Shown here: piece by piece, positions 1-64,000 of the stretch
Numbering within the stretch: position 1 is the stretch's first letter
Layout of the letters: each line of letters begins with the position of its first letter
Origin: the human T2T-CHM13v2.0 reference genome, Homo sapiens
Assembly: GCF_009914755.1 (NCBI RefSeq)
Contig: NC_060927.1
DNA length: 64,000 bases
Reading direction: 5' to 3' (one strand)
Position numbers and translations under genes: made by a program
Notes under the pieces: generated by a model
What the model was told of the DNA's origin: nothing
Databases searched by the model: none
What the model saw: the letters and a program-made list of their open reading frames with translations, nothing else

Positions 1-64
1 TCTGTCTTGCTGTTCTTAGGCCAACATTGACCACAGACTCTGTCCTGGGTTGCAAAAGGGTGAT

Positions 65-520
65 TGTAGCAGATAATGTTGGTGTCCTGCCCACCTCTGT
101 TACCACTTCATTGCAACTGGGCTTGACTTACCATTGCTGTTCTTGTACTTATTTGTCTTAGGGCTTTCTGTGATGATCAGAGTCTGCTTTGCCCATCTGC
201 CCTGCAAGTCTGAAATGCTGGAAAATTAACATTGCCTGCCCTCTCCCCCAATCTGTCCTCAACCAATAATGAAAAAGAGTTGGAGTATAAATACCCCAGC
301 TCTCTCACTCCTCAGGAGGAATAACTGAAAAGTATGTTCTACCCTGGCTCCCAGATTTTCCCAGAGCAATCAAACTTCAGTTACCCATAGTGGCTGCCTT
401 GCTTCTCAATCTTTTTCCCCCATTCCTCTATTAGTGTTTCCTGGATCACCTCCCAAGTAAACCACTTGCACTAGAATTCTTTTCTTAGGGTCTATTTCTA
501 GGGAAACACAAATGAAAGCA
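65..520 (+). mobile_element. ERVL solo LTR, LTR16-like
   Basis: ggagtataaataccccagct TATA region and 3' end cctcccaagtaaaccacttgcact...agggtctatttctagggaaac resemble the LTR16 consensus. Confidence 0.6.
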
Positions 521-903
521 GTGATGATGAAGAAGGGGAGACATGGAAAGAAACTCATTTATTTATTCATTCCTTTAATAATTATTTACTGAGATCCATA
601 GTCAAAGACAAGTAAAGGAGAATGTGAAGAAATGTAGACAAGGGGAACAAATGCTTCCCTTTCAAGGCATAAAAGCAAACGCTAAAAAATGAAGTGGGTA
701 GCAAGAATACCTTTCTTGACACTGCTTAACACATTGCTGCCCAATCCACCACTGATCATGTGCTGTTCCTTTGGGAAGAAATGGAATAAGAACGGTGAGT
801 AGCAGAATTCAGCTTTCTAAGCGTAGTGACTTGGCCATATCTATCATCTGTTCAAAGCCTGAAACATGTGGCAGGCTCTTAAATCCTTAAGAAATTAACA
901 GTA

Positions 904-1500
<597 letters not shown>

Positions 1501-4399
1501 ACAACCTCTTCCTTCTATTCACTCCTGTGATACCTGTTGCCCAATGGTCTACAAATCCTGTGGTCTCTTGCTTTCATCTTTACTTCAATATTTTAAATAG
1601 AGTGGTTTGAGCTCCATCCTTTGTAATAACAAGATCTAGCCCTCCTTATTCTCAGAGATCATCTTTCTCTAATTTACTGGGAGAGGAATGAGTGCTTGTT
1701 TCAAGATCAACTCCTAAGTCTCTAGTTCCACCTCTGCCCTCAGTTCACTTTGTGAAAGTTTCTTCCCTAGGACAGCACCAACTTTTCCTTGTGCTCTCCA
1801 AGAGAATATTAACCCAAGACTGTGTGTATAGCAGCCTTGTTACGGAAGTTTGAAGATGACAAAGAGTAGATGCAACCTGAAGTTTATTAATTGTCATTTA
1901 ATTAGGGCTCGGAAGAGTTCAGATTTTCCAAATACATTGTGATGTCAGTACCCTTCATATGCCCTGGAATTTTTAATCTATAATCTTGATGTCTTATTTT
2001 AAAAATTTTATTCAAAGTTAGACTAATTGAACCAAAAAATACTATGGAGGAATTTTTCATGCTCAAAACCCTATTCCAGGAGGTGTTGGAGGCGACTGAG
2101 TGAGGTGCATAGTTCAGTGGTCCTGTTTACAATGTAGTGACATTAGAATTTGAAACCTAGCCATAGCTTCCACATAAACTGTACTTTTCATTGCACCAAA
2201 TACCACCAGTATTTGTCTTCTTATGTTGCCTTTGATTTTCTTTTAAACACGTTCCAAAATTTCTGACACTTTCTCTGAAATTTGTACTATCTTTAATCAC
2301 ATGTTTCCTGCTTTAAGCAAAGCCTTGTTTATTCTTTGCAATTGTATTCACTGCCCAGGAAACAAGCCAACTTGTTTTTGATGGACAGAGGGAAATATGC
2401 CAACTGAACCATGTTTACAATTGCTTTTGGCCATCTCACCATCAATTCTTAGGAAATAAGAAAAATTTTATTTGTGTACTTTTTGCTTGTCGCCTTTGCA
2501 TTCCTCTTAATTTGTAGTTGTGTGTATGTATTAATTGTAATCGTTTTATCCCTCCGTTAGCTGGTGGCTGTGATTAATTTGTTGTTCAGTGTTTTTCTTT
2601 GACCTTCAATGTACTGTCAGGGTAGAGAACTCTGCTGGCAGATTGCACCATCGTCAGCCCTTTTCTCATGTTTTGCTTAGTTACAACAAATGCTGATTTA
2701 CAACTTTAGATGAAATGCATGGTTTCATAAGAAGGAAAACAGATGATAATTTTAGTATTTAAATGAAGAAGCAAAACAACCTTGAATAAAAGATGAATAT
2801 TGATTTTTAAAAATTTGTTTACCAAGAATTACAGAATTGTGCCTCATTTGACTTAATTTCAGACTTGTTAATTATGTGTCTAAGTTAGCCACAAAGAGAA
2901 CACACTTATTTTAAATTTTAAAATTTAAAGGAAATGAACTTATTCAATTTTGTGCTTAAACACTAGTCATACAACTCTTGTAGTTTTGTTGATTTCCTAA
3001 AATTTTTATAGAAATTCAAATTTATGACAGTATGGTTGTTCATACCTGCATTGAAAATTCAGGTGAGGTCAATAGATTTTCTAAAGCCATCGTGATTCCC
3101 CATCTTCTTTGTAATTCCTTCTTTATAGACAGAATATATTGCAATAAATTTAGTTTATGTTTTCTTGGTCATGATCATACTCAGGTGTATATTGCTGATG
3201 TGCACCCATTCAATTCAACCAACATTTATTGAGTGCCTACTACATGCAAGGCACCAGACTGGCATACAGAAATGGATACACAGTGCCTGACCTCAACTAG
3301 TTGGCAGTAGTCTAGCAGGGAGACAGACACATAAACAGATAACTGTGATATGGTGCAGTTAGACTGGGATTGGATTTGGGGTGTTTCAGAAATTCTTTAG
3401 TCACACATTTTCAAACAGTCTTTTGGGTCACTTCCACAGATGGCTCATTTCCTCCATTATGTTTTGATCCATCCTAATTTCATCCTAGATTTTCAGTTTA
3501 TCTTATTTTGCTCCTGTTTCTTCTTTGACCAGAAAATCTCCTTAAATACATTACACCCATTACCAAAGTACTGGTCTATATGTGGTCTATATGGTCTATA
3601 TGGAAAGTCTATATGTGCAGAGGTACAAATGATCCTATCTATACTGATAAATGGAAAATGTGATTTGCCAAATAGTAGGCTCAGGATGATTCTCATTTAT
3701 ATATTGGGATCATTTATATATATATAAAATCTCCAATATACTTGTATATGATTTGAACATATTTGGAAGAATATATGCCCATCTGTTAGCAATGGCTACT
3801 TTGGGGAAATGGGTGTTGGGGGGGGGAGGCTTGAACGTTTTGTTTCATATAATTCTGTTCTATTTGATTTTTTTTAACTTAAAAAATTTCTTTAAATGTT
3901 TTGAAAAAATTAAAAATAGTAGTTAGTTCTTGGCTATGCAGACCAACAAACCCAAACTAAGTGGAACTAAATGTCCTCCTTTGACACTTCAATCTACTCT
4001 TCCCATGACAATCTCTCCCAACCTCTTGCCTAAGCCTTCCCACGAAGCAGGCTCTCTTAACACACTGGGCATATTCATTAATGTCTTAAGTTAACATGTA
4101 TATGTTGAGTGTTTACTATATGCACTGGGAATCCACCAGAGAAGAGAATAGTTTCCCATTTCTATGTTCCAGCCAAGTGGCACATCCCCTGGCCTCCCCA
4201 TGGTCTTGTTCTTGTCCTTCCCAATCCTCTTTATGGGCTCTTTAAGGCCCATCTCCTCAAGGAAGCCTTCCTTTCCTTCTCCCTCCTCTGAGTCTTATAA
4301 TATTTAGTTTGTGTCTTTGGAAGATTCATACTACCTATACTATAAGTTCTACGAGAATAGCAACAGATCATCTCCATCCTTGTACTTTCAGCCTTCATT

Positions 4400-4930
4400 A
4401 TTAGTCATATATTTATTGAGTACCTTGGGGACAGAGTGGGGAAGCTGGTATAGCCTGTACCCTCCTGAAGTAGAGAAAAGATATATGAAACATGTAACAG
4501 TGTACATAACCCATTCAGGAGTAGTGTGAATGCTAAGAAGGAGAAGTAGATACTGTTATGAGGATATATACTAAGGAAATAGATGCTGAACTGAGGGTGG
4601 TGTTTGGAAAGGCTTCCTTGGGGAGATCCAGTTTAGTGGGGATTTGATGGATGAGATGAGGTTGTTCGGAGGTGGGCCCCAGGTGGGAAGAACTACGGTG
4701 CACAGCAGGAAGTTGAAGGTGGTGGGTGTGGATGAACCCTGGGAATAAGAGGAGTAGAGTTAACAGAAGAGGCTGGAGAAGTAGGCAAGGGTTGGATTGT
4801 TCATGGCCTTGAATGCCACCTTAAGGAATTTGGGTTTCATTCTAAGGAGAGGAGAACAATTGGAGGCTTTTAATTAGAGGAGGAACGGGATCACACTTGC
4901 CTTTAGAAAGGTCTCTCTGGCTAATGAAGG
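4400..4930. mobile_element. L2 fragment (degenerate)
   Basis: atttattgagtacc...ggccttgaatgccaccttaaggaatttggg...ttagaaaggtctctctggct is L2-like. Confidence 0.5.
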
Positions 4931-5154
4931 GAAATGGAATAGAAAGAATCCAGGTGTTCCTAGCACAGTGCCTGCCTGACCAGTATGTACTCAAGTATTT
5001 GTGGACCAATTGTTCATAAAGTGAACGCCTATCAGGTTCACAATTTCCTTGATAGTTCCTACATCTAACTGGCACTTTTTCCTGTGGTCTCTTCCTTATC
5101 AGCCTTCAAATAGCTCTAAATTTTTCCACTTATTAAAAAAAAAAAAAAAAGAAA

Positions 5155-6048
5155 AAAAAAGACTTAAACAGGCACTTCACAAAAGAGGCTATCTAAATAA
5201 AAAATGTACTTAGCTCTCCTCCAGGGCTCCTGAACATTTTCCTACTTGTGCTAACTTTTATACACTGGACAGATGCTCCCTCTTTTACTTTGCATGTTTT
5301 AAAAAGACTTAAACTGGCACTTCACAAAAGAGGCTAGCTAAATTACCAATACACATGTTCAAAGGCAATCAACTTCATTTGGTAACTAGTGAACTACAAT
5401 TATAAACCACCACAGCACTTACCAGAATGGCAAAAATTAGAGTGACAACACTTAATGTTGTCAAAAATGTGGAACAACGGAGACTTTAACTTGCTGCTGG
5501 TGTGAGCATAACTTTGTTCATCCTCTGTGGAAAACTGGCCACATCTTCTGAAAAGGAAAATACCTTTACTCCAGGACCCAGCAATTGCACCAAAACATAT
5601 GTACAAGGAAATTCATGGCAGCATTATTCATAATAGTCGAAAATGTAAAACAACATTTTTATATGGATAAATCAATTATGGTCTATTTATACCTTGGACT
5701 ACTATACAGCAATGAAAATAAATGAACCAAAATTACACCAACAATGTAATGTAGCGTAAAAGAATCCAGACACGAAAGAATATGTACTGTGATTGCAATG
5801 ACAAAAAGGTTAAAATAGGCAAGTTGGTATTCTATGCCATTAGAAATCAGATGGTGGTTACCTTTGGGGTGTAAGGAGTGGGTAGAGTTTGGGAAAGGGC
5901 ATGGACATAGGGTCCTCGGGGGTCTTCAGTATGTTCTATTTCTCAGCTAGGTAGTTGTTCCATGAGTGTGTTCACTTTAGGATAAATCATTGAGCTGTAG
6001 GCTTAGAATTCATGCACTTTTCTGTATGTATAATAAAAAACTAAAAAA
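5155..6048 (+). mobile_element. Old L1M (MC/MD/ME-type) 3' fragment with a rearranged 5' end
   Basis: gacttaaacaggcacttcacaaaagagg, taaaccac, ccagcaattgcac, actatacagcaatgaaaat and an A-rich tail match the L1 ORF2 end and 3' UTR. Confidence 0.75.
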
Positions 6049-6493
6049 GAAAAAAGACGATCACTCAAGATACCATCCCAAAGAAACAAAAAGGAACATC
6101 AAAGCTGTCTTCTTGACTTTGCATTTGTGGTCAGAATAAACTGAGGCCAGCAGTGGTCAAGGATAACATGGTCGGTGCTTTCTGATGTGTTCTGATGTCA
6201 TTTCCTTACCCATAACCCCTTTCCTAGGGTTGCTGGGGGTACTATTTTACAGGATCCTCAGTGCAAGGCAGTGGAATCTTTTTTTGAAGGAATTTTTAAA
6301 TTTAACCTTGGTTTTGGAGACAAAGTCTTTTCTGGCTTAGTTTTCCTCATGACTTTTACATCGTGCCCTTTGGTTAGTTATCTAACCCATTCACTTAGCC
6401 TTCCTCCAGGGCTCCTGAACATTTTCGTTCTTTTGCTAACTTTCACACACTAGACAGACATTCCCTCTTTACTTTGCATGTTTTAAAATTGTA

Positions 6494-6857
<364 letters not shown>

Positions 6858-7912
6858 TTAAAAAATCTTGGCTGTGCCATTCTGACTTAACTGTCTATCC
6901 CTGGGCAATCAAAGTTTTGTCATACCTGAAAGACATATCCCCACCATTTGTATTAATAGTTTTATTCTCTAATTTCTGGATTAATGCTTCTGCATAGAGT
7001 TAACTATTGGGCAAGTTAGCGCAACCCTTTTGAACTTAATTTCCTAATCTATAATGAGGATAACAATAGTTCTCTCCTCTTATGGTGGTTGTGAGATTTA
7101 AATGAGGTAATACATGCAGAATGCCTGGCATAGCATAGTTGCTCAATAAATAGGACCTCTTTTTGTAAGCCCACAAAGGCAGAAAGTACTGTTGCCTTGT
7201 ACCTGCAGGCCTCAAGTAAGCAGAGCAAGACATGTTGTCTAAAGTGGTTGTTTTGTAGAGGACAACTGGCGACCGTTCTACCTGGTCCTATTGGAAAAGT
7301 AGCTGTTTCCCTAAAGCCTCAGTCAGCTTCCAGGAAAGATCAGCCTGGTTTAGTGACAGATGCAAATAAAGCAAACAAGGCTACAAAATGTTTAATTTCT
7401 TACAAACCTAGGTGATTATATTGCTGACAGGGCCTGAGGAGCAAGTAGACTACTCCATATCTTAGGGAATCTTTTAAAATGCTTTAACAAATATATAAGA
7501 ATCATATATAATTGGCACACACTTTGTTTGAATGCAAACACTGCTGTTAAAGTGGTGCTTAAAAACAGTTTGTTGGCCTTCTCTTCGTACAGGAGAAACA
7601 TTTCTCTCGTTTACACTACTTACTTGCTTAGCAAACCCTTATTTATCCTATAATGCAAGTGTAATCTGTCCAACATGTCCAAATGCCCACGGGTTCTGAA
7701 TTAGTGGAGTCTGAATTAACGGAATTTTAGGCAGTCTCTCATGGAGAACTACGAGCATTTGAAAACGACCCACTCCAACAGTTTCAAGAACACTCTACAA
7801 AAATTACCTCTTCCCTCCCCTTTCCTATTTCTTCTTGTTGTGTTTCAGTTCTGGCATTCAAAGTAGACAGAGGAAGACAGACCCAAACGTATATTCTTAG
7901 GACATCTGAATA

Positions 7913-7918
7913 TTTATT
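7913..7918 (-). terminator. Distal polyadenylation signal AATAAA
   Basis: Plus-strand tttatt. On the minus strand it is followed ~25 nt later by gtttgggtctgtcttcctctgtct and preceded by UGUA motifs (~7993, ~8057). Confidence 0.8.
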
Positions 7919-8527
7919 GAGAAGCCACAGTTTTCCACACTTCCATAACTGTAGGCTTTATATAAGGCAAAAGCAAGATGGATCCACTACTTTACATGGA
8001 AAGAAATAGCTCTGCAGCAAACCCCAGGGTTGTGCAGTTACAGATCAAAATGCAATGTACATGACAGATATAAAAAACAGTGTGGAACAAAATAATTTAA
8101 ATTATGGTTACAATCTACTGAAGGAAATATCCACATCTTATTATAAACACATTTTTAGTCTAGGGTTGTAATTTAAATATTCGTTTTTTTTACATACACA
8201 GTTGAGACGTAAAAGCAAAATAACATTTAAGAGGAGAAAACTTTGACAGAAGACAGTAGTTTTGAACTGCGCGCTTGATGTTAAGTCATGATAGGATCGC
8301 CCCCTTGCCGTGGCAATTAAGAGAATCAATCCATTGGTATGTAGCCATCCTTTTTTTTTTGGCTAATTATATGAGTAAATGAAAGGATGGGTTAACAACG
8401 ACACAAGGGGTTCATTTTTTGGTTTTAGGGGAACAGAAAGCATCAAAAGTTAATTGTTGGAGACTTGCCTTTTGTTTTTCAAAAAATAAAAATAAAAACA
8501 CAAAGCAGATCTATGTGTTTTAATTAA

Positions 8528-8533
8528 TTTATT
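8528..8533 (-). terminator. Proximal polyadenylation signal AATAAA
   Basis: Plus-strand tttatt. Downstream U/GU-rich gctttgtgtttttatttttattttttg (8480-8507); upstream UGUA pair at 8627-8637. Confidence 0.6.
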
Positions 8534-8949
8534 TACGTACTCATTTAATTAACTGGCATCCACATACGTGAAACAGAGTGAATGTACTTGATGTACTTGC
8601 CCTCACATCCATTTACCACCAATGCATACATAGTACATGAATGAAGCATCATTGATCTTTGCTGATAACAGGGACACGCCTAGTGGTTAGACTATGTATT
8701 CTCCATGAACAGTATTTAAAGAATGGTGCTCCATATTGCTTGTAAACATATAGACATGGACATCAGGAAATCAGTGGATATGAAGGTCATTTGCTAATCT
8801 TGGTACCACATAGCTAAAATGGCAGTTGTATTGATAAACATCTCATGGGCATGGTAGTTGACAGAAAATTCCTAATGGGTTTAACTAACAGACTAAGGAC
8901 ATGCACTGATTACAGGACTCTGTCCCAGCAGACTCTAGGACCAAATGGT

Positions 8950-9129
8950 CTAATCGTCTTCTTCGTCTTCCTCATCGCTGTCCTTCATGCTGATGCCCTG
9001 CAGTCCCCCACCTTCACTCACTGATGCTGTGGCTTCCTCCACAGTGAGACGGTTCCGGATCGTTTCATAGGTCTTGCTGTTTAAGGTGGAGTCCAGGACC
9101 CCTTGCAATCGGAAATCTCTGTAGGTTTT
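8950..9129 (-). CDS. CADPS: CADPS terminal coding exon ([59 protein letters not shown])
   Basis: Acceptor tatcttttccttccttag|AAA; 59 codons then TAG at 8950-8952; acidic C-terminus typical of CAPS1. Confidence 0.97.
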
Positions 9130-10102
9130 CTAAGGAAGGAAAAGATACAGTGATAAGAGAGATCTCATCTCCATGATGGGGAGGGAGAAGGTAAAAGCAG
9201 GTGTGGGTGGGAGAGCACTGACCTTCAGCTAAATATCACACTTTATGCATTGTCAAATAAAAAGCCACTGTGCTTAGATTTCACTTGTATTGAAAACTGA
9301 GATCCTTTGAATGACAGAAAATGAGAAATAGTGACAGGATAAACTATATTAGATGAGACAAAGCAAAGAACATAAGCTTGTGTTTATTCAGTTCCATAAA
9401 GGGAAATGTTCCATAATTGTTTTGGTTCCTTTTTGTGGACTGGTTCTTTCTCTTAGGTTAGTGTAATGTAATATGATAGACACAGGAAGGGGCTATAATA
9501 TATAAATAATGGATTGAGTGATTATGGTATTTTGTGATTTCTGTTGCAGTCTTGTTTTAGTATTTTTGAGTCTTGTAACTGCATAAGCTGTACTGATATC
9601 CCTCTGTCTCATTCATAAGACAGACATATGTATGTTGGTATATGAAACCTATTACAGGCAGTGGCAATTATGAGAAAGATGGAGCGCTAATGCCTCATCA
9701 ATATGTTGCAGACATGTGACTCATTTCTTCTCTCCTTGGGAAAGAACTGTATCTATTCTGTTCACAACTTTATGGTCTCAGGGAAGAAATTTGGCTCTTT
9801 TTCAAGAACAATGGCTTGGTATTACTGCACCACAAGTTCTTTCTTTGTTCCTTCAGGCAGTTTCTCTCAGATTTCCTTAGGTATCTCAAGGACTGTTTTT
9901 CTAGAAATCCTTCAGTGTTAATTGAATATGACCAGAAGCATCTGGCTGTTGTCTACTTTGTAATTTTTTTTTTGTTTTTTTAAAAGGTCTCTAACTACAA
10001 CTCTCCTCATCACACTGCATATCATTTCAGCTACTGATTCTGCTGTTTGTTTCTCCTATTGATATAGGAAACTTGCTAAAGGGGCAAGACAAGGAATGCT
10101 AA

Positions 10103-10445
<343 letters not shown>

Positions 10446-12628
10446 CATTATTTCTATTTTTAATAGTCCATCTAATGCGGTCATGATAGCAACAATCACA
10501 ATGTCAACCCCTCTTGAAGGTCACATGTTGTAATGACTACAGAGTTAATGAGTGAACCCAGTTCAGCTTACTGAAGTCCAATAACAAAAAAGTAATCTGG
10601 TTTGACATTAAATTATAAGGTTATCCTCAATCATGCATCAACCTGCAAGTCTTGCTGAGAGGAGGAAGCTAGACAGCTACCTGAACTGTGTTTTCACTTT
10701 GATGGGGACGGGTAAGAGACTGAATAAATGTTAGGCATGGTGTGGGCCAGATATCTACACAATTAACTTAAATTTTTGTACTTTTCAATCATTTGTTCTG
10801 TTGCCACTTAGAATAACATAATTGTTGCCAGAATATGATGGGGGAAAATAAAGGTAAAAAGCATTTGAGCATTCTCCCTTTTATTCAAATTCCATAGCAA
10901 CGTGTATACCAACTAGACTCTCAATGCCTAAGTGCAGAGACCACATCTAGTCATTTCTGAATCCTCCATCTGGTAATATACAAGTAGAGGCCCACCTAAT
11001 ATTTATCCAATGTTGAATGAATAAATAAATGCTTGCTGAATAATAAATGAATGGGTGAATAAATGAAGTGGCTGTTGATGCAAGAAAGAAAGCCAATTAT
11101 CCTTGGAAATTTGCCCTGGAGGAGGAGGCCTCTGGGTGATGTTCTTGGTTTAAAGTTTGTGAATTCTGCTTCATAGCTCTGAGTTGTGGCATTAGTTAAG
11201 CTGAACCCACTTTTTGCTAAAGTGAAGGGGTTCCTTTGGCAGTGACTTTTCTATATCCCTTCTCTGTGGCTCATACCACATTTTTTTTTTTTTGTTTTGG
11301 CAAAAGGCTAAGATTAAACCTCCCCTCTGACTTATATTTTTCCTTCATAAAATATTGTTAATTTCCAACACCAATCTGGAAATAGAAATAATGGGAAGAT
11401 AATTTTTAAGTATGACAATTATATCTTCTTTTCATGTCTACCCAATAAGGGTCAAACAGACAATTTCCCCAAAGTGCATTTATGCACAGAAAATGGAATT
11501 CAAGTGGTCAGGCGACCACTTGACGATTGAGCTGGTCTTAAGGAACTGAAGTAAAAAAATGTGAAAATGAGGCTGGGTCCATAGTCTAAGTGTATACATT
11601 CGTTTTTTAAGAGCTGTAATACACTGCTGTCTATAACCTTTCCCGGGTGGATGCTTTGTGAGATCAAATGCAGATAATAATAATTCTCCTTAATTACACA
11701 CAACGGAACAGCAGTTGGTTGTAAGTCAGCACTGGGGTAAAGTGAAATGGTGCTGATCCAAAAGAGACTAAGAAACGGGGTGGGGGCGGGGGGGGGGGGT
11801 GCCCAGGAGTGGGTGTTGCAGGGACTTTTGGCAAACTGTTAAGAAATAGACATTCAGCTACATTTATTGTTAAAATATTTTAAAGGACTTTGTGCTTTGA
11901 ATGAGATTTTTGCATACAAATGTTTTAAAACCCTCTATGGTGAAGCATCAAATAGAAACTGAAATGATCAAAAATGTATTTACCCCCTTCTGTGATCTTA
12001 TTATTTCATGTAAACCACTGAGATTTCACGCTGAAATAATTATCATTAGTCCAAGGTGCACACACAAGAACAAGGGAAAAAGCTACTTTCAGGGTATGTT
12101 ATCTCACCTTTGTGATCCTTTACATTTGATTGTATACACGCATTGTAAGACGAACTACTTCAATTAACTATGAGAACAATATTGATTTGCATTCTGATAA
12201 TGATCACAGGACATATTTAGAAATAGCTGGGGGTAAATATTTCTATTAAATTAATAGCGGCAACATTTTATTTAATTAAACTATAAATGAAATTGGTAAT
12301 GGATGTGATTAACATAATGACACCAAAAGCCAGTTTTTGAAAGTCTAATGCAAAGGACACGATGGCCTCTGCCGTATTTTTGTATGGCAAAACCAAGTAT
12401 TTTTCCTCTCTGGAAAAAGATATCAAATTCATTTGTATTAAATTTCCCTTTGCTGTCTGAGTAACACATTTATCATGCATCACAAAACAATTGCATAGGT
12501 TTTTCTTGTATGAGATACTATTTTATATGTAAACTAATATTCTTTGTGTTAAGCAAGCTTTGCAGCTTGCCAGTGAAATATATTTCAGTAAGCTATTTGC
12601 AAAGAAGAATAATAATCTTTTCTTTTAC

Positions 12629-12733
12629 CTTTACCATCCTAATTAGTGTTTTCAACTGATAAATATGAAGCTGTAAGTCCATCCGGTCCGTCAACCAGGT
12701 GCAGATCACGTTCATGGAGCTGTTGTACCATTG
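12629..12733 (-). CDS. CADPS: CADPS penultimate coding exon, 105 nt ([35 protein letters not shown])
   Basis: Acceptor tttgtctctttttcag|CAA, donor AAG|gtaaaa. Lies inside track ORF 12593..12841 and is in frame with both neighbours. Confidence 0.97.
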
Positions 12734-15654
12734 CTGAAAAAAGAGACAAAAGTTCTCCAGCCAACACATCATGGAGCATTTATAGGGCAGAGAGAGAGCA
12801 GGCAATGTTTGAGTACCCCACTCTGTTCCAGGAGGAAACAAAATGGTTAAAGAGAATTTGAGAGCATAGAGTTTAATGAACGTTAGTTAGTTTATACAAA
12901 ATTGCAAGGTACTGGGTACTGGACCAATCCAAGACAGACAATCTAAGACAGTTAGGACTTCGAATCTAATTGAACTCTTCCACGACAGACATTTCCTATG
13001 TTTCAATTCATACAGACCATCTTTTGCTCTTCTGATTCTCTTTTTTATTGGTTAATTTTACACCATTTATATTCAATACATTAATTATTTCCTAATGTCA
13101 CTGTCTTTGGTGCCAGAGAGATGAGGGCTTCTCCACTGGATTAATTGATGTTCCTTGCCACTTACCGTTTGAAAATTCCACACCCTGTCTGCTAAGTACA
13201 ATACTGGAAATTGGGCTGAGAGCCTTAGGAATTTAGGGGCAAGTTTATCTTCATTTACCTGATTGAGGAGTGCTGATAAAGACAATGAATGAAAATTTCT
13301 CTTTAAGGGCCAAACTGTACTCTGGGCAGCTTATGTGCCCTTATATTGGCTGTGCAATCTGTTTTAATCTTAACACCAAAAAATTATGGAAGATGAGAGA
13401 AAAAAAAACCATCTACAAATGAGCTCATTTCAAGCTGTTGAAATCATACTTCCCCTTAAGGGGGTTAAATTTTGCTTCTTGTCTGTGAAAAATGCTTGAA
13501 GCTGTGTCACTTTAGACTGCCACCCCTGTGGTGCAGGAAGTCTCTGGTGCAGTATAATTTTGCAGTACTGCTCATATATTCATAAATCTCACTCGGAGAC
13601 ATATGAACAGTGTTATGAAGTGTCAGTATAAAAAAAAATCTAATCTTTTAAACTTCACCAGGTTTCATTACGCTCTGCCGCTTATACCAAACAATTTACA
13701 AATAAAATGAAAAGGTGTGGATGGACCTATATATTTATTTATAGGGGATCTATATGAACTGTGCACAGAAAAGATGCAAAAAAGAAAGAAATGGTTAGAG
13801 AATTGAGATGATGCATACTCTCACGCTAACCAATACACACGCACATGCACGCGCGCGCACACACACATCGCACACCAGTGGGGATTCGAAAAGCATAAAT
13901 AAAAACATGTTTCTGATGGTAACTCCACCCTTTCTCACCTAAAGATCATCCAAAATCAGTTTATGCCTAACACTCACAGTTTTTCCGAAGCCTTGTTTCT
14001 GACTTAATTTCTTTTAAAAAAATTAATTTAGGTTTTTACTTGCAAGGTAGAACTGCCAAGTTTCACCTTGCAAGAAACGACACAGTCTCAGCCATGGCGT
14101 ACAGAAGCCCTCTTTGCAATCTTTCATTTCTAGGCTCCTTCCTCATCAGAGCCAATTGTGGCTCTCCTTGGAGCCCAGCCGCAACAGAGACCACACTACC
14201 CCAATCGAGGCAGCACTGCAGCCTCACAGCCAGCTTCTGCTCTTTTAAAGATCATGGAGGCGAAACTGTCAGTTTTAGGAACCTTCTGTCCCTCCCCAGG
14301 GAGCAGGAGGGGTAGGAAGTAGATTTTTTTTTTTTTTTTTTTTTTTTGGAGATTTGCAGTTCACTCCATGGAGGCAGGGTGTTTGCTGGGGTCAAGCTGC
14401 TTCAGGCATGGACAGGTTTTCCCCTCTAGGGGTGAGAACATTTTACTGAAAATTTTTTTTGGTAATGGTTGTTGGGGGGTGTTTTTGGCACCTCCTGCCT
14501 TGGGATTCTGGAGCTTTTGCTGTCACTGCATCTGGGCTTGTTAAGAAGGGGCCCAGGGACAGGGTGATCACTGGGTCACTGGTATTCTGGCAGCCCTACC
14601 TTACTCCTGGCAACTGGAGGGCTCTCTTGTGCTAACCCCAGGCCTCAAATTCCACATTTACTGGTTGTAGCTGACATGTAATCTGGGGGGGGGGGGGGCT
14701 CAACAGATCTATTTTGAGAACTATGATGAACCTCCCCTTACCCCCAGCCTCCTGGGATTGGAAGATGACCTTCGAGCAATCCTGGCAAACTCCTGGCCAA
14801 ACCTACAATTCCAGGGCCTCATGAGGGGTACATCTCAGGGACACAAAAGAGGAGTGTGGCACTCTGGCTTCTAGGCAGAGGTGGCATTTTGCTTTGGCTG
14901 TGACAACAGGCAAACCGGCGCTGGCTTATATCACTGCCAGCAAGCCTTGTGCAACATGCCTTTTCCTCTTTGCTGAGAGACGTGCCACCTTTCAGGAAAA
15001 AAAAAAAAAAAATAAAATAACGCAACCCCCTGCCGCCCCTCCATTTTATGTAAGCAGTTCCCACTCTTGTAAATGGCTTCTAGTAGTAAAAAATAAAAAT
15101 AAAAATAAAAAGGTAGGAGACTATCAACAATCTTGCTCGGCTGCCGAAAGGATAGGGAGGTAGAAATTGCATACAGCAATGAATCAGTGCATCACACGCA
15201 GCCTCCCACCCCAGGAGAACAAGAAAGCCCTGGAACATCCATGCTTTCCTTCCTGGATCTCACATCTAGCAAAAGAAGTGTAAAAAATGTATGATGCCCC
15301 ATTGGCTACACATTTAAAGAGGCAAAAGGGAGTAAGTCACTCCTTTCCAAACCTTATGCTCAGGAGATGAAATTGGAGGCACTTTTGGATGCAGCACAGT
15401 GCTAACTTGGTTTTCCAGAAAGGCGCTTCAAGGCATTTGGATGTCGGAAAAAACAGGAGGCAATGCCTTCTAGAACTTTAAAATGTTAGAGGTACAGGGG
15501 ATCTTCCACGTTATCTGTTGTAGAGGAGGAAACAAAGGCCCAGAGAGGTGAAGTGACTTGCCAATGTCACACAGTGAGTGCCTCCGGAAGCAGCAGCTCT
15601 CCAAGATAGCCACAGCATTGAAAGAGCGGACTGTCTTCCGTTCCTCCTCCCTAA

Positions 15655-15856
15655 GGGATGGAGCAGTGTGTTTGCCGGTCATGACAGCCGATCTTGCACA
15701 TCTCTTCCCGAATCCGCGTTCAGGGATATCACATTGATAGCTAGAAATAGGCCTTCGTGGGGGATTTTTTCATCATGGGAATTGGCAAATGCCACAAACC
15801 AGGGCTTTCTCCCTCCCAGAAAGCCAGTCATTAAACATTTATCAGCACAATCCTTG
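15655..15856 (+). mobile_element. MER63-like hAT DNA transposon
   Basis: tgcacatctcttcccgaatccgcgttcag...ggaattggcaaatgccacaaaccagggct resembles MER63. Confidence 0.6.
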
Positions 15857-16448
15857 GTGTCTGGGTTGTTCTGCTCTTCCTCACGGGGCTCACAGTGCTT
15901 ATTAATCGGGTTTGCTTTATTTGAGATGGATGGGAATGCAGCAGATTTGTTATGATCTTCAAAGGAGGAAATTAATAAAATATTTTAAGTGCTCCCTATT
16001 TTGTTTAGTCCTTGGTTCAGATATGCCTTTTCCAGAGCTACCCTAACACCTGGGCACTAACTTTTCGGTAAAATATACTCTAAGTCTGTAGAAATAAGAA
16101 TTGTGGGCTGACGACATGTACTAAGTATTTAAGTATAATTTCTACTCCTTTACTGCCTCCCTTTAATTCAAATATATTAATTTGAAACTTGCTAAATAAA
16201 GCTACTTTAATCCTAAAACACAGCACTAAAGAAATAAAGCCCCCAACAGCCTGGGCACCTTTAAAATATGCCCTCTGGGGAAAATTCTGTGAAGGTTTTG
16301 AACTTGTCACCCAAAAGGATGCCCATCATAGACAACAGGGCCCTTGGAAAGGTGGGAACTTCTTCAGCAGCTGAACTGGATCTGAAGGCTCTATTTAAAA
16401 GAAGCTGGAAGGCTTATCTAAAAATTTGCCACTTAATTCTTCTTTCTA

Positions 16449-16650
16449 CAGTGTAGTGGTTAAGAGCACAGGCTCTAACATCCACCTGGGTTTGTGATCT
16501 TGGGCAAGTTACTTATGTTCTCAGAGACTCGGTTTCCTGATGAAAATGGGGACTAACTAGCCTTTTATAGGCTTTTTCTGATGGGTAAATGAAATCATGC
16601 TCATAAAGCACTCACAACAGCATTTGGCACATGATAAGGCCTCAATAAAT
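16449..16650 (+). mobile_element. MIR
   Basis: gtgtagtggttaagagcacaggctct...tgtgatcttgggcaagttactt...tcaataaatgttagct. Confidence 0.7.
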
Positions 16651-16683
16651 GTTAGCTACCACCACCTCCACCACTGCAATCAA

Positions 16684-16713
<30 letters not shown>
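16684..16713. repeat. (CAT)n microsatellite
   Basis: About 10 CAT units at the MIR tail. Confidence 0.9.
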
Positions 16714-16714
<1 letters not shown>

Positions 16715-17216
16715 TTTCTTCTCTTTTTTCTCTCCCTCTCTCAACCTAAAAGATTCCCAAAAACAAGGGAGAAAGTGGAACACGTTACCAGGGAAAGTCA
16801 TGTGGTGGTGAAGAAAATTATTCCCATTGGAATATTTCTGGAATTGTATGCATGCCTTATAGGACACACAAGTAGCCCCTTAACCATGCAATTGTGTTGT
16901 AAAGTTTTTTCTGGTAGATCATCACCCAAACTTTGGGTTCATAAAGCACATTTTAAACTATATTGACCTAGATTTACGTCTTGAATTAAAAAGATTCAGA
17001 CACAGAATGAGTGATTTCTCAAACCCTGTGGGGTGAGTTACAGCTTCACCTTACACTGGCTACTTATTAGCTGGGTAACCTCAAGGAAATTACTTAATTC
17101 TCTGATCCTCAGTCTCCTTTTGGGGTTAATACCAGTACTCTCTTCATGGGATTACTGTGAGCATTAAAAGAAATCATGTATGTGGAGGGCCTAGCAGAGT
17201 GAGTGTCACATAGTAA

Positions 17217-17582
<366 letters not shown>

Positions 17583-17765
17583 CATGGACATACTTTCAAT
17601 ATGTGACAGAAAGACATTTTTTTGATCCTCCCTTTCTAGTAAGAAGCTTAGATCATTAATATGCAGATACACTTGGGTCACCCATTCTGCCCTGCAAACA
17701 TACTGACTTCATGTAGAGAAATCCTTAAACATAAAATATTTATTCTCTAACATTCGGGTTCACCA

Positions 17766-17992
17766 AGGCCAGGATTAGGGTGAGGGAGTAGGGCAGGGTT
17801 GTACAAGTGCAGGATCAGATCATGTCTTTAATGAAAATTTTGATATTTCAGTCATCATGGATTTTTTGCACTAATTTTGATTTTATAAAAATGTTGTATT
17901 AAAATGTTATTTATCTTGGTTACTATATTTTTTGGTTCTCCCTTAAATTTTGTGATAGAAAAGTTGCTCACTTACCTCTTCCTAGCCCTGCT
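17766..17992. mobile_element. MER96B-like hAT DNA transposon
   Basis: ggattagggtgagg...aaaattttgatattt...catcatggattttttgca...cccttaaatttt resembles MER96B. Confidence 0.5.
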
Positions 17993-20336
17993 CTTGGGTT
18001 CACTGTTCCCCTGGAAACTTTACCCCCTGGAAGGGATTAGGCTTGAGACAGAAGATGGGTAATTAACACCTTACTGGACATTATAGGATTCACAGAAAAT
18101 GGGCTTTCATTTAACTCTGGATACTATCTAATCAGCTATATAGAGTGTTGCTACAATGATTGCTACTGCGGTTATGTCTTCTGTCATGATAGCCACTCTC
18201 ATTTACATGAGTCTTAATTCCTGACCCCCAACATCTTGATGTTAATTTGATATCCTACAAAGACATTACTGTTAATGGTACATTTGTTTTCAGAACAAGC
18301 CATATATCACAGATGAGTGGCAGTGGAAACAAGGAGTAGTGGCTGAGAGGAGATAGAACCACTGACTGTATTTTCATACTCAATTGTCACAAGAGTAATT
18401 TATCCCTTTAACTTACACAAACCCCTGTCAGACCAGACAACTCCGTAGGACTTTAGAGTCTACTGTTTTCAGCAAAGTACTATTTTGTACAGGATTCCTA
18501 ATATACACCCATATGCACTCACGTGCATGTACAATTCATAAGAATAGTTGCCTACTCATTGAACATGGAGCCCTTATAATGTTCAGGCACTACACGAAAT
18601 ATACTACAAGCATTATATAGTTTAATCATTGACTTGAACTCAAGATGTTGATACTATTAACAGTCTTGCTTTGTAGATGAGAGAAAAGGGCATAGATAGG
18701 TTACATAAGCAGCCTATGGTCACACAACTAGTAAGTGGTGGGACAAGTTTCAAGTTGGTTATTTACCACTAAATCTGTATAAAAGTTGTTTACATTCAAC
18801 TTGGTACTTTATAGAAGTAATGGATTGGTTACACAGAAACAGCTCTAGTCCTAGGTGTCCCTAAAGCAAATTCATTCAGCTTTGAAGTTCTCAAAGAAGT
18901 GTGTGGGTAGGACAACGCTGTTGAAACTGTTTCTCTTAGAGCCTGAGCTTGGCTTGGTGTCGGAAAGATTCTACATTTTATGAAGATAGAAAGTTGCTAA
19001 GCAGAGTGTGGGGACTCGGGGGCATCCCCATGGAAAACCACTCAACAGCCTTAAGAACTGATGGATGAGAGACAATCATTGCTGACTCTTAAGGGAAATG
19101 ATAAGAAAAAGGTGAATGAGTCCGAAGGCTACCATTTCTTGACTAGCATTGACATAATTTTTCTTGTCCCCTATCATCCTACCTCCTCTTCTATTTTAGG
19201 TTGGTAACTCATCAATTGCTAGTGGAAGAAACTAGAAAAGTTTCCTTCATCACAATGATTGAATATTCCTAACAGAGTTTTAGAGATACAAAAGCTATAA
19301 CGTTGATCAAAATTTCTGAAAAATTACATATCATAGGCTTTACAATTTTTAGTGAATAAGGAGAGCAAAATGGTAGAGCCTTTTCATGTCAGGGGAAAAA
19401 ACTGTCTCATGTGAAATTAAAGATGTCATCAGGAAGCACTAGAAGAGAAGAATTTTAGGCAAAGTCACAAATCCAGTGAAAATAGTCTAATCCAAACTCG
19501 GTTCTTCCTGTGTTGCTTTTTTCTTCACAGGAAAATTTTATTGAAGTATAACACACATACTGTAGTAAATCACTTTTAGCAACACACACACATACATATA
19601 TACACACACACATACTCCCAACAAGATATGTTACCCCATGCCTGTAAGTGAGGGAAATATTTCACCCAATATCATAAAAATGAGCTCTTTAAAAAAATAA
19701 TGGCCTAAGAACAAATAACCATACCATGCAGAAACACACACCTTCACACACCTTCTTTGATTGAAAACTTGTGACTCAGTCCAATATATCTCCATCCTGA
19801 GTGATAGTTGAAATCCACTAGGAACTGAGTTCTATTGTTAGTTCTTTTCTAAACATGTATTCCTTTGAAACTGGCATGTTCAAGCCATCTATATTAGGAA
19901 AGCAAAGCATTAAATGCCTGGGCAGTTCATGTCTAAATTCTAAACAGTGCTGTGGCTGAATCTTTATCATCATCCATAGTTTCACTTCACAGATGAGGAA
20001 ACTGAGACTCAGAAGTAAAGTGGTCTAGCAGCTAGCAAGAGATGGAACATCGACTTAAAATTCTGAGAGGCAGTGCAACCTGTGGCTAAGAAAATGCACG
20101 TGACTCAGACCACTTGTGTTTGGATCCTGACAAATTCCTAACACCGCTGTGCCTCAGTTTTTTCATCTGGTAAGTGGAGATAATAATAAAACCTACTTAG
20201 GATTAAATGAGTTATTTAGGTGCTGAGTGCTTATAACAGTGCCAGGCACATCCTAAGTACTGGGTATTATTATCTGAGCCATGTTGTCCTAACCTGCTTC
20301 CCAAATAAGAAATCACAACTCCTTGAGTGTGAACTA

Positions 20337-20679
<343 letters not shown>

Positions 20680-21563
20680 CCCACCTTTTTGAGCAGCTTC
20701 TGTTTTTCTAAAAATGCCTGAGCAAGCAGGCAATTTGGTAACTGTTTGGTAACCAATCGGTGTTTTTGAACTGAATGCTGGAGGATTTTTATATTTTCTC
20801 TGGAAAGTTCCCTTTCTCTAACCCAACACAGCCACACCTCAGAGAAACTGGCACAGCATCTTGCCTAGAGGGGCTAATGAAATAACATTTTGTTTGTTGG
20901 CAAGGAGTCAAAGAGGAAGATAATACTTTGACCACGCCCATGTGACTAAGTTCTTCATTTTGTTTTTGGTGACAAAAGTGAACTATTATTTAAGGGAAAA
21001 AACCCCTACAACCTATTTCAATTGCTATATTGAAATACTGTAATGAAATATTTTATGTTTGAAGCTTTCAATGCGTATTTCTTCCTTACAATTTGGGTAA
21101 TTTAAGAACATGGGAAAAGCATCATTCAGGGTTTCTTTACACTTCCACCAAAGTCCCTGTAGCTTCATTAGCCTAAGCCAAAATTCCACAGCCCCCTGGG
21201 TCTCTCAGGTCTAACGATTACCGGGGATCTGGTTGTATTTGGTGTTCTAATCAAAGATTCACAGAGGGTCTGACAAAGAAACCCTGGCACGTTCAAGCCG
21301 TCTATGCCAAGTGGGCAAAGCACTAAAGGACGGCACGCAGTTCATAGCAAGTTTCCAGATTTGTCAAAGCTTCCCAAGGGCTGAACAAATACTTTCTAAA
21401 AGGGCATATCCTCCAAATGCGTTCAAGAACCAGTATGCCGTTGAAAGATACAATCTTCTGCCTTACTTGAGTGTTGCTATAATTCAGGATTCACCCTTCA
21501 AAACAACTGCTCTTAGAAATGGGTATTTCCCAGTCACAGCTTCAGGACGCGCAGCTAACAGCA

Positions 21564-21624
21564 CAAAGCTATAATCAGACACCAAAGCTATAATCAGACA
21601 CCGAAGCTCTAAACAGACACCAAA
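21564..21624. repeat. 19-bp minisatellite, ~3.2 copies (caaagctataatcagacac)
   Basis: Two identical units and a third with 3 substitutions. Confidence 0.9.
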
Positions 21625-22834
21625 ATCAGAGGGTACAGATAATCAGAATGACCTTCTCAGCTGCCCTAAGTGTCATTTTTAGTTGAGGGTAGGATTTTTT
21701 TTTTTTTTTTTAACGTCCGTAATTCTTTGGATACCTGAAAACCCATGCCACTGAAGTCTTTACAAAGCTATCAGTGCTGTGGCTTTTCAGGATGGCCGGG
21801 TCCTAAAGTTTGGACGGCAGCTCCCTGAGGACTCACTGACGGAGGAGTCTGAGACAACGTGCTACAACCACAGTTTCAGAGACTATGGCTTTCTATAACC
21901 TGCTGCTGAGAGAATTCAGCTCCTCTTTTGCCTTTAGCCTTTTCTCATTAGGAAGAGATAATGCAAAAGACATAATAATTTAAAAGATATATTTAAATTA
22001 TTACTGCTTAAAATATTTGCTGCTTCTGTGGGAAGGTATAAGGGATTTAACATTTGGGAGCATTATTTCAACTCCCTTAGGAAGGTCCCAAATATCTTGA
22101 TTTTTTATTAAGATAAGCAGTTATCTATTAATGACCAAATTCCAACTCTGTAAAATGTGTAATAAGTAATTCTTTAGCATCAAAATTTCTAACGAATGAT
22201 TAAAGGGATGAATCCACAAGTAGACTCCCGACTTAATGCATTTCAGCCTTCTAACCCAAGTCAGTCCTGTTGCATGGGGGAAATTTCAAGGGGAGGCAAG
22301 AGTCCAGAAGGATCCTTTCTAAAAGCAAATCAAGCAGGGGAGTTTAATCCAAAGCTTAGCTTATATGAACTATCTAGGGGTCTCTCTCTGGAAGACACAT
22401 CTAGTGGGGAATTTTTAGCTAGCCAAAGCCAGAATACAAGTAAGTATGTTGCTTCTGAATCAATCTGATTGTCTAAAACCCAACAAGTCACAAAATCCCC
22501 CTTTATCCTACCCAATCCCACTTTTCAATATGGCGGGTGGTCATCAGTGAGGAGGTGTGATGGTCTCAGAAAGGCTATCTTTCCTAATAATCATAAGATA
22601 TTGCTGGAAATGGTGTACCATCTTCAAAGGAGAAAACTAAGCCAAAGTTCAACTCATTGACACCAACTTAAAGACACGAAGGCACAAGATGGGAAAGCAG
22701 AGGCACTGATGTGAATTTTCAGTTAGGAATACTACCTCCAACCCAAAAGCAAATACCACTTTTCCGGTTTCCACAACCTGAGTAAGTACCATTATACTTA
22801 CTCAAAAGTGGAACTTTTGAGTATAGATGCAAAA

Positions 22835-23328
22835 ACATTGAAAGTAGGATCTAGAAGAGATACGCCCACATTGATGTTCATAGCAGCTTTATTCACAATA
22901 GCTGGAAGGTAGAAGCAACCCAAGTGTCCATCAGAGGATGAGTGGGTAAACAAAATGGGGTATATACATACAATGGAATATTATTCAGCCTTAAAAAGGA
23001 AGGAAATCCTGTCACATGCTACAATATAGATAACCCTTGAAGATATTATGCTAAATGAAATAAGTCAGTCACGAAAAGATAAAAACTGTATGATTCCACT
23101 TATATGAGGTATCTAGAACAGTCAGAAAGTAGAACAGTGTTACCAGGGGCTAAGGGGAGGGGTAAATGGGAGTTGTTTAATGGGTGAGAGTTTCAGTTTT
23201 GCAAGATGAAACGACGTCTACAGATCGGTTGCATAACACTGTGAATCTATATAATACTATTGAACTGTACACTTAGAGATGGTTAAGACAGTACATTTTT
23301 TGTTATGTGATTTTATGACAATTAAAAG
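22835..23328 (+). mobile_element. L1MA/MB-type 3' end fragment
   Basis: atgttcatagcagctttattcacaatagc...aagcaacccaagtgtccatca...tatgattccacttatatgagg...gaactgtacactta. Confidence 0.85.
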
Positions 23329-26300
23329 AAAGATGGGAAATAAAAATCACTTCCCATACTTAAAACGAAACTTTGCCTAAGAAAGAACAGATATGTAGCA
23401 ATGTACATATTCTAATCTGGCACACCCAAACATACTTTAAAAAAAAAAAAAAAAAATCTTTGTAAGATGAGTGTAGTCATTTCATTTAATCCCAGGACTG
23501 AGGCAATTTCTCAAGCTCTCAAGGCTCCACAGAATTTTGAGATTATGAAGAACAAAGAACAAATCTGGTAGCATTTGCTCAGTCATTTATTTGGTTTATT
23601 TAAAACATGCCACGGGGCCAACATTTCTAAATCTGTGAAATAGAATTAAATGAAGCCCAGAGATGAGAACTGAGAATCCTCATAGAGGACTGGATCCAAA
23701 CAACAAGAAAAGGATGCATTTTTTTACACCGTGAACCACATCACCTCATATGTTTTCACAGAGACTCCCCTGTCCCTTATCCACCAGCCCCCGCTCCAAT
23801 TTTTCAAGCCAGATCTGCTCAAGCAATACTCAGCCCTGAGACCCCAGTTGCCCAAAAGGGCAACAGCTCTCCATCCAGAATCACTCCCACCACAACAGAC
23901 TTATTAAGGTTTGGAATGTGTGTTCAGGAAGCCCTTATTTTAGGAAACAATTAAGTAGAATTAGGCTAATAATGCAAGGCAGGCAAAGCTTTTGCCCTTT
24001 GCTGAAAAATAACTCCTACGTGGAACAGTTATACTAATAAAAATCATGTATTTCTTAAATGCCTCAAAATGATCTTTGCACCAAGCTCAGCAATTAACAC
24101 TGCCCCACTGAGGAGCATTTATTCTCCAGGCTTGGGAGGATTAATCTCCCTGTTCGCCCAACCAATGTCTTCTGTTGGTGAAAATACAGTGTGAGGCTTT
24201 GGGGTCTGGGAATAGAAATTTCTGCAAGTGGGAATTTTGCAGGAGGCTTAATTCCCTTCTCATCTCAGAGGGTGGCAAGGTGGGAAGGAAGGGCTGGGAG
24301 CCCCCCACTAGGCCCAAATAGAGGCCACATCAAAACTCTTCTCGGGCCTACCTGTTCTTGACCTCCAGGGAGGACGGGAAGGCCTTTCTTCAAGTGGCCT
24401 GGGCCTTGTCTACTGGGGGATTGTTCCCAACCCCCCCAAACCCACTCTCCCCTCAAAGTAGCCATTCATGGGCCTTCCTCTGGGCCAGAAGCAATAGATA
24501 TCCCAGCTCCAAGTCTGGGCAGGAAGTGACCGCTGGGCAAAAGCGGGACACAGACCCTCCCGTCTGATGCTTTGTCTCCTTGACAACACCCCAGCTGGTG
24601 GCCCGAGGCACAGGCTTAATTTCTTTTCTTTCTCTGCCCACCCTCCCCGCCCCATACTTCTTTCCCTCTTTCTCTACACGCACACGTACGACATCCAACA
24701 TAAAGTTGCCGAAATAGCAATCTTGTCTCTGAATATATAAATTGCAAAAATTGATATGAATAAATCTGCAAGTAGCACACTGATTGTGGCACATTTTATC
24801 AAAAAACGGCGCTCGGTTGCTCGGTGGCTGGGGAGGGGGTTGGTGTCATTACACATACAGAAAAACATCTGCAAACTCCCAGTTTCTTTACTTAGAACTG
24901 AATGGAGGCATGACCTCCTGTTCCTTGCCATGAACCCTGAGTTCACACTCATATTTTACATGTTACAGGAAGCCACAGCTCGCCCCAGGGGTGCTGCAAA
25001 CAGACACGCAGAAGCCAGATGTAGCCCCCACCCCCCCAACTCCTTAATGCACCTGAAGAAGCCGGCAACTCGACATTCAAAAGCTGACATGCTCGTAGCT
25101 TAAGGTCACTTCAGATTTTGTAAAGAGGAGGACAAAACCAGGAATGCTTCTAGGGCTGGGCTGTCAGCGGGGAGGCAGAGGGATTACAAGAAACCTGTGA
25201 CTCTGCCTCTTTCTGCCTTTGCTGGTAGTTTTTTTGTGTGTGAACAAGTGCCATACAACAGATTGAGCCTCGTATAAAGGCCTGAGACTGTGCAAGGGTT
25301 CCCCGCTGGGCCTCAGCTGTGCTTGCAATTAGCAATAGGCACGGAGTGATTATTGTTGGGGTAGCGGATGGCAATGCGAAGTGACAAGTTTTATGGGGGA
25401 AGTTGGGAGTGGGGAATGCTCTGCAAGTTTCTCTTTCTTTCTTTTTTCTTTCCTTTTTTCTTGTTCTGCAAAATACCCTTCCTTGGGAGGCTGCAACCTC
25501 CTGTTTCAGTGAAAGCTATTTTTCTTTTTCCCTCGTCATTCAAAAGAGTCTTAACAAAATTGTTTGAAAGAATATTTTTCTCAGTGCTTCAGAATGCGGG
25601 TTTTCTAGGTCAGAGCTTCCTTGCTGCCCTATTTAATGTCAGAAATACCCATTTGCCTCAAATTAGCAGAGAGCTTGGAGTTGAGGGCAGGAGATTAAGC
25701 ACACAAAATTACTCAGCAGGTGACGGTGGGGTGGATTTGGGGGTTGAGAAGTCTTTAAAACTGACTACAAGACATTATATACTTCTGACAAAAGAACATA
25801 GTAATCCTACCTGCTTGCTTTAACCACTGTTGTTTGCCTATTATTATGTGCTTTAATGCTCATGAGAGCAAAACTATTGCTGATACTACTCAATTACCAT
25901 AGTAACTCACACCAGTGACCTCTTATCACAGGGCTCCCAGCCCAGCTAAACCAATCCAGACAGTTTGTGTCTTTTTATTTATTTAAACGGTGACATATAC
26001 TTGGACTGGAAAGCTCCAAATAGAGTCGACTCCTCTCTTTGTCTAGAATAAGAACTTGTTTTGAAATTTTGAGTAAGGGCCTTTTCACCTTTTGAATCTG
26101 AGGTGGTTCTGAAGTTTATGGATTTGAGGCTGTGAAACGCCTTCAAAAACATGAAGACACCGAACAATGCCCAATAAAAAGAAAAGAACATGTGTACATC
26201 AGAGACCAGCAGCCTCCCAGCTGCAGGAAAAGTTATGTTTCCCACTCAGGTCTCCAGCTATGGTCTCTCAAAGATTGGTAGGAGGAAAACTGGAGGTTCT

Positions 26301-26420
26301 TCCTGGGGGACCATTGCTATTTTATCATTTCAGTGGGCTAAACACAGACAGGACAAAATGACTACTCAGAGGGATTTAACTCTAAGTTTTAAAAAGGAAT
26401 TAAAGGTGACATTAATATAC

Positions 26421-26603
26421 TTTTTTTTTTTTTCTGAGACAGGGTCTTACTCTGTCATCACCCAGGCTGCTGTTACCCAGGCTGGAGTGGAGTGGCGCGA
26501 TCACGGCTCACTGCAGCCTCAACCTCCCTGGGCTCAGGTGATCCTCCCACCTCAGCCTCCCAAGTAGCTGGGACTACAGGCGTGCACCACCGTGCCCAGC
26601 TAA
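26421..26603 (-). mobile_element. Alu right-arm monomer (AluJ/FRAM-type) with a small internal duplication
   Basis: T-tract plus one monomer; acccaggctg is repeated at 26460-26483. Confidence 0.88.
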
Positions 26604-26827
26604 GCATACATTTTTCTAGCTTCGCATTTTTCACTGGCCTGTGAATGTATATGTGAATACATGTGTGCATACTCTATGCTGTACTCTGTCTGAACACTAT
26701 TGGTGATTCTGATTTGTTGTGCCACATTAGCATATTAAACGCTCTGAGAAGTTCTGTAGTAGAGAAGTCCGTTTAACTTTGTGTTTTTCCAAATGTACTT
26801 AACACAATAACTATTTTTCTTTTATTC

Positions 26828-27157
<330 letters not shown>

Positions 27158-27248
27158 TGAGCCACCCATTAAATTCTCTCAGGATGTTTATGTCTCATTG
27201 AATCTGATTTGGAAAAAAGTTCTATAGTGACATTAATAATATTGCAAT

Positions 27249-27578
27249 GACTCACAGCTGTAATCCCAGCACTTTGGGAGGCTGAGGCAGGAGGATCACT
27301 ATAGGTCAGGAGTTCCAAGGCTGAGGTGAGCTATGATTGCACCACTGCACTCCAGCCTGGGTGACGAAGTGAAACTGTCTCTAAAACAAACAAACAAACA
27401 AAAAAAAACCTAGCAATAATAATAATAAAAGTAGGCAGAGAACAATGACATGTGCCTATAGTCTCAGCTACTTGGGAGTTTGAGGCGGGAGGATCACTAG
27501 AACCCAGGAATTTAAGGCCAGCCTGGGCAACAAGTGAGATCCTAGTATCTTAAAAAAAGAAAAGAAAAGAAAAGAAAA
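27249..27578 (+). mobile_element. Two Alu monomers (FLAM/FRAM-like) at ~27249-27408 and ~27434-27578
   Basis: Each is one Alu-like arm with its own A-rich tail ((AAAC)n and (GAAAA)n). Confidence 0.8.
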
Positions 27579-27849
27579 TATTTAGTGAGCACTTATTATA
27601 TATCGGGCACTATTCTAAGCAGTGTATATGACTTAAACTCATTTACTTCTCCTAACAACCTTAAGAAGTAATGACTTGTTAAATCCTATTTTACATTTCT
27701 ATAGTATATAATATTTATATGAATTTGTTCTCTATGAAAAAGGAAGAAAAGGAAATGTAATTTCATATGTAATAAATTGGCTTTTAATTTTTATTGTATT
27801 TTTCCTGTTTCTGAGCCTTCAGAGATTGGGAAGCCCATGGGTTACATGT

Positions 27850-28238
<389 letters not shown>

Positions 28239-30409
28239 TAAATGAAGAGCAAGGCAAAAACCTTCAAAACCCTCCCACCTTTGAACTCAAGGTGCCCAAA
28301 TATCAAAATATACCTTCCCCCCTCTATCTCTTTTGATTAGCCTCCAAGGCCCTCCTGCCTTGAAAGAAAGAATCTAACTTAGATGTCAAAATTAGATCTG
28401 TGCTTGCCTGTGCACAACAGAACTTCTGAAACTGCGGAATGTCTAAGAAATTAAATAAAAATGTAACCAATGGTCAAACCCTGAATGAAAAATGGAACAT
28501 GGGCCAGACACCAGCTGCTCTAATACCCCTGGCTCAACAGCAGGACATATCACAGCAAAATCAGGAAAACTCGATTTTGTGACACTTACATAGAAAATTT
28601 TTGTAGCAAACATCAGAAGCTGACACCTTACTTTCTGCAAGCAAACCGGGAAACTGTGATATGTAAGAGAAAAGGAATGGCTCTCTTATGTACCTGAATT
28701 TCTCAGTTCCGACCATTTCTTTCTTCAAGATACATAAATAATGAGCCCAATGTGATTAAGCCCCAATCAGCTTCTAACCAGGCCTTGTCTGCCACCTGTG
28801 TCTCCCAGGGCAGGTGTGCAGTTTGGGCATTAACAAACTGACCACTGTTAACAATACCTTTTTCCTAGGGCCTATTTTTCTCTGGATATGTTGGGGGATT
28901 TATTCATAGGCCTCCCTGTGCACTGAGAAAATGGACCCCCATGCCTTTAGCCTCCATCCTCTCAAAGGAACTTACTGTTTTGAGAAAATGTATAGTTACA
29001 ATCTGAATTTGCACTTTCAAGTCGTCTCAATCTTTTAAAGCTTGATTATGTCAAAAAGAAAATTCCAGTTTTGGTGGCACATCCTACCACCCATTATCCT
29101 TGTGAGCAGTGCGAATAATTTATCTGAAAACTATTCTCTGATATGCATACAAGAACTTAAGATGTAGGAGAAGGATTCAGCGTATGAACTGAATTCAGAT
29201 TGTTCACGAACAGCATCTGCCCACTCCCCTGATCGCTTCTTAGGTATGGGAACTGCATTTAGAGTGAACTGCATTAATTCGCAAGCAGATTGACGTAAGC
29301 AACTGAATAAGAAATTTGCATACCATATAGAAATGATTATAGAAATCATACTCTAAAATAAGGATAGTAACTCATGTACAGAACGGAAAGATAAAGTGGA
29401 GTGCCAACTCTGCCGTCTTAAAACAGGGTTGGCTAATCATATTAGGGCTAATTTCATAATTTGCACACATTAAACTTTCTAGAGTCATGAATCATTAGAG
29501 TTTTGTGAGCCAAAGTTGAAGTTCTTACTTAGGAAAATTCAAATTGACTTTAGGGAGTTGCTTTCCCGGGCTGAGGTGGTTTTCATCATTACTCTCAACA
29601 TACAAAAGCATGGTCTATGTATGTACATAATTTCCAGGCTATTACATGGAAAAAAATTCAGGTGAATAGGTAAATGGAATGCTTTACATTAAACCACACA
29701 GCTGGTTTCCAAGCAGATAGTGAAAGGACACAAATATACCATCTAAAAGGTACTGTCTGGAATCCTAGAATTTGAAGACAATAAGACCCAACAACTCTAA
29801 CTGGGTTAAGAACACTTTCCAAAGTCCTCTAGACAGTTTTGAAACTAGATCTATTTCAATTCAATGAACATGAGCTCTTTGGGGAATGATTTCTCATAAG
29901 GGAAGAACATGATCTTTTTAGGAGCTGGATATGGCATTGAGTGGTTTCCAAAAAGCAGTCAACATACAAGGACTGGGTGCAGGGACAATATTCAGATGGT
30001 GGTCCAGGAGCTGGGAGGGGTGTTGGGTTTCAGAAGAGAAGGCAGAGTGGCATGAAGGCTGGAGGAGGGAAGATGGCAGCAGATTGGGGAGAGCATGGCA
30101 GGCAGCACAGGTGGATGGAGAGGGCATCTTGATCTCCTAGGAGGGAATATTTGGGTGTCCATAGCAACTGCCCAATTAAGGGAGTCTAGAAAACAGGTTC
30201 TGATGCCTGGGGCCCAGGAATGAGGAAAATAAAGACAAAGTGCTGCTTTTTAAAAGTTAACATGTGTTTTCACCATGTACAGCTGGGTTCTGCCTCCAAT
30301 GGCGCCCTTTCCTCTTGCTTTATTTTTACTCTCAGGAAACCGTATTCTCCTCTTTCTACTTCTCACTGCATATGACTCTATTTTTTTTCTCTTTATGGGA
30401 GGGAGAACG

Positions 30410-30410
<1 letters not shown>

Positions 30411-30451
<41 letters not shown>

Positions 30452-30469
30452 CACACACACACACCACAC
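30411..30469. repeat. (AC)19 plus imperfect extension; (UG)n in CADPS pre-mRNA
   Basis: Read directly from the sequence. Confidence 0.95.
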
Positions 30470-32005
30470 TTGCCAGATCACTTACCCAAACCTTACCCTG
30501 GGGAGCCAGCCATCTCATTTCTGTAAAAGGCACAAACCTCAGACCATTGTCCTTATACAAGATACACATTCAACATGCTGGGTGCCCTCGACAGCTACAG
30601 ATGGTTTGGGATCCACCAGCCAGGAGGTAAGAAGTCTGCGTCAGGTCCCCCATTGAAGTGTTCAGATGGGTCTAGGGCCTGAGCACAGAGAGTTAAATCA
30701 TAAATTAGCCATGAGTTAATACGTGAGGCCCGGATCACTCTGCCTTGCCGTCAATGCTTCTCGTCCACAAGGCTCCCTCCCCCTTCCTCCCCACACCCCC
30801 CACCCTTTTGAGGTGACAGAATAAGAAATTAAACACTTGTGGGTTCATTCGAAAGAGTGAATGAAATTGAATAAGCTCTCAGTACTTGAGGCGCACAGCG
30901 AGCGCCTGAATGGGGCAAACCTCCTAAGTTGAATGGAGTGTCTTTTGGGACCAATTTGTCTCTTTTCACTCTTTATTCTTCCCTTTTTGCTGACAGATGT
31001 ACAAAGGCGGAACTGCGCCGTGCAGCTTATCCGCATGCACCCACAGCAGCTGTCACTTTTGTCGAGCAAGTTAATCAAGCAAATGCCACCATATCCCACT
31101 TTCTATAAGGAACAACATGTTATAGACAGTAGTCTTGCTAGAAAGAGACTTTATTTTAACTTTGATTGGCTTCGTTCCCCCACCCCTCCTGACGCTTCCC
31201 CCTTTTCCCCCCAAAGGAGGGGGAAGGGGGGACTTTGCCCAAGCCAAGGATTTGGCTATGACAATGTCAGATTTCATAATAATATTGTGTGTGAGGCTGG
31301 AGACGCATTTGGAGTTCTTTCCTAGGGATGGAGGGATGCCCCGGGTCTGGGTTTTTTTGGAGTGTGCTATTGTTTGTGCTGGACTGTTAGGCTGCATGTC
31401 TCAAGTTATAAAAAGAAAAGCCGAGGGCAGAAAATAGTATTACGCCACGAATGTCTTGGATTAATTTTATTCTTTTTTCCTTTGTAAAGCAGGTTGTGTT
31501 ATTTACATATTTCTTTTGATAAGCCTCCTTGCCTGGCTAAGCTTACAAAGACTGTGCTAAATACATAATAGCATTTCTTTGTGCATCTTGTCGTTAGCGA
31601 GTTCTTTAAGTTGAATGCCCAAATTTATTTCTAATGTGCACCAACAAATGCAAGCAGGCCTCCATTTCTCTAATTCTGTGTAAGCCAAGTGGGGAGCCTT
31701 TACAAGAATTCCCTCACGTCCACATCCACTTACCCTTCTGCCTCAGTTACCACTATTTGATGGTGTTCAGAAACCACAGGCAAGAGTGAGCTTCATTAAA
31801 CGGTACGCAGTGCTGACCTCAGCCACTGCCCCTGAGCCCCCAACCTGAATGCCAAAACCAGACATATTTTGAATAAACAAACTCTTTAGAAACAATGCAT
31901 ATAGGCCACTTTCCAATGGCCAAGGGATTTGCCACTTTCAAGAGTTGGCTAACAGCTGACGATCTATCGGGAAAGCTCTTTAAAGTTTCAAGAGAAAAAA
32001 CAACT

Positions 32006-32097
32006 CCCTTTTTTTCTTTTCTCCTTTCTTCCTTCCTTTCTCTTTCTTTTCTTTCTTTCCTCTTTTCTTTTCCTTCCTTACTTTTTTTCTCTTTCAT
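32006..32097. repeat. CT-rich polypyrimidine low-complexity tract
   Basis: About 90 nt almost entirely C/T. Confidence 0.85.
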
Positions 32098-33650
32098 CAC
32101 CTTGTCACATTGTTTAGTGTAAGCTTTGGTTAGAAATAAATCAAGACAGGACTTTGGTGATACCTGATCTCAAATTTTCACATTGCTGACATCTTAGGCA
32201 TTATTGGATAATGACCACGTAATGATTTAGTTGCAACTCCATTTGTATTATGCACAGATTGTATAACCATGTTATTCTATAACTGTCGATTACTCACCTC
32301 CCCTTTCCATAAAGTATTGCTAATCTGTGAAACCTCATAGTGCCATTGAAAACTTAGCTATGTAGGTAGGTTAAAAGAGTCAACAGTACCTCATTGGAAA
32401 ATCTTGAGCATTGTTATTTAATAATACCACTGTGTCAAGCTTTGCTTAAGGAACTTAAGCTGCTACCCTAAACCATTTATTAACTGTCTGGGATGTAATG
32501 CTATTGTGTTACCAACATTTTACCCCCCAAATAAACCACAAAACTTTATTCTTATGGGATAAAAGATCTTAGAACACAGAGGGAGAGATAGACTGAAAGC
32601 TGAGACCTACCCCTTAGTTAGGCCTAGGTAGAAGTGGATTTTGAAGCATATATGGTATGCAAGATTCCCTACTGCGCTGTAGTCTCTTTCAGCTGAGGAT
32701 GGGGTATCACCCTGAAGTGGGTTACAGAAGTGCTTTCTGGGATCATTTTAGGACCAGGGTCTGCTGGTATTCATAGAGCTTGAGTCCAGTGACAATGTCC
32801 CCACATTCACGAAAAGACCTGCCCTAATGGGGTTGAATTTTCATTAAGGGGTCTCTCTGATTAGCTATGCAACACCCATCATTGTTAGTGGACAAGCTGT
32901 GACTAATAAGCCACGTTCTAGCTAGAGGGTCATAGAATCACAATTTCTGTCTTATATCCTGCGGTGATCCATGAGGGAAATAGTGATTACAGTAAGAACC
33001 CCAGTGGATGAATTTGGGACACATAGCACTCAGTATAGTGGGGGCTTTTAGGGGTAGGAAGCACATATTTGAATAGTGTAAAGTTTTTGCCTAAGATATT
33101 ATAGTTACATGGCTATTCTTGTGGTCAGAAAGAAAGAGGTTGGATCTAGGACTATTTTCCAGGCTTCTGAATTTGCCGAAGTCAGTTTGCCACTCAGTAA
33201 ACCAATTTCTTCATCTATAAAAACCTACCTCACAAGGAGATCATGAAAATTACATGCATTATTACACTTAAGTGCCTAGAACAGTACCTGGTACATAGTG
33301 CCCAGTGAATATTGGCTCTCATTGGCCTCAATACCTGTAACATGGAGATCACGAAGGTTCCTATATCCTAGGGCTGCTAAGAGGATTTAAAAGAAATAAC
33401 ACATTTAACAAGATGGTGCTGCTATCTCTAATGTACAGTCAGGAAAATATACATTTAGAAAACTCTAAATAAATGTTATAATTGTTATTATTAAACAGCC
33501 ATTTATTAGAAACTTCAATTAATTGGAATCTTTCCTCGTGTTTTCCTCTTAGGAGAATGCTGCCTTTTTTTCTCTCCCTAAAAGCCCTCTTTGGGATTTG
33601 TATCAAAAGAGCAGCTTTCAGAATGTGCTTTGGGCTGACAAACACTGTAG

Positions 33651-34032
<382 letters not shown>

Positions 34033-34761
34033 TGATAATTCACTCTTTTAACATCTTTGAGACTGGATAGTGACACCTGGGGTTAAGTAGTGTGAAGCAA
34101 GAGTTCTAAAGTGTCTTGACCCAGAGCATTAGACTTGGCTTCAGATGCTCAATAAGGTGGAAAACAGAACTAAAACATTTACAAAATTGTTTCAAAAGTT
34201 GTCGAAACAGAAAAGGTTTTCCAATGAATCTTCAAATTCACCAAAAAATCAAATGGGCCAAAGCGATTCATTACCCATTACATGAACCAGAATACTATAT
34301 TTTCAAGGCTTACAAAAAATCAACTGACAATTGCAAAAATCCACAGTGAGATTCTTTAAGGACTTAATTCATGTTTTTGAGTTAGAATTGGAAACCGAAA
34401 ATATACCTGACAAACTACACAAGATACTATCAGGGCTAGGAAGTCATCAATACCTATTTAACAAATGGTTATTGAAGGCTTACATATGCCGGACACTAGT
34501 GGTGAATTAGGTAGACAATAACAGTGCTCTCAGAGGTGGGGATGAAAATACCATAGTTTCAGAAGAAAGGGCCCTGAGGATCTGGGCAAGTTCATTTTGG
34601 ACCTCAGGTTTCCTGTCTTAAAATGAAAATAATACTATCTCTTCCCATCTCTCCACAGTGTTGCTACAGAATAAATAAAGTTATGAAGTCTTGTAAGATA
34701 CAAAGTAGGAAGGGTATTAACAGAAATAAACATGTATTTCAGTATCTTTTATCCTTAGAGT

Positions 34762-34960
34762 CAGGGTTCAGCCACCTCAGCACTATTGACATTTTTGCAG
34801 ATAATTATTTGTTATGGGGGGGACTGTCTTGTTCATGGTAGTATGTTCACCGCCTATCCATTAGATGCCAGTAGCACCCTCCCGCCACCAATCAAAAATG
34901 TCTCCAGACATTTCCAAATGTGCTGTAGGGGACAAAATCACCCACAATGGAGAACCACTG
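34762..34960 (-). mobile_element. MER20 (hAT-Charlie)
   Basis: cactattgacattt...tagatgccagtagcac...aaaaatgtctccagacat...gagaaccactg. Confidence 0.8.
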
Positions 34961-35699
34961 CTCTAAATTAGTGGTTCTTGACCAGATTAAACTCTCGGAA
35001 CTTATTTTAAAAACAGATGTCTAATCCCTACCTTAGATCTACTGAATCAGAATATTTAATGTACAACTGGAATGAGTACATTTTTAAAATAAAAAAGTAC
35101 ATATGTAGTTCTGATGCATACCCCTGGTTAAGAAGCAAACATTAAAAGACAAAATTACACGCACATAAAAAGAATTTAGCCCTCAAGTTTCTCGAGCAGC
35201 GAATGCCTACAAAGCAGGTACCTACATGCCTAGATTGGAGTCATCATAACTGGGTTGAAGCCATCCTTTGTTTAAAAGTGAATAGTGTAATTTCTGAAAG
35301 AATATTTCCAAGGAGAAGCTCTGTTAAGGCTAATGAAGATACAGTGTTGGTAAGTCAGGGACACTCCCAAAGGAAGCAATAATGTTTCCTTGCTTAGTGC
35401 CTAAGCATAGACTCCTGCCTCTTTCGCCTCCCCAAATCCTGGACATCTGTAGATTAAGCCCAGTCCTGCCTCCTGGGGCACCTTCTTTGAGGCTTCCATC
35501 TCACTGGGATATTACTTTAGTCTAAGAAAGATTTCCTTTAGCGATACTGTGGCACAACTGAGCTCTCTGCTACTTGCTATCATGTTTTCTGATCATTTCA
35601 TCACTGGTAAAGATCCCTGTTGGTGTGGAATGTATCGCTACTTTTCTCTCCGCTGCAAAGCCTACCTTAGTATTAGGAAAGGGTGTGGGGTGTGTGTTG

Positions 35700-35999
<300 letters not shown>

Positions 36000-36336
36000 G
36001 TGTGTTGGTTTTTTACACCACTACCACTACTGATGACGACAACAATAAGAAGAGATATTCATGGAGTCATTTCTATGTGCCATGCACTGTGGTTTGTGCT
36101 TTAGAGGCATCGCCTCATTTAGTCCTCCTAATTCAAAAAGCTACCTACTGTTTTTATCCACTTTTTTTACAGAAAAGAAAATTGAGTCTTGGAGAGGGTA
36201 AAGTAGCTTACCCGATGTCACACAGCTAGTAAGTGGCAGACCCAGGAATTAAACTTAGAAATGTCTGACTGCAAAGCCTATGCTCCTAACATCTGCTCGA
36301 TATAAAGAAACAAGTCCCTTGAAAAGTTGACAGGGC

Positions 36337-36640
36337 GGTCAGGCATGGTGGCTCACTCCTGTAATCCCAGCACTTTGGGAGGCCGAGGTGGGCAGATCAT
36401 GAGGTCAGGAGATCGAGACCATACTGGCTAACACGATGAAACCCTGTCTCTACTAAAAATACAAAAAAAAAAAAATTAGCTGGGCATGGTGGCAGGCGCC
36501 TATAGTCCCAGCTACTAGGGAGGCTGAGGCAGGAGAATGGCGTGAACCCAGGAGGCAGAGCTTGTGGTGAGCAGAGATTGCGCCACTACACTCCAGCCTG
36601 GGTGACAGAGCGAGACTCCGTATCAAAAAAAAAAAAAAAA
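36337..36640 (+). mobile_element. Alu (AluY-like)
   Basis: Diagnostic gagatcgagacca and ggagaatggcgtgaaccc; 16-bp TSD gaaaagttgacagggc at 36321-36336 and 36641-36656. Confidence 0.95.
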
Positions 36641-36997
36641 GAAAAGTTGACAGGGCACCTTTCAGTAGAAGGAGGCTGTAGTGACTCATTGAACTGACAA
36701 GATCTGAGTTTTTGTTGAAGCATTAATGCTCCATGGGAACTATAGATGGGTGAGTGTTAAGTTCAAGTTGGCAAAATTAGGTGTTAATAATTGCTTTTTA
36801 TTTTTTAGCTCCTAAAAACATGTTTTTGGATGAAGCTTGTCAAAAGGATTTCTGAGACGAGTTCCCGAGATATCTACCAGGTAGAATATCCTTTAGAGAC
36901 AGTCACTGGAGTCCCACAGATCATGCTCATGATTTAAACTCAAATAATCCATTCACTAAAGACAAATGATTTGTGTCAGTGGAAGTATCATCTAGAG

Positions 36998-37214
36998 CAT
37001 GGTTTTTCAATCTCTCTACACTATTGCTATTTTGAGCTGGATCATCCTTTACTGTAGGGGCTGTCCTGTGCACTACAGGAGGTTCAGCACTGGCCTCTGC
37101 TTGCTAGATGCCAGTAACATGCCCCCAACCCCCGAGTTGTAGCAACCAGGAATGTCTCCAGACATGGTTAAAAGTCCTCTGTGGGACAAAAATCACCCCC
37201 CGGTAGAAGCACTA
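36998..37214 (-). mobile_element. MER20
   Basis: ggggctgtcctgtgcact...ctagatgccagtaac...aatgtctccagacat...aaaatcacccc. Confidence 0.8.
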
Positions 37215-37820
37215 ACTCAGAGTTCCCCAAACTAATGAAGCACCTAATAACTGAGTCTTTTCTCTTTAACAGGATGATTTCCTAGGGCAAAGAATGAATT
37301 TTCTGAACAAAAGGGAGTGATATTTCTCTTCCTTAAAAGATGATTTTAAAGAAATTTCACTAGAAAGCAACTCATGCATTTAACTTTGCTTACTTTACAT
37401 ATTATTTGTTCTTTTCTAAAAAAAAAATCTTTTTTTCTACACAAATAATGAGAGGGGCTTTATACCTTGGTTGGCATACAGATCTGTTAATTAATAATAC
37501 TCCCATCCTGGGCAAGACCTGGAGCTTTGTTGGTATAACTGGCTTTAGTCCAGGGATGGTCAGAATGGAAAATTCTGCCAAAGGCAGTCAAGGCAGCCCA
37601 ATATGGCAAGTGACACTATCATTGTAAGCCTTTTGATACAGGAATATTCACACTGGAGGCAAATCACTAGACTCTATTAACTGGATTTTTAGTCAACTCA
37701 GCAGGAGTTTAACAGAAGAACAGGAGGCTGTTAACTGTTCTCTTCTGAATTGGGAATTTGGAATGAATGAAGTATTTAAGTTGAGCCTTCTTTTCAGGTT
37801 TTTGGACACACAAAAATAAC

Positions 37821-37839
37821 TTGCAGCCACCTGGTGGAA
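37821..37839 (-). promoter_or_regulatory. Candidate CTCF site (CCACCAGGTGGCTGC)
   Basis: Fits the CCASNAGRKGGC core; motif match only. Confidence 0.45.
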
Positions 37840-37842
37840 GCA

Positions 37843-37846
<4 letters not shown>

Positions 37847-37882
<36 letters not shown>
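37847..37882. repeat. T36 homopolymer
   Basis: Read directly from the sequence. Confidence 0.95.
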
Positions 37883-37887
<5 letters not shown>

Positions 37888-38317
37888 GAGGTCCGGGTGG
37901 AACTATAAAAAGGAAAGGAAAGAGAAGTAATCAAGGGAGGCCAAAGTGGGAAGCTGTATTGCTGATCTAACGTGCTGTTCCAGTTCCTTCTTTTGGCTCT
38001 AAGTGGGACTATTCTGGATACAGTCAGGGGAGAAGAGGGTCCTGGATGTCTAACAAGCTTTTCCCATCATTGCATGGAGTCCTCCAAACATAATCTCCTT
38101 CAGAGACTGGCAAAGGCTCCCAAGCTAACTCCCAGATGGACACATGGACTTCTTGAGTAATCATTTTAACAATTCCTAAGCTCGACTTTGTTGTTGCTAC
38201 ATCATACTCATCGCGTTTTTGTGTGATGATGGCAGTGGCAGGGGGCTGTATTACATCCAGAGAGGAAGGGCTACCTGTATACTTTTAGTGGTAACCTCTT
38301 TTCTAGTTTGTGCAGAT

Positions 38318-38532
38318 CAGTGGTTCTCAAATGGGGATGATTTTGCCCCCCAGGGGAAATTTGGCCATATCTGGAGACATTTTCTTCATTTTGAGAAGGA
38401 CAGTGGCTGCTACTGGTGTCTAGAGTAGAAACCAGGGATGCTGCTCAACATCCTTTAATACACAGACTAGCACTCTACAACAAAGAATTATCTGACTCAA
38501 AATGTCAGTGGTGCCAAAGACGAGAAACTTTG
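38318..38532 (+). mobile_element. MER20
   Basis: cagtggttctcaa...gattttgccccccagggga...caacaaagaattatc...gagaaactttg. Confidence 0.85.
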
Positions 38533-38779
38533 CTTTAGAAGTATTTTTGAAACTGAGGATTGTAAACTTATTTGTGTGTAGTAGAATCATTTTACCTGTT
38601 ACCACTGAAATTTTTGAAATTCAGTGGTAATATCAGGAACTATCAGACTGCATCACATAAATATTGTTTTATAAACTTTTGTTTCGTGTGTGTGTACACG
38701 CACACTGGGTTGCAATGTAAAATTTCTTTCTCATTGTGAGTTGGGGCAAATAAGTTTGAAGTAATTGATCTTGCCCACT

Positions 38780-38940
38780 ATGTGCCAAACTTTTATGTGC
38801 ACTTGAATCAAAGAGACTCTTGTTAAAATGCAGATTCTGATTCATTTGGTCTGGGGTTAGGGCTGAGACTATATATCTCTTACAAACTTCCAGATGATGC
38901 TGATGCTGAGGGCCTGTGGATCACATTTTGAATAACAAGA
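38780..38940. mobile_element. MER5-type DNA transposon
   Basis: cttgttaaaatgcagattctgattca...ccagatgatgctgatgctg...cacattttgaataaca. Confidence 0.6.
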
Positions 38941-41900
38941 ACCTATGCAAGATTTAAATTCACTCATTAAAATAATTAGAGCAGTAACTATGTATCTAGG
39001 TATTGATCGTGAAATCTTTTGATAGCCTATCTGGAGCCCAGCAGGGAGAGAAATAGTTACTTGTTTAATAAATGAGAAGTATTTGAGGATTTAACACAGC
39101 TCGTCTCCTGCAATGCAATGTGATAATATTTCTTCCACAAAATGTGCTTTGGCTACTCTGTGTGTTTGTGTGTGTGTGTGTGTGTGCACACGCGTACTTG
39201 TACATGTGTACTGTGTTTGAGTCTGTCACTTACTGCTTCCATGCCGTTAAGTCTGCCATAAGAAAAAAAAAAACCCCTGTTCTAAGACACAGAAGTATTG
39301 TGTGGGTCATGTTAACAAGAATACTGTGACCTTAACGTAACAGAGCAATCAGCTTGGCTTCTTAGAATGATTAATGGAACATTCTCCTCTGGAAAGGAAA
39401 ACAAATTAACTGTCTTCACCAAATGTCTTCTGGAACACAGAAAGCTGTTCTGATAAAGACACTTAGCAAAACTCTTCATTGCCTACAAGCTCCAGAGAAA
39501 ATTCAAGACTGGCTTTATGTAAGGTTTGCCTGAAGGTAAGAGAGATCTATTTCTATGAATGGCTTTGGAAGGAAATAGCTAGATTAGAAAACTACTTGAA
39601 GATATGTTACAGAAATGTAAATCTGTGAGAATACCAACAAAAAACCCCTCAGTTTCTTTTGGATAGTAATAACCCATTTAACATGATTAATCCAAATCTG
39701 TTAATGCCCCTTATCTTTTTTTGTATGCAGGATTGCTGAAAGTTCAAAATACCCAGGCATGGAGTGAAGCATTCCCAAGTCCATGTGGAATGGAAATGTG
39801 TTTCTATACCTAAGACTCCAAAAGCAAAGTAATTAATTGTTATCACTTACTTGTAATTGTGAAGCCCATGGGGGAAGAGGGGATTGACATTTGAATACTA
39901 TTCACTGCAATAGGGCATCAGAAAAGCACCAAAACACTCGGTTCATCTCCTCTCATCCTAATAGAAGAGGAATTATCAAAACTGTTAAAAGCAGATTTGG
40001 ATGGTGGGAGTTAGAGAAAGCATGAAGACACTGGGAATTCGAGTGGCCCTGGAGGGCATAAGTCATGAAAACGAACTTGGATTGTTTTTTAATTTTAGCT
40101 TGGAAGTATCCTGAGGTTCACTTCCAAGAATCCAAACAGAGCTTAGATTGGGACTGAATACATGGTTTTCCTCTGCCAAGGAAACTTAACTCCCTAATAA
40201 GGTATATATCTTACATACATACATACACATACACACACACCCTATTTTAAAATATATATATCATATATATATAGATACCCGTTACGTAACAATATTTAGT
40301 AGGTAATGTTACCAATCAAGGTGAGTGATGGGTTTCTCATTTCCCTCCAACTTGTCTCCAGTTTCTGTATTCTTTTTGGGAAATGACACTCTACAGCTGT
40401 AATGCATGGCCTAGGGTATGACTTAATTGCCAGAGTTTACTTTGGGGCTCGAAAATAGATGAAAGAATCAACTGTCTCTTCTTCCTGTAACTGCCTTTCC
40501 CAGTTCATTTGGATTAGCTTTCTGGTTTCAATACACATAATCTCACAGATTCTAAGGGATGTCCTAGTAGCCTGGCTGACATGCTCTTTAGCTTCATAAT
40601 TGAGGATAGAGATGAGGTCACAGTTCAATTAAAATTTGATCTAAAGAGTATGGAAAAGCTCAGCTTCAGACTGATTTGGAGGGCTTAATTTCAGATTGAT
40701 AACCTCGGGGAAAATCCCGGTAGAATTAACAAAGGACCCTTCCCAATAGTATGGGTATGTGTGTGTCAAAGTCACCAGTCTAAGACTTCAAAGCAGTTAC
40801 AGTGACACAAGAAATGCTGGACTGTGACCCTCTGATTTACCCACCCAGCTCAGATAGCTGTGCCTTATTCCAGTAGTTAAAATCTCTGTATGTCTTCACA
40901 TGGCCACCTTGTACTCTGGCCTCTGTGAGTTTTTTACAGTTTAGCCCCACCTCAATCTTTTTTTTTTAAACTAGCTTCAGAAGTTTTCCTTACATACAGA
41001 GAACAGCTTAAATAAAAAACCCCGGTTGAATTCTGCTAAGTTACTAATTATGTTTAAAAGAACTACTTGGTTGAATTCAGCTTGATTTTTTTTTTTTTTC
41101 TCAGCAAATCAGTTCTATGTTTAGATAGTAATAAACTCCTCCAGTCTGCAGAACAATTGGCACGGCAGTCCCTATAACAAGTCAAGATCATGAAAAAAGG
41201 GCCAGTGCTGGTTCAAAATAAATTTAAGGGGCATCACAACCTTGCCCTGCATCAAATCCTGGTTTGCACAAACCAGCTGTAAAGAATATTTTGGGGACAA
41301 GTGGGTAATTTTGAATACAGTGTATGAGAGGAAAATTTACTGGCATGGGAAATAGTGACCATTAACTTTAAAAAGCAATTTTTTTGCTTACTCATTTTAG
41401 AAAAAGAGTACATTATATATATATATAATTATATAGAAAAAGATTAAAAAAAACACCACTGATAATGATATGTGGGTGCTGGGAACACAACATTTTAATC
41501 TTCTTATTTTTTGGTTAGCCATATTTTCTAAATGTCTACAATATACATATACTGCATCTTAATAGTAAAGGGTATTAATTACTCCCTCCCTCTCTCTGCC
41601 CCCACCCCCCAAAACCCTGAAGTTCCGAAGGTTAATTCTGATTTATTTGGCAATGCAGTGTAGTTTTGTTGAGGGGGTAGAGCTAGGCTATTTCAAAATC
41701 ACTTGAAGGAACAAGTAGTTCTATGAGATGATAAGGATGATGATGATAAGAGACTCATTGAATTTTTAACTACGTCTGTCTACATTCATTATATCATTTA
41801 GTCCTCACGAAAACTGTAAGAAGCCAGTTTCTTTACAGATGGGGAAATTGAGGCTTAGGGAAGTGAAATAATTGACCCCAGGTTAGAAAGCTCAAAAGTG

Positions 41901-42149
41901 GCAGAACCAAGTTTCCTCCTTCTGTCTGTCTTACTTCAAAGCCCCACTCCTGACCATCACTATTTTGCCTGTTTCAGGAAGATGTTTTACCAAAAGTAAA
42001 AAAGGTACCAGGCTGCTCTACATCAAGCAATTCTAAGCAAGCTTGGGGTTAATGTCTTAAAGTGATGGGGAGACTCATAGCACCTTAACATGAATATGAA
42101 ACTTTGCTTAACAAGGAAAAAAAGAAGGCTGGGAAAAGCATTTCCATTT

Positions 42150-42187
42150 TGATGATGATGATGATAGTGATGATGATGATGGTGGTG
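42150..42187. repeat. (GAT)n microsatellite at a MIR end
   Basis: Read directly; source of the spurious poly-His ORF. Confidence 0.85.
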
Positions 42188-45100
42188 GCTAACACTTACC
42201 AATGCTTCCTCAGAGCTCGATGCTGCAGATTCATATGGCATTTCACCCTCATAATAACTCCACGATTATCATCCCTGTTATATAGATGAATCAGCTGAGG
42301 CTCTTAGAGATTAAATGCCTTGTTCAAGGTCACCCAGCTAGTAAGGATCAGGTCTGAAGGTTCCAGAGGCAGGGCCCATGATCACTGCACAGTAAGTCCC
42401 ATTCAGGGCACTCACGTCTGCTTATTGCTTAGAGAGGAGATAACTCACTGTCTCAGTGTCTAGAATGCCATATGCCTTGAATTTCTTTAATCAGCCCCTT
42501 AGAAGTGCAACTTATTGTGTTAGTGAATCCTATGCACCTCTCCCCACTTCATATTTTTGGAAGTGGTTTCCCTTACCTGGACAGCTGGTGATATACCTTA
42601 CAGATATAGCGTCATGTCCTCCTTGTAGCCTATTATTTGGTACTTTCATCCTCCAGCAGGATGATTCCTACTTTGATTGATATATGCTCACATGTATGGT
42701 GCTTTAGTAATTTAATAAGGTTGTTAAAATAAGGGTATCTGTGGTTTCATATATAAATATAGCAAATATATTTTAACAGGCAAAGGTTTCATGTTTCAAA
42801 TTACCCTTTTCAAGGGAACTAGTCACACTCAATTATTGTTCTGCCACACAAACTGGACAAATACACGATTTGAAAATGGAACAGCAAATTAAAATCCGTG
42901 CGAGGCAAAGAATACTGAGTAGCAGCCCCTTCCGAAGCTGACCACACTGCTTGATTAAGTTCTTACGAGGCGGTTTGGTAAGAGGCCCTTTCCTGATCTG
43001 ATAACTGCCACGGAGAAGCCAAATGCAGAGTCAATCTGCAAATACTTAATCCTCCAGAAGGCAGATTAAGTGTATAATTGACCTATATAATCCATGTATC
43101 ATCTCCAGTCAAATGTTCCCTGGGCCTGGTTCCCAATGACACGGGGCCTGAAGAAAGCCAGTGCGGATGCGGCATTACTACCAATGTGGATTCCATCCAA
43201 GTTCGAGATGGCTTTTTAATCACTCATCTCCGAGCCTGTGAGGTTTAAGCAGATGAATTCACCCTAAGCACATCTCTTTTAATCCCGATTTTCTTCTCAG
43301 TCTGTGTCTTCAAGAAGTACAAGGAAGAAAGAAAATTAATTTTTGTTTAGACCTTGAAATCTTAGGTGCGTCTCTTGATGATCTGATCTCTAATTTCAAA
43401 AAGCATGTTTTTATTTTGGGGAAGATGTTGAATTAATCACTAGAGAAGGAGGGAAAAGCCATCTGCATGATTTATGGATACTCCAACTTTAAATCACTGT
43501 CTTCAAGTTATTTCTTGAGCTTGTGCTTTCCTCTGTAGCTGCTGCTTTAGGAATATGGAGATTATTTCATATCCATGTTTTATATTTTCTTTGAATGTCA
43601 GCAATAATTTTCAAGAAGGCTAAGCTTCCACTTGAGTCTCACAGCAGTCTGATCTTCTTTTAAAAATTCAGCATCTTTAATCTACTTGAATTCATTGTTT
43701 TTGTGTATATTGGAATATTCTCTTACTTTAAATCTCAGTTTGTTTTGTTTCAAAATGTTATAAACTGTTATTCTGCAGCAACTGAAAACAATATACAATT
43801 ACACTTCATTTTTTATGAAAAAATATAAAAACGCAGATAAAAAATGTCCAGCTGCACATCTGAAATATTATGGGAAACAGTTTGCCGATTCTTTTCTGAT
43901 CAGCACTTTGTCTTGGATTGGTTAGTTTTTTTCTTAGGTGCGTTATCAAAAAAGTCATTAGTATTTTATAGAAAGACTAGGTAAATCAATTATATTAATA
44001 AACAAAGGAATCTTAATGGCAAAAGCAACCCAGTTAGGCAACATTATGTCCAAATGTATTTCTCCAATAAACCTAGAGAATGCTTGGTTAAAACAAAAAA
44101 AATCGGTGAGGATGAATTTGGAAAGCCTGTTCTTAAGTTACGTAATAAAATAGATAAAAATGCAGAACATCAAATATAGAGTCCCAAATGCTATGCCGAT
44201 AATCTCCCACAAGCACCCACTTCCAGCCAAAAGTACAATGACGTGGCAGAGAGAAAACTAGCTCAGAGAGCACTGGGTAGGGGCCTAGTTAAAGCAGAAA
44301 ATGCACCGTTAAATGACCAGCTATTAATCCAAATATTCTCAAATACAAACACACACTAAAACCATCCAGCCTTTTCTACAAGGGCACACTCAGAAGGGCA
44401 AAAACAGGAACAATACCAAACAGCAACAACTTAAAGGACTTATCAGGTAAATAAAACTGAGACTTGAAACACAGTTAAAAACACAACAGGAACTCTTAGA
44501 ACATGCCTCTGAATGACAGATGCCAGCAGGAACTAAAAACCAGAGAATGACACAACAGTCAGAATCAACAACCCCCAAACAGCAAACAATCTCGGAGATA
44601 TATATTTTTTTCTTCATTCAAAATGTTAATTTGCTATTATTCATTTTTGCCATTTATCAAAATGCAACGATTTGGAAGAAAAATCTCACAGAGCAACAAG
44701 TCTTTCTCAATAGGTTTCTGCCAATTGTTTAGAAACTTGCCCCAGGACCCCTATCATTAAGGAATGGGATTTAAAGAATAAGTTCATTTGCAGCAAGAAA
44801 TTTAGAGTGGCAGCTTTCACAGACCCTTCTGCCTTGATATTCCTATTCCCTTGTTTAGCTTGGTGGACACAAGAGATTTGCAGAGCATGTACACAAAGAA
44901 ATAAACACCATGCTTGAGGAAACAGAAGCCGAAAATAATCAAACATGTTGGTAATCTGATGTTTTGCTGCTAGATTATAGAAAAACAGTAAGTACTGAAT
45001 TAAATTACTAAGGCTGCATGGTAATGAAGCTTTTCGAGAAGCTCTGGGTTTTTAAAATGACAAATGTTTTAAATCCATGACAGATTCAATAACTTTTTTT

Positions 45101-47656
45101 GCACTACATCAGTTAGGTTGCCTAGCACCAATATTCTGTAAAGTAGGAGATCAGGTTATTTAGAAAGTAAGAAAGTAAATGGCAAAGAAACTTGTTATCT
45201 CTAAATAAGCTCCTGAAAAATTTTTTTTTTTCCACGGGGCCGGGAGTGATGTGCAGTGAGTGATTGTAATAGTTAAGCCTTTACCATCAGATATACTCAG
45301 GAGGGTATAACTAAGACTCCGTTGGGAAAACCAAATTGGGACAACATCAGACTAAATTGTGGGGGTTTCCACAATGTTACTGATGCTATTTTATGCTGGT
45401 CAGTGGAATTCAACAAGGGACTGGAGTTACTTGTGAATTTTTGAATGTCCCTAACTATAACTTGCTTTCGGAAAAAAATATTCTCAGTAATATTTCTTTT
45501 TACTATTAATTTACTATTAATTAATTAATTAATTAATTAAAGGCTGGAGGGCTTGAATTTTGCCTGTGGTCTTCAACAGTCAGGCAAGTCCAGTTTTACC
45601 ACCTGTACTAGCCAAGGCTGCACTTTTCCTTTTTAAATGAAGATTTGGTTGCACTTTCCTTTAAGAAGAGCCACAAAAGAGATAATGTGCCTTGCTGCGT
45701 TCAGCAAGGCTACCTTGCTTGTACTTCTAATTTCAAAAAAAGAGAGGCAAGGGTGGATTATTTGTCAATTAAGTAACAAGCTAAACTGCAGATTAAACAT
45801 CAAATTCAGTACTAGATTTAAGTTTTAGAGAACACAAGGTTATTGGTTATTCACACACACTCACACAATAACACACACACACGTACACACGGGCCACATA
45901 AAACTGAGAATCGGAAGATACTGATCAAAGGAAAAAGAAAGGCAACCTAGGCATTGAAAAGGACAACCCACAGGCTTCTTGAATATTTGTGGTTTGGAAT
46001 TTAATTCAATGGAGATGGGCAGAGTGTCCACACTCCTAACTGCAGACCCGAGGGTCCTGCCTGTCTCTGTTTTCAATGCCTATTGGATGGTGATTGTGCC
46101 CCGGACATTCTAGGCTCAGTACTTTCATATAAGGCATGCATGCAGAGAAGGGGGAGGACCCGCTGGTGAGCTTTATGCATGTATGAGGCATTCTCAGTGG
46201 ATGTGGGTCATGCTAGAAGATGTACACAGGAAGATTATTTGATTCTAATTCATGCCACTTGATATAATGTGATAAAACATTTGACATGAGAGATAAGTTC
46301 CATTTTTATCTGAGAGAGGATGGGTGGGAATTAAAAAGTAAGAAGGGTTTTGTCGAGGAAAGGTGATGCAGGGGAAAGAGGGGTATCAAGCACAGAAAGG
46401 GGACGATTGGAAAAGAAAAGAAAAAAAAAGAAAGGAGCCTTTCTACACACGAGGAAAGCAAATGAGCTGGAAGTCAAAGCATATAAAAGTCAGAAGCCGC
46501 AGAATCAGAAAGCGGTGCCAACAATGAGCTCACTTAGCTGTGGAACAAAAACACACACACATACACACACACACAAACTCAATGTAAATTGCTGAACACA
46601 ATCACAGAAAAAAAAAAATAGAAACATGGATTCCATAGTAGACCAAAACATTAATGTTCGCATTGGCACTAAAAATATGGAAACCTGGACAGGAGGAGCT
46701 CACGTTTCACAAGACAGAAGTAGGCTGCACACTCAGAGCCACAGGGAGACAAGAACATCAGCTTCCATGCACTCTGGCCGGGTCTACACTGGCAAATTCG
46801 GTGGAAACCCGAGATGAAATATCTGGCTAAATTAGGTAGCCTCATCTGCTTTGGCCTAAAAGAGATAGGCAATTTGAGACTGAAGCAGGTTCCTTTTTTT
46901 TTTTTTTTTTTTCTTTTTGCCTCAGTGGCTTGCTTTGCTGTGCAGATGCAGTCTCAGTGGAAATAAGATTGCTCAAAAATGATTAACCCTTGGTAATCTG
47001 CATTTTCTGAAGTTTGATCTGGGTCCGCAGCCCAATGTACTCATTCTTTGTACACCTGTTTCTCATAAATTATCAGCTGGCTGGGTGGGCAGGGGGCGCC
47101 ATGGTTTAAAGCTGCAACTGACTGAGCAACTCTAATGTAAGTGTTTGCCAAAACCCAGGGTAAGGATTTCCAGTCTTCCAGGAATGAAATTATCTTTGAA
47201 GTGATAACGATGCGACATTTACTGCACATCTGCACACCACAGCTGGTGTCAGGGAGGCGCCACCCCCAGGAGAGGGAGTTGGTCTCAGCCTCCCTGATGA
47301 GAATATCTCCCTAAAGTGAGGCCAGATTGCAAGGAGGAAAACCATGACCAAGAAAGGTCTTTGCCAGTTAGAGAGAGCTGCCTTGCAAGCTTCGTGCAGG
47401 AATGAGCCTGCTTGCCGAGAGGCTGTGTGCCGTCCTACGTATCACACAGATTGGGACTGAGACACTGCCACACCAGAGTGGGTTCAGAACAGACACAAGA
47501 CAGATAAGAGCCTAAGGCAGAGGGAGAGGAAAAGATTTAGTCTGAATCAGAACCAATCCATTTTCTCAAAATGTGACTTATCCTCCTGTCTCTTATTTTG
47601 TCACATTTTGGAGGGTCTCCTCCTTGGTTTTCAAGGAGGAGAAGGCATTTACTTAC

Positions 47657-47764
47657 ATCAAATAACCTTTCTATGTACATCTCCTCATTGACCTTATCAC
47701 GCAGGACATCCTGAGAATGGCGGACGAAAGTCACGTAGGCGTCGGCCACGTCCATCCCGGGTTT
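47657..47764 (-). CDS. CADPS: CADPS internal coding exon, 108 nt ([36 protein letters not shown]); carries the A-to-I recoded Glu codon
   Basis: Acceptor cctgtttctttacag|AAA, donor GAT|gtaagt. Lies inside track ORF 47537..47827; recognisable CAPS1 C-terminal region. Confidence 0.97.
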
Positions 47765-48266
47765 CTGTAAAGAAACAGGAAAACATGAAAACGAATTTTC
47801 AGACAGCCACTCTTCCTTGTTTACCATTCACTTGTACCCTCTACTTGCCCTCACACACCCTGAGATGCTTCTGCTGGATCAGCTTTGTAGGCATGGGATT
47901 GCTGTCCACAGCCTGGGCTGGTAGGAATTGATATTAGAACTGCTTCCTCTTTCCAGAAATCAAGCCTGGCTAAGAAGGGCATTGAGATTGTAGGATTTTA
48001 TAAATAGTTTTTCTATGATAAATTTTTTCCTGGCAAATTTATCTAATGGATAAATCTTTACTGCATAACCCATAGATGTTCTCTGACTTTGCCTTGGATT
48101 GAAACCTGCATTAAAGAATATCCAAACATACTGTTTTCCACTGTCCTTAATATATTATCAGACGGGTGATGGAACTTCCCATTCCTTTTTCCTCTTTTAA
48201 AATATTGAGAAAGTACTAAGTAAAAAAAATTGTGTTTCAATCTATACCTCTTCCTACCCAAGTCTC

Positions 48267-48268
<2 letters not shown>

Positions 48269-48308
<40 letters not shown>
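48269..48308. repeat. (TG)20 microsatellite
   Basis: Read directly from the sequence. Confidence 0.95.
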
Positions 48309-48312
<4 letters not shown>

Positions 48313-51265
48313 GCTTAACCTGAGTGGATATAGTATTTGCTAATTAATTAGTTCACTCAGAGGAGACACTAAACCATTTGTCTTTGCTTCCAGTGCAGCC
48401 TTAAAGTCCAAGGATTAAAAAGAAGAAGAAGAAGAGAAGAAACAAAAGGCAGGGGAAGGAGGAGAGGATTTGATTTTTAAATAAATCAGATTTTCTGGAA
48501 AGGTAAGCTGGTGGTTCATCCTGCAGTTAGGAAATGACTTATTGTAGGGAAGTAAAAAAAAAAAGAAACTCAGAAAGCACTCTGCTTGAGATGTCACAAT
48601 CAAAGTTATCTCCAAAGAAACCTATTAAAACACTGTAATATAGGTCATTAGGAGAGTGGCCACAAACCCCTCAAATTTCCACAGTAGATATATATGTCTG
48701 CTAATAACTAAAAAGATTAGTTTTCATTACTGTGATTTACCTTAGATCACAAAGTATCATTTCTCTACTAGACGTGACTGTCAGGCACTGTAAATTGAAG
48801 TTAGTTAACACTTCTGTGTAATTTCCAGGGTGAAAATGAGGAAGGTTTAGAAACAGTAGGACTGTATTTTTTTTTCCTGATACAAAGCAAACAATTATCA
48901 TGCAAAGGGCCAATGCTTGGCCCCTGGGATGCTAGTAACATTTCTTAACACCTGCTGAAACAATGACAAGGTATTAATTTGAAAAACAATGAGGACAACC
49001 CAAAGCCACAGTAGTCAAGTGTTACACTTTCAAACAATTTTCAGCGAATGGATTGAGCAGGTTCCATGATGGTCCTATAATTGTTGCAGTTTTATGATAC
49101 AAAACAATAGAGGTTCTCCAATGAGATGTAAGTGATAGCTATCAGTTCTAAGCAGGCACCTCTCTCCTTCTCTCCGTTTGGCAACTGTGCATCAAAGGGC
49201 ATTCTCAGTAGGGATGGGGATCTCTACCTGGGGGACTTGAGAAACTTATTATTGTTTCTATTTCTCCCCTGGTGATGCTTGTGGCAATATGGCCTTTTCC
49301 TGGGCGCATGCAACCATCTTAGAGCTAAGGTACAAAGTCAAGTGCGGCAGATCTATCAGTAACCCAAAATGTTAGAAGAAACAGTAATCTACAATGATGC
49401 GTATTTGCACCACTCCTTCTCTTTTCACGAAGTTTCACTGTCTTCAAAGGGGCACTTCATTCAAGTTTTAAAAACTCTGGTATTTTAAAAAATCAGTGTG
49501 GTTCATCTTACCCATGTAGTTAAGAAACTCCATGATTTGCTCCCTTTTGACTCTTCTTTTTCCAATAGCACTTACCAATAGCTGATGTTGTATTATACAC
49601 TATTTGTTTTCTCTCTTATCCCACTAGAACATAAGCTCCATGAACCCAGGAACTTTGTTTGGCCTGTTTTCTATTGCATCCCCAGCATACAAAATGGTAC
49701 CTAGCATATAGTAGGGGCCCAGTAAATATTTGCTGAATGGACAAATTCAAGAATGAATGAGCAAATCCTTTCTCCATCTCCTCCTTTTTCAAGCTCTTCA
49801 GTCACACTGCATGGATTTTTACTGGATCTCCCACAAATTGGAATTTGTGAATATCACTTAAACTTTTCTGTAAAAGAAGAGTTAAAAAAAAACTTCTCTG
49901 GGCCTTAGTTATGCTATCTATAAAATGGGATTACTAACAGCTCCCCTACTTACCTCCACGGACTGTTATGGTCATCAGCTAGAATAATGTATGTAAAAAT
50001 GTTTTGAAAGCCATATATTGTAATACAAACATGAATTACTATGATTCCCCCCCCCATAATATTATACCATTCCACAGCCTTACCTACCTTTAGAATCTAC
50101 TCTAGAACCAAGAAGAAAAGGGGGCCTCAGAGGAGCCAACGTCAAAATAAAAATGATAAAGCCTCAGCACAAAACATGTGTAGTTTTCTCATAATGGAGT
50201 CCTCAAGCTCCCACTCCCAACCAATTCCAACAAGTTTGGTTTCCATCCCTTGATGGAGCAGAAATAGGGAAGAGGGGGATTGTTTGAAAAAACTGTGCAG
50301 ATAAGAGAGAGCTATCATTTTTCCTTATGCCTGACGGTGAGGGAGGAGGCTGCCCAACTGCAACACCAGACATGCAGACTCACCAACCGCTGGGGTTTGG
50401 GACTATCGAGGGCAGGGGCAAGCCTCCCCTATATCTTGGGAGGCCCTGGAGGGGAGTGGGTCACTATGCAGCCACTGGGGAAAGACATGGTCACAATGGT
50501 GATCCTGAGTCATTGAGAAAAGATTATAGTCAGTACCCTGTTTAAAAAGGCAAGAAGGTTGTGTAATGCATTTCAAGTAGATTTCCAATCAAAACAATTA
50601 AAAGAAAAACTGTTCACAAACAAGCTAACCCTTAGTTATAGCTGGAAAATATACTTGACCAGACAGCTGATACTATTAAATTATGCTTTTATATCATTGT
50701 GCTACCCGCACACACTGGGACAAACTTTTAGATGTTTTTTAATATCTCATAATGACATTGTGTATTTTAAATGTGGCTTGGACAGACTGATTGAATATGA
50801 CATAGATTTTAGAAAACACTTAAACAAATATCTGTATAGTTAACTGCATCCATGTGTGGAAGACATAATTTGTGAATAAGCTACCCTGTGGCTCAGAAAA
50901 AGAAGAACATTTTAATCTGAACTTGCCCCTACCGGAATACTTCTGAGCTTGAGAAAAATGAGCTCAAACTTCCAGCATCCTAAGTCAGCCCTACTTATGA
51001 ATGCAAATCTCCTACATATACCAATGGGTCAAAAACTACATCTAAAACAAAGACATATGCTTTGGGGATCATGTAATGTTTTAGGTGACTGGTACTAGAA
51101 CTTCCCTCCAGTAGTGTGGATAGTTAAGAGACAAATCTCAAAGGTGACTAACTGCTAGTGCCCACATGGAACTAAACCATTAAATGTTCTAACAAAAACC
51201 TCACAGGGAAACACAGGTGATCTCAGAGGCTTCAGAGATAGAAATGAGTTGAGAAATGATTTTAT

Positions 51266-51720
51266 CTGATGGTTCTTAAGCCTGGCTGCAAATCTGAAGG
51301 ACCTGGGGAGCTTTAAAAATACTGATGTCTGGGCCCTGAACCCCAAAGATGCTGTTTCAATTTTGTCTGGCAAGTGACCTGGGCATTAATGCTTGCAAAA
51401 GCTCCCTAGTTTCCAATATGTAGCCAAGGTCAAGAATCACTGATTTAGTCCATTGGTTTCCCAACTTGTACTACTTATCAGAATTATGTGAAGAACTTAA
51501 TGGAAAGCAATATCCAGGCTCCACCCCAGAATGACTGAATCAGAATCTCTGGAGGTGAGGGCCTGGGACTCTGTATTAACAAAACAAAAACAATTATGTG
51601 CCCATTAAAAAATAATAATAAAAGCTGAATATATTAATTAATAAAAAACAAAAACAAACCAGAAATTTTTTTTTTTTTTGCCAAGTATTGCTGCTGTACA
51701 TTCTAGTTTGGGGACTGCTG
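51266..51720. mobile_element. Two adjacent MER5-type elements
   Basis: cctggggagctttaaaaatactgatgtctgggcc and ccaccccagaatgactgaatcagaatctctgg. Confidence 0.6.
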
Positions 51721-51737
51721 ACTTAATAGGTAATAGT

Positions 51738-52264
<527 letters not shown>

Positions 52265-53008
52265 GAAGTGCAGGCTTTATGGTCCAACTGACAGCACCTG
52301 ATAGTCACACTCTGCTTATTCACCAGGTGACCTTGGGCATGCTAATTAACCTCTTTGTGCCTCAGTTTCCTCAGCTATAAAACAGAATGATAATATTAAC
52401 CCCTCCTAGGATTGATTTCAGAAGCAAATGATTACTATTATCTACCATATATAAACAATGTACATATAGAATATACGTGTATTATGTACTATTGTTTTCT
52501 ATAAAATTGTTATTTATTTACTAAAAGGTTTACTATAATATTATTAGCTATTAAAGCGTATGTTAATCAACTTAACATTTAGCTTTGTCCTAAGTCATTA
52601 ATAGCTGGTAAAAAAATACTTTTTCTAATATGCACTAAAATAATTACCACTATCCAAATCAAGGTGTTTGTTTATGCACTAACTGGAATTATCTTGCAGT
52701 ATGGCAGAATTTGTAAGGGCATTGGCTTAAATCTCAGCTCTTCTACTAACCCGATGTGGGATCCTGAGCAAATTAACTTCTCTGTGCCTTAGTTTCCTCA
52801 TATTTAAAGTGAGGTTATTGTGAAGATAAAATGTAAACTGTTTTAGTGAGTACTTTATAACGCTTGGTTGTAGTAGCAGTAATAGTAGTTATTATATTTT
52901 GTATAATCAGTGGTAAATGTACCACATTTTGGAACATGCTGCATCAACTTCTTCTGCCCTCCAGAGTGTGAAAACTCTACTAATTCAATTTGTTTCCTCA
53001 TAGCCTAA

Positions 53009-53382
53009 TGACATATGGTTTGGCTGTGTCCCCACCCAAATCTCATCTTGAATTATAGCTCCCACAATCCCCAAGTATCATGGGAGGGACCCAGTAGGAG
53101 GTAATTGAATCATGGGGGTGGTTACCTCCAGGCTGTTCTTGTGATACTGAGTGAGTTCTCAGGAGATGTCATGGTTTTACGGGGGCTTTTTTCCTTTCAC
53201 TCATTCTTCTTACCTCTGCTGTCTTGTGAAGAAGGACGTGTTTGCTTCCCCTTCCGCCATGATTGTAAGTTTCCTGAGGCCTCCCCAGCCATGCCGAACT
53301 GTGAGTGAATTAAACCTCTTTCCTTTATAAATTATCCAGTCTCTGGTATGTCTTCATAGTAGCATGAAAATGGACTAATGCA
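53009..53382 (+). mobile_element. THE1 (MaLR) solo LTR
   Basis: tg...atatggtttggctgtgtccccacccaaatctcatcttgaatt ... aatggactaatgca; 5-bp TSD cctaa at 53004-53008 and 53383-53387. Confidence 0.92.
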
Positions 53383-53522
53383 CCTAACGAGTCTTCTAAT
53401 TTAGCATAATTAATCCATAAACACTTAATGAGTACAGATCAGGGCACCCTGCATTTTGATATAGAGTCCACTTACTGCCCTCCCATCTTTATAATAAATC
53501 TGAACCTAGCTTGCAGGAATTA

Positions 53523-53602
53523 TTAGATCGAATCATATGAAATGGCTGATATTTGACTTCTTTGACCTCACCAATATGCCAATTTCATGTGGTTCAATCT
53601 AA
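53523..53602. mobile_element. MADE2 mariner-derived MITE
   Basis: 80 bp with inverted ends ttagatcgaatcatatgaaat / atttcatgtggttcaatctaa. Confidence 0.7.
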
Positions 53603-54854
53603 CATAACCTGATGTTAGTACCAATGGCTGGATCAAGTTTCTCTAGGTGTTTGGGCCTTGTCTACAGGCCACCTGTTCAAACCTGGCTGAGATACCCCCT
53701 CTGCTCTGGATCCTACAGAGAATAGACCACAGCTACCAAATCTTTGGGTCGAAAGCCGAGAATTTCAATTTCTATCACTGTTGAAGACCAGTGGAGCCCA
53801 ACGCTGATGTCTGCAAATTCATCCCCCATCCATCTATATGCAATAGAGTGTGGACATCACACTACCACCACCACGTGTGTCCTTCTCCTGGACTGAAATT
53901 CCTAATAAGTGCCAGGTATGGTGCTGGATGTTCTATGTATGTTGTGTCATTTAATTTGCACAGCAAACCCATGACTTAGGTATTATCGTCATCTCCATTT
54001 TAAAGATGGAGAAACAGGGCCAGAAAATTTGAGTAGTTAGCTCCCCACGAAGGGAAAGTTTATACTTTGGAGGCTTGAGAAAGTAAATTACTTAAGTTCT
54101 CTCCCTGCTGCAGTTATGTGAGCTTTTTCTATTCTCCATTATAAGAACTGTCTACCTGAAGGAGTCTGAGGTTTGTGGATAGGAAGTATCATATAAATTC
54201 AAAGCATAATTATTGATTGTACATTCTTTCATTAAACAAACACAATATATGCTAATGCTAAATTCACTCCAATTTTCTATTTTGTCTTCCTTTGAGAAAT
54301 AAGCCAGTAAACCATTACACACTTAGCTTCCTGGGGAAATGAATTTAAATGTTAATACAAATCCTTTTAGAAAAAAACAAATTTTAACAAATAAGTATTT
54401 GAACAAGGGGGGTACTTAACCACGTTCAGAATGAGAAATGCTTAGTACAAGACCCTTGGTGGCTGTTGAGATAAGCTCTCTAAATTTAATATTTTATAAT
54501 AGACTCACACCTCTTTTGTTAGAAATGGAGAAACAAAATCATTTTCTTTTTCACTTTACTGGAATATATTAAAATCTCTCCAATTTTATTTTGCTAATAG
54601 GCAGGGCAAAGTCTGTCCATAAATGTATCCTGATTTATCACAGGTAATCCCACACTTTAGCATTCATGTGTTGTACTTAACCTCAATTTAAATGTAAATT
54701 TTGGGAAACTTCGAGTGCTTTATCTGTGAACTTTGAGAGCTCTCTTCATTAATGAGGCCTGCACTAAATTATAAGCAGTTTTGTGAGGTTTCCTTAAAAC
54801 AATTGCAGAATTGACCCCAAAATGAACAAATTTAGAATTTATTTGTTTTTTTTA

Positions 54855-54929
54855 TTAGGTTGGTGCAAAGAAATTATGTTTTCCACATTTTTAATTGCAA
54901 AACCACAATTAAGTTTTTCATCAACCTAA
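54855..54929. mobile_element. MADE1 (Hsmar1-derived) MITE
   Basis: ttaggttggtgcaaa ... tttcatcaacctaa; palindromic, ~75 bp. Confidence 0.8.
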
Positions 54930-55314
54930 CAAAAAATACTATCACCCTTGTGCAAGTTTCTAGCTTCATGGCTTTCCTCTGAAGGTGTGCACACAGGAGG
55001 GTTGGTGAACATGATGAAAACAGAATGAAACAACAGAGAAACCAATGAAAATGAAAGTGAAAGTGAAGTGGGTTTACCCTCAAACAGGACCTTTCTTCCT
55101 GATGAAAGAAACCATACCGTCTTCTTATCTGAAAAAAAAATTCTACTACAAAATATTCTTGGCTTCTTTCTGATGATCCAAGTCAGCAACACACAGTTTA
55201 GCTAGCAGCAATTAATATGAGTAGCACTATCAAAATTCTCATGAAAACAAAAAGTAAAAATGAAAAAAAAAAAAAACAAAAAAACCCCACGAGAAACAAT
55301 TTTCAAATACTCAC

Positions 55315-55347
55315 AGGTACATCCACATATTTGGAAGCTGCCTTCAC
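55315..55347 (-). CDS. CADPS: CADPS internal 33-nt coding exon (VKAASKYVDVP), phase 0/0
   Basis: Minus strand reads ctcttctttcctctttag|GTG AAG GCA GCT TCC AAA TAT GTG GAT GTA CCT|gtgagt. The peptide matches the remembered CAPS1 sequence and joins in frame to the next exon. Confidence 0.95.
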
Positions 55348-55964
55348 CTAAAGAGGAAAGAAGAGGATGGAAGTGAGGCTGGTGTTTATGTTTAATTGTT
55401 CACTGCTCAATGCTGTATCCCCATCAGAATCAAAACAACATGCTGGCACATGGAGCTGACCAGGAAAAACAGAAAGGTACTAGAAAATAAAATCTGTTTG
55501 CTATTTTTTCAAGCCATAGCCACTGCTTTGCAGAAAGAGAGAATGCACACGCAAATTTACTGATTCAGATTCTGTTGCTGGAGCGGGAGCTTTACATTTT
55601 CCTCCCTCCCTCTGAAAAAAAGTAAAGTGACTAGCTAAACCCACATGGATTAGTCCGGGGCTTACCAGTCTAGAGAAGCAACTAAGATTGCTGTTACTTC
55701 TGGTACCTTGGGTCTTTGTGTAATTTGGCTGCAGGTTGTCCTAACTAAATAACTAAATACCTCAGTTCTCAGCTTTCATTAACTCAGGTTTTTAAGAGGA
55801 AGATGGACATCCTCAACCCAGAGGGAGATGGTGTCTGTGGGTAGGGGGATGAGAACCTTTCAAAACTGCCCAAAGGCTGCCGTTATGTCTCCTGCTTTTA
55901 CGTGCTAAAAATTCCAGATGGGAAGTGCAGGAAGTGGTTATAAAATTTTTAGTTTTGGGGGGAG

Positions 55965-56200
55965 GGAGTATGGTAGCGTGCTAGAGTGTTATGTTTGAGA
56001 GCATGAAGTTTGGAGTCAGATCTCAGTTCGAATCCCAACTCTACCACTTACAAGCTGTGTGACCTTGGGCAAGTTGCTTCATCTCTCTGAGCCTCTGTTA
56101 CCTCATCTGCAAAATGGAGTTATTATTAGTAATAGTGCTTATTTCCGCAGGTTGATAAGGGTGAATTCACACTTAGCCCCAGGATGTAAATACAGAACAA
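55965..56200 (+). mobile_element. MIR
   Basis: ttcgaatcccaactctaccacttacaagctgtgtgaccttgggcaagtt...ctcatctgcaaaatgg. Confidence 0.75.
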
Positions 56201-58163
56201 ATGGCAGCTAAGACGATGAATTCATAAGCAAATGTGGGTGAGTTCTGAGTACTGTGAAAAGTCAATGAACAGCTGGGTTTGAGAAATAAAGCCTATGGGA
56301 GTATGTTTAATATTCTGTGTGTTTCATTTTGACTCAGGTCACACATGTTTCTCTAGGCACAATTAAGACTAAGGAGCTACATTTGGGGTCAGAGAGGGTT
56401 TCCTGTTTTTACTGGGAACTACAAAGACTGCAATGCACAAAAAGCAGTTAGGATGTCTTTTCACATCTCAGCCAGGCTTCCTCCTGCAATTTGGCTGAGA
56501 TCAATATTAGGAATCAAGCTTCACCCAAATGTCTCCCAGAAAAGTACCCAGGGGAGTGATTTCCTCTGTTGCTCTTTTCTCAGTGCTAGTTTCCAAAATG
56601 TCAGCTCTCAAGAGAAAACAGCCAATGAACCAATAGGGTGGGGTGGAAAGAGCCCAGAATATAGAGTCAAAAGTTCTTTCAGTGCCAGAACTCGTTGACC
56701 CTGGGGAAATCATGCCAAGTTCCTTAGCCTTGGTTTCCAGATTTCTAGACCAAGGTGACAATACTGTGTACTTTGCAGGGCTGAAAGCTTGGTGAAATGA
56801 GAAAACGCATGAGAAAGTGCTTTGTAAACTTTAAAGCAAGGAACACACATCAATTAGGTAATTATCGAGAGGGCAATGCATTCTATCTTCTTGAATCATT
56901 GCCAGCCCCCAAGACGATTCCTGGAGTCTCCTGTTACAGATTCTCTTAGAACCTTACACTTGTTCTTGCAGCATTGATTGCAATTCAGCCGAAATTTTTT
57001 TTTGTGCAATGTCTACCTCCCATATAATGTCATGAGAGCAAAGGCTATCTTGGTCTTGCTCATGGCTGTCTCCTCATTGATTCACCTGGTACCAGCTTAG
57101 AAAGGAAACTCAGGGAAAATTTATAGAGGGAAGCAATGAGAGAAAGCTAATGACCAGTTCTGGCCTCAGGATGATTGAGAAGTAAGCAGAGGCAAGATTG
57201 CATCAAGGAGCCACGTCACTGATCAGTCTGAAAACCAACATAGTTGTATAGAAAGGTGACTGCCTGCAGAGGCTGGTGGGTAAAGGAGAATACTCTTAGT
57301 CCTTAAAGGGATTTGAGGCAGGCTCTCCAGATTTTGCACAATTATCATTTCTACTAAAAGATTCTAAACCCCAAATCTTTCCTCGCCATTGCTATGCTAG
57401 AACTTAGTTCAGGAAAGAAGGTGGCTTGCCTTTTTTTTTCATGTCTCCCCCATGTATACTATTATCTAACATTTCTGTGATATTTTTCATTTGCAAAACA
57501 CTTCCACAAACAGTTTCTTCTTTAAGCCACCCTGCAAAAAGGGGGTGATTCAATCAGATCCGTTTACAATCGAGAACGTAAAACCCATAGAATTTAAGGA
57601 ATTTATTTGCTCATGATCACAGACAGGAGGCAGAGAAGCCAAGACTCCTATGCGGTCATCTGAGCCCAACTTTCTCCCTTGGAACTCTTGATCTCCTCAA
57701 TATTGGTAGAAAAGTATGAGGAATTCAAGCATCGGTGGTCAGAGCAGGTGCTAGCAGAACAATTCTTCTCAGCTAGAAATTGCCTCCTGTACTCTGTGAT
57801 GTTGATGCTTAGCAGTTGGTAGGGGTTTTGTTACAGCTGAAATGAGCAACCTTTAAACACACCATTTACCATTTACTACTAACATGCAGTTACAATCCGG
57901 AGAATGACACCAAATTCTATTCCTTTACAGGCAGTTTGGGAAGATGAGGCAAGTTTCTGTCACAAATGAAAATCATCCACTCTCCCTCATGCACCAGCCC
58001 TCGGTTTGTTAGGATTGTTCTTTTATTTAATAAATGATGACTTGCACTTAGTCTTATTGATCCTCCTCCCATCCCATAATAACAGGAAAAAATAACCCAG
58101 GGTAAATTGTGGTCTATTATTATTTAGAGACATGTGTGTATCATTTTTGGTTCGGGATATTGA

Positions 58164-58464
<301 letters not shown>

Positions 58465-59343
58465 GCTGGATATTGAACTTTAAGAAGGACATTGATGATG
58501 AGGAAAAGGGGGATTCTGGCAGTATATTCTATAAGGAAAGTGAAAGAAAAGGCATCTTGCCTAGAAAAAGATGGGCTAATTGCAAAGAAAACCATAATAT
58601 TCATGTAGTTAATTAAGGAGCTTCAGTGCAGGTTTGAATTTGTTCACAATGGTTCCAGAGTATAGAATCAGAATGAATGTGTAAAATTACAGGGCCCTAG
58701 AAAAAGGTCTAAACAGCTATCACACTCCAGCCAGGAACTGGCCATTTCTGGTGATAGAGACCTCCACCTCACTGGAGAAGCTCAAACAGAGGCTAGGTAG
58801 AAGGCTCTGGACGTGTTTTTCTTTTCTTTTCTTTTCTTTGGATTTGTTTCTTTACCTACATGAGAGTTTATCTCTAGGGCTGCTTTTCATTCTCTGATTC
58901 AAGTCCCCTTAGAGGTAGGAAGTTGTCACCAGTTACATTCTTTACAGTAGATAAATGTAGCAGAGCGGAGAAATTGACAGAACCAGGATGAGAATCTTTT
59001 CCTGTACAATGTCAGCAGTGCTCCCTTTTTAAGGATCACCTTTTCTTAAGTTATCCATATCCATATCCATAGGAATATGTCTTTTTGCCAGCTATACTCT
59101 AGGTAGAAGGGAATGATCAGATCCTCCCAACCCACTAGAGTTTTGGAATTATTGCCAGAAAATCCAAGCATGCACCAGGCACTGTATCTAGATCAAATAA
59201 CCAACAGCCCTTACCATCTACACAAGGCTATTTTACATTATAATAAGATATTGTTTTGATGAACAAAACGCAAATTTCTTTAAAAGCACTATATAATATA
59301 GTAGCTTTTTGTCTTTGTGTATTTTTTTCCATCAATGGTTGTT

Positions 59344-59349
<6 letters not shown>

Positions 59350-59381
<32 letters not shown>
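59350..59381. repeat. (TG)15-16 microsatellite
   Basis: Read directly from the sequence. Confidence 0.95.
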
Positions 59382-59384
<3 letters not shown>

Positions 59385-61868
59385 TTTCTTTTCTTTTTTA
59401 ACTTTAAATCTAGAGAAGTGGCTTACAGAATGGGTTCAGGATTAGCTAGGTTAAAACTCTGGCTTTGCCATTTTTTAGCTTGGTGACTAGCCATTACTTA
59501 ACTTCTCTGAGCTTCCTTTGTAAATGGGACAGTAATAACGCTACTCAAAGGGTTCAACTAAATGTAGCTGTGCTTATCATCATTACTGGTAATATTGGCT
59601 TACCGGTGTAGACAAAGCACATGCTCCTCAGCCTGGTGGTGATAGTCAGTTTCACTCCCCACCTCTGGCCCACGGGCAATTTCTTGCTATAAAAAAGATT
59701 CTGGAATCTCCCCAGGTTACCAACAGGTATCTGAGCTGATTCTCAGTCTGGCATACTTTCTGCCAATTCTGTGACACCCTATGCACTGAGAACTCACCCT
59801 CTAAATGTTGAGGCTGACAGCAAAGACCTGTTCTCTTTGCTAAGTATGACTGAGTGTGGGCATAAGTGAGAGGGCAGTTCCCCAGGCCAGTGCCCTGGGT
59901 TATAATCAACAACACAATCTATTACTCTCCAGGACCAAGCCATAGCCATGTACCCTAGGGCACAGGAGACAAAGGGGAGGGGGTAGGGCTTGCCCCAGAT
60001 ACCTGGTCTGGCATCCCTCCTGAGCAGGTTCTCAACTGCCCTCAAAGGGAGGCAAGAACTGTGACTTCAGCAGAACTTCATCTCCTGGGACTCCCTGCTT
60101 TCTGACCATCCCCTCTGGTAGGACAACCCATATCTTTTCTCTAGCAGCATTCATGAACCCTCTTGTCCCCGACTCTCCAGATAGAGCCAGTTCTGGAAAA
60201 AGCTTAGAAAAAGAGACACAAATCCAGAGAGGCTGACGGAGGCTAAGGATAAAATTGGGAAGAGCCGCTGTCAGTGAGCAATTGTTCATGTTTTCCTGTG
60301 CCTGAAACAAAGAACATTTACTATGTACAGGTACCACATTAGGAGCTGTAGGATGAACGTGCTTGCTCCATGATTTCTGCCTCAACAACCTTTTGAGGGG
60401 GATCCTATTAATATTCCCATTTTACAGTTGAAGAAACCAAGGCTAAAAGAGATAAGCAACTTGGCTTGAAGGCACATGACTAATAAGTTACAGCTTTGGA
60501 CCTCCCATTCCCTAAGCTGCCTATCATCCTATTATTTAGTTTCTTTTTTTAAAAAAACTATGAAACCACTTTTATTAATTAGCTATATTTAAGTCTTAAT
60601 TTTTTCTTGTAACCTTAAATGGCTTCTCAAAAAAAAAATGTATGAGGGACTTGAATACATTTGAGTCAGTGCAGAAGGTCCAAAATAGTTTCTCTGGCTT
60701 GAATGTCCCAGCTAATTACCTCGACCCTCCACCTCACTTAGCCAGTGTAGACAGGCTTAATGGTTTCTCTATTGAGCTCTTCCATTATTTTTCAGGTGCC
60801 CAAGGTAATCTTTTCATTGAGCACTCACCATTCTGGGGTTTTCACAATGCTGATGACTAAGGGATTTTCTTCTGCCTGGCCCTAAAAAGGGGACCTGAGT
60901 TAATCATTGTGCAGCTTTGATAGGGAGCGCGGCAGGGGCTTAAACCACTTCTCTTGCTTCATTAGGGGAAAAAGCAACCCAGGTGCAGACCACGAGGACC
61001 TCAGGGTTTGATACTATTAAATCAATGCACAGACAAAAAAAAAAAGTGGATTAGGCCCTTTTTGCAAACAGAAGTCTGGTGGGTAAGACTCAAAGATGGA
61101 AGAAGAAAGAAGTCTGAACAGATACCACCGCATTAGTGACTGCCCGAGCGCCCCATGATCTCTCACAAAAAAAAAGGAAAAAAACAATCAAGGAAATGAT
61201 TTATTCTCTCCATGAGCTGACTCCACCCCCGCCTGTTTGACTTCACAAGAGCTCTGAGTTAATTTTTTTTGTCCTTTGCCTAGATACTGCAGACCACACC
61301 ACCACGTCAAAGGGCTAGCAAAATTTACTTCAATGTTTGGCCTTTGAAATTTCTGCTGCAAGGTTAATGATGCTGTTTTGCTCCCTTTTCCACTTCCCTA
61401 ACCCAAGCAATTTAGAAATGTAGATTTTTTTGTGTGTCAAGGCAATTCAGTATGTAAAAATGTTACTCAGTGCCATGCCTAAAATCATTTCGTCTCCTGT
61501 TGGTTTGATTTTTCATCTCTCACCAGCCTCATATCTAGAATGTAGGTGCTCTCTTTCCTTAGTGTCTACACTACCTGGTATATAGTAGTGGCTCAATAAA
61601 AATATATTGAATGAATGAACTTTAGAGAATGGCACTCTTTACTCAGTACCCAGGGCAGAGGTTAGAGGTTTCTAGCACTTTCTTACAGTAGGTGTTTGAG
61701 CTGTAGCACTCTTATAGGACAACTAAGAAAGTACCACTAGGCATGATCAGTTCAAAAGGCATAGTCCCTGGGCATAGTAAGAACTATGTGCCAGAAATCA
61801 TTGTCATTTCTGCTGGAAAGTCAGGTTGTTTTAGTGAATTGCACTTGTATATTAAGGTTGGTCTGACC

Positions 61869-62050
61869 CTACACATGTGGCTCTTTAAATTTAAATAAAT
61901 TAAAAGAAAATATAAGTAACATTCAACTTTTTAGTTGCACTAGTCGCAGTTGAGAGTACTTGAGAGCTACATAAGGCTAGTGACTATTTTGGACAGCTCA
62001 GATACAGAATACTGCCATCACTTTAGACAGTTCTATTGGACAGTGCTGGT
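61869..62050. mobile_element. MER3-like hAT-Charlie element
   Basis: cacatgtggct...agttgcactagtc...agttctattggacagtgctg. Confidence 0.65.
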
Positions 62051-62390
62051 CTAGACGCAAGGGACATTCATAAATATAGGTTATTGCATTTTTAAGTGAT
62101 ATGAATTAAGAATTTCTATGTTAGAAAATGAAATTAATTGGAGGAGGAAGCAGGAGAAGAAAAAAGATATGGGTGTCATAGTCTCATTTTGTGGGTGAAA
62201 CAGGAAATAAAGGTGGATGGGTACAGCTTAAAGTTATAATGGTACCAAGACAGGAAGAACAATACTGTAATAACTGTAACAGAAGGAGAGTGGAGGAGAA
62301 GTGGATGATGTAAAGTGAGCTGAAGCTCTATCTATTACAGTAGGGAGTCAAATAATCACTAAGATTGACCAATCAAGAAATGACAACAAA

Positions 62391-62720
62391 GGCTGGGTGC
62401 AGTGGTTCATGCTTATAAACCTAGCACTCAGGGAGGCTGAGGCAGGAGGATTGCTTGAAACCAGGAGTTCAAGACCAGCCTGGGCAAAATAGGGAGACCT
62501 CAGTTTCTACAAAAACAAACAAACAAACAAACAAACAAAAAATTAGCCAGGTGTGGTTGTGTGCACCTATATTCCCAGCTACTCAGGAGGCTGAGGCAGG
62601 AGGATCACTTGAACCCAGGAGTTCGAAGCTGCGGTGAGCTGTGATCATGCCACTGCACTCCAGCCTGGGAGACAGAGTGAGACCCTATCTCTAAATAATA
62701 AGAATAATAAACAATATAAT
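62391..62720 (+). mobile_element. Alu (AluJ-type) with central (AAAC)n
   Basis: Diverged full dimer. Confidence 0.93.
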
Positions 62721-64000
62721 AATAGTACTTAGCACTCCAGGGGTTAAAAAATTGTTAAAAAGTTTCATTTTGAAGGAAGGGATTGAGAGCAGAAAGGACT
62801 AGGACAGAGAGCTGTGTTTTTTTAAAAAAAAATATGAATGTTTCTGTACTGTTTCATTTTTTTTAGCCATGTGCCGATATGACTTTCATTAAAAATTATT
62901 GAAAAAAGGAACAAAAGTGATAGAATTTTCAATTTTCAATTCTAGTGGAGAAAGGGATTTTGCAGGAAGAATATATCTTTCTCAGGGTGACCTTCTCAAG
63001 GTGTTTGGTTGATGAAGTCATGGTTTAGAGGTATGTCCTCTATAAAGGCAAAACCAAAACCTAACAGAACCAACACTCAATACATAATCTGGATGCTCTA
63101 AGTGCATCTTGGGAAGATGAATAAATTTTAAGTGCCAACTGAGGGACTGACTGCTTGGGTGAGACAGAATGTGTGAGTGGGCGGATGTACTGGGACTGCG
63201 TGTGCGGGTGAGCAGTTGAGCAAACCTCAGTGGCTTCTGCCTGGGGCCAAGTGACAATTACGGTGAAAGCCCCTTCCAATACTTTCTGAGGACTGGAGAA
63301 AAACACAACCCTTAAAGTATATCTGGAATCATAGACAGCATGATGGATTCCCAGGGCTCTGTCACCAGAGGGCCTGAAATGTCTTCTTTGCTTACCGAAC
63401 GTCAGTACTGTGCTGGGCCAGTTGGGAGGCACTATTTCCATGTGAGCACTGGGTCAAATGCTACATGGACGCATATACATCATGAGGCCATTGTCCGTTG
63501 CTTCCTTTTATAAGAGGGCCAGAGTTTGTAAATGCCATTTTTACAGAGGTGGGAACTGTGACACCAAAAATTTCTCATAAGTAGCTCACCAGATGTCCAT
63601 TGCTTGAAAAATGATCACTGGCTTTCAAAATTTGATTCCCATTTGAAAGAAAAGAGTTAAAGTTTGAGATGTTTAAAAAATAAGGTTTCTCTAAGTTGCC
63701 TATAAATGGAACCATTTCAGATAATGGAAAAGAGAATACTGACCAAGTCTTGACTCTTACTCCTACTTTCTCAATTAGTGTCTATGTGACCTTGGGAAAA
63801 GCAATGAACTACTCAGATTTCTCATGAACAATACAGAAATATTTAATAACTGATAGTCATATATAAAATCAGGATGCATTTACCAATGATTGAACACCTA
63901 ATTTACAGTATCTTATTCACGTCTTCTAAGGACTTGTCTTCTTCCTTTATGAATGAGGAAACTGGGCTCAGAGAGGTTAAGTTGCTGTCCTCAGGGCACA

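What the first reader, a model, noticed from the sequence alone, without database searches (positions are those of the whole stretch)
30411..30540. Candidate TDP-43-repressed poison micro-exon in the 35-kb CADPS intron
Seen on the minus strand: gtttgtgccttttacag|AAATGAGATGGCTGGCTCCCCAGG|gtaaggtttgg|gtaagtgatctggcaagtgtggtgtgtg...(TG)19. That is a good acceptor (AG at 30521-30522) and two consensus donors, giving a 24-nt (30497-30520) or 35-nt (30486-30520) exon, with a long UG tract starting ~15 nt downstream. The intron is phase 0, so inclusion reads Lys-STOP, removes the last 94 residues and leaves the stop more than 50 nt upstream of the last junction (NMD rule). A UGC at -12..-10 resembles the SRRM4 micro-exon motif. 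Known: TDP-43 binds UG repeats and represses adjacent cryptic exons, as in UNC13A, another MUN-domain vesicle priming factor. Inference: loss of TDP-43 or a shorter repeat would lower CAPS1. I cannot tell whether this exon is already reported, and the branch point looks weak.
Basis: partly seen in the sequence, partly recalled or inferred. Interest (0 to 1): 0.82.

Follow-up and report, generated by a model that had tools for sequence, protein, structure and literature searches.

The report
Known TDP-43-repressed CADPS cryptic exon

Summary
That covers the acceptor AG at 30522-30521, donors after 30497 and 30486, (TG)6 plus (TG)19 downstream, a phase-0 intron, and AAA-TGA.

The locus is already in print. 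Sinha et al. 2025 (PMC12262666, supplementary Table 1, CE046) list one CADPS cassette cryptic exon of 193 nt in this intron. Its PSI is 0-0.7 in controls, 9.6 after TARDBP knockdown and 28-51 with added NMD inhibition.

That exon maps to window 30486-30678, minus strand. The real stop is TAG at 30597-30595, after 27 new residues.

Ma et al. 2022 had already listed this intron as mis-spliced in TDP-43-negative patient nuclei, with |dPSI| about 0.66.

Verdict: the mechanism is right, the exon boundaries are wrong, and the finding is not novel. Direct TDP-43 binding to the tract is inferred; I saw no CLIP data. The effect of repeat length remains open.

The parts
30486..30678 (-). Published 193-nt CADPS cassette cryptic exon (Sinha 2025 CE046, hg38 chr3:62420936-62421128)
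   Evidence: Of 12 hg38-to-window offsets tried, only one (62390450) puts AG before and GT after a 193-nt stretch. That offset lies between the offsets of the two intron ends, 62390452 and 62390447.
30679..30738 (-). Acceptor region of the published exon: AG at 30680-30679, pyrimidine-rich stretch and branch-point candidates
   Evidence: Context is atgatttaactctctgtgctcag|GCC, with 11 of 16 pyrimidines at -20..-5. There are 6 yUnAy motifs between -46 and -15, including CTAAT at -27 and TTAAC at -15.
30480..30488 (-).
   Evidence: The left junction chr3:62403186-62420935 maps to window 12734-30485. U1 duplex energy is -11.1 kcal/mol, rank 6 of 1897 GT sites in the intron.
30411..30469 (-). UG-rich tract on the pre-mRNA: GUGUGG, (UG)6, CC, (UG)19. 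Presumed TDP-43 binding site 16-75 nt downstream of the donor.
   Evidence: TRF array of 30 copies, score 97. Exact runs are given. It is the longest UG tract on the transcribed strand of the intron. Binding itself is inferred, not seen.
30595..30597 (-). Premature stop codon TAG, the 28th codon of the cryptic exon
   Evidence: Translation of upstream exons + 193-nt exon + downstream exons gives 27 new residues (ALDPSEHFNGGPDADFLPPGWWIPNHL) and then a stop. The stop is 109 nt before the exon's 3' end and 214 nt before the last exon junction.
30497..30520 (-). Its acceptor AG 30522-30521 and first donor AGG|gtaagg have no reported use.
   Evidence: The sequence is present. The acceptor has 10 of 16 pyrimidines and no yUnAy motif at -50..-9. 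The one CADPS row in Sinha 2025 Table 1 has no short variant.
47657..47764 (-). Upstream canonical CADPS exon; its donor joins the cryptic acceptor
   Evidence: Hub annotation, with frame checked. The right junction chr3:62421129-62438103 maps to window 30679-47656.
12629..12733 (-). Downstream canonical CADPS exon (penultimate); its acceptor receives the cryptic donor
   Evidence: Hub annotation, with frame checked.

Best explanation
Window 30486-30678 (minus strand) is the already published 193-nt cryptic cassette exon of CADPS.

In healthy neurons the exon is skipped. The likely reason (inferred) is that TDP-43 molecules coat the (UG)6-CC-(UG)19 tract that starts about 16 nt downstream of a very strong donor (TGG|gtaagt). 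This would block U1 snRNP binding and exon definition.

When TDP-43 is lost, the donor pairs with the acceptor at AG 30680-30679, and the exon is spliced between canonical exons 47657-47764 and 12629-12733. It adds 27 foreign residues and a TAG (30597-30595) and shifts the frame. The mRNA is therefore largely destroyed by NMD and CAPS1 falls.

For: Shown in print (seen in supplements):
- Sinha 2025 Table 1, row CE046, lists a cassette exon of 193 nt with splice sites AC/CT (minus strand). avgPSI is 0 / 0.6 / 0.6 / 0.7 / 0.6 in five control conditions, 9.6 with sgTARDBP, and 50.8 / 34.5 / 28.1 / 50.4 with sgTARDBP plus four NMD knockdowns.
- The Fig. 1C legend of that paper names 'CADPS1' among exons measurable after NMD inhibition.
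- Ma 2022 Supplementary Table (file 10) lists chr3:62403185-62438104, which is this intron. MAJIQ max |dPSI| is 0.656, LeafCutter FDR is 7.41e-5 and LeafCutter |dPSI| is 0.657. These values are close to STMN2 (0.682 / 0.706).
- A later preprint calls CADPS a previously reported cryptic-exon gene.

Shown here:
- The exon maps uniquely to 30486-30678 (1 of 12 offsets).
- The stop codon and its distances follow the NMD rule.
- The donor ranks 6 of 1897 GT sites in the intron.
- The UG tract is the longest of 3 on the transcribed strand of the intron.

Consistent with loss of product:
- A Brown 2022 supplementary table (file 2, caption not seen) marks CADPS 'downregulated', log2FC -0.906, padj 6.6e-109. 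That is about a 47% drop, close to the roughly 50% PSI seen under NMD block.
- CADPS protein is reported reduced in ALS motor neurons (passage in PMC10926001).

Sinha 2025 also report [UG]n enrichment at the 3' end of their cryptic exons in general (section read).
Against: - I saw no CLIP data for TDP-43 on this tract. Sinha et al. used the presence of a nearby [UG]n as a criterion for accepting an event, so the tract is not independent evidence of binding.
- The Fig. 1C legend says these exons are not identifiable with TDP-43 knockdown alone, while the table gives 9.6%.
- Ma 2022 gives only the intron, not the exon bounds, so the event in patient nuclei is assumed to be the same exon.
- The hg38-to-T2T mapping is by arithmetic and splice dinucleotides. 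I did not align the two assemblies.
- My splice measures are crude (consensus counts, pyrimidine counts, U1 duplex energy), not MaxEntScan or SpliceAI. One annotated acceptor (12733) also has 0 yUnAy motifs.
- The captions of the Brown 2022 tables were not seen.
Confidence: 0.88

Rival explanations
1. The inner acceptor (AG 30522-30521) is used with donor 30497 or 30486, giving a 24- or 35-nt poison micro-exon that reads Lys-stop. It might depend on SRRM4 and exist beside or instead of the 193-nt exon.
For: The sites are present, and the TGC at -12..-10 is present. Both donors are strong, ranking 20 and 6 of 1897. The acceptor's pyrimidine count (10 of 16) is only one below that of the used acceptor (11 of 16). 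Short exons are easily missed by read aligners (established knowledge).
Against: Sinha 2025 list long and short variants for other genes (ADARB2, ADCY1, AGRN and ATG4B in the part read). CADPS has a single 193-nt row. A micro-exon of 24-35 nt needs special enhancers, and none is shown here.
Confidence: 0.08
2. The 193-nt exon is real, but its de-repression is an indirect effect of TDP-43 loss, for example through altered levels of other splicing factors. The UG tract would then be a neutral microsatellite that happens to lie nearby.
For: No CLIP data were seen. TDP-43 loss alters many splicing regulators: the multiomic preprint lists hnRNPs and SRSFs in its TDP-43 cluster (passage). Microsatellites are common, with 45 TRF rows in the window.
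Against: The tract is the longest UG run on the transcribed strand of a 34.9-kb intron and begins 16 nt from the donor actually used. The expected chance proximity is about 0.005 (my arithmetic). UG repeats next to the 3' end of the exon are the general signature of direct TDP-43 targets (Sinha 2025, section read). TDP-43's preference for (UG)n is established knowledge.
Confidence: 0.08
3. The region matters mainly as DNA. It lies in a RefSeq 'enhancer' feature (29691-31974), the (TG)n is a structural element of that enhancer, and the splicing event is a by-product.
For: The hub annotation places an enhancer feature over the locus. This does not exclude the splicing role.
Against: Nothing seen here tests enhancer activity. 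The RNA-level event is measured and large, so this cannot replace the splicing explanation.
Confidence: 0.04

Closest known systems
UNC13A cryptic exon (TDP-43-repressed, NMD-inducing; Ma 2022 and Brown 2022)
   Same: Both are intronic cassette exons in a MUN-domain vesicle-priming gene. Both are silent in controls, included on TDP-43 loss, carry a stop codon and lower the product. Both appear in the same Ma 2022 table (UNC13A 0.779 / 0.836; CADPS intron 0.656 / 0.657).
   Different: UNC13A has common risk SNPs in and near the exon that change TDP-43 binding (paper titles and abstracts; details recalled). No such variant was seen in anything I read for CADPS. Here the binding site would be a long pure dinucleotide repeat just downstream of the donor.
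The other NMD-masked cryptic exons of Sinha 2025 (EPB41L4A, FOXK1, NRXN2, SDAD1)
   Same: All are named together with 'CADPS1' in the Fig. [quoted passage not shown] This is direct membership: the exon is CE046 of that list.
   Different: None in kind. CADPS reaches about 51% PSI under NMD block, against 9.6% without it.
STMN2 exon 2a
   Same: It is a TDP-43-repressed cryptic exon in a neuronal gene with a comparable effect size in patient nuclei (0.682 / 0.706).
   Different: STMN2 exon 2a ends in a premature polyadenylation site rather than a donor, and the GU-rich site lies inside the exon (recalled). The CADPS event is a cassette exon with NMD.
SRRM4-dependent neuronal micro-exons
   Same: The only similarity is a UGC upstream of the inner AG.
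   Different: The exon actually reported is 193 nt, shifts the frame and is a disease-state product. It is not a conserved, frame-preserving 3-27-nt neuronal exon (that definition is recalled).

Membership tests
TDP-43-repressed cryptic exon | Unannotated intronic stretch bounded by AG and GT | tested here: met
   AG at 30680-30679 and GT at 30485-30484 flank the 193 nt. The columns 'Annotated Alternate Exon' and 'Unannotated WT exon' are NA in the Sinha 2025 row. The hub's selected transcript has no exon there. The other 50 RefSeq models were not seen.
TDP-43-repressed cryptic exon | Absent in controls and included after TDP-43 depletion | tested here: met
   Taken from the published table, not from my own reads. 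PSI is 0-0.7 in 5 control conditions, and 9.6 to 50.8 in 5 sgTARDBP conditions. The intron is changed in TDP-43-negative nuclei.
TDP-43-repressed cryptic exon | UG-rich tract at or next to the exon | tested here: met
   (TG)6 plus (TG)19 lie at 30412-30463, 16-75 nt downstream of the donor.
TDP-43-repressed cryptic exon | Direct TDP-43 binding (CLIP) at the tract | not testable with these tools
   No CLIP data were reachable and none was seen in the passages read.
NMD-targeted poison exon | Premature stop more than 50-55 nt upstream of the last exon junction | tested here: met
   TAG at 30597-30595 is 214 nt before the last junction.
NMD-targeted poison exon | Inclusion level rises when NMD is blocked | tested here: met
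   Published values are 9.6 without and 28.1-50.8 with knockdown of UPF1, SMG6 and XRN1 in combinations.
SRRM4-type neuronal micro-exon | Exon of about 3-27 nt (at most about 51 nt) | tested here: not met
   The reported exon is 193 nt. Use of the 24- or 35-nt form is not reported.
SRRM4-type neuronal micro-exon | UGC motif close upstream of the acceptor that is used | tested here: not met
   The TGC at -12..-10 belongs to the inner AG at 30522-30521. The used acceptor context atgatttaactctctgtgctcag has TGC at -7..-5, but with a 193-nt exon.

The most novel reading that the evidence does not exclude
The length of the (TG)n tract at 30411-30469 varies between people and may set how many TDP-43 molecules guard the strong donor at 30486. 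Short alleles would then leak the 193-nt poison exon at milder TDP-43 loss and lower CAPS1. That would make the repeat a genetic modifier of ALS/FTD or LATE, comparable to the UNC13A risk SNPs. A minor Lys-stop micro-exon form using the inner acceptor could exist beside it. T2T-CHM13 and hg38 differ by 2 nt somewhere in the 17.7-kb stretch that contains the tract. That is compatible with a one-unit difference but does not show one.
Probability: 0.15. Interest if true: 0.6.

Novelty: already known. Interest (0 to 1): 0.2.

Why it matters
CAPS1 primes dense-core and synaptic vesicles. Its loss through a TDP-43-dependent poison exon adds to the synaptic-release defect already tied to UNC13A in ALS/FTD. 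That point is already in the literature (Ma 2022; Sinha 2025; the 2025 multiomic preprint).

What this check adds is small:
- the exact placement of the published exon on T2T-CHM13;
- the anatomy behind it: a top-ranked donor, tandem donors 11 nt apart, a branch-point-rich acceptor, and the stop codon;
- the correction that the micro-exon reading is wrong.

It also shows that a strong donor beside a long UG tract can flag such exons from sequence alone, though it does not fix their 5' boundary. The effect of repeat length on repression is an open, testable question.

Tried and rejected
- MaxEntScan and SpliceAI scores could not be computed because no models were on hand. I used consensus matches, pyrimidine counts, yUnAy motifs and U1 duplex energy instead. 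These cannot by themselves choose between the two acceptors (11 versus 10 pyrimidines).
- The pseudoexon count showed that the AG/GT pair alone is ordinary: 123-172 comparable pairs in the intron.
- A search for the exon's hg38 coordinates or the phrases 'CADPS cryptic' and 'cryptic exon in CADPS' in main texts found 1 paper. That paper matched on a bare number only, and I judged it unrelated from its title; it was not opened.
- Papers that mention only CADPS2, or Cadps in another context, were irrelevant (PMC12143990, PMC12987624, PMC6440020, PMC12226341).
- The Brown 2022 main text has no CADPS mention. Its readable supplements hold only expression rows for CADPS, and its .xls splicing tables could not be read.
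- Seddighi 2024 is not held under its DOI.
- Supplements of the bioRxiv preprint 10.1101/2025.09.29.679403 were not looked at.
- The search of earlier findings was not open.
- No cross-species or hg38 sequence was reachable, so I tested neither conservation nor where the assemblies differ.

Full report
**1. The observation**

- A pyrimidine-containing stretch ends in cag, with AG at 30522-30521.
- It is followed by AAATGAGATGGCTGGCTCCCCAGG.
- Next come gtaagg (donor after 30497), then tttgg, then gtaagt (donor after 30486).
- After 16 more bases there is a UG-rich tract.

Tandem Repeats Finder reports one array in 29000-32000: (AC)30 on the plus strand at 30411-30469, score 97. On the transcribed strand the exact runs are (TG)6 at 30452-30463 and (TG)19 at 30412-30449.

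The four annotated coding pieces translate cleanly. The last two total 285 nt, so the intron 12734-47656 is phase 0. The TGC at -12..-10 is there. The first donor context is AGG|gtaagg, not CAG|gt.

**2. Is it more than chance?**

The pair of splice sites alone is not. I used simple counts: matches to the recalled 9-position donor consensus, pyrimidines at -20..-5, Y at -3, and no AG at -15..-3.
- The 34,923-nt intron holds 1897 GT and 2458 AG sites.
- 73 donors have at least 7 of 9 matches.
- 226 acceptors have at least 10 of 16 pyrimidines.
- 123 pairs lie 20-300 nt apart, or 172 pairs at a pyrimidine threshold of 9.

The donors stand out by a physical measure, the ViennaRNA duplex energy of positions -3..+8 with the recalled 11-nt 5' end of U1.
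- The 30486 donor gives -11.1 kcal/mol, rank 6 of 1897.
- The 30497 donor gives -9.4 kcal/mol, rank 20 of 1897.
- The three annotated donors in the window give -6.8 to -7.4.

Only three runs of (TG)>=6 lie on the transcribed strand of the intron. Two of them form this tract; the third is (TG)6 at 46564-46575. A top-6 donor within about 30 nt of the one long tract is expected about 0.005 times by chance. That is my arithmetic and it is post hoc.

**3. What is there: the literature**

A full-text search for CADPS, 'cryptic exon' and TDP-43 found 12 papers, of which 10 were listed.

*Sinha et al. 2025* (preprint, PMC12262666). I read the abstract, part 1 of 3 of the Results, the figure legend passage, and part 1 plus one passage of supplementary file 1. 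They knocked down TARDBP in i3Neurons together with NMD factors.
- The Fig. [quoted passage not shown]
- Table 1 has one CADPS row, CE046.
- Its canonical junction is chr3:62403186-62438103.
- The exon is chr3:62420936-62421128, 193 bp, splice sites AC/CT (minus strand), type cassette.
- All flag columns are NA, including 'Annotated Alternate Exon' and 'Conserved Region'.
- avgPSI is 0, 0.6, 0.6, 0.7 and 0.6 in the five controls.
- avgPSI is 9.6 with sgTARDBP.
- avgPSI is 50.8, 34.5, 28.1 and 50.4 with sgTARDBP plus shUPF1/shSMG6, shXRN1, shXRN1/shSMG6 and shXRN1/shUPF1 (row, header).

*Ma et al. 2022* (PMC8891019). I read one abstract-section passage and all of supplementary file 10. Their 66-gene table for TDP-43-negative versus TDP-43-positive neuronal nuclei includes three CADPS regions.
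- One is chr3:62403185-62438104, which is this intron.
- Its MAJIQ max |dPSI| is 0.656, LeafCutter FDR 7.41e-5, and LeafCutter |dPSI| 0.657.
- On the same table STMN2 has 0.682 / 0.706 and UNC13A has 0.779 / 0.836.

*Other reports.*
- A 2025 preprint (10.1101/2025.09.29.679403, one passage seen) calls CADPS a 'previously reported cryptic exon-containing gene'.
- A passage in PMC10926001 lists CADPS protein as reduced in ALS motor neurons.
- In Brown et al. 2022 (PMC8891020) the main text has no CADPS mention.
- A supplementary table of that paper (file 2, caption not seen) marks CADPS 'downregulated', log2FC -0.906, padj 6.6e-109. Two others give -1.04, padj 5.0e-7.

**4. Mapping the published exon onto the window**

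The hg38 intron is 34,918 nt and the window's is 34,923 nt. The offset is 62390452 at the low end and 62390447 at the high end. I tried 12 offsets (62390444-62390455). Only 62390450 puts AG before and GT after the 193 nt, giving window 30486-30678 on the minus strand.

Read from the upstream exon, the exon gives ALDPSEHFNGGPDADFLPPGWWIPNHL and then TAG (30597-30595). The stop is 109 nt before the exon's end and 214 nt before the last junction. The exon also shifts the frame, since 193 = 3x64+1.

**5. Why the outer acceptor?**

Sequence gives only hints.
- The outer acceptor has 11 of 16 pyrimidines and G at +1. The inner one has 10 of 16 and A at +1.
- The outer acceptor has six yUnAy motifs between -46 and -15, including CTAAT at -27 and TTAAC at -15.
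- The inner acceptor has none between -50 and -9.
- The criterion is loose, because the annotated acceptor at 12733 also has none.
- A 193-nt exon also suits exon definition better than a 24-35-nt one (established knowledge).

The data decide the matter, not these counts.

**6. Mechanism**

*Shown in print:* the exon is silent in controls, appears on TARDBP knockdown, and rises three- to five-fold more when NMD is blocked.

*Shown here:* the stop codon satisfies the NMD rule, the donor is among the strongest in the intron, and the long UG tract begins 16 nt after it.

*Inferred:* TDP-43 bound along the roughly 59-nt tract hinders U1 snRNP binding and exon definition at that donor. Its loss frees the donor, which then pairs with the acceptor 193 nt upstream. 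Sinha et al. report that [UG]n is enriched at the 3' end of their cryptic exons in general, which fits. They also required a nearby [UG]n to accept an event, so this is not independent proof. I saw no CLIP data.

The roughly 47% fall in CADPS RNA in the Brown 2022 table (2^-0.906 = 0.53) is close to the roughly 50% PSI seen when NMD is blocked. This is consistent with most exon-containing transcripts being degraded. It rests on a table whose caption I did not see.

**7. Rivals**

- The micro-exon form may exist as a minor product. It is not listed by Sinha et al., who do list long and short variants for other genes.
- An indirect effect of TDP-43 loss cannot be excluded without CLIP data or a minigene.
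- The RefSeq enhancer feature over 29691-31974 may be real at the DNA level, but it does not replace the measured splicing event.

**8. Comparison and novelty**

This is a member, by direct listing, of the set of TDP-43-repressed, NMD-masked cryptic exons. It works like the UNC13A exon. It is not an SRRM4-type micro-exon.

The finding is already known. The intron was listed in 2022 and the exon bounds and NMD masking were given in 2025. Still open:
- direct binding of TDP-43 to the tract;
- use of the inner sites;
- whether repeat length modulates repression.

T2T and hg38 differ by 2 nt somewhere between 12734 and 30485, a stretch that contains the tract, and by 3 nt between 30679 and 47656. 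I could not locate these differences.

**9. Limits**

- Paper reading closed, so the exon tables of Seddighi et al. were not seen.
- bioRxiv supplements and Brown's .xls splicing tables were not readable.
- The search of earlier findings was not open.
- No human reference other than the window, no RNA-seq, no CLIP data and no trained splice models were available.

Noticed in passing
window 30486-30497 (minus): Two strong donors lie in tandem 11 nt apart: AGG|gtaagg after 30497 and TGG|gtaagt after 30486. Only the downstream one is reported as used. With the outer acceptor, the upstream one would give a 182-nt exon.
   Followed up: partly
window 46551-46575: A second, short UG tract lies on the transcribed strand of the same intron, about 1.1 kb downstream of the exon 47657 donor. 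It is (AC)12.5 by TRF, with a perfect (TG)6 at 46564-46575. No cryptic exon is listed there.
   Followed up: no
window 48269-48309 and 59350-59381 (also 39159-39186): (TG)20.5, (GT)16 and (TG)14 on the plus strand are CA repeats in the CADPS pre-mRNA. They lie in the two upstream introns and in the 35-kb intron. CA repeats are binding sites of hnRNP L (recalled).
   Followed up: no
window 12734-47656: The intron is 5 nt longer in T2T-CHM13 than in hg38 (34,923 versus 34,918). Two of the extra bases lie on the low side of the cryptic exon, the side that holds the (TG)n tract, and three lie on the high side.
   Followed up: partly
outside the window (hg38 chr3:62478416-62491339 and 62492446-62516059): Ma 2022 list two more CADPS regions as mis-spliced in TDP-43-negative nuclei, with MAJIQ 0.372 and 0.532. 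Sinha 2025 list only one CADPS cryptic exon, so these two events are unexplained here.
   Followed up: no
window 29691-31974: A RefSeq 'enhancer' functional element (hub annotation) covers the cryptic exon and the UG tract. Whether the element and the exon are related is unknown.
   Followed up: no
PMC12262666, Fig. 1C legend versus Table 1: The legend says the CADPS exon is not identifiable with TDP-43 knockdown alone, while the table gives avgPSI 9.6 for sgTARDBP alone.
   Followed up: no

What the first reader, a model, noticed from the sequence alone, without database searches (positions are those of the whole stretch)
47567..47692. Twin perfect 11-bp hairpins right after the donor; one arm can instead pair with the recoding site
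Seen: TCTCCTCCTTG-gtttt-CAAGGAGGAGA (47616-47642) and CAAAATGTGAC-22 nt-GTCACATTTTG (47567-47610). In pre-mRNA the first arm (AUGCCUUCUCCUCCUUGA, from intron +9) can alternatively pair with exonic UCAAUGAGGAGAUG, placing the 5' splice site in the loop. These pairings are mutually exclusive. Inference: a co-transcriptional switch coupling editing to splicing, or two hairpins that bring the distal complement next to the exon.
Basis: partly seen in the sequence, partly recalled or inferred. Interest (0 to 1): 0.7.

Follow-up and report, generated by a model that had tools for sequence, protein, structure and literature searches.

The report
Hairpins inside the CADPS editing duplex
The two perfect hairpins just after the splice donor of the edited CADPS exon are real, but rather than a switch they look like parts of a long fold-back between this exon and intron sequence 1.4 kb downstream that lets the ADAR enzymes recode the protein.

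Summary
Both perfect 11-bp hairpins and the alternative exon-arm pairing are present at the stated coordinates, and the recoded adenosine (E1250G, window 47685, minus strand) lies in the exonic partner. The switch reading is not supported. The exon-arm helix is populated only while 11-16 nt are being transcribed. It then falls to P=0.000 behind a 6.4 kcal/mol barrier, and it never competes with the distal complement.

The known distal complement (ECS, 46215-46243) is part of a 134-nt inverted copy (46192-46325) of 165 nt of exon plus proximal intron (47552-47716). Hairpin 1 is exactly the 27-nt piece missing from the distal copy. It folds on itself as a side branch between the editing helix and a second 44-bp helix.

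Hairpin 2 is the local fold of the proximal strand of that second helix. In full-length folds it opens (P=0.000) and pairs with 46266-46325.

Published human neuron data list two non-repeat intronic A-to-G sites, which map to 46273 and 46294. Both lie in the distal strand of the second helix, and one is an A·C mismatch opposite hairpin 2's arm.

The layout resembles the GluA2 Q/R duplex with its editing inducer element. Conservation could not be tested.

The parts
47657..47764 (-). CADPS exon (exon 28 of NM_003716) carrying the E/G recoding site
   Evidence: Hub gene table; frame-0 translation ends ...[12 protein letters not shown]
47685..47685 (-). Recoded adenosine, E1250G (GAG to GGG)
   Evidence: Peptides [18 protein letters not shown]; hg38 chr3:62438132 c.A3749G p.E1250G, maximum level 0.767; hg19 62423807 in the mammalian conserved set; predicted pair A47685-U46215 with P 0.913
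47651..47659 (-). 5' splice site (exon -3 to intron +6); the exon side is paired with the ECS, +1 to +3 are unpaired, +4 to +6 are weakly paired (P 0.48)
47616..47642 (-). Hairpin 1: perfect 11-bp stem with a 5-nt loop, -19.1 kcal/mol. It is exactly the 27-nt piece absent from the distal inverted copy and forms a side branch at the junction (P=1.0 in every context folded)
   Evidence: (I11); unique in the human genome at up to 3 mismatches
47567..47610 (-). Hairpin 2: perfect 11-bp stem with a 22-nt loop, -12.6 kcal/mol. It is a local fold of the proximal strand of helix B, with P 0.24-0.98 in short transcripts and 0.000 once the distal partner is present
   Evidence: (I10)
47680..47691 (-). 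Exon segment that can transiently pair with hairpin 1's 5' arm (47631-47642)
   Evidence: I12
47644..47716 (-). Helix A, proximal strand (exon 3' part, donor, intron to +13). It forms 52 bp in 7 helices with 46192-46256, including 15 bp, an A47670·C46230 mismatch, then 13 bp
   Evidence: The five published exonic editing sites map to 47663, 47676, 47685, 47688 and 47712, all inside this span; 47688 falls in its 3x4 internal loop
46192..46256 (-). Helix A, distal strand. The editing-site complementary sequence (core 46215-46243) lies at intron +1414 to +1442
   Evidence: published as about 1.5 kb downstream in mouse and validated by disrupting and compensatory mutations
47552..47607 (-). Helix B, proximal strand (contains hairpin 2). 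It forms 44 bp in 9 short helices with 46266-46325
46266..46325 (-). Helix B, distal strand, directly 5' of the ECS
   Evidence: Best of 2314 windows of the downstream intron for the hairpin-2 segment (-44.2 kcal/mol; mean -20.4, sd 4.6); inverted blastn HSP of 60 nt, 71.7%, E 4.4e-5 in an 801 x 1001-nt comparison
46273..46273 (-). Published intronic A-to-G site (hg38 chr3:62436720, 'Known', non-repeat). In helix B it is an A·C mismatch opposite C47600, the last base of hairpin 2's 5' arm
46294..46294 (-). Published intronic A-to-G site (hg38 chr3:62436741, 'Novel', non-repeat). In helix B it pairs with U47580, which lies in hairpin 2's loop
47608..47615 (-). Unpaired junction linker on the proximal strand (8 nt). 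The distal linker is 46257-46265 (9 nt)

Best explanation
The twin hairpins belong to the proximal arm of a long inverted repeat that forms the ADAR substrate for the CADPS E/G site.

About 165 nt of exon plus proximal intron (47716-47552) are complementary to 134 nt lying 1.33-1.47 kb into the intron (46192-46325). Together they form two long-range helices. Helix A is the known exon-ECS editing helix, which also covers the donor. Helix B is a purely intronic helix of 44 bp.

Hairpin 1 is exactly the 27 nt that the distal copy lacks. Because it is self-complementary it folds on itself and sticks out as a branch at the junction between helices A and B. This keeps its pyrimidine arm off the editing site and acts as a structured spacer between the two helices.

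Hairpin 2 is what the proximal strand of helix B does while it waits for its partner. It forms locally during transcription and has to open when 46266-46325 is made. Its 22-nt loop is free to start that pairing.

Helix B probably works like an editing inducer element: an extra double-stranded platform next to the site-selective helix, and one that is itself edited.

Shown here: the sequence features, the predicted energies and probabilities, the exact indel, and the position of published editing sites. Inferred: that the junction forms in cells as drawn, that hairpin 2 is only transient, and that helix B or hairpin 1 raises or shapes E/G editing.
For: 1. In the fold of 47764-46140 (1625 nt), ECS pairs have P 0.91-1.0, hairpin 1 has P 1.000, and hairpin 2 and the exon-arm helix have P 0.000. 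The stretch 47607-47552 pairs with 46266-46325.

2. The two-strand fold gives the same picture, with helix B pairs at P 0.96-1.0. The dimer folds at -151.7 kcal/mol against -67.1 and -28.1 for the strands alone.

3. The hairpin-2 segment alone (47552-47612, no exon and no hairpin 1) finds its best partner among 2314 windows of the 35-kb downstream intron directly beside the ECS. That partner scores -44.2; the mean is -20.4 (sd 4.6), the next unrelated window -36.2, and the best of the upstream control windows -36.7.

4. In the alignment of the proximal sense strand with the distal reverse complement, column identity is 76% and there is one 27-column gap, equal to hairpin 1. blastn finds two inverted HSPs, each with E 4.4e-5.

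5. In-cell evidence comes from one stored sheet of a human neuron dataset. The only two sites with coordinates starting chr3_6243 or chr3_6244 (20 kb) are 62436720 and 62436741. Both are non-repeat intronic CADPS A-to-G sites, with FANS medians of 0.42 and 0.25. With the offset fixed by E1250G they map to A46273 and A46294, both in the distal strand of helix B. All 7 of 7 published sites (5 exonic, 2 intronic) fall on an A of the gene strand. In a local 401-nt fold that lacks the proximal partner these two As are poorly paired (P 0.56 and 0.21).

6. The five published exonic sites all lie within the helix A span, which reaches 47712.

7. The GluA2 Q/R substrate is described as two duplexes separated by a 35-nt internal loop, the intronic 45-bp stem acting as an editing inducer element. 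Listed elements have 25-54 bp and lie 32-230 nt from the site. Helix B has 44 bp and starts 78 nt from A47685.
Against: All structures are equilibrium predictions on naked RNA. U1 snRNP, other proteins and transcription kinetics are ignored.

No vertebrate genome other than human is available in these tools, so neither the hairpins nor helix B could be tested for conservation or covariation. Two flawless 11-bp stems could be young and neutral.

The reciprocal scan is not unique. The distal helix-B segment scores -46.3 with 24626-24715 and -44.5 with the hairpin-2 region, which therefore ranks second of 3401 windows.

In the whole-window blastn only the ECS-core HSP passed E<=1. The helix-B HSP appeared only in the restricted comparison.

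The longest uninterrupted run in helix B is 7 bp, which is poor for ADAR by itself.

Forcing either arm of hairpin 1 to stay unpaired left every ECS pairing probability unchanged, so nothing computed here shows that hairpin 1 is needed.

The editing table was cut when stored and only one sheet showed these sites. No edited A was seen on the proximal strand, and the units of the rate columns are ambiguous.

The figures of Miyake 2016 and Shumate 2021 could not be read, so the extended pairing may already be drawn there.
Confidence: 0.6

Rival explanations
1. Hairpin 1 and the exon-arm helix are two functional states. The choice between them during transcription sets whether the editing site is free for the distal complement and how the donor is presented, which couples editing to splicing.
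For: The two pairings share a strand and exclude each other (I11 and I12). The recoded A47685 lies in the exon partner. The exon-arm helix dominates (P 0.98) for transcripts ending at 47631-47626. The arm's complement to the editing site lies only 38 nt away, although the window-wide expectation for such a 12-mer is 0.72.
Against: After 11-16 more nucleotides the equilibrium is entirely hairpin 1 (P 1.000 against 0.000). The energies are -19.1 against -12.5 kcal/mol, and the refolding barrier is 6.4 kcal/mol, too low for a kinetic trap. With hairpin 1's 3' arm blocked, the freed arm still does not displace the ECS (alternative helix P 0.000, ECS unchanged). Minor editing sites at 47663, 47676 and 47712 lie outside the 12-bp helix. 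Hairpin 1 starts at +15, beyond the donor.
Confidence: 0.08
2. Neutral palindromes. Both hairpins are by-products of mutation, for example short template-switch events in a purine/pyrimidine-rich stretch, and have no role. Helix B is a decaying relic of the inverted duplication that created the ECS and is irrelevant to editing of the exon.
For: The window has 5 such hairpins against about 0.7-0.9 in shuffles, so real DNA makes them more often than shuffles suggest. GGAGG and CCUCC motifs recur locally (I5, I7, I18). Hairpin 1 has no distal counterpart and does not affect the predicted ECS pairing. The CADPS2 paralogue has neither the hairpins nor an ECS-like complement: the best of 650 windows is -31.3, against -51.7 for CADPS.
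Against: Two perfect stems side by side occurred in 0 of 200 and 1 of 200 shuffles. Helix B keeps 44 bp and is edited at two adenosines in human neurons. E/G editing is reported from zebrafish to human. If the repeat is that old, intronic complementarity of 72% would need selection; this is an inference.
Confidence: 0.2
3. A protein-operated toggle. An RNA-binding protein that holds the purine arm (GGAGGAGA) or the pyrimidine arm of hairpin 1, or a helicase, opens the hairpin in some tissues. The freed arm then interferes with the top of the editing helix (47680-47691) and tunes E/G editing.
For: E/G editing varies widely between human tissues: adrenal 658 of 858 reads, hypothalamus 4839 of 8813, frontal cortex 2830 of 15051, heart atrial appendage 56 of 6631. 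The arm covers the recoded A and the 5-bp helix above it. That such motifs resemble SR-protein and PTB sites is recalled, not tested.
Against: The constrained fold shows that the ECS wins regardless. The ECS has 23 nt of free exon (47657-47679) from which to start displacing the arm. No binding data were examined. Tissue differences have simpler causes, such as ADAR levels (recalled).
Confidence: 0.08

Closest known systems
CADPS/CAPS1 E/G editing duplex (Miyake et al. 2016; Ulbricht et al. 2017 preprint)
   Same: Same site and same distal complement. The exon pairs with intron sequence about 1.4-1.5 kb downstream, and this was shown necessary in a mouse minigene by disrupting and compensatory mutations (passages of the preprint).
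   Different: The passages read call it 'a small, yet stable hairpin'. They do not mention the two proximal hairpins, the 27-nt indel or a second intronic helix. The figures and Miyake 2016 itself could not be read, so prior depiction cannot be excluded.
GluA2 (GRIA2) Q/R substrate with its editing inducer element (Daniel et al. 2017, PMC5654063, passages)
   Same: A short site-selective exon-ECS helix sits next to a longer intronic stem (45 bp there, 44 bp here), separated by an internal loop (35 nt there; 36 nt proximal and 9 nt distal here). The intronic stem is itself edited.
   Different: In CADPS both helices come from one long-range inverted repeat spanning 1.3 kb, not from a compact local stem-loop. 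Most of the spacer is a perfect 11-bp hairpin, which makes a three-way junction. An inducer function is not tested. CADPS does not occur in the main text of that paper.
Gabra3 I/M intronic editing inducer element (passages)
   Same: An intronic double-stranded element downstream of the edited exon that is itself prone to editing.
   Different: That element is an autonomous 149-nt hairpin that works when moved. Helix B needs the distal partner and is collinear with the ECS.
Exon-intron editing duplexes that cover the 5' splice site (GluA2 R/G, 5-HT2C; recalled, for the downstream-intron ECS of 5-HT2C and GluA2 Q/R)
   Same: The donor lies inside the ADAR duplex, so editing has to happen before the intron is removed.
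   Different: Here the donor core (+1 to +3) is predicted unpaired, and the hairpins begin at +15, outside the donor.

Membership tests
ADAR site-selective exon-intron (ECS) duplex | The edited adenosine lies in an exon stretch complementary to an intronic sequence | tested here: met
   The exon 3' 59 nt score -51.7 kcal/mol with 46177-46256, top of the scan of the downstream intron. The pairing is 15 bp, an A·C mismatch, then 13 bp, with P 0.91-1.0.
ADAR site-selective exon-intron (ECS) duplex | A-to-I editing is documented at that adenosine | tested here: met
   From the literature, not from reads: (E1250G; up to 0.767).
ADAR site-selective exon-intron (ECS) duplex | Editing is lost on ECS disruption and restored by compensatory change | not testable with these tools
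   Published for the mouse minigene; not repeated here.
ADAR site-selective exon-intron (ECS) duplex | The flagged hairpins are themselves strands of that duplex | tested here: inconclusive
   The hairpin-2 stretch is (helix B). Hairpin 1 is not: it has no distal counterpart.
Editing inducer element (Daniel et al. 2017) | A stable stem of roughly 25-54 bp lies within about 32-230 nt of the selective site | tested here: met
   Helix B has 44 bp over 56/60 nt and starts 78 nt 3' of A47685. The ranges come from Table 1 passages.
Editing inducer element (Daniel et al. 2017) | It is separated from the selective helix by an internal loop | tested here: met
   The junction is U47643, hairpin 1 and 8 nt on one side, and 9 nt on the other.
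Editing inducer element (Daniel et al. 2017) | The element is itself edited | tested here: met
   Two published intronic sites map to 46273 and 46294. This assumes a constant hg38-to-window offset, which is supported by 7 of 7 sites falling on A.
Editing inducer element (Daniel et al. 2017) | It is an autonomous local stem-loop that can be moved | tested here: not met
   The strands of helix B lie 1.24-1.34 kb apart and are collinear with the ECS.
Editing inducer element (Daniel et al. 2017) | It is conserved, and its deletion lowers editing at the selective site | not testable with these tools
   No other vertebrate genome is held, and no experiment is possible.
Mutually exclusive RNA-structure switch | Two helices share one strand | tested here: met
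   I11 against I12.
Mutually exclusive RNA-structure switch | Both states are populated, or one is kinetically trapped | tested here: not met
   P is 0.000 against 1.000 once the 3' arm is made. The barrier is 6.4 kcal/mol.
Mutually exclusive RNA-structure switch | Covariation supports both states, and there is an effect on splicing or editing | not testable with these tools
   No orthologues are held, and no experiment is possible.
Curated RNA families (Rfam 15) / small-RNA precursor | A match to a covariance model | tested here: not met
   No match in 47552-47716 or 46192-46325. In 46000-47900 there were only two sub-threshold matches elsewhere, at E 0.19 and 0.26.
Interspersed repeat | Other copies exist in the genome | tested here: not met
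   The 27-mer of hairpin 1 has 1 place in the genome at up to 3 mismatches, which is itself. The 211-nt stretch matches only itself and the CADPS2 exon.

The most novel reading that the evidence does not exclude
Hairpin 1 is a latent competitor ECS kept locked by its own perfect complement. In tissues where a protein or helicase opens it, the pyrimidine arm invades the top of the editing helix at the recoded adenosine and lowers E/G editing.
Probability: 0.07. Interest if true: 0.7.

Novelty: new member of a known kind. Interest (0 to 1): 0.4.

Why it matters
CADPS E/G is one of the few recoding sites kept from fish to man. It changes vesicle release, according to the abstract and passages of the preprint. 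Its level ranges from about 1% in human heart to 77% in adrenal gland.

Knowing the full substrate tells experimenters which pieces to delete or mutate. That substrate is an editing helix, a hairpin branch, and a second helix that is itself edited. Knowing it also prevents a misreading: the local hairpins are not free-standing elements.

If helix B acts as an inducer element, CADPS would be a case where inducer and ECS come from one long-range inverted repeat, with a self-folding insertion as the spacer.

Tried and rejected

2. Miyake 2016 and Shumate 2021 are not held. The cap on papers was reached before a review of ADAR2 could be read. The published drawing of the duplex was therefore not seen.

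3. Licht 2019, on splicing-controlled editing, has no mention of Cadps or CAPS1 in its main text. Costa Cruz 2020 has only a reference. The supplements of Kalmykova 2021, on conserved long-range pairs, have no CADPS entry in the 5 files searched.

4. Rfam gave nothing relevant.

5. Decoy idea: hairpin 1's 3' arm copies the exon site in 10 of 11 positions and might soak up the ECS. It was rejected because the arm scores -10.2 with the ECS against -26.0 for the exon site.

6. The idea that hairpin 1 protects ECS pairing thermodynamically found no support: forcing either arm unpaired left the ECS probabilities unchanged.

7. The CADPS2 paralogue was used as a natural control. It has no twin hairpins and no ECS-like complement within 9.8 kb, so it gives no information on conservation.

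8. A by-eye count of wobble-compatible against A·C-type differences between the two arms showed no clear strand bias. It was not computed and is not used.

9. Cross-species covariation cannot be done here, because only the human assembly is held.
Full report
**Observation**

CADPS runs on the minus strand. The exon 47657-47764 ends ...[12 protein letters not shown] and is followed by a GUAAGU donor.

Hairpin 1 (arms 47642-47632 and 47626-47616, loop 5 nt) and hairpin 2 (arms 47610-47600 and 47577-47567, loop 22 nt) are both perfect 11-bp inverted repeats (I11 and I10). They lie at intron +15 to +41 and +47 to +90. The 5' arm of hairpin 1 is also 92% complementary over 12 nt to exon 47680-47691 (I12).

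The recoded adenosine is the first Glu of NEE:
- The peptides are VNEEMYIER and VNGEMYIER.
- The change is c.A3749G p.E1250G at hg38 chr3:62438132.
- It is named E1250G in a review.
- It is the only CADPS site in the mammalian conserved set.

**Chance**

The window has 5 distinct perfect hairpins of this class, two of them here. Shuffles give 0.67 or 0.89 on average, and two hairpins within 50 nt of each other in 0 of 200 and 1 of 200. The 91-nt stretch folds 5.8 sd better than its shuffles.

Real DNA clearly makes more palindromes than shuffles do, so these numbers overstate significance. The adjacency is still unusual. The arm's complementarity to the editing site is not unusual window-wide (3 matches, one being the exon itself, against 0.72 expected). 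It is unusual only by position.

**The known partner**

Scanning the last 59 nt of the exon against the downstream intron gives one outstanding partner at 46177-46256 (-51.7 kcal/mol; next unrelated -41.4). The pairing is as follows:
- 13 bp
- an A47670·C46230 mismatch
- 15 bp ending at A47685-U46215
- a 3x4 internal loop
- 5 bp

This lies at intron +1414 to +1442. It matches the published mouse ECS 'about 1.5 kb downstream in intron 27', which was validated by disrupting and compensatory mutations (passages of the Ulbricht 2017 preprint).

**What the hairpins are**

I folded the whole 1625 nt from the exon start to beyond the ECS. The long-range pairing does not stop at the exon end:
- It continues over the donor (47648-47644 with 46252-46256).
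- It skips hairpin 1, which forms locally with P 1.000.
- It resumes with 47607-47552 paired to 46266-46325, as 44 bp in nine short helices.

Local hairpin 2 has P 0.000 in this ensemble, although it has P 0.24-0.98 in transcripts that end before the distal partner. A two-strand fold gives the same result: helix B pairs at P 0.96-1.0, and a dimer energy of -151.7 against -95.2 kcal/mol for the two strands apart.

The extension does not depend on the exon helix nearby. The hairpin-2 segment alone, scanned against 2314 windows of the 35-kb intron, finds its best partner directly 5' of the ECS (-44.2; mean -20.4, sd 4.6; next unrelated -36.2).

At DNA level the distal reverse complement aligns with the proximal sense strand over about 165 nt at 76% column identity. 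There is a single 27-column gap that equals hairpin 1 (11+5+11). blastn reports two inverted HSPs flanking that gap, each with E 4.4e-5 in the local comparison.

So hairpin 1 is the exact indel between the two arms of an inverted repeat, and hairpin 2 lies inside the repeat.

**Evidence from cells**

Supplementary Data 2 of Gabay 2022 lists five sites in this exon: E1250G at a maximum of 0.767, and N1249S, Y1253C, L1257L and Q1241R at 2-5%. With the offset fixed by E1250G they fall on 47685, 47688, 47676, 47663 and 47712. All are As of the gene strand, and all lie within the predicted helix A, which reaches 47716.

In a supplement of Cuddleston 2022 (one sheet, file cut when stored), the only entries with coordinates starting chr3_6243 or chr3_6244 are 62436720 and 62436741. 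Both are minus-strand A-to-G, non-repeat, intronic CADPS sites, with FANS medians of 0.42 and 0.25. They map as follows:
- A46273 is an A·C mismatch opposite C47600, the last base of hairpin 2's 5' arm, flanked by 7-bp and 6-bp helices.
- A46294 is paired with U47580, which lies in hairpin 2's loop.

In a 401-nt local fold without the proximal partner these As are poorly paired (P 0.56 and 0.21). This is the strongest support that helix B forms in neurons. It rests on a constant hg38-to-window offset, for which 7 of 7 sites landing on A is the check.

**The switch hypothesis**

The exon-arm helix has P 0.98 for transcripts ending at 47631 or 47626, and P 0.000 from 47616 onward. The energies are -12.5 and -19.1 kcal/mol, and the best direct refolding path has a barrier of 6.4 kcal/mol. 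By the usual rate estimates (inference) that means refolding in milliseconds to tens of milliseconds.

With hairpin 1's 3' arm forced single-stranded, the freed 5' arm still does not take the exon from the ECS. No ECS probability changes. A self-operating switch is therefore not supported. One operated by a protein is not excluded, but it has no evidence.

**Likely mechanism**

The layout is a site-selective helix, a spacer, then a second intronic helix of 44 bp that is itself edited. This matches the description of the GluA2 Q/R substrate: two duplexes separated by a 35-nt internal loop, with the 45-bp intronic stem acting as an editing inducer element. Listed elements have 25-54 bp and lie 32-230 nt from the site (passages).

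I therefore read the three parts as follows:
- Helix B is an inducer-like platform.
- Hairpin 1 is a self-folded spacer at a three-way junction.
- Hairpin 2 is a transient fold whose free loop can start pairing with the distal strand.

These functional steps are inferred. CADPS is not mentioned in the main text of that paper.

**Against this reading**

- There are no orthologues to test.
- The reciprocal scan ranks the hairpin-2 region second (-44.5) behind 24626-24715 (-46.3) among 3401 windows.
- The helix-B HSP did not pass E<=1 in the whole-window blastn.
- The helices of helix B are short, at most 7 bp.
- No proximal-strand editing was seen in the stored data.
- Nothing computed shows that hairpin 1 matters.

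**Controls**

- The CADPS2 paralogue exon (77% identical) has no such hairpins. It also has no ECS-like partner in 9.8 kb (best -31.3 of 650 windows).
- Hairpin 1's 27-mer is unique in the genome at up to 3 mismatches.
- Rfam finds nothing relevant.

**Novelty**

The E/G site and its distal ECS are known. The searches, and the passages read, mention none of the following: the twin hairpins, the exact 27-nt indel, the second helix, or its link to the two intronic editing sites. The primary figures (Miyake 2016, Shumate 2021) could not be seen.

I file it as a new member of a known kind, an exon-ECS duplex with an adjacent inducer-like helix. Interest is moderate.

Noticed in passing
window 47670 (- strand) opposite 46230: An A·C mismatch (second base of Glu1255, GAA) sits in the middle of the 29-bp exon-ECS helix, which is normally a favoured ADAR context. 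It is not among the five exon sites listed by Gabay 2022. Its 5' neighbour is G.
   Followed up: partly
window 57069-57080: An exact 12-nt copy of the exon's editing-site segment, in the same sense on the gene strand, lies in the upstream intron 9.4 kb away. The count is within chance expectation for the window.
   Followed up: no
window 47330-47343: A second pyrimidine stretch about 315 nt into the intron is complementary to hairpin 1's 3' arm (14 nt, 86%, I5). By reading, not tested, it could therefore also pair with the similar exon editing-site segment. It is not used in the full-length MFE.
   Followed up: partly
window 47135-47149: An intronic stretch about 510 nt downstream is complementary to the donor region 47644-47658 (15 nt, 80%, including 8 contiguous pairs over the donor core) (I4). 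It is not used in the MFE.
   Followed up: no
window 24626-24715: This stretch is the strongest predicted partner (-46.3 kcal/mol) of the distal helix-B segment in the reciprocal scan. It lies inside a RefSeq enhancer interval (24381-25203). I suspect, without checking, that a purine-rich stretch is pairing with the CU-rich end of the segment.
   Followed up: no
L002 1490-1560 (- strand), human chr7 CADPS2: The paralogous exon keeps the same NEEMYIE coding stretch, but its intron starts differently and has only a 10-nt mini-palindrome. No ECS-like complement exists within 9.8 kb.
   Followed up: yes
window 47685: Published human read counts for E1250G differ greatly by tissue: adrenal 658/858, hypothalamus 4839/8813, frontal cortex 2830/15051, heart atrial appendage 56/6631. 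Mouse heart was reported at about 27%.
   Followed up: no
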